From an uncultured Gammaproteobacteria bacterium (GTDB lineage Bacteria; Patescibacteriota; Patescibacteriia; Patescibacteriales; Patescibacteriaceae), in NCBI GenBank assembly GCA_964628045.1, contig CAZVMF010000001.1, forward strand, positions 47,049 through 111,048: a stretch of DNA of 64,000 bases, in the 5' to 3' direction. The translations under genes and the position numbers were made by a program. The notes beneath the pieces were generated by a model, which saw only the letters and a list, made by a program, of their open reading frames with translations, had not been told where the DNA came from and did no database searches. Below, in pieces: positions 1-64,000 of the stretch (position 1 is its first letter; each line of letters starts with the position of its first letter).

Positions 1-1
1 G

Positions 2-193
2 GTCGGTCAGTTATTTGGGGATAGGGATGAATGGAAAAATAAAGAAAATATGAATTTCCACACCCTCGCACAGGCGAAAGCCATGCTTTCAGATTTCAAT
101 ATTCTTTATTTTGAAGAAGAGGAAAAAGACAAGCCAACAGCCGCAGGCATTATGAAGCATTGGCATGTCTTTAATTTCATTGCGAGAAAATAA
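2..193 (+). CDS. C-terminal fragment of a probable class I SAM-dependent methyltransferase (5' end outside window)
   Basis: Frame 2 is open from the window edge to TAA at 191-193. The tail ...AAGIMKHWHVFNFIARK resembles methyltransferase C-termini; family assignment is from memory only. Confidence 0.35.
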   Translation, partial: VGQLFGDRDEWKNKENMNFHTLAQAKAMLSDFNILYFEEEEKDKPTAAGIMKHWHVFNFIARK

Positions 194-203
194 GTTTTTA
201 CTC

Positions 204-234
204 CAACAGAATCTCCCCAGAGGAGATTCTGTTG
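204..234. repeat. REP-like hairpin (CAACAGAATCTCC-ccaga-GGAGATTCTGTTG)
   Basis: Perfect 13-bp inverted repeat. It shares the core CAGAATC(T)CC/GG(A)GATTCTG with the two hairpins flanking the RAYT gene at 28.3-28.9 kb. Confidence 0.7.
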
Positions 235-308
235 TAATATTAGGGATATTCGCCAAACGCCTGAAAACCTTTTATACTGTTACTGTATTTAATTCATAAA
301 GAAGATCT

Positions 309-788
309 ATGGAAACACCAAAAAATACCATTTGTTTGTGGTTTGATAAAGGAGCCGAAGAAGCGGCGAAATTTTACGCGGCGACCTTCCCGGACTCTAA
401 GGTATCTAGCGTTTTCTATGCGCCAAGCGATTTTCCGGGCGGTAAAAAGGGCGACGCGCTGACAGTAAATTTTACGGTATTTGGAATTCCGTGCATCGGA
501 TTAAACGGCGGACCGGTCTTTAAGCACAGTGAAGCGTTTTCATTTCAGATTACAACAGAGGATCAAGAGGAAACAGATAAATATTGGAACGCGATTGTCG
601 GCAACGGGGGACAGGAAAGTGATTGCGGTTGGTGCAAAGATCGCTGGGGATTGTCATGGCAAATTACTCCGCGCACTTTAACCGAAGCATTATCTGCCGG
701 CGGCGATGAAGCCAAGCGCTCCTTTGATGCGATGATGACTATGAAAAAGATCGACGTTGCGGCGATTGATGCGGCGCGACGAGGATAG
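309..788 (+). CDS. VOC (glyoxalase-fold) family protein, PhnB / 3-demethylubiquinone-9 methyltransferase-like domain
   Basis: 159-aa ORF. The motifs WFDKGAEEAAKFY...FTVFG...GWCKDRWGLSWQI are the typical PhnB-like signature. It looks GC-richer than its neighbours. Confidence 0.8.
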   Translation: METPKNTICLWFDKGAEEAAKFYAATFPDSKVSSVFYAPSDFPGGKKGDALTVNFTVFGIPCIGLNGGPVFKHSEAFSFQITTEDQEETDKYWNAIVGNGGQESDCGWCKDRWGLSWQITPRTLTEALSAGGDEAKRSFDAMMTMKKIDVAAIDAARRG

Positions 789-799
789 TTTTAAAATAT

Positions 800-1525
800 A
801 TGCAATTAAAAGTATTAACGTGGAATATCTGGTGCGGAACCTATTTAAAAGATGTTATTTCTTTTTTGAAAAAGGAACAGCCTGATATTATCGCGCTTCA
901 GGAAGTGTTGGAAGAAGAGAACGGCAATATTGCTTTAACGATTGCTAAAGAACTTGGCTATGAATGTGTAGTTGCTTTTGGTATGCATATGCCGGCAAAG
1001 TTTTTAAATAGCTCTTCGATTAATCCTGAGACATTAATTAGTTTTGGAAATGCTATTCTTAGTAAATATCCAATTATTAATAGCACAACACATGATTTGC
1101 CTCAAGGCGAAAATAAACGCCCTATGATTCAAGCGGATATTAAAATCGAAGAGAACATAGTTCATGCATTTAGTCTTCATTTAAAACATTCTCATCAACA
1201 GCCACTGGAGATGCAAAATGACCAAGCAGATAAACTGTTGACGGTTATTCCAAAAGAAAAATCAATTGTCATGGGCGATTTTAATTGCTTGCACGATAGC
1301 TATCCAATCCAAACAATTAGTAAGGTTTTGAATAATACTGAGCCAACCACTCAAACACCGACTTGGTGTAAACATATTGGCGGTTGTTCCGTCTGCAATG
1401 TTAATGAGATAAAATATAAGTTAGATTATATTTTTGTTACTAAAGATTTGAATTTTAATTCTTTTAAAGTAACTGACTCCGAAGCTTCTGATCATTTACC
1501 GGTTTCGGTATTAATTGAACTATAG
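800..1525 (+). CDS. Endonuclease/exonuclease/phosphatase (EEP) family protein
   Basis: 241 aa with motifs LTWNIW, LQEV, GNAILSKYPI, GDFN, SDHLPV. Confidence 0.8.
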   Translation: MQLKVLTWNIWCGTYLKDVISFLKKEQPDIIALQEVLEEENGNIALTIAKELGYECVVAFGMHMPAKFLNSSSINPETLISFGNAILSKYPIINSTTHDLPQGENKRPMIQADIKIEENIVHAFSLHLKHSHQQPLEMQNDQADKLLTVIPKEKSIVMGDFNCLHDSYPIQTISKVLNNTEPTTQTPTWCKHIGGCSVCNVNEIKYKLDYIFVTKDLNFNSFKVTDSEASDHLPVSVLIEL

Positions 1526-1539
1526 GTTTTTATCATCTC

Positions 1540-2022
1540 ATGACGCACAAGGAAACAACAGTCGGTCACATACATCTTACGGTCTCTGATCTTGAGCGAG
1601 CGCTTGGTTTTTATCGTGATCTTTTAGGATTTGAAATTTCTGCGCGCTACGGCGACTCCGCCGTTTTCCTTTCGGCCGGCGGTTATCATCATCATATCGG
1701 ACTCAATACCTGGCAAGGTAAAGATGCGACGCCCGCGCCACAAGGCCATACGGGAATGTATCATGTCGCATTTCTATATCCCTCAAGACTTGAATTAGCA
1801 AAAGTATTAAAAACTTTGATTGATGCCGGCTATCCGATTGATGGTTCGGCGGATCACGGCGTAAGCGAGGCGATTTATTTAAAAGATCCGGACGGCAATG
1901 GCGTAGAGATATATGCTGATCGTCCGCGCGAATCATGGAAAGTTGGGAATGACGGGATGGTAGAGATGGTAAGCGAACCGCTTGATATACAAAATATTTT
2001 GGATGAATTGAATTCTAAGTAG
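1540..2022 (+). CDS. VOC family protein (glyoxalase/bleomycin-resistance/extradiol dioxygenase-like)
   Basis: 160 aa. HIHLTVSDLERALGFYRDLLGFE and a second module ...GMYHVAF...AIYLKDPDGNGVEIY. Confidence 0.8.
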   Translation: MTHKETTVGHIHLTVSDLERALGFYRDLLGFEISARYGDSAVFLSAGGYHHHIGLNTWQGKDATPAPQGHTGMYHVAFLYPSRLELAKVLKTLIDAGYPIDGSADHGVSEAIYLKDPDGNGVEIYADRPRESWKVGNDGMVEMVSEPLDIQNILDELNSK

Positions 2023-2029
2023 GGTTTAT

Positions 2030-2383
2030 ATGAAAAATTATAAAAACATACACGAATACATACAAGAAGCTCCGAAAGAGTTTCGTTCAACATTAAAGCA
2101 GATGCGGGGGCTTGTTACAAAGCTCGTGCCTAAGGGCGAAGAAGCAATTAAATACGGCATGCCGACAATCCGACTTAACGGCAAAAATTTCCTTCATTTT
2201 GCGGCGATGAAGCATCATCTTGGTTTTTATCCAACGCCATCGGGCGTAAAAGCCTTTCAAGATGAATTAGTAAAAAAAGCTATTGATTTCTCAAAAGGCT
2301 GTATCAGATTCTCGTATATTCAAGCCTTGCCTGTTGCGCTTATCAGTAAAATAATTCGATTTCGTTTACAAGAAGAAAAATAG
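2030..2383 (+). CDS. DUF1801 (YdhG-like) domain protein
   Basis: 117 aa. The pattern IKYGMPT...NFLHFAAMKHHLGFYP matches the DUF1801 family as I recall it. Confidence 0.6.
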   Translation: MKNYKNIHEYIQEAPKEFRSTLKQMRGLVTKLVPKGEEAIKYGMPTIRLNGKNFLHFAAMKHHLGFYPTPSGVKAFQDELVKKAIDFSKGCIRFSYIQALPVALISKIIRFRLQEEK

Positions 2384-2398
2384 TGCTATTATTTAACT

Positions 2399-2713
2399 AT
2401 GAAACAACAAATTTCTAAAGGCACGGTACATACCATACCGTCTGATCTAGGAAAAGCGCTTAGTGCGGACAAAAAGGCGCTGGCCGTCTGGGAAGAACTT
2501 ACTCCGCTCGGACGCAATGAATGGATTTGTTGGGTTACCTTTGTTAAGCAAGAAGCAACAAGAATAAATCATATCAAGCGTCTCGTTACTGAAATAAAAC
2601 AAGGCAAGCGCCGGCCTTGTTGCTGGATCGGTTGTATTCATCGCACCGATAAAACGATCAGTCCGTCGATTAAAGGAATACTTGAAAAACGAGCGAAAAA
2701 ATTTAAAAAATAA
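2399..2713 (+). CDS. YdeI/OmpD-associated (OmdA) family protein
   Basis: 104 aa. [16 protein letters not shown]...[17 protein letters not shown] is characteristic of the YdeI/OmdA domain. Confidence 0.65.
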
Positions 2714-2726
2714 TTTTTATAAAAAA

Positions 2727-3218
2727 ATGTCTACACAAACTAACGAACGAACGTTTCTTTTGCAAAAAATTCAACCGGCTTTACTCGGCTTGATGGACGG
2801 TTCGGTTTCAACTCTCGCGCCATTATTTGCGACAGCCGGATTAACTCATAGTCCGCACGACGCATTTTTTGTCGGCACAGCCGCGTCAATCGGGGCGGCT
2901 ATCAGTATGGGATTAGCTGAAGCATTGTCTGATGATGGAAAAATAACAGGGCGAGGAAAGCCCTTTATGCGCGGATTGATAACTGGTTTTGCAACGGCTC
3001 TCGGAGGAATGCTTCATACCTTGCCTTTTCTGCTAAATGATTTAACACTTGCCCTGAGACTTGCATATATTATTGTTATTTTAGAATTATTTGCCATTGC
3101 ATTTATCCGTTTTAAATATATGGAGAGTTCTTTAATTAAAACTACAATTCAAGTTATTTTAGGTGGCGCAGTCGTTTTTGTTATTGGAGTTTGGCTAGGT
3201 TTCTTGGGAACAATGTAA
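2727..3218 (+). CDS. VIT1/CCC1 family (iron/manganese) transporter
   Basis: ATG at 2727 is preferred over TTG at 2682 because it avoids overlap with the upstream gene. [16 protein letters not shown] plus several TM helices. Confidence 0.7.
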
Positions 3219-3221
3219 ATT

Positions 3222-4070
3222 TTGTATATGCTTAAATTTAATCCAGAAGAATTAAAACAACTGAATTACGGGCCGGAAGATTCTGAAAAGATGAAGCAAT
3301 TGACTCGTGATCAAGACGAGATTTTGAAACGGGCCCATGAAACGGAAATTGTTGAGGAGGCGAAGACTATTTTAAAAAAAGCTACTTTAATGTCAGACCT
3401 CAGGGACAGAAATATTGCCTTTGATGATGAGGAGATTCAATCTGAAAAATTTCCAAAAGACGAGCTTGAGAAAATTGAAGAATTGAGAGAAAAAATTGAC
3501 AACGAACTGTTTGATGACAGTAGTGATTTTTTTACAGCCGTAGATAAAGACTCAACAGAAGAATTATTTTTTAAATTATTGGCTGAAGAATTTCCGGAAT
3601 TGAATGTTTCTGTCGATGAGCAGGCCCTTAATAATGGTGAACCATTGGCTCCCTGGCAAAACGGTGTCAAATCCGTTCCGTTTAAAACCGATCGAAAGTT
3701 ACTTTTTGATTTAGGTAGTTTGCCTATTGTTTCTTTTTTGGAAAAACCATTTTTTGAAACAGACCTAGTGCAAGAATTGCATGATAGTGGAGTATTGTCA
3801 GCGGAAATGATCAATAGGATCTTTATCAGAGATTGTCAGAAGCAATTGCATTTTTGCAAAAAAATGTCGGAGGTTCAAAAGGACATGCTTGCTCATCGTA
3901 AAGACGCTTTATATTCTGTTGATGATTTAAATTATTGGGATCGACAAGTTGGTGAATGGGAGGAAGAGTTACAAAAATATGGAGATAGTAAGGCGTTATC
4001 AGACGAAGAGGCCAAAGAGTTGATGCGTAACGCGGTTAAGGAAGAATTAAAGAAAAGACTCGGAATGTAA
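3222..4070 (+). CDS. Hypothetical acidic coiled-coil protein
   Basis: 282-aa E/D/K-rich ORF with no family recognised. ATG at 3228 is an alternative start. Confidence 0.5.
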   Translation: MYMLKFNPEELKQLNYGPEDSEKMKQLTRDQDEILKRAHETEIVEEAKTILKKATLMSDLRDRNIAFDDEEIQSEKFPKDELEKIEELREKIDNELFDDSSDFFTAVDKDSTEELFFKLLAEEFPELNVSVDEQALNNGEPLAPWQNGVKSVPFKTDRKLLFDLGSLPIVSFLEKPFFETDLVQELHDSGVLSAEMINRIFIRDCQKQLHFCKKMSEVQKDMLAHRKDALYSVDDLNYWDRQVGEWEEELQKYGDSKALSDEEAKELMRNAVKEELKKRLGM

Positions 4071-4074
4071 AAAA

Positions 4075-4104
4075 ATCCCGGCACTTTTTAGTGTCGGGAT
4101 TATT
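4075..4104. terminator. Bidirectional rho-independent terminator
   Basis: ATCCCGGCAC-ttttta-GTGTCGGGAT hairpin between convergent genes, with an A-run upstream and T-rich sequence downstream. Confidence 0.65.
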
Positions 4105-4117
4105 AGTTTAGAAATTG

Positions 4118-5719
4118 TTATAGTAATTCTTCTGCGAGAGCTGCTAATTCGGAACGTACAACGTCAGGCAAGCTGGTTACCGCAATAATCTTTTGTCCTA
4201 TCATTCGGGTCATGGCATAACTTAGTCCGCTCGTTGTAAGATCGAGATTTTTAATATCAATCTGACCTAAATCTCCGGTAAAGACAATTTTTGTGCCTTT
4301 GCCCACGCGCGTAATAATAGTTTTTATTTGGTGCGGGGTGAGATTTTGCGCCTCATCAACTATTATAAATCGCTTTGCAATGCTTTGACCGCGTATGTAA
4401 TCAAGGGGTTCAATTACGATTTTTTGTTTATTTATCTTATCCTGAACCTTTGTTAATGGCTTTTTTTCATCGTCATTTTCTGTGTTCTCATCAGATTCTT
4501 TTTTCCCATTCTTCTTATTTTTATTCGTTTTATTCTGTGAAGAAGATTTATAGGATTTAGGTTCATGTTCACCTAGGAATTCAAGATTTATCCAGATCGG
4601 TTTTAACCATGGATCCATTTTTGCTTTAATATCACCAGGTAGAAATCCCATTTTATCATCATCCGATAGGGCAACGGCAAGACGAGTAACGATGGTTTGT
4701 TTATATAATAGTGGCTGAGCAAGGGCAGCCGCTAAGGCAATTAATGTTTTGCCTGATCCGGTTTTACCTTGTAGAAATACGCATTTAATATCCGGATCAA
4801 GTAATTGCTTAAAGGCGATCGCTTGCGCCCAGTTATCTTTATTCTGAAAAGTGCTTTTAGTGTCATCGCCATTAATATCATAAGGTCCGATATTGTAGGC
4901 AGAAATTCCTTCGGGTACTATTTCAAAATATTTTTCCTTTCGTATTGCAACGCAATATTCCTGTCCTTTATAGTTACAGATCACTCCACTGTTTAACGGT
5001 ATAGCCATTCTGTCTTTATGATTGCTAAGGGGGATAATTTTTATTTCACCCTGGTCTTTGATTTCCTCAACAAGAATGTTAATGCTTTGGACCGGTGTTC
5101 TTAATTCATTCTCTTTGGTTTTATCTCTTTTGTATTCTTCAACCATAACGCCGGTTAGAACGTCTTCGGCTAAAACACGCAAGAGCGTATCATGAGTGAT
5201 GAATTTGATATGAGTATAACGTTTTTTATTATTGCTGAAAAAACTGTTAACTTGTCCTAAGATAATGTAATCCGGATGATTTTTCTCCAGATTTTTAAGA
5301 CGTCCGGAAAATTTTAGACCGACATGTATACGGATTTTACTTTTTTTCTGCTCCCGGTAAAACTTGATCATCCTGATCGCTTCTCTGACATCATAGCCAA
5401 TGCTAAAATTGTTTTTTAGATTGTCTAGTTCATAGAGAACTTGGCTGGGAATAATAACAGTATTTCCGGCTTCAATAATAACTTTAATACTCTGTGGATT
5501 ATATATTAACGCATTAGTATCAAAGATTACTGCGTTACCGCGAGCGCTGGGTACGGCGGGTTTATTAATTGGGTTTTGGTTAAAATTAATGATTGACGAG
5601 CCGCTGTGGTTTTGATTGTCCAGGCTCTTGGTGCTAAACCTGTCTTTGTTGCGAAAATTATTTTTGCCTGCTAAGTGATTTCTGCGAAATGTTTTGTTGC
5701 CATTATTTATATCAGCCAC
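4118..5719 (-). CDS. PhoH2-type protein (N-terminal PIN domain + PhoH-like ATPase)
   Basis: 533 aa. PIN-like N-terminal part (VIFDTNALIY...), Walker A GKTGSGKT, Walker B IIVDEAQN, and a PhoH C-terminal part. It contains a ~50-aa K/N/E-rich insertion. Confidence 0.85.
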   Translation of the reverse strand: MADINNGNKTFRRNHLAGKNNFRNKDRFSTKSLDNQNHSGSSIINFNQNPINKPAVPSARGNAVIFDTNALIYNPQSIKVIIEAGNTVIIPSQVLYELDNLKNNFSIGYDVREAIRMIKFYREQKKSKIRIHVGLKFSGRLKNLEKNHPDYIILGQVNSFFSNNKKRYTHIKFITHDTLLRVLAEDVLTGVMVEEYKRDKTKENELRTPVQSINILVEEIKDQGEIKIIPLSNHKDRMAIPLNSGVICNYKGQEYCVAIRKEKYFEIVPEGISAYNIGPYDINGDDTKSTFQNKDNWAQAIAFKQLLDPDIKCVFLQGKTGSGKTLIALAAALAQPLLYKQTIVTRLAVALSDDDKMGFLPGDIKAKMDPWLKPIWINLEFLGEHEPKSYKSSSQNKTNKNKKNGKKESDENTENDDEKKPLTKVQDKINKQKIVIEPLDYIRGQSIAKRFIIVDEAQNLTPHQIKTIITRVGKGTKIVFTGDLGQIDIKNLDLTTSGLSYAMTRMIGQKIIAVTSLPDVVRSELAALAEELL

Positions 5720-5804
5720 ATTTCCTCCTGGTTTATTTATATGTTTAATTCAATTTTTTATGTACTTTTTATAATCTAGTTTTAGCACTGCTTAGATTAT
5801 AAAT

Positions 5805-5827
5805 CAAGCAGTGGTATCCACTGCTTG
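5805..5827 (-). terminator. Rho-independent terminator of the ABC-2 operon
   Basis: On the minus strand: CAAGCAGTGG-ata-CCACTGCTTG (10-bp stem) followed by ATTTATAAT. A third copy of CACTGCTT lies at 5787-5794. Confidence 0.55.
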
Positions 5828-5858
5828 AATAGCTATACAAGGTATTGTATATATAGGC

Positions 5859-6605
5859 CTAAATCTCGATTTTCTTGAAGAAATAGCTGCCTAGGAACAG
5901 GAAAACAAGGGTAACTCCGACAAGGACAATCATATCAAGCCCGAGTCCATAATGGCTTGCGCCAATCAGTATGGCGCGTAACGCATCAATACCGTACGAT
6001 AGCGGGTCGATTTGCGCGACAATGGAAAGAGCTTTTGGCAAGCCTTCCAACGGGAACAATGAACCGGAAAGAAAGAAGAGCGGCATAATCAAGAAGTTCA
6101 TGATTAATTGAAAGCCTTGCATGTCTTCAAGCATTGAGGCGACCATGGTTCCGAGCGAAGTGAATAACAGGGCAATCAGGAACATGATGAAAATAGCCGG
6201 GATAATACTGATAAAACTTTCCGGACGGAAACCGAAGAGCAGGGAAATAAGGAGAACGATGGCGCCTTGGATGGTCGCAACAGTTGCTCCGCCCAATGTT
6301 CGTCCGATCATGATATGAAATCTCGACATAGGCGCCACCATCATTTCTTTAAGAAAACCGAATTGGCGATCCCAAATAATTTCCATACCGGAAAAGATGG
6401 CGGTAAAAAGAATGCTCATCGCAATAACTCCCGGTGCCAAGAAGTTTAAATAATTTCCTTCGCCGGCTTTTTGGAAAATTGAACCGAAGCCGTAGCCGAG
6501 CGCCAAAAGAAATAAGACCGGTTGGCCGAGACTGCCGATAATACGCGAGCGTGAGCGAATGTATTTTTTTAATTGTCGGAGCCAAAGAATATATATTTTT
6601 TTCAT
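5859..6605 (-). CDS. ABC-2 type transporter permease
   Basis: Start taken at MKKIYILWLRQLKKY (ATG 6605), 4 nt after the ATPase stop. Six TM helices and an ABC-2 membrane-protein pattern. Confidence 0.8.
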   Translation of the reverse strand: MKKIYILWLRQLKKYIRSRSRIIGSLGQPVLFLLALGYGFGSIFQKAGEGNYLNFLAPGVIAMSILFTAIFSGMEIIWDRQFGFLKEMMVAPMSRFHIMIGRTLGGATVATIQGAIVLLISLLFGFRPESFISIIPAIFIMFLIALLFTSLGTMVASMLEDMQGFQLIMNFLIMPLFFLSGSLFPLEGLPKALSIVAQIDPLSYGIDALRAILIGASHYGLGLDMIVLVGVTLVFLFLGSYFFKKIEI

Positions 6606-6609
6606 ATGG

Positions 6610-7401
6610 TTATTTTTTACCTCCCCAGACGCGAGCCATCTGTCTAAATTGATCTTTACCACTCGATGCTTCATCGCGAATTGTTTTTCCGGTTAATTGC
6701 AAAAATGCTTCCTCGAGAGTTGTGGTGTTGGTTTGTTGTTTTAATTCGGCCGAAGTTCCCATGGCGATAATTTTTCCATGATCAATAACAGCAATACGTT
6801 GAGCAATTTTATCCGCTTCTTCCATGTAATGAGTAGTGAAGAAAACGGTCGTGTTTTCGGTGGCATTCAGCTTTTTTCAATATTTCCACATATGATTTCT
6901 GGTTTGCGGATCTAAACCGAGTGTCGGTTCATCAAGAAAAATGATTTTTGGATGATGCAAAAGACCGCGGGCGATTTCGAGACGACGCTTCATACCGCCG
7001 GAAAATTCTTTGACCGGCGAATCTTTGCGATCCCAGAGTTCAACGAAATTTAAAAGTTGTTCAATGCGTTCTTTGCGAAGTTTGGTCGGCACATCATATA
7101 AGACGCCGTGCAATTCCATATTTTCCAAGGCGGTTAAATCATCATCAAGGCTCGGATCTTGAAAAACAATACCGAACGAGCGGCGTGTTTCATCCGGATT
7201 TTTAACAGGATCATGGCCATTAAGCATGACGGTGCCTGAGCTTGGATGCAGCAAGGTTGTCAGTATTTTAATGGTTGTAGATTTTCCGGCGCCGTTCGGG
7301 CCGAGAAAAGCGAATATTTCTCCCGGTTTAACCGAGAACGAAATATTGTCGACAGCGACAAACTCGTCGAATTTTTTCGTCAGATTTGTTACTTCAATCA
7401 T
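6610..7401 (-). pseudogene. ABC transporter ATP-binding protein (ABC-2/DrrA type) interrupted by one in-frame TGA
   Basis: A single reading frame runs from 7401 to 6610. Walker A GPNGAGKST, signature FSGGMKRR and Walker B IIFLDEPTLGLD lie upstream of the TGA at 6877-6879. The H-loop TTHYMEEAD lies downstream in the same frame. Confidence 0.8.
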
Positions 7402-7518
7402 AAAATTTGGTTTTTAGTGTATAGCAATGATACACCAGTTTCAGGTATTTTTCAATTGGTCAAAAGCCGCTGTATTATATATAATGATTCTATGATATTT
7501 AAGTTACAATTATGAATT

Positions 7519-8202
7519 ATGCGCACGCCAATCTTATTTTATAAAACAAAAGAAACCATTAAACGCTGCTTTAGCGGAACTTTTTTACTGTGGCAGGGGA
7601 TTGCCATTGCCCTAACCGCCCTTATTGTTTTATCTGGTTTTGATTGGTATTATTTTACGATTTCGCGAGCGCCGATATTAAAAACCTTGGTTTTTCCGGC
7701 AATTATTGCCGGCGCTTTTCTACCTATCATGATTCCTTTGGCTTTATTATTGATTGGAGCTATTATAAAAGATAAGACCATGCGCATAGCCGCGTGGGGA
7801 CTTGGTCAGGCAGCATTATACGGATGGATTTTATCGGCCGCGTATAAATCGTTATCCGGCCGTATTCCGCCGGTATTATTCGGACAAAGTGAACATGTTG
7901 GCGCGGATATCAGTCGTTTGTTTCAATTTGGTTTTATGCGCGGCGGGATTTTTTGGGGCTGGCCTTCATCACATACTACCGTAGCTTTTGCGATGGCTAG
8001 CGCCTTATATATGATGTTCCCAAAAAATAAATTATTGTATATCAGCGGTTTTGCGTACGCGTTGTACATCGGTTTGGGAATTTCCGTAAGTATTCACTGG
8101 TTTTCTGAATTTGCCGCTGGAATGATTTTCGGAACGATCGTTGGATTGGCAGTCGGTAAAGCGTTTAAACATAAATTTCATTCATTATTTGCACGAGTAT
8201 GA
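7519..8202 (+). CDS. PAP2 superfamily phosphatase (membrane)
   Basis: 227 aa. PAP2 motifs KSLSGRIPP, PSSHT and SVSIHWFSEFAAG, with multiple TM helices. Confidence 0.75.
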   Translation: MRTPILFYKTKETIKRCFSGTFLLWQGIAIALTALIVLSGFDWYYFTISRAPILKTLVFPAIIAGAFLPIMIPLALLLIGAIIKDKTMRIAAWGLGQAALYGWILSAAYKSLSGRIPPVLFGQSEHVGADISRLFQFGFMRGGIFWGWPSSHTTVAFAMASALYMMFPKNKLLYISGFAYALYIGLGISVSIHWFSEFAAGMIFGTIVGLAVGKAFKHKFHSLFARV

Positions 8203-8621
8203 CATGGGTAGCCTACGCAATCCTTTCCGCATTTTTTGCCTCATTGGTTGCTATTTTCGGTAAGATCGGAATTCAAGGAGTAAACAGTAATTTGGCGGTT
8301 GCTCTGCGAACTATTGTTATTGTTATTTTTGCGTGGGCGATTGTTTTTATGCAAGGCAATGCACACGAACTTTTTAAGATTTCACGTTTTTCCTATATAT
8401 TTATAATTTTATCTGCCATTGCCACCGGTTTGTCATGGCTCTTTTATTATAAAGCCCTTCAAATTGGTGAAGTGTCGCGAGTTGCTCCGATTGATAAACT
8501 GAGTGTAGCATTAACCATTCTTTTGGCGTTTATATTTCTAGGCGAAAAGCCGAGCTTTGGCAATATTATCGGCGGCGTTCTGGTGACTGCTGGCATATTG
8601 GCAACAGTGTTTATTAAATAA
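8199..8621 (+). CDS. EamA-domain (DMT superfamily) small transporter
   Basis: 140 aa with 4-5 TM helices and an EamA-like pattern. ATGA start/stop overlap with the upstream gene. Confidence 0.7.
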   Translation: MTWVAYAILSAFFASLVAIFGKIGIQGVNSNLAVALRTIVIVIFAWAIVFMQGNAHELFKISRFSYIFIILSAIATGLSWLFYYKALQIGEVSRVAPIDKLSVALTILLAFIFLGEKPSFGNIIGGVLVTAGILATVFIK

Positions 8622-8626
8622 ACTAT

Positions 8627-9298
8627 ATGATGAAAAAAATATTCGGTGTCATGATAATTTTAGCCATTATCGGCGTCGTCGCATTTTTTCTCTGGAAAGC
8701 TAATAAGGCTAATGATGTGACAAATACTTCTACCAATGAAGCCGTTGTTACGCCGACCAATACGGTTGAAGAGCAGCCGACCGGTGAGGAAAGCGAGATG
8801 CAAGCATATACGAACAATGAATACAAATTCACTTTTGAATACAGCGCTGATTTTAAAAAGCTAAGCGACGATGACAATGCCCGTTTGCCATGGTCCTTTG
8901 AATCATCAAAGCCGGGCGCGCGCTTGGTAAGCGTTGAGCTGCCGAAAGAATTCGCACCGCAAAGTAATTTTTCCGAAGCGACGGTCAGTGTCGGCGTTAC
9001 GAACGACGCGACTGAAGTGGCCGCTTGCATAATCGGAGATTCCGAGCCGGCGGAAAAGAAAGTGATTAACGGCGCGACTTTCGTGAAGACTTCATCGAGC
9101 GACGCGGGCGCCGGAAATCTGTATGAAACCGTAAGTTATAGAATTGTTCGCGATGGTGTTTGTATGGCTTTGGAGCAAACGATTCATTCGACAAATATTG
9201 GAAATTATTCTCCGGAACAAGGGATTAAGGAATTTAATAAAGCGAAAGTACAGGCCGCTTTGGACGAAGTTATCAATTCATTTATCTTTAATAAGTAA
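8627..9298 (+). CDS. Hypothetical membrane-anchored secreted protein
   Basis: 223 aa with an N-terminal signal anchor MMKKIFGVMIILAIIGVVAFFLW. No family recognised. Confidence 0.55.
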   Translation: MMKKIFGVMIILAIIGVVAFFLWKANKANDVTNTSTNEAVVTPTNTVEEQPTGEESEMQAYTNNEYKFTFEYSADFKKLSDDDNARLPWSFESSKPGARLVSVELPKEFAPQSNFSEATVSVGVTNDATEVAACIIGDSEPAEKKVINGATFVKTSSSDAGAGNLYETVSYRIVRDGVCMALEQTIHSTNIGNYSPEQGIKEFNKAKVQAALDEVINSFIFNK

Positions 9299-9302
9299 TT
9301 TC

Positions 9303-9812
9303 ATGCCACACATTCACGAAAAAATTGATTTTGTTGCCGACATTTTTATTGTCTATAATAATAAAGTGTTTTTGCGAAAGCATGATAAATATAAGATATG
9401 GTTGAGTGTCGGGGGACATGTTGAACTTGATGAAGATCCTAATCAGGCGGCAATTCGCGAGGCCAAAGAAGAGTCGGGTCTTGATGTCGTATTATATAAG
9501 GGTGGCTTGATGTGGGAGAACAACAAAGGATCAGATTCCGACTTTTCAATGATTGTTAAGAATGATCCGAATCAAGATAAAGACTTGATTCCGCCTTTAT
9601 TTATGCATCGTCATAAAATTTCTGATACACACGAACATATTTCTTTGGTTTATTTCGCGACTGCCACGAGTGATAAAATTGAAATAAGCGATGATGCCGG
9701 TGATCGCAGCGATGAATACGGTTGGTTTTCAAAAGAAGATTTGGATAAACTTGATTTGCATGATCGGATTAGATTTTATGCCGAAACGGCTTTAGAAACT
9801 TTGGCTTCATAA
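9303..9812 (+). CDS. NUDIX hydrolase
   Basis: Start at MPHIHEKIDF (ATG 9303). Intact Nudix box GGHVELDEDPNQAAIREAKEESGL. Confidence 0.85.
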   Translation: MPHIHEKIDFVADIFIVYNNKVFLRKHDKYKIWLSVGGHVELDEDPNQAAIREAKEESGLDVVLYKGGLMWENNKGSDSDFSMIVKNDPNQDKDLIPPLFMHRHKISDTHEHISLVYFATATSDKIEISDDAGDRSDEYGWFSKEDLDKLDLHDRIRFYAETALETLAS

Positions 9813-9857
9813 TCTTTTTATTCAAGAATTTGAAAAACGTGGTATACTATAGGATAT

Positions 9858-10790
9858 ATGCGCTGTCCTAATTGCCAACGCCTCATTTTAAATAATACCG
9901 CCCGCTGTCCGTATTGCGGCCAGGCGGTGTCTTCTAATCAAAATTTACAAACTAACCAAGCAAAAGATATGTTTGCAGCAAACCCTATGCCAGCTCCGGC
10001 CGGGATTCCTCCGGTAGAACATCACGAAGCAATGGCTCAAGAAGTAAAAAAGCGCCATTGGCAGCGTTGGATTTTTTATGGCTTGATTATCGTAATTATT
10101 TTAGGTGCTGTTGGTTTGATTGTAAAAATTTATAATGATAATACGGCATTGTTATTGGCTGTTACCAATACAAAAGATCAGTTGGCTAAAGCAAGTGCTG
10201 ATATCAAGGCCAAGGATGAGCAGATTACGCAAATTGATGAGAACTTGAAAAAAGCTCAGGATGAATTAAATCAAAAGACCGAACAGTATAAGAAAGATAT
10301 TGAATCTTCATCAACGGCTGTAAAAGATGTCGAGCAATGCAAGCTTGAGTTGACCTCAGCTGATGCCAACATCTATAACTTGATTTTGACGCTTGGAACC
10401 GGAATCAGTAATGCCGATATTTCAAAAATTGCTATTGCCGACGCCAACTTATCGTCGGGCCCTGACGGCGATAAAGATGGTTTGTCAGATGATGTTGAAG
10501 CGGTTATCGGCACTGATCCGGCTAAGGACGATACTGATGGCGATAGCTTCAAAGATAAAGATGAGTTATTAAGCGGCTTTGACCCATTGGCTAAAGGCGC
10601 ACGCTTACCGATTGATCAAAAGTATGCCGATCAGCAAAAAGGACGAATCGTAATTCAAATCGAAGGCAATAAAGATGCCTGGTATGTTTCGCCATCTGAC
10701 GGCAAGCGCTATTTCCTCGGTCATCCGGCTGATGGATATAAAGCAATGCGTTCGATTGAGTTCTGGACCAAAGACTTCAAAAAATCCTAA
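9858..10790 (+). CDS. Hypothetical zinc-ribbon / TM / coiled-coil protein with thrombospondin-type-3-like repeats
   Basis: 310 aa. CPNC...CPYCG ribbon, one TM helix, a coiled coil, DGDKDGLSDD / DDTDGDSFKDKDE repeats, and a C-terminal AWYVSPSDGKRYFLG motif. Confidence 0.55.
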   Translation: MRCPNCQRLILNNTARCPYCGQAVSSNQNLQTNQAKDMFAANPMPAPAGIPPVEHHEAMAQEVKKRHWQRWIFYGLIIVIILGAVGLIVKIYNDNTALLLAVTNTKDQLAKASADIKAKDEQITQIDENLKKAQDELNQKTEQYKKDIESSSTAVKDVEQCKLELTSADANIYNLILTLGTGISNADISKIAIADANLSSGPDGDKDGLSDDVEAVIGTDPAKDDTDGDSFKDKDELLSGFDPLAKGARLPIDQKYADQQKGRIVIQIEGNKDAWYVSPSDGKRYFLGHPADGYKAMRSIEFWTKDFKKS

Positions 10791-10799
10791 ACACCGAGT

Positions 10800-11411
10800 A
10801 TGAATAAAAAGTTTTATATCTACCTGTTTCGTCACGGTAGAACCTTTGATAATATTCAAAGTATTTTTTCCGGATGGCGTGATTCAAAATTAACAAATTC
10901 CGGCGTCGATGACGCGCGGATTGTCGGCATACGTTTAAAGGATAAAAAAATTAATGTAGCTTTCCATACATCATTATCACGCAGTAAACACACGCTTCGT
11001 GAAGCGATTAGGGGACATAAGGAATGCAAAAAGATTATCGAAGATGATCGAATGATCGAGCGAAGCTATGGAAATTTAGCAGGCAAGTCGCATCTTTTTA
11101 TCGTTAAGAAATATGGCCCGCAGCAGTATGATCATTGGCACAGAGGTTTTAACGAACGGCTGCCAAAAGGTGAAAGTTTTGCCGATGTTGAAAAACGCGT
11201 CAAATCCTTCGTCAACAGTTTGGGTGCGTATATTCAGAAAAATGAAGTTAATGTAGCCATTTCGGCTCATGGCAATTCTATTCGTTTATTCAGAAAAATA
11301 GTTGAAAAACACTCGGAAAAAGAGGCGGTTAGCTGGGAAATTCCGTATGACAAGGTCTTTATGTATAAAGTAGAGTGCCAGGGCAAGAAAATAAGCATTA
11401 CCAGAGTCTAA
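10800..11411 (+). CDS. Histidine phosphatase (phosphoglycerate mutase-like) family protein
   Basis: 203 aa. An RHG motif (YLFRHGRTFDN) and a second His (ISAHGNSIR). Confidence 0.8.
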   Translation: MNKKFYIYLFRHGRTFDNIQSIFSGWRDSKLTNSGVDDARIVGIRLKDKKINVAFHTSLSRSKHTLREAIRGHKECKKIIEDDRMIERSYGNLAGKSHLFIVKKYGPQQYDHWHRGFNERLPKGESFADVEKRVKSFVNSLGAYIQKNEVNVAISAHGNSIRLFRKIVEKHSEKEAVSWEIPYDKVFMYKVECQGKKISITRV

Positions 11412-11414
11412 ATC

Positions 11415-11443
11415 TTGACAGTTTTTCAATTTTGCTTCATAAT
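11415..11443 (+). promoter_or_regulatory. Sigma70-type promoter of rpmB
   Basis: TTGACA (11415-11420), 17 nt, CATAAT (11438-11443). Confidence 0.55.
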
Positions 11444-11489
11444 GCCTATATTATCTGCCGAACAGCAGGTTTTATTATTCTAGAATTAT

Positions 11490-11726
11490 ATGTCCACATC
11501 CTGCCAATTAACGGGTAAACGAACTCAGAGCGGCTTTAATAAGAGCCATTCCAATCGCCGTACCAAACGAACTTTTAAACCGAATCTTCAAGTAAAGCGG
11601 GTTAAGAACCCAAAGACCGGCCGGATGATTAAGTTAACACTTTCAACCACCGCGATTAAGACTTTGAAGAAATGGGATGAAGCCGGAAAAGTATACGATT
11701 TAGAAAAGTTAGTTGCCAAACGTTAA
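11490..11726 (+). CDS. rpmB: 50S ribosomal protein L28
   Basis: 78 aa. CQLTGKRTQSGFNKSHSNRRTKRTFKPNLQ is the L28 signature. Confidence 0.9.
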   Translation: MSTSCQLTGKRTQSGFNKSHSNRRTKRTFKPNLQVKRVKNPKTGRMIKLTLSTTAIKTLKKWDEAGKVYDLEKLVAKR

Positions 11727-11733
11727 ATAAAAA

Positions 11734-11759
11734 ACACCGCCTTACGGGCGGTGTTTTTG
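11734..11759. terminator. Bidirectional rho-independent terminator
   Basis: ACACCGCC-ttacg-GGCGGTGT followed by TTTTT and preceded by an A-run. It lies between the convergent rpmB and pilin operon. Confidence 0.8.
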
Positions 11760-11770
11760 TATGAAAGTTC

Positions 11771-12973
11771 TTAGTAGGTATTGGCGCCAATTGCGGTCAT
11801 GTAGGTATTAAGGTCGCTTGAAAAATTTACCATTTCAGCAGTGGTCAGTCCGGCGCCTAAGGCAACAGCGGCAATTTGGCGCGTGCTGTAATATGAGGTT
11901 CCTGTATTGCGATGAGAAGCGCCGACATAAAATGAAAGATTAGGCAGCGCTTTTGAAGCGACTGATGCGTTTCCGTACAGTGTGCCATTGCGATAGAGTG
12001 TTTCGCTTGTGCTGCTGGTTCGAGACGCAACCCATAAGCCGCTTGAATTAGTATTGGCAATTGCCCAGTCGCTGCCCCCTCCGTTTAAAGTTGCATATAA
12101 GCCAACTCCCGGGAAGTCAGAAAAAAATTCGTTTCCCGTTCCTGAATTATTAAAAGCGCCAAGGTCTGCCATAATGCCCTCGGAGTTAGTTCTTACATAC
12201 ACGGCATATGATGCGGAGTTTCGTTGAAAGTTAACGGTTTGAAGACTTGGATCAAAACCCAGATCAAGATAACTCGAAGAACCATTGCTCGTAAACCCGC
12301 GATCAGCCACCCAGCTCATCGAATTCATATTAGTTGCCGTAAAAGAAGAAGATTTCCAGTTTAATAAAGCGTCCGCTGCATTCGTTCCGATTGCAAAAAC
12401 ATAGAAGGCGTCAAGCTTGCCCCACCAGCCATGAGTTTTTGCTGAATTAATGAGCGTATTCATATTATTCTTATTGGTTGATGAAAGTGTTCCGGTGAAA
12501 CGTGCAAAAAGCAATTGTGCTTCAGCGCTATAGCCTCCGGTTGGCGCGCCGCAACTTGAAGCATTGCATATATTATCTCCGGCAACTAAACCGTTTGATG
12601 CGGCACCTAAGCAAAAAACCAAATTGTAGTCCATAAGATTTGCCTGTGGCGCGTACGCGTAGTCAGAATCAGTACAGGTGCCGTCGGTTCTAGGTGATGG
12701 ATTTGTAGGAAGGGGATCAATATAGACAATGCCGTTATTGGCAAAGGTTTGCCCGGGCGTAACATTGGTCGGATACGTTTTTGTTCGATTGTAATAAAGT
12801 TCCAATACCGTACGAATTTCTTGAATGTTGTGGACGCGCTGAGCGTCGCGTGCCTTTATTCGGGCCGCCGTAAATGAAACAATGATGATTGTCGTTATAA
12901 TGCCTATAATAACTACGACAGTAATAAGTTCGACAAAGGAAAAGCCGCCCGGATGTTTTGTATGTATAGACAT
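11771..12973 (-). CDS. Type IV pilin-like protein with large beta-rich C-terminal domain
   Basis: Start at MSIHTKHPGGFSFVELITVVVIIG (ATG 12973), a prepilin G|F...E5 motif. The conserved ~130-aa pilin core ends in FCLG. The ~270-aa S/T/N/G-rich C-terminal domain is of unclear family, possibly concanavalin/LamG-like. Confidence 0.75.
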   Translation of the reverse strand: MSIHTKHPGGFSFVELITVVVIIGIITTIIIVSFTAARIKARDAQRVHNIQEIRTVLELYYNRTKTYPTNVTPGQTFANNGIVYIDPLPTNPSPRTDGTCTDSDYAYAPQANLMDYNLVFCLGAASNGLVAGDNICNASSCGAPTGGYSAEAQLLFARFTGTLSSTNKNNMNTLINSAKTHGWWGKLDAFYVFAIGTNAADALLNWKSSSFTATNMNSMSWVADRGFTSNGSSSYLDLGFDPSLQTVNFQRNSASYAVYVRTNSEGIMADLGAFNNSGTGNEFFSDFPGVGLYATLNGGGSDWAIANTNSSGLWVASRTSSTSETLYRNGTLYGNASVASKALPNLSFYVGASHRNTGTSYYSTRQIAAVALGAGLTTAEMVNFSSDLNTYMTAIGANTY

Positions 12974-12974
12974 A

Positions 12975-13406
12975 TTATTGGACGATTCCTTCGGGAATTG
13001 CCTTGTTAATACCGGCGGGAATTGCATCTTGTTTATAACCAAGACAGAAAGAAAGCGTATATGAAATTCCACCGTTTATTTGCGAATAATCATAGTCTTT
13101 GTTCGGGCAACCGTTATCAGTTTGTGGACTGGGATTATTTGGAACTTTCTCTAAGTATATTACTGAGCCAACCGCAAATTGTTGACCCGGCGTAATCATC
13201 GTCGGATACTGACTATATTTTGAGTAGTACAGATTTAGCGCATTGCGAATTTCATTGACATCACTAACTCTTTTAAGGTCACGACCGCTAATTTTAACAC
13301 TTTGGATATTGATAATAACCAATGTTGCGAGCACGGCAATAATGGCTACAACAACCATTATTTCAACAAAAGTAAAGGCTTTTTGTGTATTGAGTATTTG
13401 TCGCAT
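12975..13406 (-). CDS. Type IV pilin-like protein (core only)
   Basis: 143 aa. KAFTFVEIMVVVAIIAVLA N-terminus. Same core as the other three pilins (RD.KR...LYY..YP..TPGQ...NP.P..D..C...Y.L.FCLG). Confidence 0.8.
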   Translation of the reverse strand: MRQILNTQKAFTFVEIMVVVAIIAVLATLVIINIQSVKISGRDLKRVSDVNEIRNALNLYYSKYSQYPTMITPGQQFAVGSVIYLEKVPNNPSPQTDNGCPNKDYDYSQINGGISYTLSFCLGYKQDAIPAGINKAIPEGIVQ

Positions 13407-13549
13407 AGAGCTAATTTTTCCCTAATATTATAGCATCTTTTCGCTCGAGGCACTAAAACCCTTTATTTTATTGTGGTTTTTTCTATTTTTATGTATACTT
13501 AAAGCATATAAGAGGCTTTTGCCTTTTAGAATTAATAACAAACGTTACT

Positions 13550-13822
13550 ATGACAAAGTCTCAATTCATGGAAGCTTTGGCTTCCAAGACAGATATGTCC
13601 AAGAAGGACATTGCCAACGTCATTGCCGAATTGGCTAATATGGCTTATTCGGAAGTAAAGAAGAACGGTGAATTCGTTTTGCCAGGTTTTGGCAAAATGG
13701 TAAAGGTAAAGCGCGCTGCTCGCATGGGCCGCAATCCAGCGACTGGCGAACAGATTCAGATTGCCGCTAAAACGGTTGTAAAATTCCGTTTGGCAAAGGC
13801 TGCTAAGGACGCAGTACTCTAA
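13550..13822 (+). CDS. hup: HU family DNA-binding protein
   Basis: 90 aa. ...GFGKMVKVKRAARMGRNPATGEQIQIAAKTVVKFR is the HU/IHF arm signature. Confidence 0.9.
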   Translation: MTKSQFMEALASKTDMSKKDIANVIAELANMAYSEVKKNGEFVLPGFGKMVKVKRAARMGRNPATGEQIQIAAKTVVKFRLAKAAKDAVL

Positions 13823-13844
13823 TAGAATCCTTGATTCTTCAAAA

Positions 13845-13872
13845 ACAAGCTGCCTTTTGGCAGCTTGTTTTT
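13845..13872 (+). terminator. Rho-independent terminator of hup
   Basis: ACAAGCTGCC-tttt-GGCAGCTTGT followed by TTTTT. Confidence 0.85.
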
Positions 13873-13915
13873 ATACACTTTGCTTGTAAACTAAGAGCGA
13901 GTATACTGTCTTTGT

Positions 13916-15079
13916 ATGATATCACCACTCGTAACTATTATTGGCAACGGCTTTGGCGGCGTCTATACTGCGCGTGCTTTGCTTAAACAAGGAGTCGCGG
14001 TTCGACTTATAGGAACCGAAGAATATTTTACTTTTATGCCGTTATTGCACGAAGTCGCAACCGGAACATTGTGCGATTCTGATGTGCGTTTTCCTATACG
14101 ATCATTTTTAACAAATAATAACAACCTGGAAATTATCAGTTCTCAGGCCGCGGTGCTTGATTTTGATCAGAAGAAAATTATTCTAAAAAATGGTTCGGTG
14201 CTCGATTATCAATTTTTAGTAATTGCGACCGGCGCCCGACCACGTTTTGATATTGTTGAAGGTGCTGAACATGCCCTATGTCTAAAAACAATGAATGATG
14301 CGCGTGCAATTCGCGAGGCAATAATTCGCTGTTCGAAAAGCGGAAAAGATCATATTGAAATAAATGTTATCGGCGGGGGATTTACCGGTTTAGAGTTGGC
14401 TTGCGAGTTGGATCAGTTGCTTGATAAAAAAATAAAATTACCGTCAAAACTCCGGATGTTTGAGCGGGGCGGACTGCCCTTTGCCGATACTGATCAAAAT
14501 TTATCAGCGTATATAGCAAAGCGATTGCAGCGTTCGGGAATAGATTTTCATAGCGGTTCGGTAATCAATCAAATAACAAAAAATTCGGTTGTGGCCAACG
14601 GCCAAGAGTTTCATTCAGACATAACTTTGTTAACAGCCGGTGTTCAGCCTAACACTGAATCTGTGAACAAACGCTATCTCGACGAAAGAAGTAATTTATT
14701 GGTAGGTTCAGAACTGAACATCCCCGAACATCCTGAGGTTTTTGGAGTCGGCGATATCATCTCGATTATCAATGAAAAAAAGCCGCCAATGCTGGCGCAG
14801 CTAGCTGTTCGGCAGGCCAACTTGGTTGCTCGCAATATTTGCCATACGATTCGTAAAGAACCGCTTGAAGGTTATTCAATTAAACTTATGGGAATTCTGG
14901 TTTCTTTGGGCACTTGGGATGCGGCCGGCAGAATTTTTGGAGTTCTTATTTCCGGAAGAATTGCCTGGTATATTTGGCGTACGGTGTATTTACTCAAAAC
15001 GCCGGGCATAAGCAATCAATTACGCATTGCATTACGTTGGACTGAATACCTCTTTAAAAAACGAACGTATATACCGTAA
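13916..15079 (+). CDS. NDH-2-like FAD-dependent pyridine nucleotide-disulfide oxidoreductase
   Basis: 387 aa. Two dinucleotide-binding motifs (IIGNGFGG, VIGGGFTG), a GVGD motif, and a C-terminal amphipathic/TM tail. Confidence 0.7.
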   Translation: MISPLVTIIGNGFGGVYTARALLKQGVAVRLIGTEEYFTFMPLLHEVATGTLCDSDVRFPIRSFLTNNNNLEIISSQAAVLDFDQKKIILKNGSVLDYQFLVIATGARPRFDIVEGAEHALCLKTMNDARAIREAIIRCSKSGKDHIEINVIGGGFTGLELACELDQLLDKKIKLPSKLRMFERGGLPFADTDQNLSAYIAKRLQRSGIDFHSGSVINQITKNSVVANGQEFHSDITLLTAGVQPNTESVNKRYLDERSNLLVGSELNIPEHPEVFGVGDIISIINEKKPPMLAQLAVRQANLVARNICHTIRKEPLEGYSIKLMGILVSLGTWDAAGRIFGVLISGRIAWYIWRTVYLLKTPGISNQLRIALRWTEYLFKKRTYIP

Positions 15080-15109
15080 GACTTCTTTTTTGATATACTT
15101 ATAGATGCT

Positions 15110-16177
15110 ATGAAGCATCTATTTTCAAATCAAAAAGGATTTACGCTCGTCGAGCTGCTGGTTGTGATTGCTATTATCGCCGTTTTAGTGACTTTTGCAA
15201 CAGTAGCTTTAAATAACTCTCGTTCTAAAGCCCGAGATGCCAAGCGAGTTGCGTACATTGATCAAATTGCCACCGGCCTAGAGCTTTATTTTCTTAAAAA
15301 TGGATCATATCCTTCTGTGATAACCGCGGGACAACCGTTAAGCAAAAATGGTATCAAATATCTTGATCCTGTACCAAATAATCCCACTCCCCGTGCTGAC
15401 GGTGTTTGCCCTGATCAGGAATTTTCTTATAACGTTTACCCCGGCAATACGAGTTATACAATAAATTTTTGTTTGGGCGCGGCCACGGGAAAATATACTT
15501 CAGGTATAAATATCTGTGATGGTCAATCGTGCAAACCGTGCGGAAGCTATTCCGTTAGCTATGGCACGGATATCTATAATACGTTGGTTATCGGTAGACA
15601 ATGTTGGTTAAGCAAACCATTAAATTATGGCACCTTATTAGCTACCGGCGCGACAGCGACTGCAAATAACGGAGTTGTTGAAAAATATTGTCCTAAAGCT
15701 CATGGCCAACTAGGAAGCGCTTCATTGCTTGAAAGCGATTGCACGACATATGGAGCCATTTATCCTTGGAATGAAGCAATGAGTTATCAAGCGAGTGAAT
15801 GTAATAGTGGTAAATGTCAGGGAATTTGTCCGACAGGATGGCACATACCTACGGACACAGAGTTGTTTACTCTTGAACAATATTTAACCGATAGCGGTCA
15901 AACCTGCGTCGCTACACGTGCCAACGGAACCTATGACTGCAGCACGGCCGGTACAAAATTAAAATATAATGGAAGCTCGGGATTTAATATGCCGCTGTCC
16001 GGCTATCGTTTAGCTAGCGGTGATTGGTATTATCGGGGAACTTTCGGAGTTATGTGGAGTTCAACGGCATATAACGTTGATTATAGTTGGACGCGTCTTC
16101 TCGGAGGAGTGGCGACGGTGGCGCGACAATACTTTGATAAAACCGGCGGTGTTTCAGTGCGTTGTATACGAAATTGA
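15110..16177 (+). CDS. Type IV pilin-like protein fused to a Fibrobacter-succinogenes-major-paralogous (FISUMP) domain
   Basis: QKGFTLVELLVVIAIIAVL N-terminus and a conserved pilin core. The C-terminal part carries QCWLSKPLNYG, YPWNEAM, CPTGWHIPTDTE, GFNMPLSGYR, VMWSST and VRCIRN, the TIGR02145-type motifs as I recall them. Confidence 0.8.
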   Translation: MKHLFSNQKGFTLVELLVVIAIIAVLVTFATVALNNSRSKARDAKRVAYIDQIATGLELYFLKNGSYPSVITAGQPLSKNGIKYLDPVPNNPTPRADGVCPDQEFSYNVYPGNTSYTINFCLGAATGKYTSGINICDGQSCKPCGSYSVSYGTDIYNTLVIGRQCWLSKPLNYGTLLATGATATANNGVVEKYCPKAHGQLGSASLLESDCTTYGAIYPWNEAMSYQASECNSGKCQGICPTGWHIPTDTELFTLEQYLTDSGQTCVATRANGTYDCSTAGTKLKYNGSSGFNMPLSGYRLASGDWYYRGTFGVMWSSTAYNVDYSWTRLLGGVATVARQYFDKTGGVSVRCIRN

Positions 16178-16178
16178 T

Positions 16179-17252
16179 ATGATTAGATCAAATAAACATT
16201 TTGGGTTTACTCTTATTGAAATGCTTGTTGTTATTGCAGTTATCGGCATACTGATTAGCATTAGCGTTGTTGCTTTTAGTGCGGCTCGCATGCGTTCGCG
16301 TGATGCGCGCCGAGTTGCGTATGTTAAACAAATTAATGAGGCGTTAGAATTGTATTATTTGCATAACGGCATTTATCCGACACTTATAACAGCGGGGCAA
16401 GTTTTAAGCACTGGTTCTACGGCATATTTAAATCCCGTCCCGAGCAATCCGACGCCCTGGACAGATGGTGTTTGCTCAAACCAAAATTTTACATATACCG
16501 TAAAGCCAGGTAACAAAGATTATGATTTAAAATTTTGTTTAGGCTCAGCGACATCAACGTATCCTTCTGGTACAAATATAATTACGCAAGGAGGCTCAGG
16601 CGATCAAAATCGTCCCGATACGCTTTCCGGTCTTTTAGTATGGTTTAAAGGAGATTGGCTTGATTTGAATGACGGTGATACGGTTTCAACTTGGTATGAT
16701 GCGAGCGGAAATAATAATAATGCAACGGCCGCTTCTGCGGGAAACAGACCGACCTATAGAACAAATATTGTAAATGGGAAACCGGTTTTACGGTATGACG
16801 GCACCAGTGATGTGCTCGGTTTAAGTTCAACGCTGACAACGGTTCGGCAAATTTTCGTTGTTATGAAATGGAGTACGCAGGTAATAGATTATGTTCCTTT
16901 GTTGGGAGGGTCCGCAACCTATGATTTTCACGGAACTCCGGGCTCGTCGTATGTTGTATGGAGTTCGTATTCTTCGGCCTGTGTTACCGGCGGTTCGGGT
17001 TGGAATAACGGAACGGCTTTAACCGCAACAACGCTTCCTAAAGATCGATCGAGTTTTCAGTTAATTGAGCTGCAAACTTCTTGTAACACAACGGTGGCAA
17101 ATATTTCAAATGATAGAGGCGCTGCGGCCCGCAGTATACATGGAGATATTGCAGAAGTTATTCTCTATAATAGAACGTTAACGACTGCCGAGCGACAAAA
17201 AGTAGAGCGTTATTTACGGGATAAATACGCTCTAACTGTGGCCGGTATTTAG
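16179..17252 (+). CDS. Type IV pilin-like protein fused to a LamG/concanavalin-A-like lectin domain
   Basis: Start at MIRSNKHFGFTLIEMLVVIAVIG (ATG 16179, 1 nt after the upstream TGA). The C-terminal part LVWFKGD...WYDASGNNNNATA...NRPTY...NGKPVLRYDG...GDIAEVILYNRTLT..ERQKVERYL is typical of LamG_3. Confidence 0.8.
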   Translation: MIRSNKHFGFTLIEMLVVIAVIGILISISVVAFSAARMRSRDARRVAYVKQINEALELYYLHNGIYPTLITAGQVLSTGSTAYLNPVPSNPTPWTDGVCSNQNFTYTVKPGNKDYDLKFCLGSATSTYPSGTNIITQGGSGDQNRPDTLSGLLVWFKGDWLDLNDGDTVSTWYDASGNNNNATAASAGNRPTYRTNIVNGKPVLRYDGTSDVLGLSSTLTTVRQIFVVMKWSTQVIDYVPLLGGSATYDFHGTPGSSYVVWSSYSSACVTGGSGWNNGTALTATTLPKDRSSFQLIELQTSCNTTVANISNDRGAAARSIHGDIAEVILYNRTLTTAERQKVERYLRDKYALTVAGI

Positions 17253-17752
17253 TTGAATATTCGTCCGACAATAACACCAATGGCAACGGCAAAGCCGCCG
17301 ATAACGAGCATGCGCAGAGCGTTGCGCCAAACTTTTGTATGGAGCACCTCGGCTGACACAATTCCGAGAAGAAAGAGAGAAACCAAAGTTAGGATTATGG
17401 ATGCCCAAAACGGTTCGGCGATAGCGGCAATAAGGTAGGGGAATAGAGGAATAAGACCAATAATAAAATATGAGAAGAACATGATACCACCTGAAATAAA
17501 GGTGGTTTTTAAATGAAGTTTTCCTCGTGATTGATATTCTTCTGTGGCTTCTTCTGATAAAAACGAACCGATTGCCATTGAAAAGGCTTCAACAAAAATA
17601 AGTACCACGCCGGTCATTACAACACTGGCTCGATTGGCGCCGCCGACCGCAACTCCGGACAGTAATCCGACGGTTGAAACCAAGCTGTCTTCGGCTCCAA
17701 AAATAAAATTTCGAACATACATTAAGAACGTTTTTTTCGGCAATGTTAGCAT
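17249..17752 (-). CDS. VIT1/CCC1 family transporter
   Basis: 167 aa. FGAEDSLVSTVGLLSGVA and five TM helices. Second VIT paralog in the window. Confidence 0.7.
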   Translation of the reverse strand: MLTLPKKTFLMYVRNFIFGAEDSLVSTVGLLSGVAVGGANRASVVMTGVVLIFVEAFSMAIGSFLSEEATEEYQSRGKLHLKTTFISGGIMFFSYFIIGLIPLFPYLIAAIAEPFWASIILTLVSLFLLGIVSAEVLHTKVWRNALRMLVIGGFAVAIGVIVGRIFN

Positions 17753-17761
17753 ATTGATAAT

Positions 17762-18886
17762 TTATAAAGTATAAATAAGACCGGCAATGCACATACTTGC
17801 AATAAGTACGCTTGCCGGGACGGCGAACCATGAAGGAATGATATATTCAGGTTTGCGATTGCCGCGTGAACGCGCTCGCCAAAAAGTAGCCAGACTTAGC
17901 AAGCCGGTCAGTCCGACACTGAGTGCGCCGGCCGTGCTGACAATGCCGAAGAAGTCTCTAAACCCGATTACAAACAAAGCAAGGGGAACGCCGAGGGTGA
18001 GAATAATCGCTATTGGCTTAGGAATAAAATAATCAAAAGAATAAATATCTTTAATAGCCGTTCCGAGAGTCATAAAGCTTGAAGTCATGGCTGTCAGAGA
18101 AAATAAACTGCCGACAATAAGCGCGCCCGCGCCTATGGTGGAGCTTAGACCGATAGTGGCGATTTCGGTTGTTTGGTTTCCGGTAACGGCTACGATAATT
18201 GCCGTAAATATACCGTAGATAAAAATCGGTACGCTGTTGCCAATAAGAATGGCTGCTTTTAGGAGTTTTTCTCCTTTGGCCGCTGCCAGTACTTGTTTGG
18301 CTTCCGGTACGGAAACAATACCGGAACAGGCAAATAAAATTGCGCCATATGGAATAAAGAATTTGTGCATATCAAAAGCCGGCCATAAACTCGTGTCCAT
18401 ATATGGAGTGGCGATAAGTGCCAGTGTAAACAGTAATCCAAGAATCATTAAGCCGATAACAAATTCAACACGTTTAATGATGCCAAGTCCCTTAATGACT
18501 AAGAGAGATAAGGCGATGTACGATAGTAATGACCAGAGAAGATTTGTTCCTCCGAAAAAATTAGAAAAAATTTCCCCCAAACCAATGGTGTACGCAAGTA
18601 ACGCACTATACATTCCAAAAAGAATTAACAGGGCCTGAAGATGTTTGGCGGTTTTACCAAGATATTTTTCCGTATAACCGGTAAGTTGATGATTTCCGGT
18701 CGTACGGAGTGTTACTTCGCCAAAGAATAAGCTAAGAATTATGATGCAGGCGCCAACCAGGGCTAAAACGAGCAATCCGGTCAGAAAACCGGATTGAACA
18801 AAGGCAAATGGTAAACCTAAAATACCGGCACCGATAACCGTGCCGATAATAACCGAGGATCCTTGAGCGAGGAGCATTTTTTTCAT
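17762..18886 (-). CDS. Amino acid permease (Aa_trans / aromatic amino acid permease-like)
   Basis: 374 aa with ~11 TM helices. N-terminal GSSVIIGTVIGAGILGLPFAF is typical of this family. Confidence 0.7.
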   Translation of the reverse strand: MKKMLLAQGSSVIIGTVIGAGILGLPFAFVQSGFLTGLLVLALVGACIIILSLFFGEVTLRTTGNHQLTGYTEKYLGKTAKHLQALLILFGMYSALLAYTIGLGEIFSNFFGGTNLLWSLLSYIALSLLVIKGLGIIKRVEFVIGLMILGLLFTLALIATPYMDTSLWPAFDMHKFFIPYGAILFACSGIVSVPEAKQVLAAAKGEKLLKAAILIGNSVPIFIYGIFTAIIVAVTGNQTTEIATIGLSSTIGAGALIVGSLFSLTAMTSSFMTLGTAIKDIYSFDYFIPKPIAIILTLGVPLALFVIGFRDFFGIVSTAGALSVGLTGLLSLATFWRARSRGNRKPEYIIPSWFAVPASVLIASMCIAGLIYTL

Positions 18887-18987
18887 ACCGTAATTATAGC
18901 ATTTTTTAAGCCTAGGAGTATGTCTTTTTTAGTGCTATACTAGCCTTACTGGATAGCGTTTGTTATCCGCTATAATTAATTAAACAT

Positions 18988-19530
18988 ATGGAAGAACAAG
19001 AACCATCAGGCGACCCAGTGCCTGAAAATAAGTCGATGAAAGCTGGTGTTATTGTTGTTATTATTTTAATTGTTGCCGCATTGGCATTTGCCATTTGGGG
19101 TGGAAGAGATAAAAATACTGAGAATGACGGCAGCGATACAATAAATACGACAAGCGAAGAGCAAAATGTTACTAATGAGGAAAATACTGAAACCGGCGTT
19201 GAAGCTAATACAGAATCAAATACCAATGTCGTTGTGCCGGAGCTGAGCACGTCACCGGAAAAAGTATTTTTAGTCGGTGGTGATAATTTTAAATTTAATC
19301 TCTCTGAAATGCGCGTTAAGAAAGGCGACACTGTAAAAATTACTTTTACAAACAACAACGGCACGCATGATTTGCTTATTGATGAGTTTAACGTTAATAC
19401 CGGAAGAATTGCAGTGGGAGAATCAAAAACAGTTCAGTTTGTTGCGGATAAAACCGGAACATTTGAATATTACTGCTCAGTCGGTCAGCACCGAAAAATG
19501 GGCATGAAAGGTAATTTGATTGTTGAATAA
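18988..19530 (+). CDS. Membrane-anchored cupredoxin (plastocyanin/azurin-like type 1 copper protein)
   Basis: 180 aa. TM anchor and T/N/E-rich linker. Copper ligands lie in GTHDLLIDEF and YYCSVGQHRKMGM. Confidence 0.8.
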   Translation: MEEQEPSGDPVPENKSMKAGVIVVIILIVAALAFAIWGGRDKNTENDGSDTINTTSEEQNVTNEENTETGVEANTESNTNVVVPELSTSPEKVFLVGGDNFKFNLSEMRVKKGDTVKITFTNNNGTHDLLIDEFNVNTGRIAVGESKTVQFVADKTGTFEYYCSVGQHRKMGMKGNLIVE

Positions 19531-19541
19531 TATATAATCAT

Positions 19542-19931
19542 ATGAAGAAAAATATTGGCGTAATCGTCGCCATTGTTATCGTTCTCGTTTTAGCGTTTGT
19601 CTGGTGGAACTCAAAGAACATGAGTTCGGGTACTACCAATACTCCAGCTGTTAAAAATACGGTTCAGGAAACGAATACCGTAACCGAAACAAAAAAGGCC
19701 GGCTTTACGGCAGCCGATGTTGCGATGCATAATTCCGCAAGCGACTGTTATACCATTGTTGGAGACAAAGTGTATGGTTTGACTGATTGGATCTCCAAGC
19801 ATCCGGGCGGTGAAGGCGCCATTCTCGGGTTGTGCGGAAAAGATGGAACACAAGCTTTTACTCAGCAACACGGATCAAGTCAAAAAGCCCAATCGGTTTT
19901 GCAGTCATATTTGGTCGGTAATTTGATATAA
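19542..19931 (+). CDS. Membrane-anchored cytochrome b5-like heme-binding protein
   Basis: 129 aa. TM anchor and the HPGG motif (WISKHPGGEGAILGLCGKDGTQAF). Confidence 0.8.
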   Translation: MKKNIGVIVAIVIVLVLAFVWWNSKNMSSGTTNTPAVKNTVQETNTVTETKKAGFTAADVAMHNSASDCYTIVGDKVYGLTDWISKHPGGEGAILGLCGKDGTQAFTQQHGSSQKAQSVLQSYLVGNLI

Positions 19932-19935
19932 ACGT

Positions 19936-20295
19936 ATGTCTATTAAACAATTTGAAAGCTACGCACCGTTAGTATTGCGAATTGGATTAGGTTTTGTCTT
20001 TATCTGGTTTGGCTTTAGCGGCATTACCAATCCATCAATGTGGGTCGGTATGGTTCCGGAGTGGACGGCGGTATTTGGTCCGGCCGCAACATTGGTCGTG
20101 ATCCACGGAATCGTAGAATTGATCGGTGGTATAATGCTATGCGCCGGTTGGTATGTACGTCCTGTCGGAATTATTTTACTTTTGAGTTTGTTGCAGACGC
20201 TAACGATTCTTAGTTTTGGTCCGATTATGGTGCGCGATATTGGCTTGGCGCTTGCCTTGTTCTCGTCAATCTTATACGGAAACGACCGAGAATAA
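19936..20295 (+). CDS. DoxX family membrane protein
   Basis: 119 aa with four TM helices. LRIGLGFVFIWFGFSG...IVELIGGIML is DoxX-like. Confidence 0.65.
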   Translation: MSIKQFESYAPLVLRIGLGFVFIWFGFSGITNPSMWVGMVPEWTAVFGPAATLVVIHGIVELIGGIMLCAGWYVRPVGIILLLSLLQTLTILSFGPIMVRDIGLALALFSSILYGNDRE

Positions 20296-20315
20296 ATTTA
20301 GTGAGAGTATGTAAA

Positions 20316-20345
20316 AACCCGTTGATTACAATCAGCGGGTTTTTA
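20316..20345. terminator. Bidirectional rho-independent terminator
   Basis: CCCGTTGAT-taca-ATCAGCGGG (one G-U pair), flanked by AAAAA and TTTTT, between convergent genes. Confidence 0.7.
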
Positions 20346-20930
20346 TATAAGGTCAAAAATAGTTTTTCCGAGTTTTAGTAAGGTAAACAAGAGGTAGTAT
20401 CGAACGAAGCACGCAGCATAGAGCAGGGGACGGCCAAAAACAAGTTGTCGTTTTTTACGAGCATACATGCCGTGACTTATCCTGCCGAGAGAGGGAATAA
20501 ATGCTACGAACATCATTCCGCAATACGCGCCGATACGTTTAACTTTTTTGTACCAACTTTTTCGTTTTGTTTTTTTTGTTATAAATGCTTCTTTGGCTTT
20601 ACCATAGCCTTCCTTGAGAACATTGAATGCATTACGAAGAGCAAGATTCATAATATGTATATCAAGCGGAAGGTATGGCGCAAGTTTTTCAAACAGTTTT
20701 AAGATCCATGATCTAGAAGCTGAATGGAACGGTCTTGAAAGAATGAAAATGTCCACTTCCATCATGATCATCATATATGCTAAGGCAATGAGTGACCAGG
20801 GACTTAGGATACTTCCGTACAAGATCGAAATTGCCGCCAAAGGTTCAGTGACTACGGGGAAGAAATTTAGAACAAAAAGTTTTAAACAGAAAAAGTAAAA
20901 CCAGGCATTTTCCGTTATTTTTTTAATCAA
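20343..20930 (-). CDS. Hypothetical membrane protein
   Basis: 195 aa with several hydrophobic helices. No family recognised. Confidence 0.45.
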   Translation of the reverse strand: MIKKITENAWFYFFCLKLFVLNFFPVVTEPLAAISILYGSILSPWSLIALAYMMIMMEVDIFILSRPFHSASRSWILKLFEKLAPYLPLDIHIMNLALRNAFNVLKEGYGKAKEAFITKKTKRKSWYKKVKRIGAYCGMMFVAFIPSLGRISHGMYARKKRQLVFGRPLLYAACFVRYYLLFTLLKLGKTIFDLI

Positions 20931-21099
20931 AAGAGCTCCTTTTTATTTTCATAAATTAACACGTTTATATTATTTTGTCAATGTTTAGCTAATTTATGCC
21001 AATCTCTTGACATTTTGTCAACTAAGTACTAAGGTGCAATTACGTTGTTGGGGGCGTATGCCCCCGGCCAAATAAAATTTTTAGAAAAGGACATTTAAA

Positions 21100-21609
21100 A
21101 TGAAATTAATTATTCTTACAGGAATAATATTTGTGATTTGTATTACACAAATCAAGGCGCAGGAAACGGGAGCAGAGCTTAATACCTCTTTCTCGAAAGT
21201 CTGCGAAAGTCAGGCATCGGTGTTAAAACGGTTAAGTTTTAACAAGGAGGCTGGCCCTTTAGAAATAACAGCAGTGGATGGCGTAGTCCAGGCGGAGTTA
21301 GATGGTAAAGTCTTTTTTTCTGAGTCCCTCCCAAAGGACTGGAAAAAAGATAACTCAGCTCCGAAGTTAAGCGGCGCAACTCTTGGTGACAAGTATATAT
21401 TTGTTGCCGAAAAACTCAGTGGTACAACTGAGATGTATATAGCTGACATAAACAAGCTAACCGCAACCCGGATCGATATGCCCGGGACAATCACTAAGGT
21501 TGTATTTCTTAGTGAAACTGGGCAGATTCTTGTTCAGATAAATTATACGAAAGTCGCTCTGGTGTTTTTTAACGTCTATGGCGACCCCGTCTCAATCACC
21601 GTAAAATAA
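21100..21609 (+). CDS. Hypothetical secreted protein
   Basis: 169 aa with signal peptide MKLIILTGIIFVICITQIKAQE. Confidence 0.5.
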   Translation: MKLIILTGIIFVICITQIKAQETGAELNTSFSKVCESQASVLKRLSFNKEAGPLEITAVDGVVQAELDGKVFFSESLPKDWKKDNSAPKLSGATLGDKYIFVAEKLSGTTEMYIADINKLTATRIDMPGTITKVVFLSETGQILVQINYTKVALVFFNVYGDPVSITVK

Positions 21610-21629
21610 CGGTGAGTAGTAAAATTGTA

Positions 21630-21659
21630 AATCCCCGTTTTTGAAACGGGGATTTTTTT
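21630..21659 (+). terminator. Rho-independent terminator
   Basis: AATCCCCGTTT-ttg-AAACGGGGATT followed by TTTTTT. Confidence 0.85.
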
Positions 21660-21755
21660 CGTTTTAAAAAAATTTTCTCTTGAAGGGCTGTGGATATCTT
21701 TTGATAAAATAAAAAATAGAAATTAAATAAAGAAAATACTTAGTGTTTGCCACTC

Positions 21756-21784
21756 TTGACGAGTATCTTTTTGAAGGTTAGAAT
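21756..21784 (+). promoter_or_regulatory. Candidate sigma70 promoter of the RHS gene
   Basis: TTGACG (21756-21761), 17 nt, TAGAAT (21779-21784). Confidence 0.5.
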
Positions 21785-21813
21785 GAAATCTTGCTCTTAA
21801 ACTGCCTCGTTAT

Positions 21814-21884
21814 CTCAGTATCGGTGTGTTAGGAGGGGACATGCCAATACTGAGTTAAGGAAGCGGTTTGGATCAAGCCCCTCC
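21814..21884 (+). promoter_or_regulatory. Structured 5' leader with a 5-codon mini-ORF
   Basis: An 8-bp stem CTCAGTAT/ATACTGAG (21814-21821 / 21847-21854) encloses AGGAGGGG plus ATG (mini-ORF MPILS*, 21841-21858). GGAGGGG (21832-21838) is perfectly complementary to CCCCTCC (21878-21884). Confidence 0.35.
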
Positions 21885-21908
21885 GGGTTTAATCCTTAAG
21901 CAAAATAT

Positions 21909-24900
21909 ATGCGTTACTCGTTACCAGTTACTTTTGGTCGAGGTGCTACTAAGATTTTAAGAAAGCTAACAGCTGGGCTGTTGGTTTTTTTGTTTTTAAT
22001 AAGTCCTTTGGCCTCTATTCGTGCCGAAGAAAATGGAGAAGTTCCGCTGGAAGAACCGGTTCAGACTGAAGTGCAAGTCGAGGAGCTTGTCGAATCTGAG
22101 GCAGTGCCGTCCGAAGACACGACAGAGCCGCAAACAGGAGAAGCTGAAGAACCGCAAGTTGAGCAATCACCAGAACTTGCTACTGGCAACGAAGACAAAA
22201 AAGTTGAGAACAAATTAAATTTAGGAGTTGATTCAGTAAATAATTTTGGTGCATTACATTTTAATTTCCCAATTGTGGTTCCTGATGGACGAAACGGTCA
22301 GAAACCAAATATTGATTTAGTGTATGATAGTCAGTCCGGTAGAATAAATGATATTTTCGGTTTTGGTTGGAGCTTAAGTATCCCATCAATAGAGCGCATT
22401 AACCAAAAAGGAATTGAGACTCTATATACGAACAACGATATTTTTAATTCCTCTTTTGATGGAGAGATTATTAAAGTAAATCCTGAAAATAATGAATGGT
22501 ATGGAGCAAAATCTGAAAGTGGACAATTTTTAACGTATCAGTTTGTTAATGGGCAAAGTTGGCTTGTTACCGATAAACAGGGGACAAAATATGCTTTTGG
22601 ATCTAGCGCTGATGCACGCCAAGATGATTCAGCTAATACAAGCCGTATATTTAAGTGGATGTTAGAAGAAAGTATTGATACAAACGGCAACAAGATCAAA
22701 TATGAATATTTTAAAGATCAGGGGCAAATATATCCATTCAAAATAACCTATTCAAATGTTGGGCAAACAGCGGGAATTTTTGAAATTAATTTTACTCATT
22801 TGCCCCGGCCAGACCAAGTAGTAACAAAGAATTTAGATTTTTCTGTTAAAACCGCTTATCGGATTAATGAAATTGATATAAAAACAAATAATGTATGGAC
22901 AAAAAAATATACGCTGTCATATGTCACTGGAGACAATAATCAAAAAAGTTTATTAAATACTATTATTGAATCCGGCCAAACTGAAAATGGAGAGAACCCA
23001 TTTAGTTTACCAGCTACAACTTTTTCATATCAATCGAGCGCTCAAGGTTGGGCATTAAGCTCAAGTCGACATGTTCCTATTGGATTTAATACAACGCATA
23101 AGTTTGTTGATGTTAACGGTGACAGTCTGTCCGACATCATCGCCTATACTCCATCAGCGAATCATGTGTACATCAATTCCGGTAATGATTGGCAAGTTGA
23201 CCCAAATTTTCAACTCCCGGTTATTTCAGATATTTTTAGCAGCAATATTCAGTGGGCAGACGTAAATGGTGATGCTTTTACAGATATTTTAGACGGTGGT
23301 GAGCTTAGCGGAGGGAAAGTATACTTCAACAACGCTGATGGAACCGGCTGGACTTTATATCAAGGAAATAATTGGAAAGTGCCACTAAACTTCAGCACGA
23401 CTAATGAAGCGGTAATGGATATTAACGGCGATAATTTGGCAGACATTATTTATAACTGCCCGGGTTGTTCAGTGGAAAATAGATTTCAAGTTCATTTAAA
23501 TAATGGACAAGGGTGGAGCATTAATTCTAATTGGAATTTACCTAATGATGCTTTTGATCAACTTTCTCGATTTGGTGATATTAATGGTGATGGTTTGATT
23601 GATATAATACATTTGATTGGCTATCAGAGCGGTGAGCTTGCAAGAATTTATATTAATAATGGGCACACCGGCTGGATTCCTGATTCAACATGGAATACTC
23701 CGGAACAATTTCAGAATGATTCAGTGGTTGCTGATGATATTAATCAAGATGGTTTAATGGACCTTTTGATTTTTCGTAATTCATGGCAGTCGCCACAGCG
23801 TAGAGCGTTTATAAACAATGGAAATGGTGGATGGGTATATAACAGTGCTTGGGAGTTACCGAGCGAAATTTTCAGTACTAACACAACATATCTATCAGAT
23901 GTTAATGGTGACGGCTTGCTTGATATCGTCAACTCCGATAACAACCCCGTTGATTCTCGTGTCTATATAGCTAACGGAGAGAAAACCGAACTTTTAAATA
24001 CTATTACATCTAGTGAGGGCGGAACAACGAATATTTCTTACAAAGGATCTCCGGAGTATGTAAACAATAACACATTATCAAACCCACTTTTGCCGGTTAA
24101 TCTGCAAACTGTTTCTTTGATCACTGAAAATCCATTACTGGGAGCTAGTACTAATACAACTTTTAGTTATAGTAACGGTTTTTATTACCATAATCCAAAT
24201 GCAATTTTTGATAAAAAATTAGCAGGTTTTGGAGAAGTTATTAGTAATGATGACTTAAGCAGTGTTAAAACCTACTATCATCAAGGTAATGGATCAAATT
24301 CAGGCATTGGTGAATATGAAGATGATGTTTCTAAATTAGGCAGAGCGTATCGAAAAGAAATTAAAAACTCTACCGCGACAAGTACATACGCAATCAATAT
24401 TAATAAATGGGACAAAACCGGTTTAGATAATGGACGACGCAGCTTTGTAAAATTAGTTGATTCATTACAGATGAGCTATGACGGTGATTCAGATCATAAA
24501 GATAAGGCACAGCGTTTTGAATATGATAATACAAATGGGAATCAAACTATAATTACCGAGCTTGGTGAAGTAAATGGTTTAGATAATGGTAGTTTTACAG
24601 ATACGGGAGCTGATACGTTCACGACAACTATTTCATATGTTTCTAATGCAAATGGAATTGTCGGTCTACCTGCTGTGGAGTTAACTAACGACAATAACTC
24701 AGTGAAAGTTAAAGAAACTAAACATTACTATGATAATTTAGCCTTGGGTCAAGTTGATAAAGGAAATGAAACTAAGACTCAAATTTGGCGCGCCGGCTCA
24801 AAATATATTGATGTTGAAAAAACGTATAATTCATATGGTTTAGTGATTTCTGAAAAAGATCCGCGCGATAAAGTAACGACCTATAGCTATGATTCATACA

Positions 24901-27821
24901 ATTTGTATCCGGTTTCAGTAACCAACGCACTAAATCATACGACTGGATATAGTTATGATTATTCGTCTGGACAAGTAAAACAGACAACCGATCCGAATAA
25001 TAGAATATTTTTAAATACTTATGATGGCTTAGATAGAGTTATTGAAGAAAAGCAACCAGATGTAAGCAACCCAAACACAAGCGTAAAAAGAACAACATAT
25101 TTTTATGCTTTAGATTTGCGATCGATTGTACAGAATGATTATTTAGATGCGTCTAATATGGTCAGTACCTATACATATGTTGATGGATTTGGCAGAAAAA
25201 TACAGGAACGACGTGAAGCTGAAAGTTCTGGAGCCTTTAATGTTCGTGACTTTATATACACGCAAGGAGATTTAATATTAAAAGAGTCATTGCCATATAT
25301 TTCAAGCGGCTTAGCCCGAACTGAGCCCATAACAACTTCGACGTTACTTTCTGAATATACCTATGACCCAATGCAGCGAGCTATTAATGTTCATACTGCG
25401 GTCGGTGATACAAGTAATGTATATGATGATTGGAAAACAACAATCACTGATGCCAAAGGTAAGGTAAAAAATATTTATAAAGATGCGTATGATAATTTGG
25501 TTCGTGTTGATGAGCACAACGGCTCTTCAGTATATACGACTCAATATCAATGGAACGGATTGAAAAAATTAACTAAGATTACTGATGCCTTGAGCAATGA
25601 ACGAAATTTCTTGTATGATGGGCTAGGAAGGGTGACGAGTGCTGAGGACTTGCATGCCTGGTATGATGGAGCATACGGAACATGGACCTATACATATGAT
25701 GCGTCGGGAAATTTAGTTAGTCGCTTAGATCCGAACGGCGTTACTGTTGCGTATTCGTATGACGATATAAATCGAATTACAACAGAAGACGCTTACAATG
25801 ATTCTGATCCGGAAGTAGTTTATACCTATGATTCATGCACTGAAGGTATCGGCAGATTATGTGGTGTTACTAATGACGCTGTTCAATCAACGGTTAGTTA
25901 TGATGCGTTGGGTCGCATAAGCAGCGAGGAAAAAGTTATTGACAGACAGTCATACATTTCTCAGTATTCGTATGATCGTCAAGGCAACAAAACGTTTATT
26001 ACAAATCCGGATAATTCGCAATTTAAGTATTTTTATAATGCCGCCGGGCTTGTTGATAAAGTTCAACAAAAAGAAAGTTCTGCGCCGGGTTTTAGCGATG
26101 TATTATCAAATATAGATTATAATGCCGTTTCATTACCGACGACAGTAGCGTACGCGAACGGCGCCGTGACTACAAATATTTACGACAGTCAGGAGCTCTA
26201 TAGATTACGAACAAAAGTTACGGTTGCTAATGGACAGAATGTTCAGGCTTTAACATATACTTACGATCCAGTTGGAAATATTCTGCAAATTGTTGATGCT
26301 TCAACAACCTTAACCGCAAAGACAACGGATTATACGTATGATGATTTGCATCGTTTATTAACAGCGACGATAACAAATTCCGCGGCGGAGAACGTTGACG
26401 GTCCGGATAATGGTAATCAAGTTCAGACATTTAGCTACGATGCTATTGGAAATATTTTAACTAAATCCGATGTTGGTTCATATTCATATGACGGCGCTTC
26501 GGGAGTGGCAAATTTTGCCAATCCGCATGCTGTAACCTCAACACCGATTAATTGGTTCAGCTATGACAATAACGGCAATATGATTGAGGCGAATGCTTGG
26601 ACGCCAAATGATTACAAAGCATTTACCTGGGATTATAATAATCGGCTTATTTCGGCAACTGCCGGTGCATCAACTTCAAATTATACCTATGATGCTTCGG
26701 GACAGCGCGTTAAATCAATAACTCCTTCGGGGACTACGGTGTCGGTTACGAATGAATTCACGGTTACGCCGGACGGCACGGAAAAGCATGTATTTTTAGG
26801 AGATACGGCTATTGCGACGATTTCTACGGCCAATGAATCGTTGTCCATTTATAATATCCATGCTGACCATTTAACCGGTTCAAACGTTATTACGGATCAT
26901 GATGAAAATATTGATGAGCTGACGGATTACTATGCGTTTGGTACAATGAGAATAGATGAGCAGAACGGAGAGCACGCTGAAAAACGAAAGTTCACAGGGC
27001 ATGAGTACGACGTGGATACGGGGTTAACATACGCGGGTGCGAGGTACTACGACGCTGCCCTAGGAAGATGGCTCAGCCAAGACCCGGTTTTCCTATCGGC
27101 TATGGATCCTGAAAGTGTCCAAGAGGCAACTCAGATGACTCAGGATAACTATTTTGGCAGCCCACAGACGATGAACGCCTATACTTATGTCGCTAATAAC
27201 CCACTGAAGTATAAAGATTATAAAGGCGAGTTCCTTGATACAGTAGTAGATATTGGTTTTATCGCTTACGATACTTACAAGTTGGTTCAGGCAATGAATA
27301 ATGGCGGTAATGTAAAGGCTGAATGGACAGCTCTAGGTTTAGATGCCGCGGGAGCGTTGATTCCAGGCGTAACAGGATTAGGCATGGTATCAAGAGCGGC
27401 AAAAGTAGCTGATAAAGCTGTTGATGTTGCGAAGGCAACGGAAAAAGTTGCAGATGTAGCAAGAGTTGAAAAATCCGTTAATGCTATCAGCGATCCAGCC
27501 AGGATGTTATCTGCGCCTACGGAAACGAAGTTACTACCAAACCATCGTCAGTCATTAATTCAAAATTCTCCAGATCAAAAGTTCACTAATATAGTGAAGA
27601 ACAATTATCGCCCTAAGTCGACTTTTGGAGACGGTAGTACAGCCGCTGCCGCTCGGCATGAGCTTCTAGGTGGAAGTAAGGTAGGTGGTAGAGATCATGT
27701 AAAAAGTTCATATGGTTATATTCAGGGATATCATAATATGTTTAAGTCGAATCCTATGACCAAACATAATCCCTATGTAATTAGAGAATATAACAAGTTG
27801 ATTAATTCAATTACTAGATAA
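21909..27821 (+). CDS. RHS-repeat polymorphic toxin, Tc (TcB+TcC)-like: signal peptide, SpvB domain, FG-GAP/VCBS repeats, TcdB-mid-like region, YD/RHS repeats, RHS core, PT-TG domain and C-terminal toxin tip
   Basis: 1970 aa. SpvB-like GALHFNFPIVVPDGRNGQKPNIDLVYDSQ...GFGWSLSIPSI. Six DxNGD(G/S)xxDI repeats. Many YD repeats (YTYD..GNL, YSYD..NR). RHS core YYDAALGRWLSQDPV ... YTYVANNPLKYKDYKGE. Then the PT-TG-like FLDTVVDIGF...LGLDAAGALIPGVTGLG. Confidence 0.9.
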   Translation: MRYSLPVTFGRGATKILRKLTAGLLVFLFLISPLASIRAEENGEVPLEEPVQTEVQVEELVESEAVPSEDTTEPQTGEAEEPQVEQSPELATGNEDKKVENKLNLGVDSVNNFGALHFNFPIVVPDGRNGQKPNIDLVYDSQSGRINDIFGFGWSLSIPSIERINQKGIETLYTNNDIFNSSFDGEIIKVNPENNEWYGAKSESGQFLTYQFVNGQSWLVTDKQGTKYAFGSSADARQDDSANTSRIFKWMLEESIDTNGNKIKYEYFKDQGQIYPFKITYSNVGQTAGIFEINFTHLPRPDQVVTKNLDFSVKTAYRINEIDIKTNNVWTKKYTLSYVTGDNNQKSLLNTIIESGQTENGENPFSLPATTFSYQSSAQGWALSSSRHVPIGFNTTHKFVDVNGDSLSDIIAYTPSANHVYINSGNDWQVDPNFQLPVISDIFSSNIQWADVNGDAFTDILDGGELSGGKVYFNNADGTGWTLYQGNNWKVPLNFSTTNEAVMDINGDNLADIIYNCPGCSVENRFQVHLNNGQGWSINSNWNLPNDAFDQLSRFGDINGDGLIDIIHLIGYQSGELARIYINNGHTGWIPDSTWNTPEQFQNDSVVADDINQDGLMDLLIFRNSWQSPQRRAFINNGNGGWVYNSAWELPSEIFSTNTTYLSDVNGDGLLDIVNSDNNPVDSRVYIANGEKTELLNTITSSEGGTTNISYKGSPEYVNNNTLSNPLLPVNLQTVSLITENPLLGASTNTTFSYSNGFYYHNPNAIFDKKLAGFGEVISNDDLSSVKTYYHQGNGSNSGIGEYEDDVSKLGRAYRKEIKNSTATSTYAININKWDKTGLDNGRRSFVKLVDSLQMSYDGDSDHKDKAQRFEYDNTNGNQTIITELGEVNGLDNGSFTDTGADTFTTTISYVSNANGIVGLPAVELTNDNNSVKVKETKHYYDNLALGQVDKGNETKTQIWRAGSKYIDVEKTYNSYGLVISEKDPRDKVTTYSYDSYNLYPVSVTNALNHTTGYSYDYSSGQVKQTTDPNNRIFLNTYDGLDRVIEEKQPDVSNPNTSVKRTTYFYALDLRSIVQNDYLDASNMVSTYTYVDGFGRKIQERREAESSGAFNVRDFIYTQGDLILKESLPYISSGLARTEPITTSTLLSEYTYDPMQRAINVHTAVGDTSNVYDDWKTTITDAKGKVKNIYKDAYDNLVRVDEHNGSSVYTTQYQWNGLKKLTKITDALSNERNFLYDGLGRVTSAEDLHAWYDGAYGTWTYTYDASGNLVSRLDPNGVTVAYSYDDINRITTEDAYNDSDPEVVYTYDSCTEGIGRLCGVTNDAVQSTVSYDALGRISSEEKVIDRQSYISQYSYDRQGNKTFITNPDNSQFKYFYNAAGLVDKVQQKESSAPGFSDVLSNIDYNAVSLPTTVAYANGAVTTNIYDSQELYRLRTKVTVANGQNVQALTYTYDPVGNILQIVDASTTLTAKTTDYTYDDLHRLLTATITNSAAENVDGPDNGNQVQTFSYDAIGNILTKSDVGSYSYDGASGVANFANPHAVTSTPINWFSYDNNGNMIEANAWTPNDYKAFTWDYNNRLISATAGASTSNYTYDASGQRVKSITPSGTTVSVTNEFTVTPDGTEKHVFLGDTAIATISTANESLSIYNIHADHLTGSNVITDHDENIDELTDYYAFGTMRIDEQNGEHAEKRKFTGHEYDVDTGLTYAGARYYDAALGRWLSQDPVFLSAMDPESVQEATQMTQDNYFGSPQTMNAYTYVANNPLKYKDYKGEFLDTVVDIGFIAYDTYKLVQAMNNGGNVKAEWTALGLDAAGALIPGVTGLGMVSRAAKVADKAVDVAKATEKVADVARVEKSVNAISDPARMLSAPTETKLLPNHRQSLIQNSPDQKFTNIVKNNYRPKSTFGDGSTAAAARHELLGGSKVGGRDHVKSSYGYIQGYHNMFKSNPMTKHNPYVIREYNKLINSITR

Positions 27822-27823
27822 GT

Positions 27824-28216
27824 ATGCAGTTTATCGAGAATAAAGAAATAATAAATATGTTCGCTCCTCTGCTTATTGATAATGCAGAGTGGGAGAGCCA
27901 TAAAAAAGATAATCCTGACTATATAGAAAATATTTATTTTTCATTAGGGGAAATAGGGGGATATGCGCTCAAGGCTATTGAGAACAAAGATATTGAGATG
28001 TTAAAGAAAATATTTACTTCAATAGAATTTGTTTTTGTGGCGGGAGATAAAGTCAGTCAAGAAAAAATTTGTACTGGATTTATTGAATCATTACAAAATA
28101 ATATGATTGAGAAAAATATAGACCTAAGTTCTCTTAATGAATATCTTGGCCCGCAATTGAAAAAAGAATGGCAAAATATAATAGAGTTTTGGAATCCCGA
28201 AACTAAATCCCCGTAG
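27824..28216 (+). CDS. Putative cognate immunity protein of the RHS toxin
   Basis: 130-aa cytoplasmic, helical, AT-rich ORF that starts 2 nt after the RHS stop codon. Assignment rests on position. Confidence 0.6.
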   Translation: MQFIENKEIINMFAPLLIDNAEWESHKKDNPDYIENIYFSLGEIGGYALKAIENKDIEMLKKIFTSIEFVFVAGDKVSQEKICTGFIESLQNNMIEKNIDLSSLNEYLGPQLKKEWQNIIEFWNPETKSP

Positions 28217-28325
28217 AAATGTTTATTATAATTTCTGCTTTATATTGTGATATCTATTATCTATTTAAGCAAGTTATAGCTACTCTAATTTATGAAAATA
28301 GGTAGGAACGATCCTTGTTTAGCTC

Positions 28326-28356
28326 CGGCAGAATCTCCCGATAGGGGATTCTGCCG
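28326..28356. repeat. REP hairpin (left of RAYT)
   Basis: CGGCAGAATCTCCC-gata-GGGGATTCTGCCG. Confidence 0.8.
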
Positions 28357-28378
28357 ATAAATTGAAATTAGGAGGGAT

Positions 28379-28849
28379 ATGGCAGTCCGTGATAAAACTT
28401 CGTTTAAACCAAATGAGATATATTTCGTTACATTTACAATACTAAATTGGGAGAAGGTATTTATTGATGACATTTCATGTGAGCTAGTATATAAGTGGTT
28501 CCGTTACATGGAAGATAAATATGGTAACAAGATATATGGCTATGTAATTATGCCTAATCATATTCATGTGCTGTTCTATATTTCTGATAAATCTCCTAGA
28601 TTATCAACACTTATATTTAATGCTAAGAGGTTCTTGGCTTATCAGCTACACTGTTTGTTTGAGCCTAGGTATGATTCATTAATGATCCAGAGTAGAAAAT
28701 TCTTCTTAGAAAAGCTAAACTATATACATAGCAATCCATGTCGGGAACATTGGCAATTAGTTGATAAGCCCGAGAAGTATAAGCATTCCAGCGCCTCTAA
28801 CTATATTATAGGAATTGGGAAATATCCGGTTGTTTGCATTGATTTCTAA
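28379..28849 (+). CDS. REP-associated tyrosine transposase (RAYT, IS200/Y1 HUH family)
   Basis: 156 aa. EIYFVTFTI..., HUH motif YVIMPNHIHVLF, catalytic-Tyr motif YIHSNPCREHWQLVDKPEKYKHSSASNY. Confidence 0.85.
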   Translation: MAVRDKTSFKPNEIYFVTFTILNWEKVFIDDISCELVYKWFRYMEDKYGNKIYGYVIMPNHIHVLFYISDKSPRLSTLIFNAKRFLAYQLHCLFEPRYDSLMIQSRKFFLEKLNYIHSNPCREHWQLVDKPEKYKHSSASNYIIGIGKYPVVCIDF

Positions 28850-28853
28850 ATAA

Positions 28854-28883
28854 CGGCAGAATCCCTTTCAGGAGATTCTGCCG
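28854..28883. repeat. REP hairpin (right of RAYT)
   Basis: CGGCAGAATCCC-tttca-GGAGATTCTGCCG. Confidence 0.8.
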
Positions 28884-29153
28884 CAGCCAAGAAATGCTGA
28901 TGAATATCAGCAGGGAGCCCAAGATTTTGTTGGAGAGGCAATACAAAAAGGTTACTCAGCAACTATTAGCGTTTTTGACAATACTGTTAGAATTTGGGAT
29001 TCAGCAACTCAGCGTTTTGGTAGTTACTTATTAAGAGATGGAGCACTTACACCTATAACATTCATGAAAACTGATCGAGCAAATTATTGGGTCAATCAAA
29101 TGAAAAATTATGTTGGACAAATTTCGTATGACCTGAAGAATCTTATTGATTAA
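28884..29153 (+). pseudogene. Orphan toxin C-terminal remnant (open frame without start codon)
   Basis: My hand translation gives ...PRNADEYQQGAQDFVGEAIQKGYSATISVFDNTVRIWDSATQRFGSYLLRDGALTPITFMKTDRANYWVNQMKNYVGQISYDLKNLID*. The frame opens inside the REP at 28854, and the first ATG is at 29064. It is followed 33 nt later by a small immunity-like gene. Confidence 0.35.
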
Positions 29154-29186
29154 ATCCTAGTATGGTATTAAGTAATAAATAATGAT

Positions 29187-29564
29187 ATGAAAGAAAATAA
29201 TAATCATCACCATAATATAAATTTTTGTCCAGTTTGTGGTTTTGTTAGCGAAGGTGAGCCTTATTATATTAATGTTACACCCGGTCGCTATAATCCTAAT
29301 GAGGCAGTAATTTGCCCATCCTGTGGTTATCAGCCCGGAGTTACTGATATTGATAAGGGATACTCGTTCAAATCTTGGCGTCATAAATGGATAGAAACTG
29401 GCGCACAATGGGGCACATTTTTTGTTCCCGCGTCTAAGGATTGGAATCCTAAGGATCAGCTAAAAAGAATAGGGGTTATATTAGATGATAATAATCAGAT
29501 AACTGAGGAACCCGAGGATCCAGAATGGCATTGGGTGCCGACAGACGAAGAAAGGGGGGTCTAG
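29187..29564 (+). CDS. Putative immunity protein with zinc-ribbon (CPVCG...CPSCG)
   Basis: 125-aa ORF directly downstream of the toxin remnant. It has two CxxCG knuckles. Assignment rests on context. Confidence 0.4.
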   Translation: MKENNNHHHNINFCPVCGFVSEGEPYYINVTPGRYNPNEAVICPSCGYQPGVTDIDKGYSFKSWRHKWIETGAQWGTFFVPASKDWNPKDQLKRIGVILDDNNQITEEPEDPEWHWVPTDEERGV

Positions 29565-29566
29565 AG

Positions 29567-29602
29567 TTGGTCCCGTCACAGTCTCTGCCAGGGACCATGA
29601 CA
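29567..29602. repeat. 36-nt repeat copy 1 (TTGGTCCCGTCACAGTCTCTGCCAGGGACCATGACA)
   Basis: 31/36 identical to 30097-30132. Both copies start 2-4 nt after the stop codon of an immunity-like gene. Hairpin TGGTCCC...GGGACCA. Confidence 0.75.
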
Positions 29603-29666
29603 GAAGAAAATCATTTTAGCTCCTGCAGAATTTCTGCAAGGGATTCTATCACAGACAAATAATATT

Positions 29667-30092
29667 ATGAAAACTAATATTGAGAATTTTATATTCTTAC
29701 CTGAAGTCAATAGTCAACTTATAAAAGACAAATATCCCGAGTCATATATTGCCATGATCCCTTCAGACTTACAAACTGAACGAGATTTAATGATTGCTTA
29801 TGAGAAATCTGTTAACCCGCCATTCTTTGGAAGAAATTGGGATTCTCTAAATGAAATTTTGCATGATTTTTCGTGGATAAATCAGAAAGAAGTCATTATT
29901 GCTCATGAAGATTTACCAACTAATCTTAATATAGAAGACATTAAGAGTATGCTCTCGGTTCTCTCCGATGCGGTACAGTTACTTAAAGATGGCCCAAGAG
30001 AAGGGTTTGAATTGCCTGACGGGAAGCACGCGCTGACCGTGATTTTTCCTTTGGAAGCAAAGACCAGAATTGAAGAAGTATTAAAACAGTAG
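29667..30092 (+). CDS. Barstar-like immunity protein (barnase-inhibitor family)
   Basis: 141 aa. PPFFGRNWDSLNEILHDFSWINQKEVIIAHEDL parallels barstar [25 protein letters not shown]. Confidence 0.65.
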   Translation: MKTNIENFIFLPEVNSQLIKDKYPESYIAMIPSDLQTERDLMIAYEKSVNPPFFGRNWDSLNEILHDFSWINQKEVIIAHEDLPTNLNIEDIKSMLSVLSDAVQLLKDGPREGFELPDGKHALTVIFPLEAKTRIEEVLKQ

Positions 30093-30096
30093 ACTA

Positions 30097-30132
30097 TTGG
30101 TCCCGTCACAGTCTCCGCGAGGGACTGTGACG
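30097..30132. repeat. 36-nt repeat copy 2 (TTGGTCCCGTCACAGTCTCCGCGAGGGACTGTGACG)
   Basis: Perfect 10-bp stem CGTCACAGTC/GACTGTGACG. See copy 1. Confidence 0.75.
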
Positions 30133-30233
30133 TAAGACGATAAAAACGGCTATTCTTGACAAAAATCTAAAAAAGCGTAGGGTTACGAATTGGCTAATTT
30201 TACTAACCAATTCTTATAAACATTAGTATTTGT

Positions 30234-32120
30234 ATGAAAAAACATTTTAAACTAGGCTATGTTTTTGCTGCACTTTGTTTGGTGTTCGTTCCATTATTTT
30301 CAATTCGTTCAGCTCAACCGGCCGAAAATCCGGCTTCTGCCATCGTTAAAATTCAAAGCTATGCTTTGGATACTAATAATAAGCTGCAGCCGGTTGTAAC
30401 CGGAAGCGGAGTTATTATCGATGAAAACGGCTTAATCTTAACTACGAGTGACGTTACCGAAGTTCAAAATACTTATGACGGCTCGCGTTCTGATACGGCG
30501 TATAACATTTGTTTAACAGTAAACGAGAACGCATCAGCCGATTGTTCTTATACGGCTCATAAAATTTCAAATGAAGAAGGGGGCGCTTTTGTGCTGCTAC
30601 GAATTGATCAAAGCACGGAATCATCGCCAATTGTTTTTCCGTATTTAACTATAAAATCTACCGACACCTCAAAGTTAAACGATTCAGTAACTCTTTTTGA
30701 GTACAAGAATGATTTGCGTAACTTCCTTACGAAAACTACGGGTGTTATCAGCGCTAAATCAAGTGAGGAGGGTGTGATATTATTTTCTAATACCGATAAC
30801 TATACAGCACAGGATGCCGGGGGAGTTTTGGTTGATAGCGAGCGAAACGCAATTGGTTTGACATTAATGGAGTATTCAGAAGCGCTTGATGTCAGCCCTT
30901 TTATTCTGACAATTAGTCCAGATTATTCATGGATTGAAGAATCCAAAGATAATGAAATAGTAAGTTCTGAACTCGATGCTCAGCTCGATGAATTTCTTGC
31001 TCGTTCAAAAGCTTTGGGGTCCACTAACATCTTTGAAAGTAATGCACCGCATTTCAAGATTACAAAACCGGACGAATATTCTTACTATTTACCATCCGAA
31101 GAAATGTTTATCGCGGGCAATCCGAGTAATGATCAAAGCGGCGGTCTTGCGATAGTCACCGTAAAAGAACCATTTATTACTTCAGTTGATGACGTAATTT
31201 CTCAATTAAAGCGTTTAGCTGTTAAGAAAGGAAGTCTTGGCTTGCTTCAAATCAATGGTCATGAGACCACAATGCTCAATGGCCATGAGGTTGAAAAAGT
31301 TCATTATACCGACAATGGAGGAGAAGCTAAGATTTATGTTATTCCGGCAGAGAATTATCTGTTGTTCGTATTTTATGATTATGGTGCGAATGATCAAGAT
31401 AAGTTGCTTGTTGATTCAATGATTCAATCTATTGATATTCCATATTCTGATATACACTTTGATGAACAGCAACGATATTCGCAAGCCGATCCGTACTTTG
31501 CCTTTCAATTAAAAGATGATTGGGTTGCTATGGCACAAAATGATCCGGCAGCTCCATTGCAAATTTTTAATAAAAAATACCGCGATGTGTTTATTCAAGT
31601 CACAACTGAAAAAACCGGTGAAGAACCGTATACTCAAGAAGATTTAGCGGTAATTTTGGAGGGCGCTTCGCAGTTGATAAACAATCCTGAATTCGGATGT
31701 TTGTTTAATACTCGCGATGAATTTAGAGACATTGTAAAACATTATGACGTTTCTGATAATTTCAAGGATACTTTAAAATCATTAGCAATTTTTAAGGAAC
31801 GAATTGATAATGAAGTTATGATGTATGAATATGGTTTTTCAAAACAGCTAGACAGCGGATATCTTATCCATGTTTCAATGATAACGACTAACCCGTCGCC
31901 AGAATACTTAATCGCTTACCAAAACGAATTTCACCGAGTTTTGGAGGGCTTCACGCTCAATCAATTAGATTCTGACAACGATGGATTATTGGATGACGAC
32001 GAAGTTAAATATGGCACGGACATTCATAGCTCAGATTCAGACAATGATGGTTATGCTGATAAACTAGAAATTGATAATGGATATAGTCCATTGGGGCCAG
32101 GAAAATTAGAGAAAAAATAA
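30234..32120 (+). CDS. Secreted trypsin-fold (S1C-like) pseudoprotease with C-terminal thrombospondin-type-3-like repeats
   Basis: 628 aa with a signal peptide. GSGVIIDENGLILTTSDV sits where S1C proteases have ..LTNxHV. AQDAGGVLVD sits where they have GNSGGPLVD. C-terminal repeats DSDNDGLLDDDE / DSDNDGYADKLE. Confidence 0.55.
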   Translation: MKKHFKLGYVFAALCLVFVPLFSIRSAQPAENPASAIVKIQSYALDTNNKLQPVVTGSGVIIDENGLILTTSDVTEVQNTYDGSRSDTAYNICLTVNENASADCSYTAHKISNEEGGAFVLLRIDQSTESSPIVFPYLTIKSTDTSKLNDSVTLFEYKNDLRNFLTKTTGVISAKSSEEGVILFSNTDNYTAQDAGGVLVDSERNAIGLTLMEYSEALDVSPFILTISPDYSWIEESKDNEIVSSELDAQLDEFLARSKALGSTNIFESNAPHFKITKPDEYSYYLPSEEMFIAGNPSNDQSGGLAIVTVKEPFITSVDDVISQLKRLAVKKGSLGLLQINGHETTMLNGHEVEKVHYTDNGGEAKIYVIPAENYLLFVFYDYGANDQDKLLVDSMIQSIDIPYSDIHFDEQQRYSQADPYFAFQLKDDWVAMAQNDPAAPLQIFNKKYRDVFIQVTTEKTGEEPYTQEDLAVILEGASQLINNPEFGCLFNTRDEFRDIVKHYDVSDNFKDTLKSLAIFKERIDNEVMMYEYGFSKQLDSGYLIHVSMITTNPSPEYLIAYQNEFHRVLEGFTLNQLDSDNDGLLDDDEVKYGTDIHSSDSDNDGYADKLEIDNGYSPLGPGKLEKK

Positions 32121-32188
32121 GCATTGCGTAAGTTATTTTCTTTTGTTAAAATGGGCGTATTACTCTCCATTATTATTAATGAAGAAAT

Positions 32189-32380
32189 ATGTCGCAAGAA
32201 GTTACAAACTCCGAAATTTTAGGGGCTATCCACGCTTTCTCCGAAAGTGTAGATAAACGCTTTGATCGAATCGAATCAACAATGGCCACAAAGAATCAAG
32301 TCAATATTTTAATTGACGTTTTGCACGAGAATAAAGTAATTACAAGCTTTGAAGCTAAGACTGTTAAATCAATTGCGTAG
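32189..32380 (+). CDS. Hypothetical small protein
   Basis: 63-aa ORF followed by a strong terminator. No family recognised. Confidence 0.4.
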   Translation: MSQEVTNSEILGAIHAFSESVDKRFDRIESTMATKNQVNILIDVLHENKVITSFEAKTVKSIA

Positions 32381-32420
32381 TTTTTTAGCTTGAACTCAGC
32401 GGTTTAAAATAAATCCCTCC

Positions 32421-32454
32421 ATACCCTCCTTTACTAACTAATAAAGGAGGGTAT
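32421..32454 (+). terminator. Rho-independent terminator
   Basis: 13-bp stem ATACCCTCCTTTA/TAAAGGAGGGTAT followed by GTTTGT. Confidence 0.6.
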
Positions 32455-32601
32455 GTTTGTAGTTAAGCGTCACGACGGTGCCGATGGAATAAGTCCATAT
32501 AAACTTGCATCAATAGAATTTATAGAAAATTGACAGTTATATAAGAAATCATGTAATCTAGACATAAATAATGCACTGAACTTTAACAAACGGAGGACTT
32601 T

Positions 32602-33279
32602 GTGGCAGGAAAAAATAAAAAATCAAATTCAAGTAAAATTAATGCTGAGAAGTTGGCATGTAAGTTTTTAAATAAATTTCCGGAGACAGAAAACGAATTC
32701 TTCGGAGTAATTGAAGGATTGGGTGGGGTTGCCTATTTCGAGCGTCGGCTTGTAAACAAGGGAGAGATTCCCCATAACCATAAAACCAATAAGTTTATTT
32801 CTAATTTGTCCGCAGTACAGCATTTCGTAGCCGAAAAATTATATGAAAAATATAATGTTATCAGCCCGCAGGAATCGCCCAAGCGAGGTGATGAAAATGC
32901 ACAGCCGGCTCCTGAAGGGAAAATATATTACTGGGATTGGTACGAAAAAACCAAATTAAGTTATTATAAAGAACAACACGATAACATTATTTGCTCAGGC
33001 TGTGTTTTTAGCGGTGGTGAAAAACAAATGGCGCATTCAGGTGGAGGCATTCCCTGCAATAGAATCAATGGTTCTATGAATACGCTTTGGTTTCGCTTTG
33101 AATGTGATTTTGAAAAAGAAAATAATCATTTCTTTCCAAATGAAACACTTTTTGAAGCCTTGGAAAAAAAGGGCGGAGAAAAAGCGATCATCGCTTACGA
33201 AACGAAAAAAGATGAATTACGGAAGATTAATTTCGAGACGATAAAGCACATTGATCTACCCATTAGATATAAGCAATAA
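32602..33279 (+). CDS. Hypothetical protein (GTG start)
   Basis: 225 aa. GGAGG lies 5 nt upstream of the GTG, with a TTGACA-type promoter ~70 nt upstream. No family recognised. Confidence 0.45.
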   Translation: MAGKNKKSNSSKINAEKLACKFLNKFPETENEFFGVIEGLGGVAYFERRLVNKGEIPHNHKTNKFISNLSAVQHFVAEKLYEKYNVISPQESPKRGDENAQPAPEGKIYYWDWYEKTKLSYYKEQHDNIICSGCVFSGGEKQMAHSGGGIPCNRINGSMNTLWFRFECDFEKENNHFFPNETLFEALEKKGGEKAIIAYETKKDELRKINFETIKHIDLPIRYKQ

Positions 33280-33288
33280 TATTTGTTT

Positions 33289-33320
33289 AAAACCCGCGTT
33301 TAAAAAAACGCGGGTTTTTT
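33289..33320. terminator. Bidirectional rho-independent terminator
   Basis: AAACCCGCGTT-taaaaa-AACGCGGGTTT followed by TTTT, between convergent genes. Confidence 0.85.
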
Positions 33321-33338
33321 GCTACAAATTTAATTGAG

Positions 33339-35159
33339 CTACTCCACTGTCACCGACTTTGCTAAATTTCGAGGTTTATCAACATCAAAACCGCGTTCGC
33401 GGGCCATATAATACGCAAAAAGTTGTAAGGGGATTGTTGTTAGGATCGGTTCTAACATTTCAATTGTTTTTGGTACAAAGATTATATCATCAGCTAATTG
33501 GCCAATTTCTTCATCGCCTAAGGTTGCAATCGCGATTACCGGACCTTTGCGTGCCTTAATTTCTTGTATATTAGAAATAACTTTCTCATAGACACTATCT
33601 TGCGGAACAATGGCGATTGTTGGAAAATGTTCATCAATCATAGCAAGCGGTCCGTGTTTCATTTCACCAGCGCCATATCCTTCAGCATGAATATACGAAA
33701 CTTCTTTTAATTTTAACGCGCCTTCGAAGGCGATGGAATAATTATATTTGCGTCCGATATATAGAAAATCTCGAACTGTAGTATAGCGTTTTGCTAGCTC
33801 TTGTATTTTTTCTCCTTGTGTTAAAATCGTCTTTATTTTTTCAGGTAATCTGGCTAGCTCTTCGGCAATAGCTTTTCCTGCGGAGAGCGTCATATTTCGT
33901 TGTCGTCCTAAAAATAATGTAAGTAAAGCTAAAACTGTAAGTTGAGAAATAAAAGCTTTTGTTGAAGCAACTCCGATTTCGGGTCCGGCGTGATTATAAA
34001 TACCGGCGTCCGTCTCGCGTGCAATAGTCGAGCCGACTGCGTTAACAATGCCGATCGTTAGCGCGCCTTTGCGTTTCGCTTCGCGAATCGCTTCGAGCGT
34101 ATCGGCTGTTTCACCCGATTGAGAAATAGCGAGTAGCATCGTTTTCGCATCAATAATAGGGCGTCGATAACGAAACTCTGATCCAACTTCTACCTCAGTA
34201 GGAATTCCGGCACATTCTTCAAACATATATTCACCGGTAAGACCTGCATAATACGCCGTTCCGCAACCGACAATAATAATGCGATTAATATTTCGTAGTT
34301 TTTCGGTTACTGCTTCGATGCCGCCGAGCTTCACTGAACCAAGCTTTGTTAAGAGACGTCCGCGCATACTGTTTTTGATAACTTCGGGCGCTTCCATTAT
34401 TTCTTTAAGCATAAAGCTTTCAAATCCGTCTTTTTTAATTTGTTCAGCGTCCCATTCTAATGTTTCAACGGAAGCTTCAATGTGTTGGTTGTCCAAACTA
34501 AATACGCGGTGACTACTTGGCGTAATAACGGCAACTTCGCCGTCCCGAAGATAGATAACATTTTTTGTGTGACGCAAAATTGGTGAAGGATCCGAAGCGA
34601 TAAAATTCTCATCGGTTCCAAGTCCTAATACTACAGGAGCGCCCATGCGGGCAGCAATTATTTTTTCCGGCTCTTGTTTATTCATAACAGCGATTCCATA
34701 TGTACCGCGAACCTGATTCAACGCTGAAAGTACGGCTGTTTCAAAATTTCCCGATTCTTTTAAATAATGTTCAATTAAGTGAGCCAATACCTCGGTATCG
34801 GTTGCCGAAACAAAACTATGGCCGGCGTCCGCTAACATATTCTTTATCGCCTTATAGTTTTCAATAATTCCATTGTGGACAAGCCATATATCGCCCGAGC
34901 AATCCGAATGCGGATGAGCGTTAAGTTCGGTTGGCTCACCGTGCGTTGCCCAGCGTAAATGAGCAATTCCGCTGGTTCCGACGAGTTGATTGGACAGCTT
35001 GTCTTTAAGGTTTTGGACGGGCCCCGCGGCTTTACTGACTCCGTTTTGCGGCATAAATATCCCGGCGGAATCATAACCGCGGTACTCAAGACAGCTTAAA
35101 CCGTCGAGTAAAATAGGGGAGGCGTTTTGTTTGCCTGTAAAGCCGAATATGCCGCACAT
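33339..35159 (-). CDS. glmS: Glutamine--fructose-6-phosphate aminotransferase (isomerizing)
   Basis: 606 aa. MCGIFG N-terminal nucleophile, two SIS domains, and the canonical C-terminus KPRNLAKSVTVE. Confidence 0.95.
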   Translation of the reverse strand: MCGIFGFTGKQNASPILLDGLSCLEYRGYDSAGIFMPQNGVSKAAGPVQNLKDKLSNQLVGTSGIAHLRWATHGEPTELNAHPHSDCSGDIWLVHNGIIENYKAIKNMLADAGHSFVSATDTEVLAHLIEHYLKESGNFETAVLSALNQVRGTYGIAVMNKQEPEKIIAARMGAPVVLGLGTDENFIASDPSPILRHTKNVIYLRDGEVAVITPSSHRVFSLDNQHIEASVETLEWDAEQIKKDGFESFMLKEIMEAPEVIKNSMRGRLLTKLGSVKLGGIEAVTEKLRNINRIIIVGCGTAYYAGLTGEYMFEECAGIPTEVEVGSEFRYRRPIIDAKTMLLAISQSGETADTLEAIREAKRKGALTIGIVNAVGSTIARETDAGIYNHAGPEIGVASTKAFISQLTVLALLTLFLGRQRNMTLSAGKAIAEELARLPEKIKTILTQGEKIQELAKRYTTVRDFLYIGRKYNYSIAFEGALKLKEVSYIHAEGYGAGEMKHGPLAMIDEHFPTIAIVPQDSVYEKVISNIQEIKARKGPVIAIATLGDEEIGQLADDIIFVPKTIEMLEPILTTIPLQLFAYYMARERGFDVDKPRNLAKSVTVE

Positions 35160-35257
35160 AAGGGTTTGTGGATAAGTCTAGTGATAATCCAAGCTCTTTT
35201 TAAGACCTAACTAAAATATCACGAATTTCCCTTTAAAACAAATAAAAGCCCTAGGGC

Positions 35258-35285
35258 TTGACAGCTGTTTTAGTTAGTGTATAAT
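35258..35285 (+). promoter_or_regulatory. Sigma70 promoter of the nicotinamidase-like/vWA/PP2C/kinase operon
   Basis: TTGACA (35258-35263), 16 nt, TATAAT (35280-35285). 31/38 identical to the pnuC promoter at 39743-39780. Confidence 0.65.
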
Positions 35286-35293
35286 ACACACTA
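35275..35293. promoter_or_regulatory. Candidate NrtR operator 1 (TAGTGT-N7-ACACTA)
   Basis: Perfect 6+6 palindrome overlapping the -10 box. The same half-sites occur at 39761-39779. Confidence 0.55.
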
Positions 35294-35295
35294 TA

Positions 35296-35314
35296 AGGTG
35301 TATAAAATACACTA
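35296..35314. promoter_or_regulatory. Candidate NrtR operator 2 (AGGTGT-N7-ACACTA)
   Basis: Second palindrome, 2 nt downstream of operator 1. The inner part is the perfect GTGTAT-AAA-ATACAC. Confidence 0.5.
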
Positions 35315-35356
35315 AGTAAAACGGAACGAACTTTCAAAACTAAATATAATACCAAC

Positions 35357-36184
35357 ATGAAAAACTCAGTAAACGTTCATTTGCTGGTCATCGACCCGCA
35401 GAATGATTTTATGGATCTTCCTAATTCCGCATTGCCCGTTACAGGCGCAAATGCAGATATGAAACGTTTGGCCGATTTCATCAATATAAACGGCAAACGC
35501 ATCGAAGATATTCACGTAACGCTTGATTCGCACCAGGTAGTCGATATCGCTCATCCGGCATGGTGGAGGAATTCAAAAGGCGAAATGCCTGCTCCTTACA
35601 CATTGATCTCAGCTGACGATATTGAAGCCGGTGTTTGGACGCCTCGCGATCCAAACCTGCGCATCCGTAGCCTGGAGTATGCTCGTTCGCTTGAAGCCAA
35701 CGGCAAATTCCAGCTCTTTATCTGGCCGCCTCATTGCCTTATTGGGACATGGGGACACGGCGTACAGGATAACCTGATCAAATCATTGCTTGATTGGCAG
35801 GAAAAAGAATACAAAATGGTTGACTTCGTGACCAAAGGTACCAACCCGTTTACAGAACACTACGGCGCCTTGATGGCAGAAGTGCCGGATCCGAAGGATC
35901 CGACAAGCGGTTTGAACACTCAGCTGCTTGAAATGCTGGTTGAAGCCGACGTGATACTCATTGCCGGCGAAGCGCTAAGCCACTGCGTTAAAGAAACACT
36001 CAACCAGATAGCCGATAACATCGGCGAAGAACACGTAAAAAAGATCCAGATTCTCACTGACTGCTGTTCACCGGTAGCCGCGGTTCCTAACGGACCCGAC
36101 TTCCCGGCGATCGCCGCAGCTTGGTTGAAGGACATGGAAAAACGCGGCGTTCAGCTCACAACCACACAAACATTCTTTAACTAA
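35357..36184 (+). CDS. Isochorismatase-family cysteine hydrolase, nicotinamidase-like
   Basis: 275 aa. LLVIDPQNDF (Asp), TKG (Lys), SHCVKET (Cys). DSHQVVDIAH resembles the PncA metal site D-x-H...H. Confidence 0.7.
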   Translation: MKNSVNVHLLVIDPQNDFMDLPNSALPVTGANADMKRLADFININGKRIEDIHVTLDSHQVVDIAHPAWWRNSKGEMPAPYTLISADDIEAGVWTPRDPNLRIRSLEYARSLEANGKFQLFIWPPHCLIGTWGHGVQDNLIKSLLDWQEKEYKMVDFVTKGTNPFTEHYGALMAEVPDPKDPTSGLNTQLLEMLVEADVILIAGEALSHCVKETLNQIADNIGEEHVKKIQILTDCCSPVAAVPNGPDFPAIAAAWLKDMEKRGVQLTTTQTFFN

Positions 36185-36202
36185 CGGAAAGGACTAAGAA
36201 CA

Positions 36203-36961
36203 ATGCCACGCGTAGCAAACAATCAGGACACAATGGAGCAGGGACGTATCGGAGCCAGTAATTTCAAATTCTCCGGCATCCGCACCGAGCATCTCGGCGC
36301 TTCCGAATACACGTTATTTACCATCGGTGTAGATTCTACAGGTTCAGTACACAGTTTTAAAACAGAACTGCGCAAATGCCTTATAACCTCCATAGAATCA
36401 TGCAAAAAATCTCCCCGGGCGGACAATATCTTAGTGAGAGTATTTCTCTTTTCAGAAGAATTTCCTTCCGGTATACAGGAGATACACGGTTTCAAGCCAT
36501 TGGCTGAGATCGATCCTAATGATTATCCGGACTTCGAACCCGGCGGCGGAACACCATTGTTCGACGCCGTATATTCAGCCGTAGGCGCCACCAACGCTTA
36601 TGCGCAGAAGCTTCATGACGATGATTTTATGACGAATGCGATCACCACCATTATAACTGATGGAGAAGATAATGCTTCAACCATGAAACCGAGCGCCATC
36701 AAGCGCGAAATTGAAAGAGCCATCAAGGGTGAATTCATCGAATCATCATTGACAATATTGGTAGGTGTGAACGTTGCCACGTACTTGCCGGAATTACAGG
36801 CATTCCAAAAGGATGCCGCTCTCGACAAATTTATTGACGCGGGCGACGTTACTCCGGGCAAGCTGGCAAAGCTCGCCGAATTCGTGAGCAAATCCGTAAG
36901 TTCCCAGTCACAAGCATTGGGTTCGGGCGGACCGTCACAAAATATCGATGCAACAATATAA
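36203..36961 (+). CDS. von Willebrand factor A (vWA) domain protein, TerY-like
   Basis: 252 aa. MIDAS-type motifs GVDSTGS, GGGTPL, ITDGEDN. Confidence 0.7.
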   Translation: MPRVANNQDTMEQGRIGASNFKFSGIRTEHLGASEYTLFTIGVDSTGSVHSFKTELRKCLITSIESCKKSPRADNILVRVFLFSEEFPSGIQEIHGFKPLAEIDPNDYPDFEPGGGTPLFDAVYSAVGATNAYAQKLHDDDFMTNAITTIITDGEDNASTMKPSAIKREIERAIKGEFIESSLTILVGVNVATYLPELQAFQKDAALDKFIDAGDVTPGKLAKLAEFVSKSVSSQSQALGSGGPSQNIDATI

Positions 36962-37021
36962 GCACATTCATTAACCATACAGGGCATCGGAAACGGTGCC
37001 CTGATTCATAGAAAGAACATA

Positions 37022-37915
37022 ATGGAACCGATAGTAAGCTTTGATTCATATTTTGTCATAGGCGGCCTGCACCTTCGTCAGAATAAGCCTTGTCAGGATC
37101 ATGCTCTCGGCGGATCGGACGAAGCGAGTGCATACATCGCCGTTTCGGACGGCTGCTCAAGCGGACGTCATACTGACATCGGCGCTCGAATCATGACGAC
37201 GACGGCGTTGATTACACTCAAACGTCATCTTGATATTGGTGGTGATACCATCAATCCTTCTGCCATTGCGCAACTGAACGAACGGATTAGGATAGCGGCT
37301 GAAGCCAATAAGCACATGCTCGGTCTCACTACTCAGGACATGCAGGCAACCTGTCTCTATGCTCTCGTTACCGCGCAGGGCGGTTTCATTCAAGTTGTCG
37401 GTGACGGCGTTGTCATTCTCAAATATCTAGATTCAAGCATGGATTCGTATGAATTTAAATGGCAGGAAAATCGCCCGTACTATCTGGCCTATCAAGGTCA
37501 AAACCTCAGACAATTCATTACGGATCATGAACAGGTTGAGAACGCAGAGAAAGCTCTTTGCGTGACAATCAGGCATTTTGATCCTGAGGGAAATGTCACG
37601 ATCGAACAGTCGAATCTGTCTGTCAGACAAGCAATAGAAGGCTATAGCATCGTGATCAACCAATCAACTCAAGAACGCCTCGAAGATGTTATCATCTGTT
37701 CGGATGGCTTAGAAAGCTTCCACACAGAGGAAAACGAGGTTGATCTTGAATCAGTTATACGAAATATTAGCGCCTTCAAGACTTCGAAAGGCGAATTCAT
37801 AAAACGACGCGTTAGCCGCATGCTTGCCGATTTTTCCAAAGAGGGGATCGAGGCAAGCGATGATCTGGCCTGCGCCGCAATTCACATTAATCATTCAGAA
37901 AGGAAAGCAGAGTGA
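37022..37915 (+). CDS. PP2C-family (PP2C_2-like) protein phosphatase
   Basis: 297 aa. GGLHLRQNKPCQDHA...YIAVSDGCSSGRHTDIGA... and the C-terminal ...SDDLACAAI pattern of bacterial PP2C_2 proteins. Confidence 0.65.
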   Translation: MEPIVSFDSYFVIGGLHLRQNKPCQDHALGGSDEASAYIAVSDGCSSGRHTDIGARIMTTTALITLKRHLDIGGDTINPSAIAQLNERIRIAAEANKHMLGLTTQDMQATCLYALVTAQGGFIQVVGDGVVILKYLDSSMDSYEFKWQENRPYYLAYQGQNLRQFITDHEQVENAEKALCVTIRHFDPEGNVTIEQSNLSVRQAIEGYSIVINQSTQERLEDVIICSDGLESFHTEENEVDLESVIRNISAFKTSKGEFIKRRVSRMLADFSKEGIEASDDLACAAIHINHSERKAE

Positions 37916-37916
37916 C

Positions 37917-39662
37917 ATGACACAAACGGGAGCAGTTAAAAAAACGCAGCAATTCGAGCTGGAGGGACGCGGCGTTATAACTCTGCGACCCTCTGATCAT
38001 GTTGCGACAGGCGGAGAAGGATCGGTATACAAAGCCTCTTCGAAAACGCTTATAAAGCTATATTCAGATCCTCTAAAAATGCAACGAGACAGGATGGAAG
38101 AGAAAATCCGCTTGCTTATGCCGATAAAACATCCTTTCATTGTATCACCAAAGGGTCTCGTGTTTGCCAATGGGAAAGCTGCTGGTTTTTACATGGATTA
38201 CGAAAGGGGAGATCCTTTGGCTCGTGTTTTTACCAGTGCATATTGGCAGCGGGAACAATTCGATCTTGACAGCGCTATTAAGCTGGTCGAGGGAATGCGC
38301 GAAGTGATTTGCGAAGCGCATGCGCACAAGGCCATATTGGTTGATGCCAATGAATTTAATTGGCTTGTTAATCGGATAAAGAAAGATCCCGAACCTCGAG
38401 TAATCGATGTTGATTCTTGGGCGATAGGAAAGTTCAAGGCCTCTGTCATTATGCCGTCGATTAGAGATTGGCATACGACGGGTTTTAATGAAGATTCGGA
38501 TTGGTTCTCTTTCGGTGTTGTTTCCTTTCAGGTCTTTAGTGGGGTTCATCCCTACAAGGGCATGCTCGACGGTTATGCGCCGAACGATATTGAAAAAAGA
38601 ATGAAAGCGAATCTTTCAGTCTTTTCAAAAGGAGTGCGCCTAAACAGCGCGGTCCGTGACTTTAAACAAATTCCCAAACCTTTGCTTGATTGGTATCACG
38701 ATCTTTTTCAGAACGGCCGGCGTAGTCAAGCGCCATCGTTACATTCAGGAGCTCAGCCGATACCTAAAGCCGCTTTGGTCCGTCGGACCATTGTAGTTGG
38801 TCCTTCTGATCTGCTTAGCTTCGAACTTTTGTTTGACGGCTTCTCAGATCCGGTTGTTGAGCTGTTTCCTGCCGGTGTGCTCAGATTGAAATCAGGTAAG
38901 CTGATTCATCTCGTAACCAAACGAGTTATCGGGCAGTGTAAGCACAACGAATGCGAAGTGGTGGACACTGAAGGCGGATTACTTCTGGCCGAACTCGACT
39001 CCGCGGGAAAATTAGAATGCAATGTTTTAAAGCAAAATGGACAGATGCAAGCGGTCCCTTCTCAGCTCACCGCAGAAAAGTTATTGCGTTATGAGAACAG
39101 ACTGTTCCTGGTCGGGGACAGGGGATTGACCGAACTCAAGCTCAAACAGATCGGCAAGCCTTTTCTGGTCGCCACTAATACATGGCCGGCGCTCAGCAAT
39201 TCGACTCATTGGTTTAACGGACTGGGCGTGCAGGATTCATTGGGAGCGACGTATCTTGTCCTTCCGTTCGGTGAGGATTCCTGCAGCTTTGTCAGGACGC
39301 CGGAACTTGATGGTAAGAAAATTGCCGATGCGGTTTCCGGATCTCGTTATGCGGCTATCATTGCCCTTGATCCGAAAACCGGAGACTATGAGCAGCATGA
39401 ATTCGTCTTTAACAAAGACTATTCAAACTATGCAGCTTCTCGTGAAACGGCTAACCGTCTCGACCTTAACTTGGCGGTTCTTCCAAAGGGGGTCGCTGTC
39501 AGTGTTCCGGAAGACGGAAAGCTTAAAATCTTTGTTCCGACCAACGGTCAGGAAAAGATCGTTTCCGATTCACATATCCAAAGCTCTTTCAACGTGACCA
39601 ACTGGCTAAATACTGCCGCTGTCATTAGTGGCAGTCAGCTTTGGTCCATAACCATGAAATAA
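37917..39662 (+). CDS. Ser/Thr protein kinase-like protein with ~300-aa beta-rich C-terminal domain
   Basis: ATG 37917 (RBS AGGAAAG, 1 nt after the PP2C stop) is preferred to the overlapping start at 37824. Gly-loop ATGGEGSVYK, IKLY Lys, catalytic ILVDANEFNWLV, VIDVDSW (DFG-equivalent), SDWFSFGVV. Confidence 0.7.
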   Translation: MTQTGAVKKTQQFELEGRGVITLRPSDHVATGGEGSVYKASSKTLIKLYSDPLKMQRDRMEEKIRLLMPIKHPFIVSPKGLVFANGKAAGFYMDYERGDPLARVFTSAYWQREQFDLDSAIKLVEGMREVICEAHAHKAILVDANEFNWLVNRIKKDPEPRVIDVDSWAIGKFKASVIMPSIRDWHTTGFNEDSDWFSFGVVSFQVFSGVHPYKGMLDGYAPNDIEKRMKANLSVFSKGVRLNSAVRDFKQIPKPLLDWYHDLFQNGRRSQAPSLHSGAQPIPKAALVRRTIVVGPSDLLSFELLFDGFSDPVVELFPAGVLRLKSGKLIHLVTKRVIGQCKHNECEVVDTEGGLLLAELDSAGKLECNVLKQNGQMQAVPSQLTAEKLLRYENRLFLVGDRGLTELKLKQIGKPFLVATNTWPALSNSTHWFNGLGVQDSLGATYLVLPFGEDSCSFVRTPELDGKKIADAVSGSRYAAIIALDPKTGDYEQHEFVFNKDYSNYAASRETANRLDLNLAVLPKGVAVSVPEDGKLKIFVPTNGQEKIVSDSHIQSSFNVTNWLNTAAVISGSQLWSITMK

Positions 39663-39678
39663 GCTCTTTATAGCAAAA

Positions 39679-39704
39679 AAGGGGACAGAAATGCCCCCTT
39701 TTAT
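39679..39704 (+). terminator. Rho-independent terminator
   Basis: AAGGGG...CCCCTT hairpin followed by TTAT. Confidence 0.55.
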
Positions 39705-39743
39705 GTTACTCTTAAGAGTGTGGATAAGTAAGCCTTTCAGGAC

Positions 39744-39771
39744 TTGACAAGTAATATAGTTAGTGTATAAT
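39744..39771 (+). promoter_or_regulatory. Sigma70 promoter of pnuC-nadR-nrtR
   Basis: TTGACA (39744-39749), 16 nt, TATAAT (39766-39771). Confidence 0.65.
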
Positions 39772-39779
39772 TAACACTA
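39761..39779. promoter_or_regulatory. Candidate NrtR operator 3 (TAGTGT-N7-ACACTA)
   Basis: Perfect palindrome overlapping the -10 box, directly upstream of the operon that encodes NrtR. Confidence 0.6.
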
Positions 39780-39800
39780 TCAAGATACTTAAATATTTAT

Positions 39801-40487
39801 ATGGAAACTATTATACATTTTTTCAGCATCAATACAACCTTGTTCACGTTCATGGATTACCAGATGAGCTATATTGAATTTTTCGGAACAGTCTTCAATC
39901 TGCTCTGCGTATGGCTTGCCGTTAAGCGTAATGTTTGGACTTGGCCTGCCGGTTTAGTATCGATTGTATTGTACTTTTTCTTATTCTTTCAGATACAGCT
40001 GTACTCTGATTTATTTGAACAAATGTATTTTTTTATAATGAGCTTTTACGGTTGGTATATCTGGCTTAAAAACGGTTATCAGAAAGACACAGAATTGCAT
40101 GTAGAGAAAAATACAGTAAAGGAGAATATTGTGTATGTCGGTCTCATAATTATTGCAACTATCATATTGGGTTATTTCATGAGAAACATCCATATTTATT
40201 TCCCAAATATTTTTTCAGAACCGGCTTCGTACCCATATTTGGACGCATTCACCACCATACTTAGCTTCGCGGCGACTATTTTGTTAGCTCAGAAGAAATT
40301 TGAAAATTGGCATCTTTGGATAGTGGTGGATATTATCGGTATCTGGCTTTACTATGTGAAAGGCGTTAAGTTCATCGCGTTTGAATATCTTATTTTCTTG
40401 ATTATGGCTAGCCGAGGCTTTTGGGAGTGGCGTACAATTCTTAAAAAAGAGAAATCATTTAAAACTAATCCCTCATATGTTAACTAA
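39801..40487 (+). CDS. pnuC: Nicotinamide riboside transporter PnuC
   Basis: 228 aa with 7-8 TM helices. YIEFFGTVFNLLCVWLAVKRNVWTWPAG...FYGWYIW is the PnuC signature. Confidence 0.85.
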   Translation: METIIHFFSINTTLFTFMDYQMSYIEFFGTVFNLLCVWLAVKRNVWTWPAGLVSIVLYFFLFFQIQLYSDLFEQMYFFIMSFYGWYIWLKNGYQKDTELHVEKNTVKENIVYVGLIIIATIILGYFMRNIHIYFPNIFSEPASYPYLDAFTTILSFAATILLAQKKFENWHLWIVVDIIGIWLYYVKGVKFIAFEYLIFLIMASRGFWEWRTILKKEKSFKTNPSYVN

Positions 40488-41520
40488 TATCATCAACAAT
40501 CCGGCTTTGCCCGGAAAAAAACTCGGCAGCGGTCTTGTTTTCGGCAAATTTATGCCTTTGCATGACGGTCATATTTATCTTTTGAGTTTTGCTCAGCGTT
40601 CTGTCCATCGTTTAACTATCATAGTGTGCAGTCTAAAGAACGAACCGATTCCGGGCGAAATTCGTTATCAATGGGTCAAGCAGATGTTTCCGGAAGCAAA
40701 TGTAATCCATCATTATGATGAGATTCCGCAAGACCCTTCAGAGGATCCTAATTTCTGGCAGATTTGGGAAGACACGATTAAGCGTCACTGTCCGGGCGAA
40801 GAATTCGATTGCTTGTTTGGCTCTGAAGATTATGGCTGGAAGATGGCAGAGAAGATGGGAATTCAATATATTCCCGTGAACAGAGTGCGCAGCCTTGTCC
40901 CGATCTCCGGCACGGAAATGCGAACTCATCCTCTGAAAAACTGGGAATTTTTGCCTCGCGTTGTTCGGCCCTACTTTTTAAAGAAAGTATGTATTGTCGG
41001 ACCTGAATCGGTTGGCAAATCGACGCTTGCCAAGAAGCTTGCTGAACATTACGGTACAGTGCATGTTGAAGAATACGGCTGGACTTTATTGCAGGATTAT
41101 TATGTTAATGCGGTACGCAAACCGGGCGAAGTAATTATTGAAGATTTTCCGACAATCGCCCGTGGACAAATAGCCAGCGAAGATTCTCTTGCTCACCGGG
41201 CTACGAAAGTCATGTTCTGTGATACTGATCTTATCACTACAGTCTATTGGGCAAACCATTATTGTAAACAATGCCCGAAATGGATTGAAGAAGAAGCCGA
41301 AAGGCGCAGTTATGATTTATATATCCTCCTTGATCCTAATGTGCCATTTGTCGATGAGAACTATCGGGTTATGACAAAACAAGAAGATCGTGAGGCATAT
41401 TATAAATGGTGGGAGATGGAGTTGATCCGCCGCGCCCGACCCTTTGTAAAAATTTCCGGCGATTGGGACAAGCGTTTTAAAGATGCTTGCTCAGCCGTTG
41501 ATCAATTAATTAAAGAATAA
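40477..41520 (+). CDS. nadR: Bifunctional NMN adenylyltransferase / ribosylnicotinamide kinase (NadR-type, no HTH)
   Basis: 347 aa. GLVFGKFMPLHDGHIYLL (nucleotidyltransferase HxGH) and a P-loop VCIVGPESVGKSTL (RNK domain). It overlaps pnuC by 11 nt. Confidence 0.85.
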   Translation: MLTNIINNPALPGKKLGSGLVFGKFMPLHDGHIYLLSFAQRSVHRLTIIVCSLKNEPIPGEIRYQWVKQMFPEANVIHHYDEIPQDPSEDPNFWQIWEDTIKRHCPGEEFDCLFGSEDYGWKMAEKMGIQYIPVNRVRSLVPISGTEMRTHPLKNWEFLPRVVRPYFLKKVCIVGPESVGKSTLAKKLAEHYGTVHVEEYGWTLLQDYYVNAVRKPGEVIIEDFPTIARGQIASEDSLAHRATKVMFCDTDLITTVYWANHYCKQCPKWIEEEAERRSYDLYILLDPNVPFVDENYRVMTKQEDREAYYKWWEMELIRRARPFVKISGDWDKRFKDACSAVDQLIKE

Positions 41521-41527
41521 TTATTAT

Positions 41528-42214
41528 ATGAGTTCAAAAAAAACCATCAAAGCTTTGCGTCAATTCCAGCACGCGATCGTCGCCGTCGATACGGTTCTCT
41601 TCGCAATTAATGATGACAAACTTATGACTGTCTTGTTGCAAATCAAGCGCAAGCCCTTAACAGGAACCTGGGCATTGCCCGGTGGATTGATAATGCCGGA
41701 TGAAAACTTCGAGCAAGGAATTGAGCGTCATTTGCGTAGCAAGTTAGGTTTGAAAAAACCGTATGCTGAACAACTATACACTTTCGGAGAAACCGACCGT
41801 GATCCGCGCGGACGCGTTGTTTCCGTTGCATATATCGGTCTCTTGTCTCAAGTCGAGAATAAATTAAGTACGAACGAAGACTATTCATCAATTCAGTGGT
41901 TTGATATCAAGAAACTTCCTGCATTGGCGTATGACCATAAGAAAATCATCTCCGTCGCCTTGGAACGTCTGCGGAGCAAGCTTGCATATACGAACATCGC
42001 TCAGTATTTACTTGAAGAGAAGTTCACGCTCAGCCAGCTACAGAAAGCGTATGAGGTGGTTTTGGGGCACGTTCTTGATAAGCGCAATTTCCGCAAAAAG
42101 CTTCTCTCACTTAATATTTTAAAAGAGGTGAAGGGGACGGCAATCGGCGCCTTTCGGCCAGCTCAACTGTATTCATTTTCCAGTAAACAGAGCAAAATCA
42201 TTGAGATTTTGTAG
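41528..42214 (+). CDS. nrtR: NrtR, Nudix-related transcriptional regulator of NAD metabolism
   Basis: 228 aa. A Nudix-like N-terminal domain with a degenerate box (LPGGLIMPDENFEQGIERHLRSKLGL), then LPALAYDHKKII...LRSKLAYTNIAQYLL...FTLSQLQKAYEVVLGHVLDKRNFRKK (winged helix). Confidence 0.85.
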   Translation: MSSKKTIKALRQFQHAIVAVDTVLFAINDDKLMTVLLQIKRKPLTGTWALPGGLIMPDENFEQGIERHLRSKLGLKKPYAEQLYTFGETDRDPRGRVVSVAYIGLLSQVENKLSTNEDYSSIQWFDIKKLPALAYDHKKIISVALERLRSKLAYTNIAQYLLEEKFTLSQLQKAYEVVLGHVLDKRNFRKKLLSLNILKEVKGTAIGAFRPAQLYSFSSKQSKIIEIL

Positions 42215-42225
42215 TTTTTATACTC

Positions 42226-42254
42226 TTGACAAAATACCTATTTTGTATTAAATT
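42226..42254 (+). promoter_or_regulatory. Candidate promoter of pncA containing the AATAC-N7-GTATT palindrome
   Basis: TTGACA (42226-42231), 17 nt, TAAATT (42249-42254). The spacer contains AATACCTATTTTGTATT. Confidence 0.4.
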
Positions 42255-42305
42255 AATTAATTAAAACAATCAAAAACAAACACATCGCGAGGAAATGAGG
42301 AAAGA

Positions 42306-42965
42306 ATGAATATTAAAAAAAGAAGAAAAAAATATGTCGCAAGTTTGGATGTCGATCCGCAGCGCGGATTTTCATCTCAGACTAAAAGAAAAGAGTTACC
42401 GGTTGAAGGAGCGGCTCAGATCGTAGGCGAGCTTGAGTGCAATAAGCATTTCAGTTTGATCCATACGGCGAGCAAAGAGGCTCATCCGCATAATCCCAAA
42501 TGGAAGGCGACTTTAACCAAGCCCCAGGGGACGGAAATACACAATAAGCCGAATCTTGACCGCAGATGGAATATTCACTGCCAGGTCGGAACTGTCGGAG
42601 CAGAATTTTTGCGCGGCATGCCAAAGGTGACGGACTATGATTACATTGCCTACAAAGGCATGGAACGGGAGATGCATCCGTACGGCGCCTGCTTTCATGA
42701 CTTGGATAAAAAGATTTCAACGGGCTTGATTGAGTTCCTGACAGTTAAAGGAATCAAACTTGTTGTGGTCGGCGGGCTTGCAACGGATTACTGCGTTAAG
42801 AACACGGTGCTTGAGCTCAGGCATGCGGGTTTCGATGTCATTGTTAATTTGGCTTCATGTCGTGGAATCGCAGCGGACACCACCAAGAGCGCCTTGTTTG
42901 AAATGAAAGGCGCGGGTGCGGTTATAGTGAAGAATTCCAAACAACTTAAAAAGTACATATATTAA
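42306..42965 (+). CDS. pncA: Nicotinamidase/pyrazinamidase
   Basis: 219 aa. LDVDPQRGF (Asp), AYKG (Lys), GGLATDYCVKNT (Cys). Context between nrtR and pncB. Confidence 0.75.
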   Translation: MNIKKRRKKYVASLDVDPQRGFSSQTKRKELPVEGAAQIVGELECNKHFSLIHTASKEAHPHNPKWKATLTKPQGTEIHNKPNLDRRWNIHCQVGTVGAEFLRGMPKVTDYDYIAYKGMEREMHPYGACFHDLDKKISTGLIEFLTVKGIKLVVVGGLATDYCVKNTVLELRHAGFDVIVNLASCRGIAADTTKSALFEMKGAGAVIVKNSKQLKKYIY

Positions 42966-43102
42966 ATCTTCGGGAACCGTAATGAAACGGTTCCCAGGAA
43001 AAGCGCAACTGACGTCAGTCGGTTCTGGTTTTCCGGTTTTAATCATTTTGATTGAAACCAAAAAGTACATTACATAAAATCATAAAGGAGAACAAAAAAC
43101 TA

Positions 43103-44371
43103 ATGGGACTCATAACAAGCTTTGATTGGAAAATCAAGGATGAGCCGATTATGCAATCATCCATGGATTTAGATACCTATAAAATCACCATGGGGCAATT
43201 AATTTTCGCTCATCACCCGAATGTTCCAATACTTTCAGGTTTACTGAATCGGACCAAGTCGGTTAACTTGGTTGATCATATCAGCAAAGAAGAGCTTAAA
43301 GAGCAATTGGATCATGCGCGCACTTTGCGGTTCACAAACAGTGAGTTGCATTACCTGCGCGGCATGAATGAATACAAAGATAGGATGTTTTCCGAAGACT
43401 ATCTTCAGTATTTAAAAAGTTACCAATTGCCTAGTTACGAGCTTAGCTACAAGAAGCGTAATCTATCGCTCGGATTTCCGGGTAAATGGACAAAGAGCAC
43501 TTATTGGGAAACAGTTGGCTTATCGATAATTGCAGAACTATTTACACGCTCGCAGGTTAGGAAACTTAGTCAAAAAGAACGTAATGCCATTATTAGCAAA
43601 GGCTTAAGAAAATTATACCGGAAAATTAAGTTGCTTAAGCAATATCCAGGCATAACAATTTCTGACTTTACTACAAGGCGCCGTGCTTTTAGAGAATGGC
43701 ATGAATTAGTAGTTTCAATTTTAAAAGCTGAGTTGCCGGGACAATTTCTTGGTACTTCAAACCTTAAAATTGCGATGGATCAGGATCTTCTCGCAATGGG
43801 AACAAATGCGCATGAATTACAGATGGTTTATTCGCGTTTATTCGGAACTTCTGATGAAGCAATCCGTTATTCGCCGCAAAGGCTTAATATGGATTGGTGG
43901 AATATGTATGGTGAAGCGTTAGCACTTCATTTACCCGACACTTTCGGAACCGATGCATATTTAAGAGATATGAGCTTTGAAGCAGCGTTGCGCAGCAAAG
44001 GTTTCAGACAGGATTCAGGTGACCCGATTGCTTTTGGAGAAAAGGTAATTTCCTTTTACAAAAGATATGGAATTGACCCAAGAGAAAAGATGATTGTCTT
44101 TAGTGATGGACTTGATGTGGAAACGATTATTAAAATCTACCTTCACTTTGAAGGAAGAATCAAGACTACCTACGGCTGGGGAACTAACCTTGGGAACGAT
44201 CTTGGTTTACAGGTTCTATCAATCGTTATAAAGATACTTATGGCCAATGGTTTACCGACAGTAAAGTTGCCGGATAACTTAAGCAAAGCCATGGGTCCAA
44301 TAGAAACCCAGGAAGAGTACAAGCGTATCTTTGATTATCACACAACCTTTATGCAGGAATGTAAATATTAA
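43103..44371 (+). CDS. pncB: Nicotinate phosphoribosyltransferase
   Basis: The ORF is open from TTG 43052; ATG 43103 (AAGGAG upstream) is preferred. DLDTYKITMGQ, FTNSELHYLRG, DFTTRRR, GTSN, GTNAHE, RQDSGDP and FSDGLD align with E. coli PncB motifs. Confidence 0.85.
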   Translation: MGLITSFDWKIKDEPIMQSSMDLDTYKITMGQLIFAHHPNVPILSGLLNRTKSVNLVDHISKEELKEQLDHARTLRFTNSELHYLRGMNEYKDRMFSEDYLQYLKSYQLPSYELSYKKRNLSLGFPGKWTKSTYWETVGLSIIAELFTRSQVRKLSQKERNAIISKGLRKLYRKIKLLKQYPGITISDFTTRRRAFREWHELVVSILKAELPGQFLGTSNLKIAMDQDLLAMGTNAHELQMVYSRLFGTSDEAIRYSPQRLNMDWWNMYGEALALHLPDTFGTDAYLRDMSFEAALRSKGFRQDSGDPIAFGEKVISFYKRYGIDPREKMIVFSDGLDVETIIKIYLHFEGRIKTTYGWGTNLGNDLGLQVLSIVIKILMANGLPTVKLPDNLSKAMGPIETQEEYKRIFDYHTTFMQECKY

Positions 44372-44386
44372 GAATGATAGTTTTAC

Positions 44387-44411
44387 GGCGGAGAGAAAAA
44401 AACTCTCCGCC
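44387..44411 (+). terminator. Rho-independent terminator
   Basis: GGCGGAGAG-aaaaaaa-CTCTCCGCC followed by AATCATTTTATTTTT. Confidence 0.65.
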
Positions 44412-44491
44412 AATCATTTTATTTTTATATGAGTTACGGATTAATCGGTAATTGATATAAAAATAAAAAATAAAATTGGAGAATATAGTAC

Positions 44492-45379
44492 ATGCAAAAT
44501 AATATAGAGAAGTATATACTGCTTGGAAAAAATGGATCTGAATTGATTCATTATCGTCCGGAATATGACAAGGCGTTAATAGAGCCGTTAATAGAAGTCA
44601 ATACCAGCGATATCACAACGGATTCATTTCCGCTTTTTGTCGGAAGGTCTCAGGGACGAAGCGGTGTTGATTTAAACGCCTGTCAAAGAGCGTATAAGAA
44701 GTGGGGAAGTTTTGGTCCTGAAGGTGACATGATACAAGTAGTTGGTTTTCCGGTTAGAGAAATGACTTATTACTATATTACATCAATTGGTAATTTAGCA
44801 TTTCATAAACCGGCGCTAACTGTCGATCTGGCTTTATTTCTTATCGATGGTAAGGGGAAACGATTCTTAACTATTATTATCAGGAAGTATCCTCCATGCG
44901 AAGGGCAACAGGCTTTACCCGGCGGCTTCAGGGAAGTTAAAGGGTTTCATTTTGAAACGGCCATAGAAACCATAATTCACGAAACAAAAAGTGAAATTGG
45001 ATTAACCCTTATCCCTCAGTATGAAGATCCTTCTTTGCTGCCGAATGCTCAGCGCTTTGATATGATAGTTAAATTTCCGGATGATGTACTTGATCCTGCT
45101 TCCGTTAAATTTCTTCATTTGGGAAATTTTCAAACTTCCACTGAAGAAAAACTAAGGAGAGGCAGACAAGCAAAGCGGGTGCACGAAACCAGTGCATACG
45201 CAGCGATATTAGAAGTTCCTTTAATCGGAAAAAGAAAATTGCAAAAGCTATTTAAAGCCGGTGATGATGCACATAGAGTCTCGTTAGTTGAAGTTGATTC
45301 TAATGATTCAGTTACTCTTGCATTTGGTCACCATAATAAAATTTTGCAGCAGGCTTTTTTAAAGCTTAAAAATTTATGA
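44492..45379 (+). CDS. Nudix-fold protein with degenerate Nudix box and ~100-aa N-terminal extension (NrtR-like Nudix domain without DNA-binding domain)
   Basis: 295 aa. The box reads GGFREVKGFHFETAIETIIHETKSEIGL, with REUxEE replaced by HETKSE. The C-terminal LAFGHHNKILQQAFLKL parallels NrtR LAYDHKKIISVALERL. Confidence 0.6.
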   Translation: MQNNIEKYILLGKNGSELIHYRPEYDKALIEPLIEVNTSDITTDSFPLFVGRSQGRSGVDLNACQRAYKKWGSFGPEGDMIQVVGFPVREMTYYYITSIGNLAFHKPALTVDLALFLIDGKGKRFLTIIIRKYPPCEGQQALPGGFREVKGFHFETAIETIIHETKSEIGLTLIPQYEDPSLLPNAQRFDMIVKFPDDVLDPASVKFLHLGNFQTSTEEKLRRGRQAKRVHETSAYAAILEVPLIGKRKLQKLFKAGDDAHRVSLVEVDSNDSVTLAFGHHNKILQQAFLKLKNL

Positions 45380-45383
45380 ATTC

Positions 45384-45403
45384 GGGCGAGAATTATCTCG
45401 CCC
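45384..45403 (+). terminator. Hairpin terminator
   Basis: GGGCGAG-aattat-CTCGCCC followed by CCTTTAT (weak T-tail). Confidence 0.45.
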
Positions 45404-45487
45404 CCTTTATAGAGTTACTTAAGACTTAGGTGACTCTTCAAGGAATGAACATTGAAAATAAAATTATAAAGTGGAGAATAAATAATA

Positions 45488-47932
45488 ATGAAAAATACAT
45501 TAGAAGGTTTGGCTTTGGCATTGTGTCAGATGTTGGTTGTCCCCGGACAACCTCGCCGCAATGCCGATTACATCATTAATGAAATCCTTGAAGCGGAACG
45601 TCGCCGAATCGATATCATTATCTTTCCGGAAATGTGCGTGAGCGGATATCTGATCGGTGATCTGTATGAAGATGAGGACTTCTGCAATGATGTTCTACAT
45701 CAGAATCAAAGGATTGTTGAAGCTACAAAGATGCTGGATATCACGGTGATTTTCGGCAGCTTGTCGACCGACGCCGTATTAGGTGAAGACGGCAGGATGA
45801 TATTGTTCAATACGGCTTTCACCGTTCACAACGGAGAGGTGATTGCCCGTCGCATTAAATTTCTTCAACCTAATTATCGGATATTCGATGATGACCGTCA
45901 TCTCTATTCCGGACGTAAATTGGCACAGACAAAGCAGAAATCGATCACCGAACATAATGGAAATGGTTTTGCTCACAGTTTCGAACCAGTTCTGGTGCAT
46001 ACGAGAGTAGGAGGATTGCGCATCGGCACTATGATCTGTGAAGACATGTGGCATGAAGATTATCCTTTTAATCCGGCCCAGGAACTGGTTAATAACGGCG
46101 CTGAACTCCTTGTTAATATCTCGGCATCGCCGTGGACTTGGCAAAAAAATGCCAAGCGTCACCGTGTTGTTAAAGATATCATCAAGGTCAGCAAGGTTCC
46201 CCTTATCTATGTGAATCACACAGGCATTCAGAACAACGGCAAGAATATTATTATTTTTGACGGAAGTTCGACGGCCTATAACAGGCAGGGTCAGATTGCT
46301 CAGTCGATTGCGCCCTATTTCGAAGGAACAAAAGATATTATATGGAATGAAGCGTATACGCAGATAGGTTTTGAACAACGTAATGATACAAAGGAACTGT
46401 ACAATGCCCTGATTTATGCGATCCGGAAATTCTGGTCCTTTCTGCCGAAAGACAAGAAAAATGTTTTTATCGGTTTGAGCGGGGGAATTGATTCTGCGTT
46501 AAGCATTGCTTTATTCTCTCAAGCAATCGGGGCTGAATATATCACCGCAATCAACATGCCTTCACGATATAATTCAGATGAGACAAAATCTCTCGCTGAA
46601 GAAATTTCGCGAAACCTTGGCGTGGCTTATGAAGTTATATCTATTGAAGATATAGTCAGCGCGATCGCTAAGACTTGCGCTGTCAGCGAAGAAAGCTTTG
46701 CGTATCAGAACATTCAAGCTCGTGCTCGCATGGAAATATTAGCGGCTCGAGCTCAGGAAAAAGGCGGCGTTTTCGTTGCTAACGGCAACAAGGTTGAAAT
46801 GGCCTTCGGCTATGCGACCCTGTACGGAGACATGGCCGGATTCTTTGCTCCTTTGGGTGATCTGGTTAAAAGGGAGATATATCAGCTAGCTGTATATATC
46901 AACGAAGAGGTGTATCACTACAAGGTCATCCCGAATGCATGTCTCATGCTCAAGCCGACGGCTGAACTTAAATATGATCAAACTGATCCATTTGATTATG
47001 GTGATTACAAAGGCAACAAAGGATATCATGATGAAATGGTCAGGGCCTTTACTGAGTTCCGAAAGAATCCTGAATGGTTTCTCAGGAATATGCTGCATGG
47101 GACGCTTGAACAGTCTTTGCACATTGATGAGAATCGTCTGGTCAACTTGTTCGGAACCGCGGAAGCTATGATTGAAGACTTGGAAGCAAAGTGGAATATG
47201 TTTTATGCCTCATATGTAAAGCGGATTCAGGCTGTGCCCATTCCGATTGTCAGTAAGCGCAGTTTTGGTTTTGACTTGCGGGAATCAATGCTTGAAGCTT
47301 ATTTCAGTGATGAATACCTCAAGCTCAAAGAACGGCTATTGGGGAAAGCGTCGCGACATCAACACGGAAAAATAGCCGTCTTCGGAGGAAGTTTTAATCC
47401 GCCGACAGCTGATCACAGGGCAATTGCCGAGAAACTCCTTTCTCGCTTTGACCGGGTGTTGATAGTTCCGTGCGGTTCTCGTAATGACAAGGATACCCTG
47501 GTGATTGATGCGGCACATCGTAAAGCCATGATACAAGCTTGTTTTTCAGAACTTGATAAAGTCGAAATAGACTTTTTCGATCTTGAAAACACTGCGTATA
47601 TGGCAACCCATATTCTTGATAAACGTTATTCGTTGCAATACCCTAATGATGAAATATGGCATGTCTTCGGTACTGATATTGTTTCGGATATCAAGAAACA
47701 TTGGCAGAAAGGACCGCAAACATGGAACAGTCTCAACTTCATTTTTGTTCCGCGTACCGGTTTCTCTCTCGATATGTTTGATATGCCGCCGCATTATAAG
47801 TTGCTGGAGATATCCGGATTGATGCACTCAAGCACCATGGTCCGTGAAAATCTTCGCAAGTATAAAAAAAGCAGTGGCTTGACCGATGAAGTCAGAGCCT
47901 ACATTGAATCGTATCAGATATATTTTGGATAG
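45488..47932 (+). CDS. nadE: Fusion protein: glutamine-dependent NAD+ synthetase (CN-hydrolase + NAD synthetase domains) + NadD-type nicotinate/nicotinamide mononucleotide adenylyltransferase
   Basis: 814 aa. N-terminal nitrilase-like glutaminase (IIFPEMCVSGY...MICEDMWH), PP-loop GLSGGIDSA, then C-terminal KIAVFGGSFNPPTADH...HSSTMVRENL (NadD GxFxPxHxxH and SxTxxR motifs). Confidence 0.8.
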   Translation: MKNTLEGLALALCQMLVVPGQPRRNADYIINEILEAERRRIDIIIFPEMCVSGYLIGDLYEDEDFCNDVLHQNQRIVEATKMLDITVIFGSLSTDAVLGEDGRMILFNTAFTVHNGEVIARRIKFLQPNYRIFDDDRHLYSGRKLAQTKQKSITEHNGNGFAHSFEPVLVHTRVGGLRIGTMICEDMWHEDYPFNPAQELVNNGAELLVNISASPWTWQKNAKRHRVVKDIIKVSKVPLIYVNHTGIQNNGKNIIIFDGSSTAYNRQGQIAQSIAPYFEGTKDIIWNEAYTQIGFEQRNDTKELYNALIYAIRKFWSFLPKDKKNVFIGLSGGIDSALSIALFSQAIGAEYITAINMPSRYNSDETKSLAEEISRNLGVAYEVISIEDIVSAIAKTCAVSEESFAYQNIQARARMEILAARAQEKGGVFVANGNKVEMAFGYATLYGDMAGFFAPLGDLVKREIYQLAVYINEEVYHYKVIPNACLMLKPTAELKYDQTDPFDYGDYKGNKGYHDEMVRAFTEFRKNPEWFLRNMLHGTLEQSLHIDENRLVNLFGTAEAMIEDLEAKWNMFYASYVKRIQAVPIPIVSKRSFGFDLRESMLEAYFSDEYLKLKERLLGKASRHQHGKIAVFGGSFNPPTADHRAIAEKLLSRFDRVLIVPCGSRNDKDTLVIDAAHRKAMIQACFSELDKVEIDFFDLENTAYMATHILDKRYSLQYPNDEIWHVFGTDIVSDIKKHWQKGPQTWNSLNFIFVPRTGFSLDMFDMPPHYKLLEISGLMHSSTMVRENLRKYKKSSGLTDEVRAYIESYQIYFG

Positions 47933-47942
47933 CTCTTTAGAC

Positions 47943-47975
47943 AGCCTTTATGCTCCTTAGCGTAAAGGCTTTTTT
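47943..47975 (+). terminator. Rho-independent terminator
   Basis: AGCCTTTA-12 nt-TAAAGGCT followed by TTTTT. Confidence 0.65.
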
Positions 47976-48048
47976 ATTAATTGACAGCTAATAATATTAA
48001 TGGTTAAATCAGATAAAGAACTTTTATAAATTAATACGTGAGGGGACA

Positions 48049-48918
48049 ATGAATCATCCAATATCACTACATCCGTTAACTCAAACAACGCTTTTAGGCG
48101 CCGTGATTGGCGATATGGCAGGTTCGTTTTATGAACATCCGCCATCAAACAGAGTCACAAAAACTGATTTTAAAATTTATGCTCCCGGATCAACATTTAC
48201 CGATGACACAGTAATGACCATGGCAATTGCTCAATATTTAATTGATGTAAAACTTGGACAGAATAAACCGGTTGAATTTTATTTAAAGAATTTTTTTGCA
48301 AAGTATCCGAGCCGTAATTACGGAAAAGGTTTTGTTGCCTGGTGTAAAGGCAGTGAAGACAACCAAAGCTATGGTAATGGCGCAGCGATGAGAATCAGTG
48401 CAGTTGCATATTGTGCCAGTGACGAAAGATCTCTTTTGGATTTGGCGAGGAAGGTTACTATACCGAGTCACGCTCATCCGCTTGCAATTGTCTGTGCACA
48501 AGCAGTTGCTTTGGCAATTTTTATGAGCTTAAGGCAAGACAGTAAAGCGGAAATTGCCATTGCAGTGAGTCAGCTCTTGGCCGGTACAGGTATTTTTCCG
48601 GCGACAATTAAGGCTCCTGAAGCATATGATCAGTATTATAAAAACGAAGAACCAATATCAAAATCATTTCCAAGCGTCCTGCAAGCGATCGGCTGTTTTA
48701 TATTTACCGATTCGGCCGAAGCCGCAATTCGTAAAGCAGTTGCATGCGGTAAGGATGCCGATACCCAGGCTGCGATTGTAGGTTCAATAGCGTTTGCGTT
48801 TTATAAACAAATTCCTCGGTATATGTTTTCGTATGCACCGGGCTTGCCTGAAGAGTTTATCGATATAATTGAAACATTTTCAGAGCTATATGAAGTTCCA
48901 AAAATCGAACTTCTTTAA
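48049..48918 (+). CDS. ADP-ribosylglycohydrolase (ARH/DraG family)
   Basis: 289 aa. LLGAVIGDMAGSFYE, FTDDTVMT, GNGAAMRISAVA, GKDADTQAAIVGSIAFAFY. Confidence 0.85.
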   Translation: MNHPISLHPLTQTTLLGAVIGDMAGSFYEHPPSNRVTKTDFKIYAPGSTFTDDTVMTMAIAQYLIDVKLGQNKPVEFYLKNFFAKYPSRNYGKGFVAWCKGSEDNQSYGNGAAMRISAVAYCASDERSLLDLARKVTIPSHAHPLAIVCAQAVALAIFMSLRQDSKAEIAIAVSQLLAGTGIFPATIKAPEAYDQYYKNEEPISKSFPSVLQAIGCFIFTDSAEAAIRKAVACGKDADTQAAIVGSIAFAFYKQIPRYMFSYAPGLPEEFIDIIETFSELYEVPKIELL

Positions 48919-48936
48919 ATTGTCCATTTTTTTAAA

Positions 48937-48964
48937 AGCCGCCTTGATTATCAGGCGGCTTTTT
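48937..48964 (+). terminator. Rho-independent terminator
   Basis: AGCCGCC-10 nt-GGCGGCT followed by TTTT. A TTGACA promoter box follows at 48969. Confidence 0.75.
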
Positions 48965-49053
48965 ATTATTGACACGAGCGAATTGTTATGGTAATTTCAG
49001 ATATCACAGAAAACAGAAAGTAACTTAAAAAATTAAATTATAAAGGTGGAAAA

Positions 49054-49419
49054 ATGAAAGTAAATGCTTGGGGGATTATTGTCAAAAATGGCTTGTTGGC
49101 CGTTAGACTTTTTAATGGAAAACTTGCTTTGCCTGGTTTATCCGTTGTAAGCAGAGAGAGTTCCAAAAATGAATTACACGATTTCATATTCAAAGAAATG
49201 AACGTGAAAATTAAGATAGAAGATGAGGGGTGGGAATTTGATGCTCCGGAAACAAAAGATATTTTTTATGTTTGCTCAATTCTTTCAGGAGTATTTGATT
49301 TAAAAAATGTATCATGGTTTAACGTTAAAATGTTCAAAGATGCGGCCCTGGCACAAGTAGAGGACGATCCGGTTATAACCTATATTATTAATGCAATGAA
49401 AAGTTTGGAAAGGAGTTAG
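49054..49419 (+). CDS. Small Nudix-fold-like protein with degenerate box
   Basis: 121 aa. WGIIVKNGLLAVRLFNGKLALPG...ELHDFIFKEMNV follows Nudix topology but lacks the RExxEE residues. Weak call. Confidence 0.35.
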   Translation: MKVNAWGIIVKNGLLAVRLFNGKLALPGLSVVSRESSKNELHDFIFKEMNVKIKIEDEGWEFDAPETKDIFYVCSILSGVFDLKNVSWFNVKMFKDAALAQVEDDPVITYIINAMKSLERS

Positions 49420-49422
49420 CGC

Positions 49423-50205
49423 ATGAAATGGCCATTGTCATTAATGCTTATCCGTCACGCTGAATCAGCTTACAATATTTTGAGAAAGAAGAAATCCGAA
49501 AATAAAATCTTTAAAAGATTTTTAATGGAGTATGAATTGAATCCTTGTTCTGATGCTACGGTAGAATTAGCTAAGTTGGTAAGGGAAGAATTTATAGAAG
49601 AACCGGCAATGAATGTTGGTGATGCAAATACGCCATTGATTCATGTAGAATGTGAAAAAACTAGAGCTGTCGGGGCAGCATTGCGCAAGGAGTATCCGTT
49701 ACCCGATGTAATTTTTGTTTCGCCATACAAACGTACCTGGGATACGTTAAAGAATCTAATAGTTGCTTGGCCTGAATTAAAAAAAGTTAAAATTGTTGAA
49801 GAAGATTTAATTCGTGAACAGGAACATGGTGAAGTAATTATGTACCCGGATTGGAAAGTATATTTATCTTTGCATCCTGAGCAGAAAAAGCTCTATGATC
49901 GTGAAGGTCAATATTATTATCGTTACCCACAGGGTGAAAGCGTTCCTGATGTTCGTTTACGAAACAGAATGTTTATTTCAACTTTGACTCGTGATTATGC
50001 TGGAAAAAAAGTTATGGTAGTAACGCACCATTTAACTATTCTGGCAATGCGAGCGAATCTTGAACGTTTAAGTGCAAAACAGTTTTTGGAACTTGATGAA
50101 AAACAGAAGCCGATTAATGGGGGAGTTACTCTATATGAGGGCAACCCAAATCAGGGGAGCGATGGAAGGTTAAAGTTAACTTTCTATAACAAGAAGTATT
50201 ATTAA
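49423..50205 (+). CDS. Histidine phosphatase family protein
   Basis: 260 aa. LIRHAESAYN (RHxxS), FVSPYKRTWDT, VVTHHLTI. Confidence 0.75.
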   Translation: MKWPLSLMLIRHAESAYNILRKKKSENKIFKRFLMEYELNPCSDATVELAKLVREEFIEEPAMNVGDANTPLIHVECEKTRAVGAALRKEYPLPDVIFVSPYKRTWDTLKNLIVAWPELKKVKIVEEDLIREQEHGEVIMYPDWKVYLSLHPEQKKLYDREGQYYYRYPQGESVPDVRLRNRMFISTLTRDYAGKKVMVVTHHLTILAMRANLERLSAKQFLELDEKQKPINGGVTLYEGNPNQGSDGRLKLTFYNKKYY

Positions 50206-50220
50206 ACCGTTCTTTGTATT

Positions 50221-50254
50221 AAAAAAGGGATTCTAATTTTAGAATCCCTTTTTA
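50221..50254. terminator. Bidirectional rho-independent terminator
   Basis: AAAAAA-GGGATTCT-aatttt-AGAATCCC-TTTTT between convergent genes. Confidence 0.8.
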
Positions 50255-50274
50255 ATTTTTAAAATGTGCAGAAA

Positions 50275-51003
50275 TTATTTTCCTTTTGCTTCGATCCAGG
50301 CATCAAGAAGCGCTTCGCGCATTTCCTTTGATACCTTAATAGCAAAACCGCGGAAGTTAGCACCCTTTTTTGGATTAGTTGGATCATTAAGCACAACGTC
50401 CGTGGGTATCGGTTTAGTTGTGTCTAGTGACATGTGCGGTAAATAATCCTGTGGTGAAACCCTGATACACCAAAGAATTGGTGTAGTAGGATGATACATG
50501 GTTCGTTCGCCGCGCCAAATGTACATCCATTTATCAAAGATCTTTACTTTAATCGGCTCACCGATTCTAACATCTTCTTTTTGGGTTTTTTTATCTTTCA
50601 TCCAATTGTTATCGCCATTCATAAAGTAAGGTACCTGATCGTTCCTGTACTGATCCGGTGTTACCCTGGAATGGTATTCATCAAAGTAATCTGAAAGAGC
50701 AACGAAGAAACCCCGGGTAGTGAAGAAATATGGCGGAAGATCAAAAGTAGTTTCTGTACTTTTTTCATCAGCCGTTTCATCTTCATCTTTAAAAGTTTCT
50801 GTTGGCTTTGTTGTGTCGGGAATTTTATAGTGACCGACCGCATCATCAACAACTGTTTTATTTTCCGGGAGCTGAATAGATGAGCTGTCGGTTTTTTTAG
50901 TTGCTACCACTTCGTTCGTTTCAGTTTGTGAATAAACCGATTGAACCTTTAAAGCAAAAAGTAAAGCTAAAAAGAAAAGCATTATTAATGCAGTTTTTTT
51001 CAT
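50275..51003 (-). CDS. Hypothetical secreted protein
   Basis: 242 aa with signal peptide MKKTALIMLFFLALLFALKVQSVYSQ. Confidence 0.5.
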   Translation of the reverse strand: MKKTALIMLFFLALLFALKVQSVYSQTETNEVVATKKTDSSSIQLPENKTVVDDAVGHYKIPDTTKPTETFKDEDETADEKSTETTFDLPPYFFTTRGFFVALSDYFDEYHSRVTPDQYRNDQVPYFMNGDNNWMKDKKTQKEDVRIGEPIKVKIFDKWMYIWRGERTMYHPTTPILWCIRVSPQDYLPHMSLDTTKPIPTDVVLNDPTNPKKGANFRGFAIKVSKEMREALLDAWIEAKGK

Positions 51004-51123
51004 TCTGTTATCCTCCCGAATGATGTTTATGTATGATTTATAATCATGTATGTTAAAGACCGTGATATATTAATCTAATGCAAAACTGGCATTTTGTCAA
51101 TGCCTGTCGGAGATGGCCTATCT

Positions 51124-52002
51124 TTACTTTTTATTAAGCTTTTTTGAGAGTTCGGTAATACTATCCCGAATATCGGCGATGGCTCGAACCTCTGTTTTAA
51201 CTTCAGTTTCCGTCTTTTCCGAAAGCTTTTTTTCGCCCCGTAGACCACTTATAATGATTTCGTTTCCTATAAAGTTTGAATCAAAGAGACCGGTAATAAG
51301 TAAGATTGTACCGCCAACAATAAGCGACAGTGGGCCATCCCACCAAATCTCAGAAGCAAGATCAATTGAAGAGAGCGGAATGGTATTAACGCGTAATACA
51401 AGCATTAAGTAATCAGCCGTGTGCCAAACGCCACGCCAAAACAAAACCACTCCGATTCCACCGACAATGCCGTATAGAATAGGGAAGTGACTGAACCAGC
51501 CCCGAACATGGTCTTCTAGTGTATCAAATATCCCTTTGCCGTTAATTTCTTTTGTTGCTATTAGAGAGATAGCAAAAACTAAAATAAAGAACAATAGTCC
51601 GTAAGCACAAGTTGGAAAGAGTAGTGCATAATTTGCTGAGCTTGTTTGTATAAATTGTTGCAACTCTTGGATAACAAAACGGCCGGCAAATAATACTCCT
51701 AAAAAAGAAAAAAGAGTAATAAGATTTCGACTTCGTTTTTCAGAAACAATATCGGTATTTCCTAGAACGCTTAGAATGAATATAATAAAAAACAAGCCAA
51801 AGCCAAACCAACAAGCGGGGTAGCCGAAAAAATATGGACAGCTCTCATTAAAGGCGCAGGTGTTTGTAAATAATTTTTTGGCGCTTAAATATCCGGAAAA
51901 AAGTGAACCCGCCAAACTGAGCCACAGCACAGAACGCAAATATAGAGTTTTCATATAGATGTTATACATCTTCATTATAGTCTTTCTGCAATTCAAAAAC
52001 AA
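51124..52002 (-). CDS. Hypothetical polytopic membrane protein (N-terminal VKOR-like segment?)
   Basis: 292 aa. LSLAGSLFSGYLS...CAFNESCPYFFGYPACWFG resembles the first loop of VKOR-family proteins, but no CXXC was seen. Start uncertain. Confidence 0.35.
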   Translation of the reverse strand: MFLNCRKTIMKMYNIYMKTLYLRSVLWLSLAGSLFSGYLSAKKLFTNTCAFNESCPYFFGYPACWFGFGLFFIIFILSVLGNTDIVSEKRSRNLITLFSFLGVLFAGRFVIQELQQFIQTSSANYALLFPTCAYGLLFFILVFAISLIATKEINGKGIFDTLEDHVRGWFSHFPILYGIVGGIGVVLFWRGVWHTADYLMLVLRVNTIPLSSIDLASEIWWDGPLSLIVGGTILLITGLFDSNFIGNEIIISGLRGEKKLSEKTETEVKTEVRAIADIRDSITELSKKLNKK

Positions 52003-52042
52003 TCCTTTGTATTAAAGGATTGTCTTAAGAGGAAAATTTATT

Positions 52043-52882
52043 TTAATTTCTTTGTCTTGAGCGGACTTCAATACCTTCGGATTTTTTATGCTCTTCTTTA
52101 AGGTCGACTTCGGTTTCTGTTGAATCAATTCTATCAAGTTCAATAACGGGGGCTCCAACGGAGTCGTCTTTATTTTTATTAATTTCTTCGGTTTGTGCTT
52201 TATCAGTTGAATCGTTGTCGTCAACGTGTATAGTGGAATTATTTTTAGTTCTAAACTTAAATTTAAATTTTGATTCAACAGCTCGATTTTTTAGGTGTTC
52301 AATAGCGGTATCGACGGCCTGCGCGGCACGATCATCGCCATTTGTTGATAAATCCTCGCGGATAGTTTCAAGTCTTGATAAGGTGTTTTCAAGACGGGCT
52401 TGTGCTTCGTTTTCGGCCAATTGACGGCGCGCTTCGAAGTCCGCTTTGATTTCAGAGCGTGTTTCGGTTTCAATTTTATTTTGTAAAACACTAAGTTCAT
52501 CAATACGAGTGGCAGTGTGTTTGGCTTCTAACTCTGCTTTTGATTCTTGTGAAATAGCTAGCTTGGTTTCAAATTTTTCAGCAACCAATTTTAAAGGATG
52601 GAGAAAATCTCCGGGCAATGAGTTTTCAGTGGCCAAAGCAGCGCCGCCCGAAATAAGAACGCATACTACGATAGCTAAGGTTATTGGTAATGGTTTGGCA
52701 AATAAAAACACCCAACTTTGATGAGAGGGTATTGCGACCTGTTGCTCTGCGTGTGCAATACGTTCAAAAAGTTCGGATTTTAAGGCAGATTGTCGCAAGG
52801 GGTGCAAGGTATGCTCCGCCTCTAGAATTTTTAGCGCTTTGCGCATTGTGTTATTCTTGTTATTCATCTGTTTGGGGTTCAA
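52043..52882 (-). CDS. Putative anti-sigma factor (single TM, extracytoplasmic coiled coil)
   Basis: 279 aa. It overlaps the 3' end of the ECF sigma gene. A short cytoplasmic N-terminal part, a TM helix (LPITLAIVVCVLISGGAALA), then a helical E/K-rich region. Alternative start at 52867. Confidence 0.5.
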   Translation of the reverse strand: MNPKQMNNKNNTMRKALKILEAEHTLHPLRQSALKSELFERIAHAEQQVAIPSHQSWVFLFAKPLPITLAIVVCVLISGGAALATENSLPGDFLHPLKLVAEKFETKLAISQESKAELEAKHTATRIDELSVLQNKIETETRSEIKADFEARRQLAENEAQARLENTLSRLETIREDLSTNGDDRAAQAVDTAIEHLKNRAVESKFKFKFRTKNNSTIHVDDNDSTDKAQTEEINKNKDDSVGAPVIELDRIDSTETEVDLKEEHKKSEGIEVRSRQRN

Positions 52883-53414
52883 ACAATAAATTTAGTTTTT
52901 TTATAGCTCTATGCTGCATAACGCGAACAGCAATTGCTGTTTTACGCATTATGTTTGCTGTCTCCTCGACTGTGTACTCTTGCAAGAATCGTAAATCTAA
53001 AACTTGGCGATAGTCACTTGGTAAATCATTAAGACAGGCACGAAGTTTTTCTTGTTCAAGTTTTGAGGCGGTATTATCTAACGGATCATCATTGTCAGCT
53101 AAGTTATAATAATTTTCAATATCATCCGGCGTCGGTCTTCGTTTGAGCGTACGATAATGATCATTCACAAGATTGCGAGCAATGGTGTAAAGCCAAGCGC
53201 TAAAATAGAGTTTTTCGAGCTTGAGTTTTGGTAGTGCCTGCCAGGCCTTTAAAAAGGTTTCTTGGAGAATATCCTCGGCCTGCTCACGAGTGGCAATTTT
53301 AAAACTGATAAAACGATAAATGCGCTGAGCATACATATCATACAACTCGCCAAAGGCGGATTGTTCATGTTTCTGGGCTCTGGCAATGAGATCTTGTAGC
53401 TCGGGTGAATCCAT
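52860..53414 (-). CDS. ECF-type RNA polymerase sigma factor (sigma-70 family, group 4)
   Basis: 184 aa. Region 2 FGELYDMYAQRIYRFI...AEDILQETFLKAW and region 4 LPSDYRQVLDLRFLQEYTVEETANIM. Confidence 0.85.
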   Translation of the reverse strand: MDSPELQDLIARAQKHEQSAFGELYDMYAQRIYRFISFKIATREQAEDILQETFLKAWQALPKLKLEKLYFSAWLYTIARNLVNDHYRTLKRRPTPDDIENYYNLADNDDPLDNTASKLEQEKLRACLNDLPSDYRQVLDLRFLQEYTVEETANIMRKTAIAVRVMQHRAIKKLNLLFEPQTDE

Positions 53415-53446
53415 AGGGGCTACGTATTATATAACGAAAGAAAGTA

Positions 53447-54646
53447 TTATTTGTTTCGGCGAAAACTTCCCGGGCGTCTCGACTGGCGCGCACGAAAAGG
53501 TTTGCTCTTAAATACTGGTCGGGCTGGGCTTACTGCCGGGGCATTATGAAGAGGTAATGACTGCTTTATAAGGCGTTCAATGTTCTTAACATCGTTTCGT
53601 TGGTGGGGCATGGCAAAAGAAATGGCATGTCCTACGGCGCCGGCTCTTCCGGTGCGGCCGATACGGTGAACATAGTCTTCGGCCTGTTCCGGCAGATCAT
53701 AGTTAATAACTAATTCAATATTTCTAACATCAATTCCGCGAGCGGCAATGTCGGTTGCCACTAATACACGATAACGCCCCAACTTAAATCCCTCAAGGGC
53801 TTCGCGGCGCTGACCGAGGCTGCGGTTGGAATGGAGTTCATTTGCAGTATGTCCCATTTTACGTACTTGTAGAGCGAGTTTTTTTGCTTCATGTTTTGTA
53901 CGAGTAAATACCAAAGTGCTGCCTTTATATTCAGCCAGAATTTTTTTGAGCAACTCGGGTTTTTCCGGCTTTGGGATAAAGAATATTTCTTGGCTGACGT
54001 CTTTTGCCGTTGTTCCGGCCGGTGCCACTTCAACGCGAACCGGAAGCTTCATATATTGCGCGACTAAAGCAACTATTTTTGTTGGCATAGTTGCGGAGAA
54101 GAGCATGGTATGACGTTCTTTTGGTAATGCTTCAAAAATAGTTTTAATTTGCGGCATAAAACCCATATCCAGCATTCGATCGGCTTCATCAAGAACTAAA
54201 ATTTTAACCAAATTAAGTTTTAATGTTCGTCGCGTTACATGATCAATAAGACGTCCCGGAGTCGCTACGATAATATGAACATTTGATTTTAATTTTCGTA
54301 ATTGTCGATTAAAATCTTCGCCGCCGATTAAGACAGCGGTTTTCAGACCAAACGATCGGCCAAGTCGTTGAATGGATTCATCAACTTGCACGGCGAGTTC
54401 ACGGGTTGGCACGAGTATTAAACCTTGCCCGCCGCCATGTGCCAAGCGTTGTAACATTGGAATTCCAAAGGCCAGCGTTTTACCTGTTCCGGTTTGAGCA
54501 ATACCAATAATATCCTTGCCCTCAATGGCTATAGGAATGGATTTTCGTTGTATTGGTGTTGGTGTTACAAATTTACTTTTAGTGAGAATTTCTAATAATT
54601 TTGGCGCGATGCCAAGGCCGTTAAAGCCTGGTTCTTGTGTATTCAT
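53447..54646 (-). CDS. DEAD-box ATP-dependent RNA helicase
   Basis: Start at MNTQEPGFNGLG (ATG 54646). Q-motif TPIQ, AQTGTGKT, PTRELA, DEAD, SAT, HRIGRTGRAG, and a basic C-terminal tail. Confidence 0.9.
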   Translation of the reverse strand: MNTQEPGFNGLGIAPKLLEILTKSKFVTPTPIQRKSIPIAIEGKDIIGIAQTGTGKTLAFGIPMLQRLAHGGGQGLILVPTRELAVQVDESIQRLGRSFGLKTAVLIGGEDFNRQLRKLKSNVHIIVATPGRLIDHVTRRTLKLNLVKILVLDEADRMLDMGFMPQIKTIFEALPKERHTMLFSATMPTKIVALVAQYMKLPVRVEVAPAGTTAKDVSQEIFFIPKPEKPELLKKILAEYKGSTLVFTRTKHEAKKLALQVRKMGHTANELHSNRSLGQRREALEGFKLGRYRVLVATDIAARGIDVRNIELVINYDLPEQAEDYVHRIGRTGRAGAVGHAISFAMPHQRNDVKNIERLIKQSLPLHNAPAVSPARPVFKSKPFRARQSRRPGSFRRNK

Positions 54647-54676
54647 ATGGAAATCATAGCATAGTTCGTAATTAAT

Positions 54677-54703
54677 AAAAAAGAGGCGGTTTTTACGCCT
54701 CTT
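54677..54703 (-). terminator. Rho-independent terminator (minus strand)
   Basis: AAGAGGCG-gttttta-CGCCTCTT with a plus-strand A-run at 54677-54682, which gives a T-tail on the minus strand. Confidence 0.6.
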
Positions 54704-54728
54704 TAATTTTATTTTTAAATGTTTCGTA

Positions 54729-55112
54729 TTATTTAGGTTTCCACATAACACGATGCAAATTTTGAAAGTGATCACCAAATTTTTTTCGGATTTCGAGCAA
54801 TACATTCGGTAAATCGTAGCAGCCGCTATTGTCTGAGAAGTCTAATATACATCCACAGACGTAGTCAGGGGATTTAGCTGATTCTCTGACTAATTCATGA
54901 GCATGCACTAAGTGTTCAATTTCCTGTTTTGCAACGGAGCGTGGTGCGGGGGGAGCAAAATTGCTTTTTTCCTCCCAAACATGTTCGTTGTTTTTATGAG
55001 AACATATCAGTACGACGAGCGGCCTACCGACATATTTGCATAATTTTCCGTTTATATATATTGAAGCTGTGTGTGGTAAAGTTGCTGCATTAAGACTTGA
55101 ATGTTGGTCCAT
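54729..55112 (-). CDS. Hypothetical protein
   Basis: 127-aa ORF with His/Cys-rich motifs. No family recognised. Confidence 0.4.
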   Translation of the reverse strand: MDQHSSLNAATLPHTASIYINGKLCKYVGRPLVVLICSHKNNEHVWEEKSNFAPPAPRSVAKQEIEHLVHAHELVRESAKSPDYVCGCILDFSDNSGCYDLPNVLLEIRKKFGDHFQNLHRVMWKPK

Positions 55113-55261
55113 TAATGTTTACCCTTTAAATTTATGAAATATTTTAAAATGTGCATTATGCAACGATAGCATAATCATAGTAATCGGTCAATGCATTTTT
55201 TTGTACTGGCCTTTAAAGACCATTGGACAAAGAGCGGAGAAATGTTAATGATTTTCTGTAT

Positions 55262-55290
55262 TTGACATGAAAATAGTTTCATGCTATACT
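55262..55290 (+). promoter_or_regulatory. Sigma70 promoter of the cold-shock gene
   Basis: TTGACA (55262-55267), 17 nt, TATACT (55285-55290). This leaves a ~85-nt 5' UTR. Confidence 0.55.
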
Positions 55291-55379
55291 ATAATAGTAT
55301 TGCGTATATGAGGTTTGTGAAGTAGTCGATTCAAATAAACAAAATATCACTCTACGATTTTATTCACTTTGAAACAACC

Positions 55380-55577
55380 ATGAAAGGTACAATTAAGAAA
55401 TTGACCGATAAGGGTTTTGGATTCATTTCTTCTGAAGGTCAGGAAAAGGATTTGTTCTTCCACAGCAACAGCTTGGTAGGCGTCCAGTTCAACGATCTTC
55501 ACGAAGGTGACGAAGTCACCTACGAAGTAGAACAGTCCGAAAAAGGCCCGAACGCCGTAAACGTTCAACGCGCCTAA
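55380..55577 (+). CDS. cspA: Cold-shock protein (CspA family)
   Basis: 65 aa. RNP1 KGFGFI and RNP2-like DLFFH motifs. Confidence 0.9.
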   Translation: MKGTIKKLTDKGFGFISSEGQEKDLFFHSNSLVGVQFNDLHEGDEVTYEVEQSEKGPNAVNVQRA

Positions 55578-55596
55578 GACTCTCGTCTTCTAAAAA

Positions 55597-55624
55597 CACC
55601 CTCCGCGAAAGCGGAGGGTGTTTT
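55597..55624 (+). terminator. Rho-independent terminator
   Basis: CACCCTCCGC-gaaa-GCGGAGGGTG followed by TTTT. Confidence 0.85.
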
Positions 55625-55690
55625 GTTTGTAATATATTGACAGTATTTATAAAACGTGTTACTTTCAGCCTAACTAAAATACATTAAAAA

Positions 55691-56797
55691 ATGAATAAAA
55701 AAATAAAAACAATCGTAGCGTACTTGTTTCTCATTTTTAGTTTTTGTTTTGGCCCACAGCTTCAGGCGCAAAATGAGCTTCAGCAAGACTTAAGCGATTC
55801 GGCACGTGCAAAGACCCAGGCAATTCTTGATTTTTTGAGTGGCAACGGTTGTACTCCGGAAATCGAAGCTGAGATACAGGCTCGTATGTTGTTTAATCGT
55901 GTCGCTCATATGGCTGACTACCTGAGTTCGGATGATCATGGGCTTAAGTCAGCTCATGAGTACTGGCAGAAAGAAAACGATTTAAGCAGCTTGCCATTGT
56001 ATGTTCGGGACTTCTTGCTTGTAATCAGCAACAGAAATAGTTCGCTAACAACGAGCGGACGATTCTTGGGTTATGTTCATAGCGATCAATATGTCGATGA
56101 CCTTATTGGAGTTATGTATTTTGAAGTTGCCAGTAAGTATGTACCCGACGATATGTTTGGTTATCTTATTAACAAAGGTTATTTTACATTGATGGGATTT
56201 GGCGATTCAACAGTCTGGAAAGACAGAAATGGTTTGCGCAAACTGATATTTGAAAACGAGCAGACTCGTGTCAGAGAAGATTTAAAAGAGGCGTTTATCG
56301 ATTTCCCGAAGGCGTATAAAAATCTTAAAGTGATGAATGAGCGCCATAACAATCCTAATATTGACTTCAATCATATCTATGATAAACATTGGCAATTCGG
56401 TACGCGAGCATATTTTATACATGAAATTAATACGATGTATATCGGTATTGAGTACGGGCGCGATTGGAATAAATATTTAGGGGATTACATTGGGGAGCTC
56501 TCTCATGCGGAACAATTTAGCCGCTACCCGAAACATATCAATATAGAACGACAGCAGGCTGAGACTCAATATTTGGACTCGTTGGCAAAATTACAGGATT
56601 TCTACAGTCAAACCAATGATTCATTCGAAACAATGCAGAAAGAAACTAAATACGTGTTAAAAACGTATGATCAAACGTTTTATAATAAAACTGAATTGAT
56701 TAATGGTTATCCTACAATCGAGTGGGAGGCTCATAAAAAAATTGAGCCAGATTTATGGGAAGAACTCAAGTCATTGAGTCCTATAGATGAGAAATAA
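55691..56797 (+). CDS. Hypothetical secreted protein
   Basis: 368 aa with signal peptide ...FCFGPQLQAQ. No family recognised. Confidence 0.5.
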   Translation: MNKKIKTIVAYLFLIFSFCFGPQLQAQNELQQDLSDSARAKTQAILDFLSGNGCTPEIEAEIQARMLFNRVAHMADYLSSDDHGLKSAHEYWQKENDLSSLPLYVRDFLLVISNRNSSLTTSGRFLGYVHSDQYVDDLIGVMYFEVASKYVPDDMFGYLINKGYFTLMGFGDSTVWKDRNGLRKLIFENEQTRVREDLKEAFIDFPKAYKNLKVMNERHNNPNIDFNHIYDKHWQFGTRAYFIHEINTMYIGIEYGRDWNKYLGDYIGELSHAEQFSRYPKHINIERQQAETQYLDSLAKLQDFYSQTNDSFETMQKETKYVLKTYDQTFYNKTELINGYPTIEWEAHKKIEPDLWEELKSLSPIDEK

Positions 56798-56830
56798 AAA
56801 TAAATTGCACTTTGTAAAAAATAAACGCAA

Positions 56831-56860
56831 AAACCGTCCTATACAATGGGGCGGTTTTTT
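56831..56860. terminator. Rho-independent terminator
   Basis: AAACCGTCC-9 nt-GGGGCGGTTT followed by TTT. Confidence 0.65.
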
Positions 56861-56865
56861 AATTG

Positions 56866-56936
56866 CTCGGGGACAAGGATTCGAACCTCGATAGCCAGGA
56901 CCAAAACCTGGAGTCCTACCATTAGACGATCCCCGA
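56866..56936 (-). tRNA. tRNA-Gln (anticodon UUG)
   Basis: Hand-folded cloverleaf. Acceptor stem TCGGGGA/TCCCCGA, D-arm GTCT-aatggta-GGAC, anticodon arm CCAGG-ttTTGgt-CCTGG, T-arm CGAGG-ttcgaat-CCTTG. U1:A72 and discriminator G are typical of bacterial tRNA-Gln. CCA is not encoded. Confidence 0.85.
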
Positions 56937-56948
56937 ATGTACTTATGT

Positions 56949-56977
56949 AATGTATAGATTTTTTAGTCTTTTGTCAA
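56949..56977 (-). promoter_or_regulatory. Sigma70 promoter of tRNA-Gln
   Basis: On the minus strand: TTGACA (56977-56972), 17 nt, TACATT (56954-56949). Confidence 0.5.
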
Positions 56978-56978
56978 A
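56959..56978. repeat. 20-nt direct repeat copy 1 (TTTTTTAGTCTTTTGTCAAA)
   Basis: Identical 20-mer at 58423-58442. The two copies bracket the PLP-enzyme gene. Confidence 0.8.
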
Positions 56979-57101
56979 GTTTAGATGCTATTGAAAATAT
57001 AGTTTAACTATGGTGTAATCTAGTATTAGATTGCTCTCTAACAACCTATAATAAAATTATCGAAAATATTTTATAAAAAAATAACCGAAAGGACTAAGGT
57101 C

Positions 57102-58370
57102 ATGGGAAATGACAATAATAACAATAACGGCAGCAGAGTAAAATCTCAAACCGGCATTGAACACGCCGGCTATGTTTCAAAGTTTTCAGAAGGAGCAGTT
57201 GATACTCCAATATTAAGATCAACTACGTATGAATTTGAAAGCGCTGAAGCTGGTAAAAAAGCTTTTATTCAAGCATTAAGCGGCGAAAGTCTTAGTACTT
57301 TGATTTACTCACGTGTAAATCACCCCAATGCTGAAATCCTGGAAAACAGGTTAGTATTTATGGAACCAGGTGCTGGAGAAGCCGCCGTTTTTGCGAGCGG
57401 CATGTCAGCTATCGTCACTTCAGTAATAGCTCTTTGCCCATCTGATAAAGTGATTGCTTTTACTGGCCCTTTGTATGGAGGAACGTATCACTTCTTTAAT
57501 GGAGTTTTAGATCCAATGTTTGGATATCAATTGTTTGAGTTATCGCCGGATACGGAAAAGGCTTGTCAGCAAATTATGGGTCTAGGAAGAAAACTTGGTC
57601 TGGTATATATGGAAACGCCAGCTAACCCAACGCTTCATATGACTGATATTAATGCCCTTGCTACGGCTGCTAAAGAAGCTAACCCGGAAGCTTATGTTTT
57701 TTTGGATAATACGTTTATGGGAATTTTCCAGCATGGCTTTGAAATATCTAATAATCTTGATCTCATTATTTATTCTGGGACAAAGTTCATTGGCGGACAC
57801 AGCGACGTTCTTAATGGAGTAGTGATTTGTCATGAACAAAATAAAGATATCATGAAGCGTATCAAGGGTTTAAGAATTATACTCGGTACAATTTTGCATC
57901 CCTATGAATGCTCGCAAGTTATGACGCATCTCAATACCTATGAGTTGCGGATGACTAAGCAGGCGGAAAATGCAAAATTCATTGCTGGAAGAATTAAAGC
58001 TCTCGAAAATAAAAAAATTAAAAAGGTTCTTTACCCAGATTTTTTTGAGGAAGGCACATCTGAATATGACATCTATCAGAGACAGTGTTCCGGAGGATCA
58101 AGTATTATTTGTTTTTTGCTTGACTCTGATGAAGCTGGCGCTTTCAGATTCTTAAATGAATTAAAAAAAAGCGGAATCATTAGCTTAGCGGTTTCGTTGG
58201 GAGGCGTTGAAAGTTTAGCCTCGCACCCGAAATCAACAACTCACTCAGAGATGGAAGAAGAAGTTCTCGAAAGATTGGGTATTACTGATAATCTTGTCCG
58301 CTTTTCCGCGGGACTTGAGAATCGTGATGACCTATGTGCGGTTATTGAAGCCGCGCTTGAAGTTGTGTAA
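57102..58370 (+). CDS. Cys/Met-metabolism PLP-dependent enzyme (methionine gamma-lyase / cystathionine gamma-synthase / O-acylhomoserine sulfhydrylase family)
   Basis: 422 aa. YSRVNHPN...ASGMSAI and the PLP-lysine motif YSGTKFIGGHSD. Confidence 0.8.
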   Translation: MGNDNNNNNGSRVKSQTGIEHAGYVSKFSEGAVDTPILRSTTYEFESAEAGKKAFIQALSGESLSTLIYSRVNHPNAEILENRLVFMEPGAGEAAVFASGMSAIVTSVIALCPSDKVIAFTGPLYGGTYHFFNGVLDPMFGYQLFELSPDTEKACQQIMGLGRKLGLVYMETPANPTLHMTDINALATAAKEANPEAYVFLDNTFMGIFQHGFEISNNLDLIIYSGTKFIGGHSDVLNGVVICHEQNKDIMKRIKGLRIILGTILHPYECSQVMTHLNTYELRMTKQAENAKFIAGRIKALENKKIKKVLYPDFFEEGTSEYDIYQRQCSGGSSIICFLLDSDEAGAFRFLNELKKSGIISLAVSLGGVESLASHPKSTTHSEMEEEVLERLGITDNLVRFSAGLENRDDLCAVIEAALEVV

Positions 58371-58395
58371 AAAATTGCATTTAAAATAATAATAT

Positions 58396-58428
58396 ATGAA
58401 GTTCAGTTTACTGAACTTCATTTTTTTT
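58396..58428 (+). terminator. Rho-independent terminator
   Basis: ATGAAGTTCAG-ttta-CTGAACTTCAT followed by T8. Confidence 0.85.
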
Positions 58429-58442
58429 AGTCTTTTGTCAAA
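58423..58442. repeat. 20-nt direct repeat copy 2 (TTTTTTAGTCTTTTGTCAAA)
   Basis: Identical to 56959-56978. It overlaps the terminator T-tail and lies just upstream of TGCTATAAT (an extended -10, 58446-58454) of the htrA-like gene. Confidence 0.8.
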
Positions 58443-58461
58443 ACCTGCTATAATATAAACC

Positions 58462-59544
58462 ATGAAAACGATTATTAAATATATCGCCATTTGGGCGATT
58501 ATTGTAACACTCCTTGTCGGAGGAACCTTGGCTGTCGGAGCAGTTTTTATGCGCTCCGGTGCGTCTGCCGATTCTTTGCGTCTTGATGATCAAGAAGCAA
58601 CGATTCGAGCGATCAATAAAGCGATCCCGGGAGTTGTTAGTATTACGGTTTTTGAGAACATTGATCAAGATAAAGTGCGGCGCGGCGCCGGATCCGGCTT
58701 TTTAATCTCGGCTGATGGATTGATTTTAACTAACAAGCATGTCGCTGATGCCGCTCCGGATGGTAAAACAGAATTTAAAATAACTTTACATTCCGGTAAG
58801 CAATATTTTGCTCAGCTTATCGGTAAAGATCCGGTAAATGATTTGGCAATTTTAAAAATCTTTGACAAAAATCTGCCATTCTTAGAAATGGGCGACAGTA
58901 ATAAATTAATGACCGGCTCAACGGTAATTGCCATCGGAAATGCGCTCGGACGATATGATAACAGCGCGACAAAAGGAATCATTTCCGGTTTAGGTCGAAG
59001 TTTAACGGCGTCAGGAGATAACGGGCAAGTTGAGAATTTAGAGAATGTTATTCAGACTGATGCGCAAATCAATTTTGGAAACTCCGGCGGTCCGCTCATT
59101 GGTCTTGATGGTAAGGTAATTGGCATCAATGTTGCAAAAGATGACGGCGGTGACAGTCTTGGTTTTGCCATCCCGATTAATCAAGCAAAACCGATTGTAA
59201 CAAGCGCTCGAAGCGTCGGACGCATTATCCGTGCCCGCTTAGGTGTTCGATATTTAATTATTACTCCCGAACTGGCGGAAGAGCGAAAATTAATCCGCAG
59301 CACCGGAGTACTAGTCGGACCTGGTGAAAATAATGAAGCAGCAGTTCTTGAGGGCTCACCGGCTGCCCAAGCCGGCATTCAAGATGGTGATATTATTTTT
59401 GAAGCGGATGGCAAAAAAATCGACGAACGCTTGCCTCTGCAATCATACATCAGCCAGTTCTCTCCCGGTAAGCGTATTGGTTTAAAAATACAACGGGGGA
59501 CAAGCATCTTTTCAAAAATTGTTACACTTGATGAATTAAAATAA
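58462..59544 (+). CDS. HtrA/DegP-family serine protease with PDZ domain
   Basis: 360 aa. TM anchor, GSGFLIS...LILTNKHV (His), NDLAILKI (Asp), GNSGGPL (Ser), and a C-terminal PDZ domain. Confidence 0.9.
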   Translation: MKTIIKYIAIWAIIVTLLVGGTLAVGAVFMRSGASADSLRLDDQEATIRAINKAIPGVVSITVFENIDQDKVRRGAGSGFLISADGLILTNKHVADAAPDGKTEFKITLHSGKQYFAQLIGKDPVNDLAILKIFDKNLPFLEMGDSNKLMTGSTVIAIGNALGRYDNSATKGIISGLGRSLTASGDNGQVENLENVIQTDAQINFGNSGGPLIGLDGKVIGINVAKDDGGDSLGFAIPINQAKPIVTSARSVGRIIRARLGVRYLIITPELAEERKLIRSTGVLVGPGENNEAAVLEGSPAAQAGIQDGDIIFEADGKKIDERLPLQSYISQFSPGKRIGLKIQRGTSIFSKIVTLDELK

Positions 59545-59545
59545 T

Positions 59546-60511
59546 ATGAAACGTTTTGATCTTATCACTATTGGAGGGGCAACCGAAGATGTCACGGCGG
59601 TTGTTGATGATTTTTCATTATTGGACAACTCGGCTGATCCGATCCGATCAAAATTGATTGCCTTTGAGTACGGGGCAAAAGTTGGCTTAAGCGATTTACA
59701 TTCAAGCTTTGGCGGCGGCGCGGCCAACGTGGCGGTTGCGGCTGCATTGCTCGGAAGAAAGGTGGCCGCTCATATCAGTTTAGGGAATGATAATCGCGGT
59801 GATCGCATGCTGCGAAATCTACTTGCCCATAAGATTGATAAACGTTTTATAACTCGTTCTAAGGGAGAGTCCGGCTTGTCATTTATTATAAAGACACCGA
59901 CTCATGAACATATTCTCTTTACTCATCGCGGCGCAAACGATTATTTGGAGATAAGCCGTAAGCTGAGCGTCGCTCTGCGTAAAACCCGTCGCGTATATAT
60001 TAGCTCATTGTCAGGATCATGGCGAAACGTATTGAAACAAATAGTTGAGACCGGTGCTCGAATCGCTTGGAATCCGGGACGTTTGCAGCTCTTGGCGGGA
60101 TATGGTTCTCTTAAGAATTTTTTGCAGGCAACCGATATTTTGGTTCTAAATAAAGACGAAGCAACGGAATTATTAATTTCAAAACCCGGGGTTAAAAAAT
60201 TATCCTATTCACGAACCGACTTACTGCGCGCAATTTCAAAGATGGGACCGAAAATGGTTTTAATTACTGAAGGAGCAAAAGGCGCGGCAGCTATTTGCGA
60301 GAATAAAATATATCAGCAAAAATCAGTTGCAAAAAAAGTAGTTGACACAACCGGTGTTGGCGATGCTTTTGCCGCTACTTTTATTTCATATTTTGATAAA
60401 GATCAGGATATTTCTCGAGCCTTACGGGCTGCGGCGAAAAACGCCGCCTCAGTCATTGGTAAACCTGGAGCCCAACATGGACTTAAAACTATTCGTGAAC
60501 TAGGATTATAA
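59546..60511 (+). CDS. PfkB-family carbohydrate kinase
   Basis: 321 aa. GGGAANVAVAAALLG and the DTTGVGDAFAATF motif. Confidence 0.8.
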   Translation: MKRFDLITIGGATEDVTAVVDDFSLLDNSADPIRSKLIAFEYGAKVGLSDLHSSFGGGAANVAVAAALLGRKVAAHISLGNDNRGDRMLRNLLAHKIDKRFITRSKGESGLSFIIKTPTHEHILFTHRGANDYLEISRKLSVALRKTRRVYISSLSGSWRNVLKQIVETGARIAWNPGRLQLLAGYGSLKNFLQATDILVLNKDEATELLISKPGVKKLSYSRTDLLRAISKMGPKMVLITEGAKGAAAICENKIYQQKSVAKKVVDTTGVGDAFAATFISYFDKDQDISRALRAAAKNAASVIGKPGAQHGLKTIRELGL

Positions 60512-60512
60512 A

Positions 60513-61373
60513 ATGCCGGAATTACCCGAAGTAGAAACAATTGCAAGAGATTTGAATACATATTTGACCGGTAAGATTATCAAAGACATTAAGCCGGTCA
60601 ATCCTGGCAAAGTGCTGCAAACGCCTTTGTCATTTTTTAAACGTGCCGTGCTTGGGAAAAGGGTTCGTTCAGTTTTTCGTCGTGCTAAAATGTTAATTAT
60701 TGATTGCGGCGATAACTATATCGTCTTTCATTTGAAGATGACTGGGCAACTAATTTACAAAGATAAGAAAACAATTCTTGCCGGAGGACATCCGATTGTT
60801 TCAACGGGCGTACAAGTCCCAAATATCTATACGCGAGTAATTTTTAATTTTTCAAGTAATGGTGTTTTGTATTTCAATGATTTGCGTAAATTCGGTTGGG
60901 TAAAGATCATAGCGGCTAGAGACTTTGCTTTACATACTGTTAAAGTTGGACCGGAACCTCTTGATAAGAATTTCAATTTTAAGATATTTCAATCCGCTTT
61001 ATCGCGACGTTCCAAGGCTATTATTAAAGCCGCCTTGCTAGATCAATCGTTAATCGCGGGTTTGGGAAATATTTATGTTGATGAAGTCTTATTTCGTGCC
61101 GGTGTTCGTCCGAGCCGATTGGTCAAAAGCTTGAAGCCGACGGAACTCAAAAAAATATTTCAATCAATTCCGATTATATTAAATAAATCAATTAATGAAC
61201 GGGGGACGACTTTTAGTAATTTCTTGGATCCGGACGGATTACGCGGAAACTTTGTCTCTTTTCTTAAGGTATATGGACGCGGAGGCAAAGCGTGTCCTAA
61301 TTGCGGTCGCCCCATTAAAAAGACACGATTAGCCGGGCGTGGCACGCATTGGTGTGAATATTGTCAGAACTAG
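60513..61373 (+). CDS. mutM: Formamidopyrimidine-DNA glycosylase
   Basis: 286 aa. MPELPEVE N-terminus, H2TH region, and a C-terminal zinc finger CPNCG...HWCEYCQ. Confidence 0.9.
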   Translation: MPELPEVETIARDLNTYLTGKIIKDIKPVNPGKVLQTPLSFFKRAVLGKRVRSVFRRAKMLIIDCGDNYIVFHLKMTGQLIYKDKKTILAGGHPIVSTGVQVPNIYTRVIFNFSSNGVLYFNDLRKFGWVKIIAARDFALHTVKVGPEPLDKNFNFKIFQSALSRRSKAIIKAALLDQSLIAGLGNIYVDEVLFRAGVRPSRLVKSLKPTELKKIFQSIPIILNKSINERGTTFSNFLDPDGLRGNFVSFLKVYGRGGKACPNCGRPIKKTRLAGRGTHWCEYCQN

Positions 61374-61402
61374 GCTAAAAATTGTATACTATAGGAGTAT
61401 AT

Positions 61403-62692
61403 ATGAAAGATTTACGAGTCGCCATCGTGGTCCTTGTTTGTAGCTGCGCATTACTGCTTAGTTCTTTTGCCTATGCGCAATCCGACACTGTGTTCGGCGA
61501 TGAATCGGCGAACCAAGATCCGGGCGGAGGTCAGGGAAATAATCAAGTTATTTCTAAGGATGCAATTGGTTTGCGTGTCGTGCCTAATCCCGAGCATTAT
61601 TCACCGCTCCAGTGGTATCAGTACAATATTAAAGTAAAAGGTGCGCCGCAGTCGTTAATTGTTGATGGTTATGAAGCTGTGCGAGACGGACGAACAGTAT
61701 ATGTTAATGCGGCTAAATTAGTTCGCGTAAATCGTTGTTCCAATAATCCGGGAATTATTTGTCAGAATGACAATCAATGCGGACAAGGAAATCCAAGTGA
61801 GACATTACTCCCACATATATTTATTAAGACTGCGCGGGCTGCCGGAAATTGCGTTTCTTCAACGATACCCGAGATTTACACAAACATTTATATTATTTCC
61901 TACAATCAGGATCCGGAAGCTGCTACGACTGATATTTTTGGACAATTGCTTCAGTATTGGAAATTTAATATCGAAGTTCAGAATTGCAGTAATGATGTTA
62001 CTCGTCTTTGTACTGAGAACTCAGAGTGCGGGTCAAAAAACATTTGTCAGCAAACTGGATTCTGTAGTAAATCCACCACCAAAGCTTGTATCATCGATAG
62101 TGATTGTCCGGAACAAGAATATTGCACAAGTAAAAAGGCTACTATTATTAGAGATACGCGTCGTCTTTCCGATTTGCGTGACATGAAGGATCGATTGGAA
62201 AAATATAATTTAATCGTCCGGCGTTATCCGTCTTTGGACAATGGGACTTATTTAACAAACAGAACGATTTCAGTCTGGCCAAGTTGGTCAGCGACGTTTA
62301 GCTCAACACTCGGTTCAAATGTGCCAAGCGATCCGGTCAATGTTTTGGGAGCATGCGCCGGATATGACGCCGCTACCTGCTGGAATGAACAAACAAAACA
62401 ATATGGCGGCACCGCCGATCCTTTAGCTTTGCCGGCTAACAGCCACGCGTATTACTATCAATACAAAAAAACCGATAATAGTTATCGATTTTGCGGAATT
62501 GTTGAATCCGGCTTTGTTCAAGGCAAAAATCCGGGTACTGAATATTGTCGAACAGGAAAAAATTGTATTAGAAATTGTTCAGGAAAAAATTGCGGCAGCG
62601 ATGGTTGCGGCGGAAGCTGCGGTAGCTGCGCCAACGGTTCAGTCTGTCAGGGTGGAAGATGCCGTATTAATTCAAACGAAACTCAGCAATAA
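61403..62692 (+). CDS. Hypothetical secreted cysteine-rich protein
   Basis: ATG 61403 (AGGAG 5 nt upstream) is preferred to TTG 61382. Signal peptide, several Cys-knot-like segments, and a C-terminal CGSDGCGGSCGSCANGSVCQGGRC motif. Confidence 0.55.
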   Translation: MKDLRVAIVVLVCSCALLLSSFAYAQSDTVFGDESANQDPGGGQGNNQVISKDAIGLRVVPNPEHYSPLQWYQYNIKVKGAPQSLIVDGYEAVRDGRTVYVNAAKLVRVNRCSNNPGIICQNDNQCGQGNPSETLLPHIFIKTARAAGNCVSSTIPEIYTNIYIISYNQDPEAATTDIFGQLLQYWKFNIEVQNCSNDVTRLCTENSECGSKNICQQTGFCSKSTTKACIIDSDCPEQEYCTSKKATIIRDTRRLSDLRDMKDRLEKYNLIVRRYPSLDNGTYLTNRTISVWPSWSATFSSTLGSNVPSDPVNVLGACAGYDAATCWNEQTKQYGGTADPLALPANSHAYYYQYKKTDNSYRFCGIVESGFVQGKNPGTEYCRTGKNCIRNCSGKNCGSDGCGGSCGSCANGSVCQGGRCRINSNETQQ

Positions 62693-63118
62693 ATAGTGAA
62701 GTATACAAGCAACTGCTAAGCCGATTATTGAACCGGCGAGCAGTTGTTTTGGTGTATGGCCGACTCGTTCTTTGAGTAACGGATAGGAATCGTCAATGTA
62801 TGAGTCATCACCCAAATCCTCAACTAATTCATTAATGACTTTGCCTTGTTTGCCGATGTATTGGCGTATGCCAACAGCATCTCGTAACGATAAAAGCGTG
62901 ACCAGCGCCGAAATTGCAAAAGCGGCCGAATCAATGCCTAGACGCAAACCAATAATCGTTGATAAAGATACTGTTACAGCAGCATGACTTGATGGCATGC
63001 CCGAATAAGCAACCAAATTCTTAAAGCTCCATGCAAGTTTATTTTTTGAAATGAAGAATTTGCTTATTTGAGCAATTGTTACGGCTGCACAGGGAACAAT
63101 GAGATAGATATATGACAT
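62672..63118 (-). CDS. Divergent PAP2 family (DUF212) membrane protein
   Basis: Start at MSYIYLIVP (ATG 63118). GMPSSHAAVTVSL...LRDAVGIRQYIGKQG is the DUF212 signature. The 3' end overlaps the convergent gene by 21 nt. Confidence 0.7.
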   Translation of the reverse strand: MSYIYLIVPCAAVTIAQISKFFISKNKLAWSFKNLVAYSGMPSSHAAVTVSLSTIIGLRLGIDSAAFAISALVTLLSLRDAVGIRQYIGKQGKVINELVEDLGDDSYIDDSYPLLKERVGHTPKQLLAGSIIGLAVACILHYLLLSFV

Positions 63119-63160
63119 ATGATATACTGACAGTATAAAGAGAAAGTATACAAAATACAA

Positions 63161-64000
63161 ATGCATATAGTCATACGCGCCGGGGGCGCCGGTACGCGTC
63201 TGTGGCCGGTCAGCCGCCGCAGCGCTCCGAAACAATTTCAATCGATTCTTGGCCCTGACTCAATGATCCAAAAGGCAGTTTCAAGAATGCGGCCACTAAA
63301 TTCTGATAATCAGCATCTTTGGGTTTCGGTTAACAAAAATTTAGTAGAGACTCTGCGTAAGGAGATTGTTATTCCGGAAGATCATTTTATTATTGAGCAT
63401 GAAACGCGTAACACCGGACCGGGCATTTGTCTTGAGGTTTGTTTTCTTGAAAAAAAAATTCCACTTGATTCGGTTGTCGCTTCATTGCCATCGGACGATT
63501 ATATTTCGAATGAATTGGCATTTATTGATTTATTAATGGCTTCAGAGCGTTTTATACTTGAGCATCCTGAATATGTCGTTGCGCCGGCAATTAAACCGGA
63601 TTATCCGGAAGTCGGCTATAGTTATCTTAAGGCCGGAGCGAGACTCGATGAAGGAGGCAAAGAAGCAATGTTTGCTGTTGTTGATTTGGTTGAAAAGCCA
63701 AATAGAGAATATTGCCAAGAACTTATAGAAAGTGGCGTTCATTATTGGCATACCGGAATGTATGTCTGGCAGTTAAAGCGAATCATTGAGATTTTTGAGA
63801 AATATCAACCAGCGATGATTGAAAGTTGTCGTAGAATTATTGCGACTCAAGACGAAGAGGCGGCCGCCTTATATTCAAGTTTAGAAAAGGTTTCCATTGA
63901 ATCGGCTATTACTCATCATGTCTCGACACTAGCAATGAGTGTTTCAAATCATCTGGGTTGGAGTGATGTCGGAAAGTGGTCGGCTGTTAAACGCTTGAGC
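63161..64000 (+). CDS. Mannose-1-phosphate guanylyltransferase-like nucleotidyltransferase (3' end outside window)
   Basis: My hand translation from ATG 63161 is open to the window end. MHIVIRAGGAGTRLWPVSRRSAPKQF is the sugar-1-P nucleotidyltransferase G-loop. This ORF is not in the supplied track because it has no stop. Confidence 0.7.
   Translation, partial: MHIVIRAGGAGTRLWPVSRRSAPKQFQSILGPDSMIQKAVSRMRPLNSDNQHLWVSVNKNLVETLRKEIVIPEDHFIIEHETRNTGPGICLEVCFLEKKIPLDSVVASLPSDDYISNELAFIDLLMASERFILEHPEYVVAPAIKPDYPEVGYSYLKAGARLDEGGKEAMFAVVDLVEKPNREYCQELIESGVHYWHTGMYVWQLKRIIEIFEKYQPAMIESCRRIIATQDEEAAALYSSLEKVSIESAITHHVSTLAMSVSNHLGWSDVGKWSAVKRLS

Follow-up and report, generated by a model that had tools for sequence, protein, structure and literature searches.

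The closest described relatives of the locus analysed here are the TerY-P triad, the YegL/PphC/YegI locus of E. coli and the NrtR regulon. The TerY-P triad (Anantharaman et al. 2012) is an accessory of CoCoNuT type II/III-A systems (PMC11090510), and TerY-P-like modules are validated as stand-alone defences against phages (Gao 2020, cited in PMC11090510 and PMC7699616). Kinase activity has been described for YegI and phosphatase activity for PphC, both with unknown substrates (10.1101/819920). An initial annotation of the locus had held that the triad lacks an established biochemical role, a statement which cannot be maintained in view of these anti-phage modules and the characterised E. coli enzymes. 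NrtR regulons (Rodionov et al. 2008, PMC2330246) resemble the present locus in having a regulator with Nudix and winged-helix domains, a palindromic operator with a GT-N7-AC core overlapping the promoter, and the targets pnuC-nadR, pncB, nadE and nrtR. The regulons published there include no kinase, PP2C or vWA gene, and their sole unknown members are nrtX-nrtY.

The 64,000-nucleotide stretch of DNA that was analysed (the window) contains a four-gene operon on the forward strand. The first gene, g1 (35357–36184), encodes a divergent PncA-type nicotinamidase of 275 aa, and g2 (36203–36961) a TerY/YegL-like vWA protein of 252 aa that has a MIDAS site and whose C-terminal tail is rich in Ser. These are followed by g3 (37022–37915), encoding a PP2C_2-type Ser/Thr phosphatase of 297 aa, and g4 (37917–39662), which starts at an internal ATG within the 37824 ORF and encodes a Hanks-type Ser/Thr kinase (residues 1–275) joined to a family-specific all-beta domain (residues 289–581). 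The ORF coordinates agree with the gaps of 18, 60 and 1 nt given in the initial annotation, and its single promoter and terminator were both recovered: a sigma-70 promoter at 35258–35285 on the forward strand (TTGACA-16-TATAAT, a 12/12 consensus match) and, at 39671–39708 on the same strand, an intrinsic terminator hairpin (-16.6 kcal/mol, z -3.3) followed by the U-run UUUUAU. Base composition also bears out the suggestion that the block is GC-richer than its surroundings (44–48% at 34–40 kb versus ~34–45% elsewhere in the window); this stretch takes in glmS too.

Among solved structures, the g1 profile matches nicotinamidases alone (29iv, 1e-10; 2h0r, 2.7e-9; 3pl1, 5e-7). The motifs DPQNDF, TKG, SHCV and DSHQVVDIAH, reported earlier as signs of a nicotinamidase-like enzyme, are present and lie on family-invariant columns. 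Also invariant in the family are the catalytic triad D13/K160/C210, the metal ligands D57/H59/H126 and the WPxHC and D-x-H metal motifs that are specific to nicotinamidases. In common with E. coli PncA, M. tuberculosis PncA and yeast Pnc1, the protein has an Asp/Lys/Cys triad, an Asp-His-His metal site and a WPxHC motif, but it is ~60 residues longer than these PncA nicotinamidases, is always encoded with a vWA/PP2C/kinase triad and falls below curated family thresholds, its Isochorismatase score of 21 bits being under the Pfam cut-off and its score under that of NCBIfam too. Sequence places g1 among the PncA-type nicotinamidases as a divergent member, its activity being inferred in the absence of biochemical data.

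No Pfam match was found for g2. Its AF2 model (pLDDT 84, pTM 0.84) adopts a vWA fold, for which the best Foldseek matches are integrin I domains, ITIH1 and the TRAP vWA domain, and the MIDAS residues (D44-x-T-x-S48, T117 and D153) are invariant in the family, as is the tail FVSxSVSSQSQ; on the strength of the model, g2 is a vWA-fold protein with an intact MIDAS. Its homologues carry the name YegL at JGI. The Ser-rich C-terminal segment of E. coli YegL is similar to that of g2, while overall similarity is weak (E 1.4e-3). The g3 protein matches Pfam PF13672 (PP2C_2) above the cut-off (3e-22), is related to E. coli PphC (YegK; BLASTP, 2e-6) and conserves the metal-binding Asp residues. The Pkinase score of g4 (21 bits) is below the Pfam cut-off; Foldseek with its AF2 model (pLDDT 87) returned ULK1, PKA, PknS and PknA, hhalign aligned it to the YegI kinase domain (97%, 4e-11), and K47, D143, N148 and D164 are invariant in the family. 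The alignment indicates homology between the kinase domains of g4 and YegI. The C-terminal domain has no match in Pfam or the PDB and is found only in the kinase architecture of g4. The vWA, PP2C_2 and kinase assignments made initially, together with the unassigned status of the beta-rich domain, are all upheld by these results.

Like the TerY-P triad, g2–g4 are neighbouring genes for a vWA protein (TerY-like, with a MIDAS site), a phosphatase of the PP2C type and a Ser/Thr kinase that bears an extra C-terminal domain. That domain is ~290-aa and all-beta in g4, whereas in TerY-P it is an OB fold (defence) or a zinc ribbon (CoCoNuT). The g2–g4 triad further differs in that a nicotinamidase gene always lies 5' of it, that it has NAD salvage genes as neighbours, with control by an NrtR-type operator, and that it has no PADLOC match. 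YegI spans the membrane twice; g4 lacks a membrane segment of this kind and has a soluble beta domain instead, and the E. coli locus has neither a nicotinamidase nor an NAD context.

Two NrtR-type operators, with no strand assigned, lie at the g1 promoter. Both had been read as TAGTGT-N7-ACACTA, which is exact for TAGTGTATAATACACACTA (35275–35293; 0 mismatches), overlapping the -10 box. The other, AGGTGTATAAAATACACTA (35296–35314), reads AGGTGT-N7-ACACTA and has 2 mismatches, its left arm being imperfect and the core GTGT-N7-ACAC intact. The same element had been placed at the pnuC-nadR-nrtR promoter, and a perfect copy is indeed found there at 39761–39779, within a TTGACA-16-TATAAT promoter (39744–39779, forward strand) with which that of the four-gene operon aligns. 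The core occurs exactly 3 times in the 64 kb, always at these two promoters, a count well above chance that was reached in 0/100 shuffles. The operon downstream (39801–42214, forward strand) was assigned with Pfam and NCBIfam (NMN_transporter, 4e-55; nadR_NMN_Atrans, 2e-79, with enzyme domains only; NrtR_WHD, 8e-23, plus NUDIX, 3.5e-12, for the NrtR gene at 41528–42214). The remainder of the NAD island (42306–48918, forward strand), in which no NrtR-type box was found at ≤2 mismatches, encodes canonical pncA, pncB, a 295-aa Nudix-like ORF, a nadE-nadD fusion and an ADP-ribosylglycohydrolase, with a histidine phosphatase in the same island.

In all 69 informative species-level genomes, mostly Patescibacteria, the cassette is complete, its genes being adjacent and colinear, with a median g3–g4 overlap of 4 nt in relatives. 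The cassette spans several phyla and phages (26–66% GC) and is retained in ~1-Mb genomes such as L053 (a 995-kb chromosome). Its linkage to NAD genes, noted initially for this one locus, is conserved: among the 40 loci with enough flank, 37 have nrtR, pncB or nadE within 10 kb (nrtR in 27, pncB in 31, nadE in 28, compared with 2 for canonical pncA). In 39/69 related loci an NrtR-type operator lies ≤300 nt upstream of g1, and tandem boxes are common in relatives. Across 1.3 Mb of related genomes we counted 138 operator sites at ≥11/12 matches (1–4 in shuffles), 60 of them preceding g1 and the others nrtR, pncB, nadE and pnuC; the NAD kinase gene is also preceded by an operator in relatives. The operator is therefore conserved at g1 in common with NAD genes, and the view that the palindrome behaves as an NAD-regulon operator in related genomes is supported by sequence comparison, with NrtR binding inferred.

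All four genes also occur together on >75 IMG/VR viral contigs and in two GenBank huge phages, so that their co-inheritance is strict in cells and phages alike. The viral copies preserve the catalytic residues and the Ser-rich tail of g2, g1–g2 being the pair that remains adjacent in phages, and they lack the operator box at g1. A nicotinate phosphoribosyltransferase gene often adjoins g1. The viral cassettes resemble the genes with which jumbo phages synthesise and reconstitute NAD (PMC11662467; PMC9503650) in belonging to large phages with NAD salvage genes and in adjoining nicotinate phosphoribosyltransferase, nadE or NAD-dependent ligase. A search of the text of those two papers found no vWA/PP2C/kinase set described with a nicotinamidase. 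Nor did we find in the literature an earlier description of phospho-signalling linked to NAD salvage in such a cassette, in line with the initial impression of an undescribed architecture.

We favour, with some reserve, a nicotinamide-recycling module induced through ADP-ribose and NrtR, in which a TerY-P-like phospho-switch gates the enzyme, a mechanism that is inferred. The genome that carries it is probably that of a Patescibacterium. NAD consumption would cause ADP-ribose to accumulate and NrtR to leave the two g1-promoter operators, so that the four-gene operon is transcribed along with pnuC-nadR-nrtR. The g1 enzyme would then deamidate nicotinamide to nicotinate for the neighbouring PncB, followed by NadD and NadE (the Preiss-Handler route). 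Kinase g4, with its private beta domain as the likely input sensor, and phosphatase g3 would set the phosphorylation state of g2, most likely on its invariant tail, and g2 may use its MIDAS to bind and gate the nicotinamidase or to control its metal loading. If g2 does gate the enzyme, nicotinamide recycling would be switched post-translationally. The initial interpretation, that NAD/ADP-ribose status sensed by NrtR controls a phospho-signalling module, is supported, with NrtR binding and the sensor role untested. Several points stand against the recycling module. None of the four proteins has been characterised biochemically, and neither g2 phosphorylation nor g2–g1 contact has been shown; g1 scores under the Pfam and NCBIfam cut-offs, so its substrate could differ; just 39/69 related loci have a box ≤300 nt from g1, and the viral copies have none; and the canonical pncA of the window leaves the need for a gated second enzyme unclear. 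Related TerY-P modules, moreover, are known for defence and not for metabolic regulation.

That last point belongs to a reading which we regard as possible but doubtful, namely a conflict system in which a TerY-P-type switch has the nicotinamidase as effector. In cells, ADP-ribose would induce it as a device against phages or stress, removing nicotinamide, for example, to starve phage NAD-reconstitution enzymes or to relieve product inhibition of NADase effectors; huge phages would use it for counter-defence or to exclude superinfecting phages. The validated TerY-P-like triads, the mobility of the module, and the ADP-ribosylglycohydrolase and histidine phosphatase of the island all fit, as does the prediction that ADP-ribose-sensing Nudix-HTH regulators govern immune systems in which vWA partners and ADP-ribosylglycohydrolases take part (PMC9503650). 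The sole PADLOC matches of the g4 kinase are the defence kinases mad6 and PD-T4-6, but none of the PADLOC models fits g1, g2 or g3. The module is surrounded by genes of NAD biosynthesis and not by defence islands, the operator is common to pncB, nadE, pnuC and NAD kinase, the module is kept in ~1-Mb genomes, and nicotinate phosphoribosyltransferase beside the phage copies fits NAD rebuilding.

It is unlikely, though not absurd, that g1 is no nicotinamidase but a cysteine amidohydrolase with a different amide as substrate (for instance NMN, nicotinamide riboside or a modified side chain on a protein), the four proteins forming a new NAD/ADP-ribose-related enzymatic or maturation complex. Its identity to canonical PncA is just 27% over 95 aa, it falls under the curated family cut-offs, it has extra insertions relative to the solved enzymes, and a canonical pncA is already present; yet all its PDB matches are nicotinamidases, their specific motifs are invariant, and in relatives the cassette lies near pncB far more often than near canonical pncA (31/40 versus 2/40 loci). 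We give very little credence to a merely positional association, in which g1 is an ordinary salvage enzyme sharing a promoter with an unrelated signalling module. Direct evidence for physical or functional coupling is indeed lacking, but the genes are colinear in every genomic locus, and the kinase beta domain never occurs outside the g4 architecture. The pairwise distances of the four proteins also correlate (r = 0.71–0.88, 129 loci), and 76 viral loci retain all four genes despite inserted homing endonucleases.

A nicotinamidase-like gene and a vWA, phosphatase and kinase triad form an operon with intact catalytic residues, which is co-inherited as four genes both in cells and in phages. In cells this module adjoins the Preiss-Handler genes, under an operator that those genes also use. 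The nicotinamidase-like gene (g1, 35357–36184) is followed in the window by genes for the vWA protein (g2, 36203–36961), the PP2C_2 phosphatase (g3, 37022–37915) and the Hanks kinase (g4, 37917–39662, starting at an ATG internal to a longer ORF at 37824). The ORF calls reproduced the gene positions of the initial annotation and its gaps of 18, 60 and 1 nt, and the single promoter and terminator that it had placed around the four genes were recovered as a sigma-70 promoter matching the consensus at 12/12 positions (TTGACA-16-TATAAT, 35258–35285) and a hairpin at 39671–39708 (ΔG −16.6 kcal/mol, z −3.3) followed by a U-run. Two copies of the palindrome TAGTGT-N7-ACACTA had also been read at this promoter. 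One is perfect and overlaps the −10 box (35275–35293), but the other (AGGTGT-N7-ACACTA, 35296–35314) has two mismatches. The further copy reported at the pnuC-nadR-nrtR promoter is indeed perfect (39761–39779), as is the promoter itself, and the g1 and pnuC promoters align across CTTGACA...TAGTTAGTGTATAAT..ACACTAT. The core GTGT-N7-ACAC occurs three times in the 64 kb, always at these boxes, a count which none of 100 shuffles reached. The operator is confined in this genome to the g1 operon and pnuC-nadR-nrtR. The promoter region of the canonical pncA-pncB genes (42215–42305, TTGACA-17-TAAATT) is without an NrtR-type box.

Immediately 3′ of the cassette lie pnuC, nadR and nrtR (41528–42214), the last encoding Nudix and NrtR winged-helix domains (NUDIX 3.5e-12, NrtR_WHD 8e-23), and further 3′ the canonical pncA (42306–42965) and pncB. 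The nadR homologue (40477–41520) has enzyme domains only, namely NMN adenylyltransferase and kinase, without the N-terminal HTH, and NrtR rather than NadR is therefore the likely regulator here. Between pncB and nadE sits a 295-residue ORF (44492–45379) that belongs to no Pfam family and matches NrtR only weakly, over its Nudix part (residues 95–150); ORFs of 295–306 residues are kept at the same position in several relatives (14221–15141 in locus L169; also L008, L017 and L036). The adjoining 814-residue protein (45488–47932) fuses CN-hydrolase, NAD synthase and C-terminal cytidylyltransferase-like (NadD-type) domains, so one polypeptide would carry out the final two steps of NAD synthesis. 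At the end of the NAD island are genes for an ADP-ribosylglycohydrolase (48049–48918) and a histidine-phosphatase-family protein (49423–50205). This pair resembles the ADP-ribosylglycohydrolase and phosphatase systems under Nudix-HTH regulators which have been predicted to process ADP-ribose (PMC9503650). An ADP-ribosylglycohydrolase gene flanks the cassette in about ten related loci.

Searched alone, g1 falls below threshold for both Pfam Isochorismatase (21.4 bits, cut-off 27) and NCBIfam PncA (29.6 bits, cut-off 174). A profile of 18 family members matched five PDB sequences, all of them nicotinamidases, including 29iv (1e-10), yeast Pnc1 (2.7e-9) and M. tuberculosis PncA (5e-7), and the alignments with Pnc1 and 29iv span the metal-site motifs. 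The Asp-Lys-Cys triad (D13/K160/C210) and the metal ligands D57, H59 and H126 (the His of WPxHC) are invariant in cellular and viral homologues, which bears out the isochorismatase catalytic residues and PncA-like metal motif proposed for this gene in the initial annotation. With 27% identity over 95 residues to the canonical pncA product, g1 is, as judged from sequence, a distant paralogue of it. A further g1-like gene, more divergent, occurs outside the cassette in two related loci (L005, 12748–13782, 28% identity; L037, 6337–7179, 43%), and that of L005 has its own NrtR-type box upstream.

The other three family assignments of that annotation (a vWA protein with MIDAS residues, a PP2C_2-type phosphatase, and a kinase-like protein with a beta-rich C-terminal domain of about 300 residues) were likewise upheld, by quite different kinds of evidence. 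For g2, no match to Pfam was found with the single sequence, only one or two of 18 family members matched any given vWA model, and those weakly, and the profile retrieved nothing meaningful from the PDB sequences. An AlphaFold model (pLDDT 84, pTM 0.84) matched integrin I domains, ITIH1 and the TRAP and ANTXR vWA domains, and the vWA identity is considered settled because this fold search succeeded where sequence searches gave little. The MIDAS residues (D44-x-T-x-S48, T117, D153) and a C-terminal tail, FVSxSVSSQSQALGTGGPSQ, are invariant. Homologues of g2 carry the JGI label "YegL"; the alignment with E. coli YegL is weak (hhalign E 1.4e-3 at only 18% probability), and the two proteins have a Ser-rich C-terminal segment and a MIDAS site in common. 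By comparison g3 passes its family threshold, scoring 79.5 bits against PF13672 (cut-off 24); D26, D43-G44, D128, D228 and D280-D281, which supply the metal-binding Asp residues, are at least 90% conserved, and g3 is related to E. coli PphC (2e-6).

The kinase scores below the Pfam cut-off. In its AlphaFold model (pLDDT 87), residues 1–275 adopt a Hanks kinase fold, with Foldseek matches to ULK1, PKA, PknS and PknA, and the ATP-binding K47, the catalytic D143/N148, the Mg-binding D164 and D195-W196 of subdomain IX are invariant. Residues 31–219 align with E. coli YegI (hhalign probability 97%, E 4e-11), a profile match that places g4 in the YegI-like group of Hanks kinases. Residues 289–581 are all-beta in the model, with about 28 strands. 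No match to this domain was found in Pfam or the PDB by sequence and profile searches, and Foldseek hits with the whole model were swamped by the kinase fold. In a scan of 1.8 billion representatives the domain turned up in 599 clusters. There it forms the C-terminal half of proteins of about 550–600 residues or occurs in pieces of up to about 460 residues, presumably where contigs were cut; no other architecture was seen.

A look-up with the exact sequence of the g4 kinase matched no contig. Homologue searches returned more than 660 full-length kinases and more than 3100 vWA proteins, and a species-level scan (one genome per species) gave 165 relatives, from which 80 loci were kept. These are mostly from Patescibacteria, with a few from Micavibrio, Bdellovibrionales, Rickettsiales, Methylococcaceae and Rhodoferax MAGs. 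Sixty-nine loci extend 2.8 kb or more upstream of the kinase, and every one of them has g1, g2 and g3 in colinear arrangement on one strand, with the order g2-g3-g4 kept (69/69); the cassette has a median span of 4.3 kb and g3 overlaps g4 by a median of 4 nt. The proposed linkage to NAD metabolism extends to these relatives: a NAD gene lies within 10 kb in 37 of the 40 loci having at least 5 kb on both sides (nrtR in 27, pncB in 31, nadE in 28), and canonical pncA does so in only two. In the nearest relative the order is cassette, nrtR, pncB, a 306-residue ORF and nadE. Apart from pncB, nrtR, nadE and sometimes an ADP-ribosylglycohydrolase gene, the surroundings of the cassette yielded no fifth gene that is conserved.

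The operator is conserved along with these genes. Within 300 nt upstream of g1, 39/69 loci match TAGTGT-N7-ACACTA at 10/12 positions or more, often in two tandem boxes. Across all loci (1.31 Mb) there are 138 sites matching at 11/12 or better, against 1–4 in shuffled sequence, and the gene 3′ of them is most often g1 (60), then nrtR (16), pncB (13), nadE (8) and pnuC (6), with others upstream of NAD kinase and pncA. The published NrtR operator is a 21-bp palindrome with a GT-N7-AC core which overlaps the promoter and from which ADP-ribose releases the repressor (PMC2330246). The predicted motif fits this description, and the g1 promoter, with such a palindrome at or overlapping it, has the operator expected of an NrtR target. 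Because the motif both precedes g1 and NAD genes in relatives and fits the published operator, the g1 operon is, on comparative evidence and without NrtR binding data, a conserved member of the NrtR regulon, to which it adds a conserved non-metabolic member. In four loci (L044, 5829–6680, and three others) an NrtR-type box immediately precedes a NAD kinase gene with a GGDGT motif, which would extend the predicted regulon to NADP synthesis in these bacteria. In six loci from Rhodoferax and Agitococcus MAGs (L073, L075, L076 and L078–L080) nrtR is divergent and sits directly 5′ of g1; these loci lack the TAGTGT-N7-ACACTA box and therefore likely use a different operator sequence.

The same cassette is found in huge phages. 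Scanning IMG/VR with the kinase and vWA profiles yielded 87 loci, with g1 in 86, g2 in 87, g3 in 80 and g4 in 78; all four genes are present in 76, and colinear in 73 of these. The contigs range from 26 to 66% GC and many are 100–618 kb long. IMG/VR holds some misclassified or proviral cellular DNA. The high-GC contigs, which we take from their identifier format to be isolate or single-cell genomes, encode Dam, HerA-like and exonuclease proteins, and they could be islands or prophages. In GenBank, two "uncultured phage" genomes (485 and 595 kb) encode g2 (44% and 41% identity) and g4 (29%), and the best BFVD match of the g4 kinase model is a full-length Myoviridae protein (9e-28). In the viral copies each of the four proteins retains its full set of catalytic residues, and g2 its serine tail. 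The viral genes take up a median of 4.9 kb, a spread probably due to HNH insertion; in the 485-kb phage (L110, LR745208.1) an HNH/endonuclease VII gene (8786–10564) lies between g2 and g3. Only two NrtR boxes were found in the viral loci, which is chance level, and the operator is therefore a feature of the cellular cassette only. Several viral loci have a nicotinate-type phosphoribosyltransferase, nadE or a NAD-dependent ligase beside g1. Pairwise distances of the four proteins correlate across 129 loci (r = 0.71–0.88), so the four genes travel and evolve together.

The adjacent vWA, PP2C and Ser/Thr kinase genes recall TerY-P, a known defence-linked triad, and ours is classed as TerY-P-like from its sequence relationships, because g4 resembles YegI, g3 resembles PphC and g2 weakly resembles YegL, with a shared Ser-rich segment. 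It differs at the kinase C-terminus: the defence form of TerY-P has an OB fold there and the CoCoNuT form a zinc ribbon (PMC11090510), and g4 has an all-beta domain of about 290 residues private to the family. Singly, then, the NrtR operator, the PncA-like enzyme and the TerY-P-like triad are of known kinds; novelty lies in the fixed combination, the NAD-regulon membership, the private domain of the kinase and the occurrence in huge phages. No description of these was found in the papers on the NrtR regulon, jumbo-phage NAD, viral NAD/ADP-ribose, jumbo-phage comparative genomics and YegI/PphC, nor in a full-text literature search that paired NrtR or nicotinamidase with vWA, kinase or TerY.

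How the module might work can be put forward only as a hypothesis. Accumulating ADP-ribose would lift repression by NrtR, whose binding is inferred, and g1, whose nicotinamidase activity is also inferred, would supply PncB, NadD and NadE with nicotinate made from nicotinamide. Between them, the kinase and the PP2C would switch the phosphorylation state of g2, acting as a vWA adaptor, whose invariant serine tail is the obvious candidate target; g2 would then gate the nicotinamidase, or its metal loading, via the MIDAS site, while the private beta domain of the kinase would be the sensor. The tightest gene pairs, g1-g2 and g3-g4, fit a layout of "enzyme plus adaptor" and "writer plus eraser". 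PncA activity has been reported to depend on metallochaperone-like proteins (PMC6941528), which by analogy is a lead for the metal-loading variant and not a test of it. This specific gating scheme is possible, though we would sooner expect it to need revision.

More broadly, the module may be a phosphorylation-gated, deamidating device for rebuilding NAD that is common to host-dependent ultra-small bacteria and huge phages; scattered copies occur in MAGs labelled Micavibrio, Bdellovibrionales and Rickettsiales. The beta domain would sense NAD collapse or infection, g4 would phosphorylate the serine tail of g2, and the nicotinamidase would be released or activated to channel nicotinamide into PncB, NadD and NadE, a reading that we hold only tentatively. 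The cassette could instead be a conflict system, a TerY-P-like defence or phage counter-defence with the nicotinamidase as effector, in keeping with the defence role of TerY-P (PMC11090510, PMC7699616) and with predicted ADP-ribose-sensing immune systems that have vWA partners (PMC9503650). A pure defence role sits poorly with the metabolic neighbourhood, with the operator shared with NAD genes and with PADLOC, which at E 0.01 and E 10 alike recognised neither TerY-P nor any other system in g1–g3 and for g4 gave only weak matches to mad6, PD-T4-6 and MkoA; the conflict system is a doubtful reading, if one to be kept in view. That g1 acts on a different substrate cannot be excluded absent an enzyme assay, and seems improbable to us. 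Mere co-location of g1 with the triad is contradicted by the conservation data and is given very little credence.

NAD is central to the conflict between phages and bacteria, and the ultra-small Patescibacteria, which make up a very large group, depend on it much as on a vitamin. The TerY-P triad has been validated as a module of defence and signalling and is mechanistically opaque; here a relative is locked to one enzyme, the nicotinamidase, and to one regulator, NrtR with its ADP-ribose signal, which makes its function experimentally addressable through phosphorylation of the vWA tail and the effect of this on nicotinamidase activity. The four genes beside nicotinate phosphoribosyltransferase in huge phages suggest an unrecognised deamidating route of phage NAD maintenance. 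Were phosphorylation-gated NAD rebuilding to prove true, it would be a third kind of counter-measure in phages against NAD-depleting abortive-infection systems, and would give a TerY-P-type switch its first concrete biochemical partner.

The window itself is inferred from its gene content to come from a Patescibacterium: the closest relatives of glmS (72–74% identity) are all Patescibacterial, the best of them shares a 302-kb contig with the best kinase and vWA matches, and a type IV pilin-like protein is encoded. The cassette had been thought GC-richer than its surroundings, which holds for 34–40 kb (44–48%, against mostly 34–44% elsewhere), but the rich stretch takes in glmS as well. The idea, judged from GC, that the window came from a Legionella-like host and that the cassette was a recent foreign acquisition was dropped for this reason and because the gene affinities, those of glmS, the type IV pilin and the NAD genes, are Patescibacterial. 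Elsewhere in the window a PIN-domain/PhoH-like ATPase fusion is encoded at 4118–5719 (minus strand), and a 1970-residue, toxin-complex-like protein with SpvB, FG-GAP and RHS repeats (21909–27821) is unexpected on a contig of Patescibacterial appearance.
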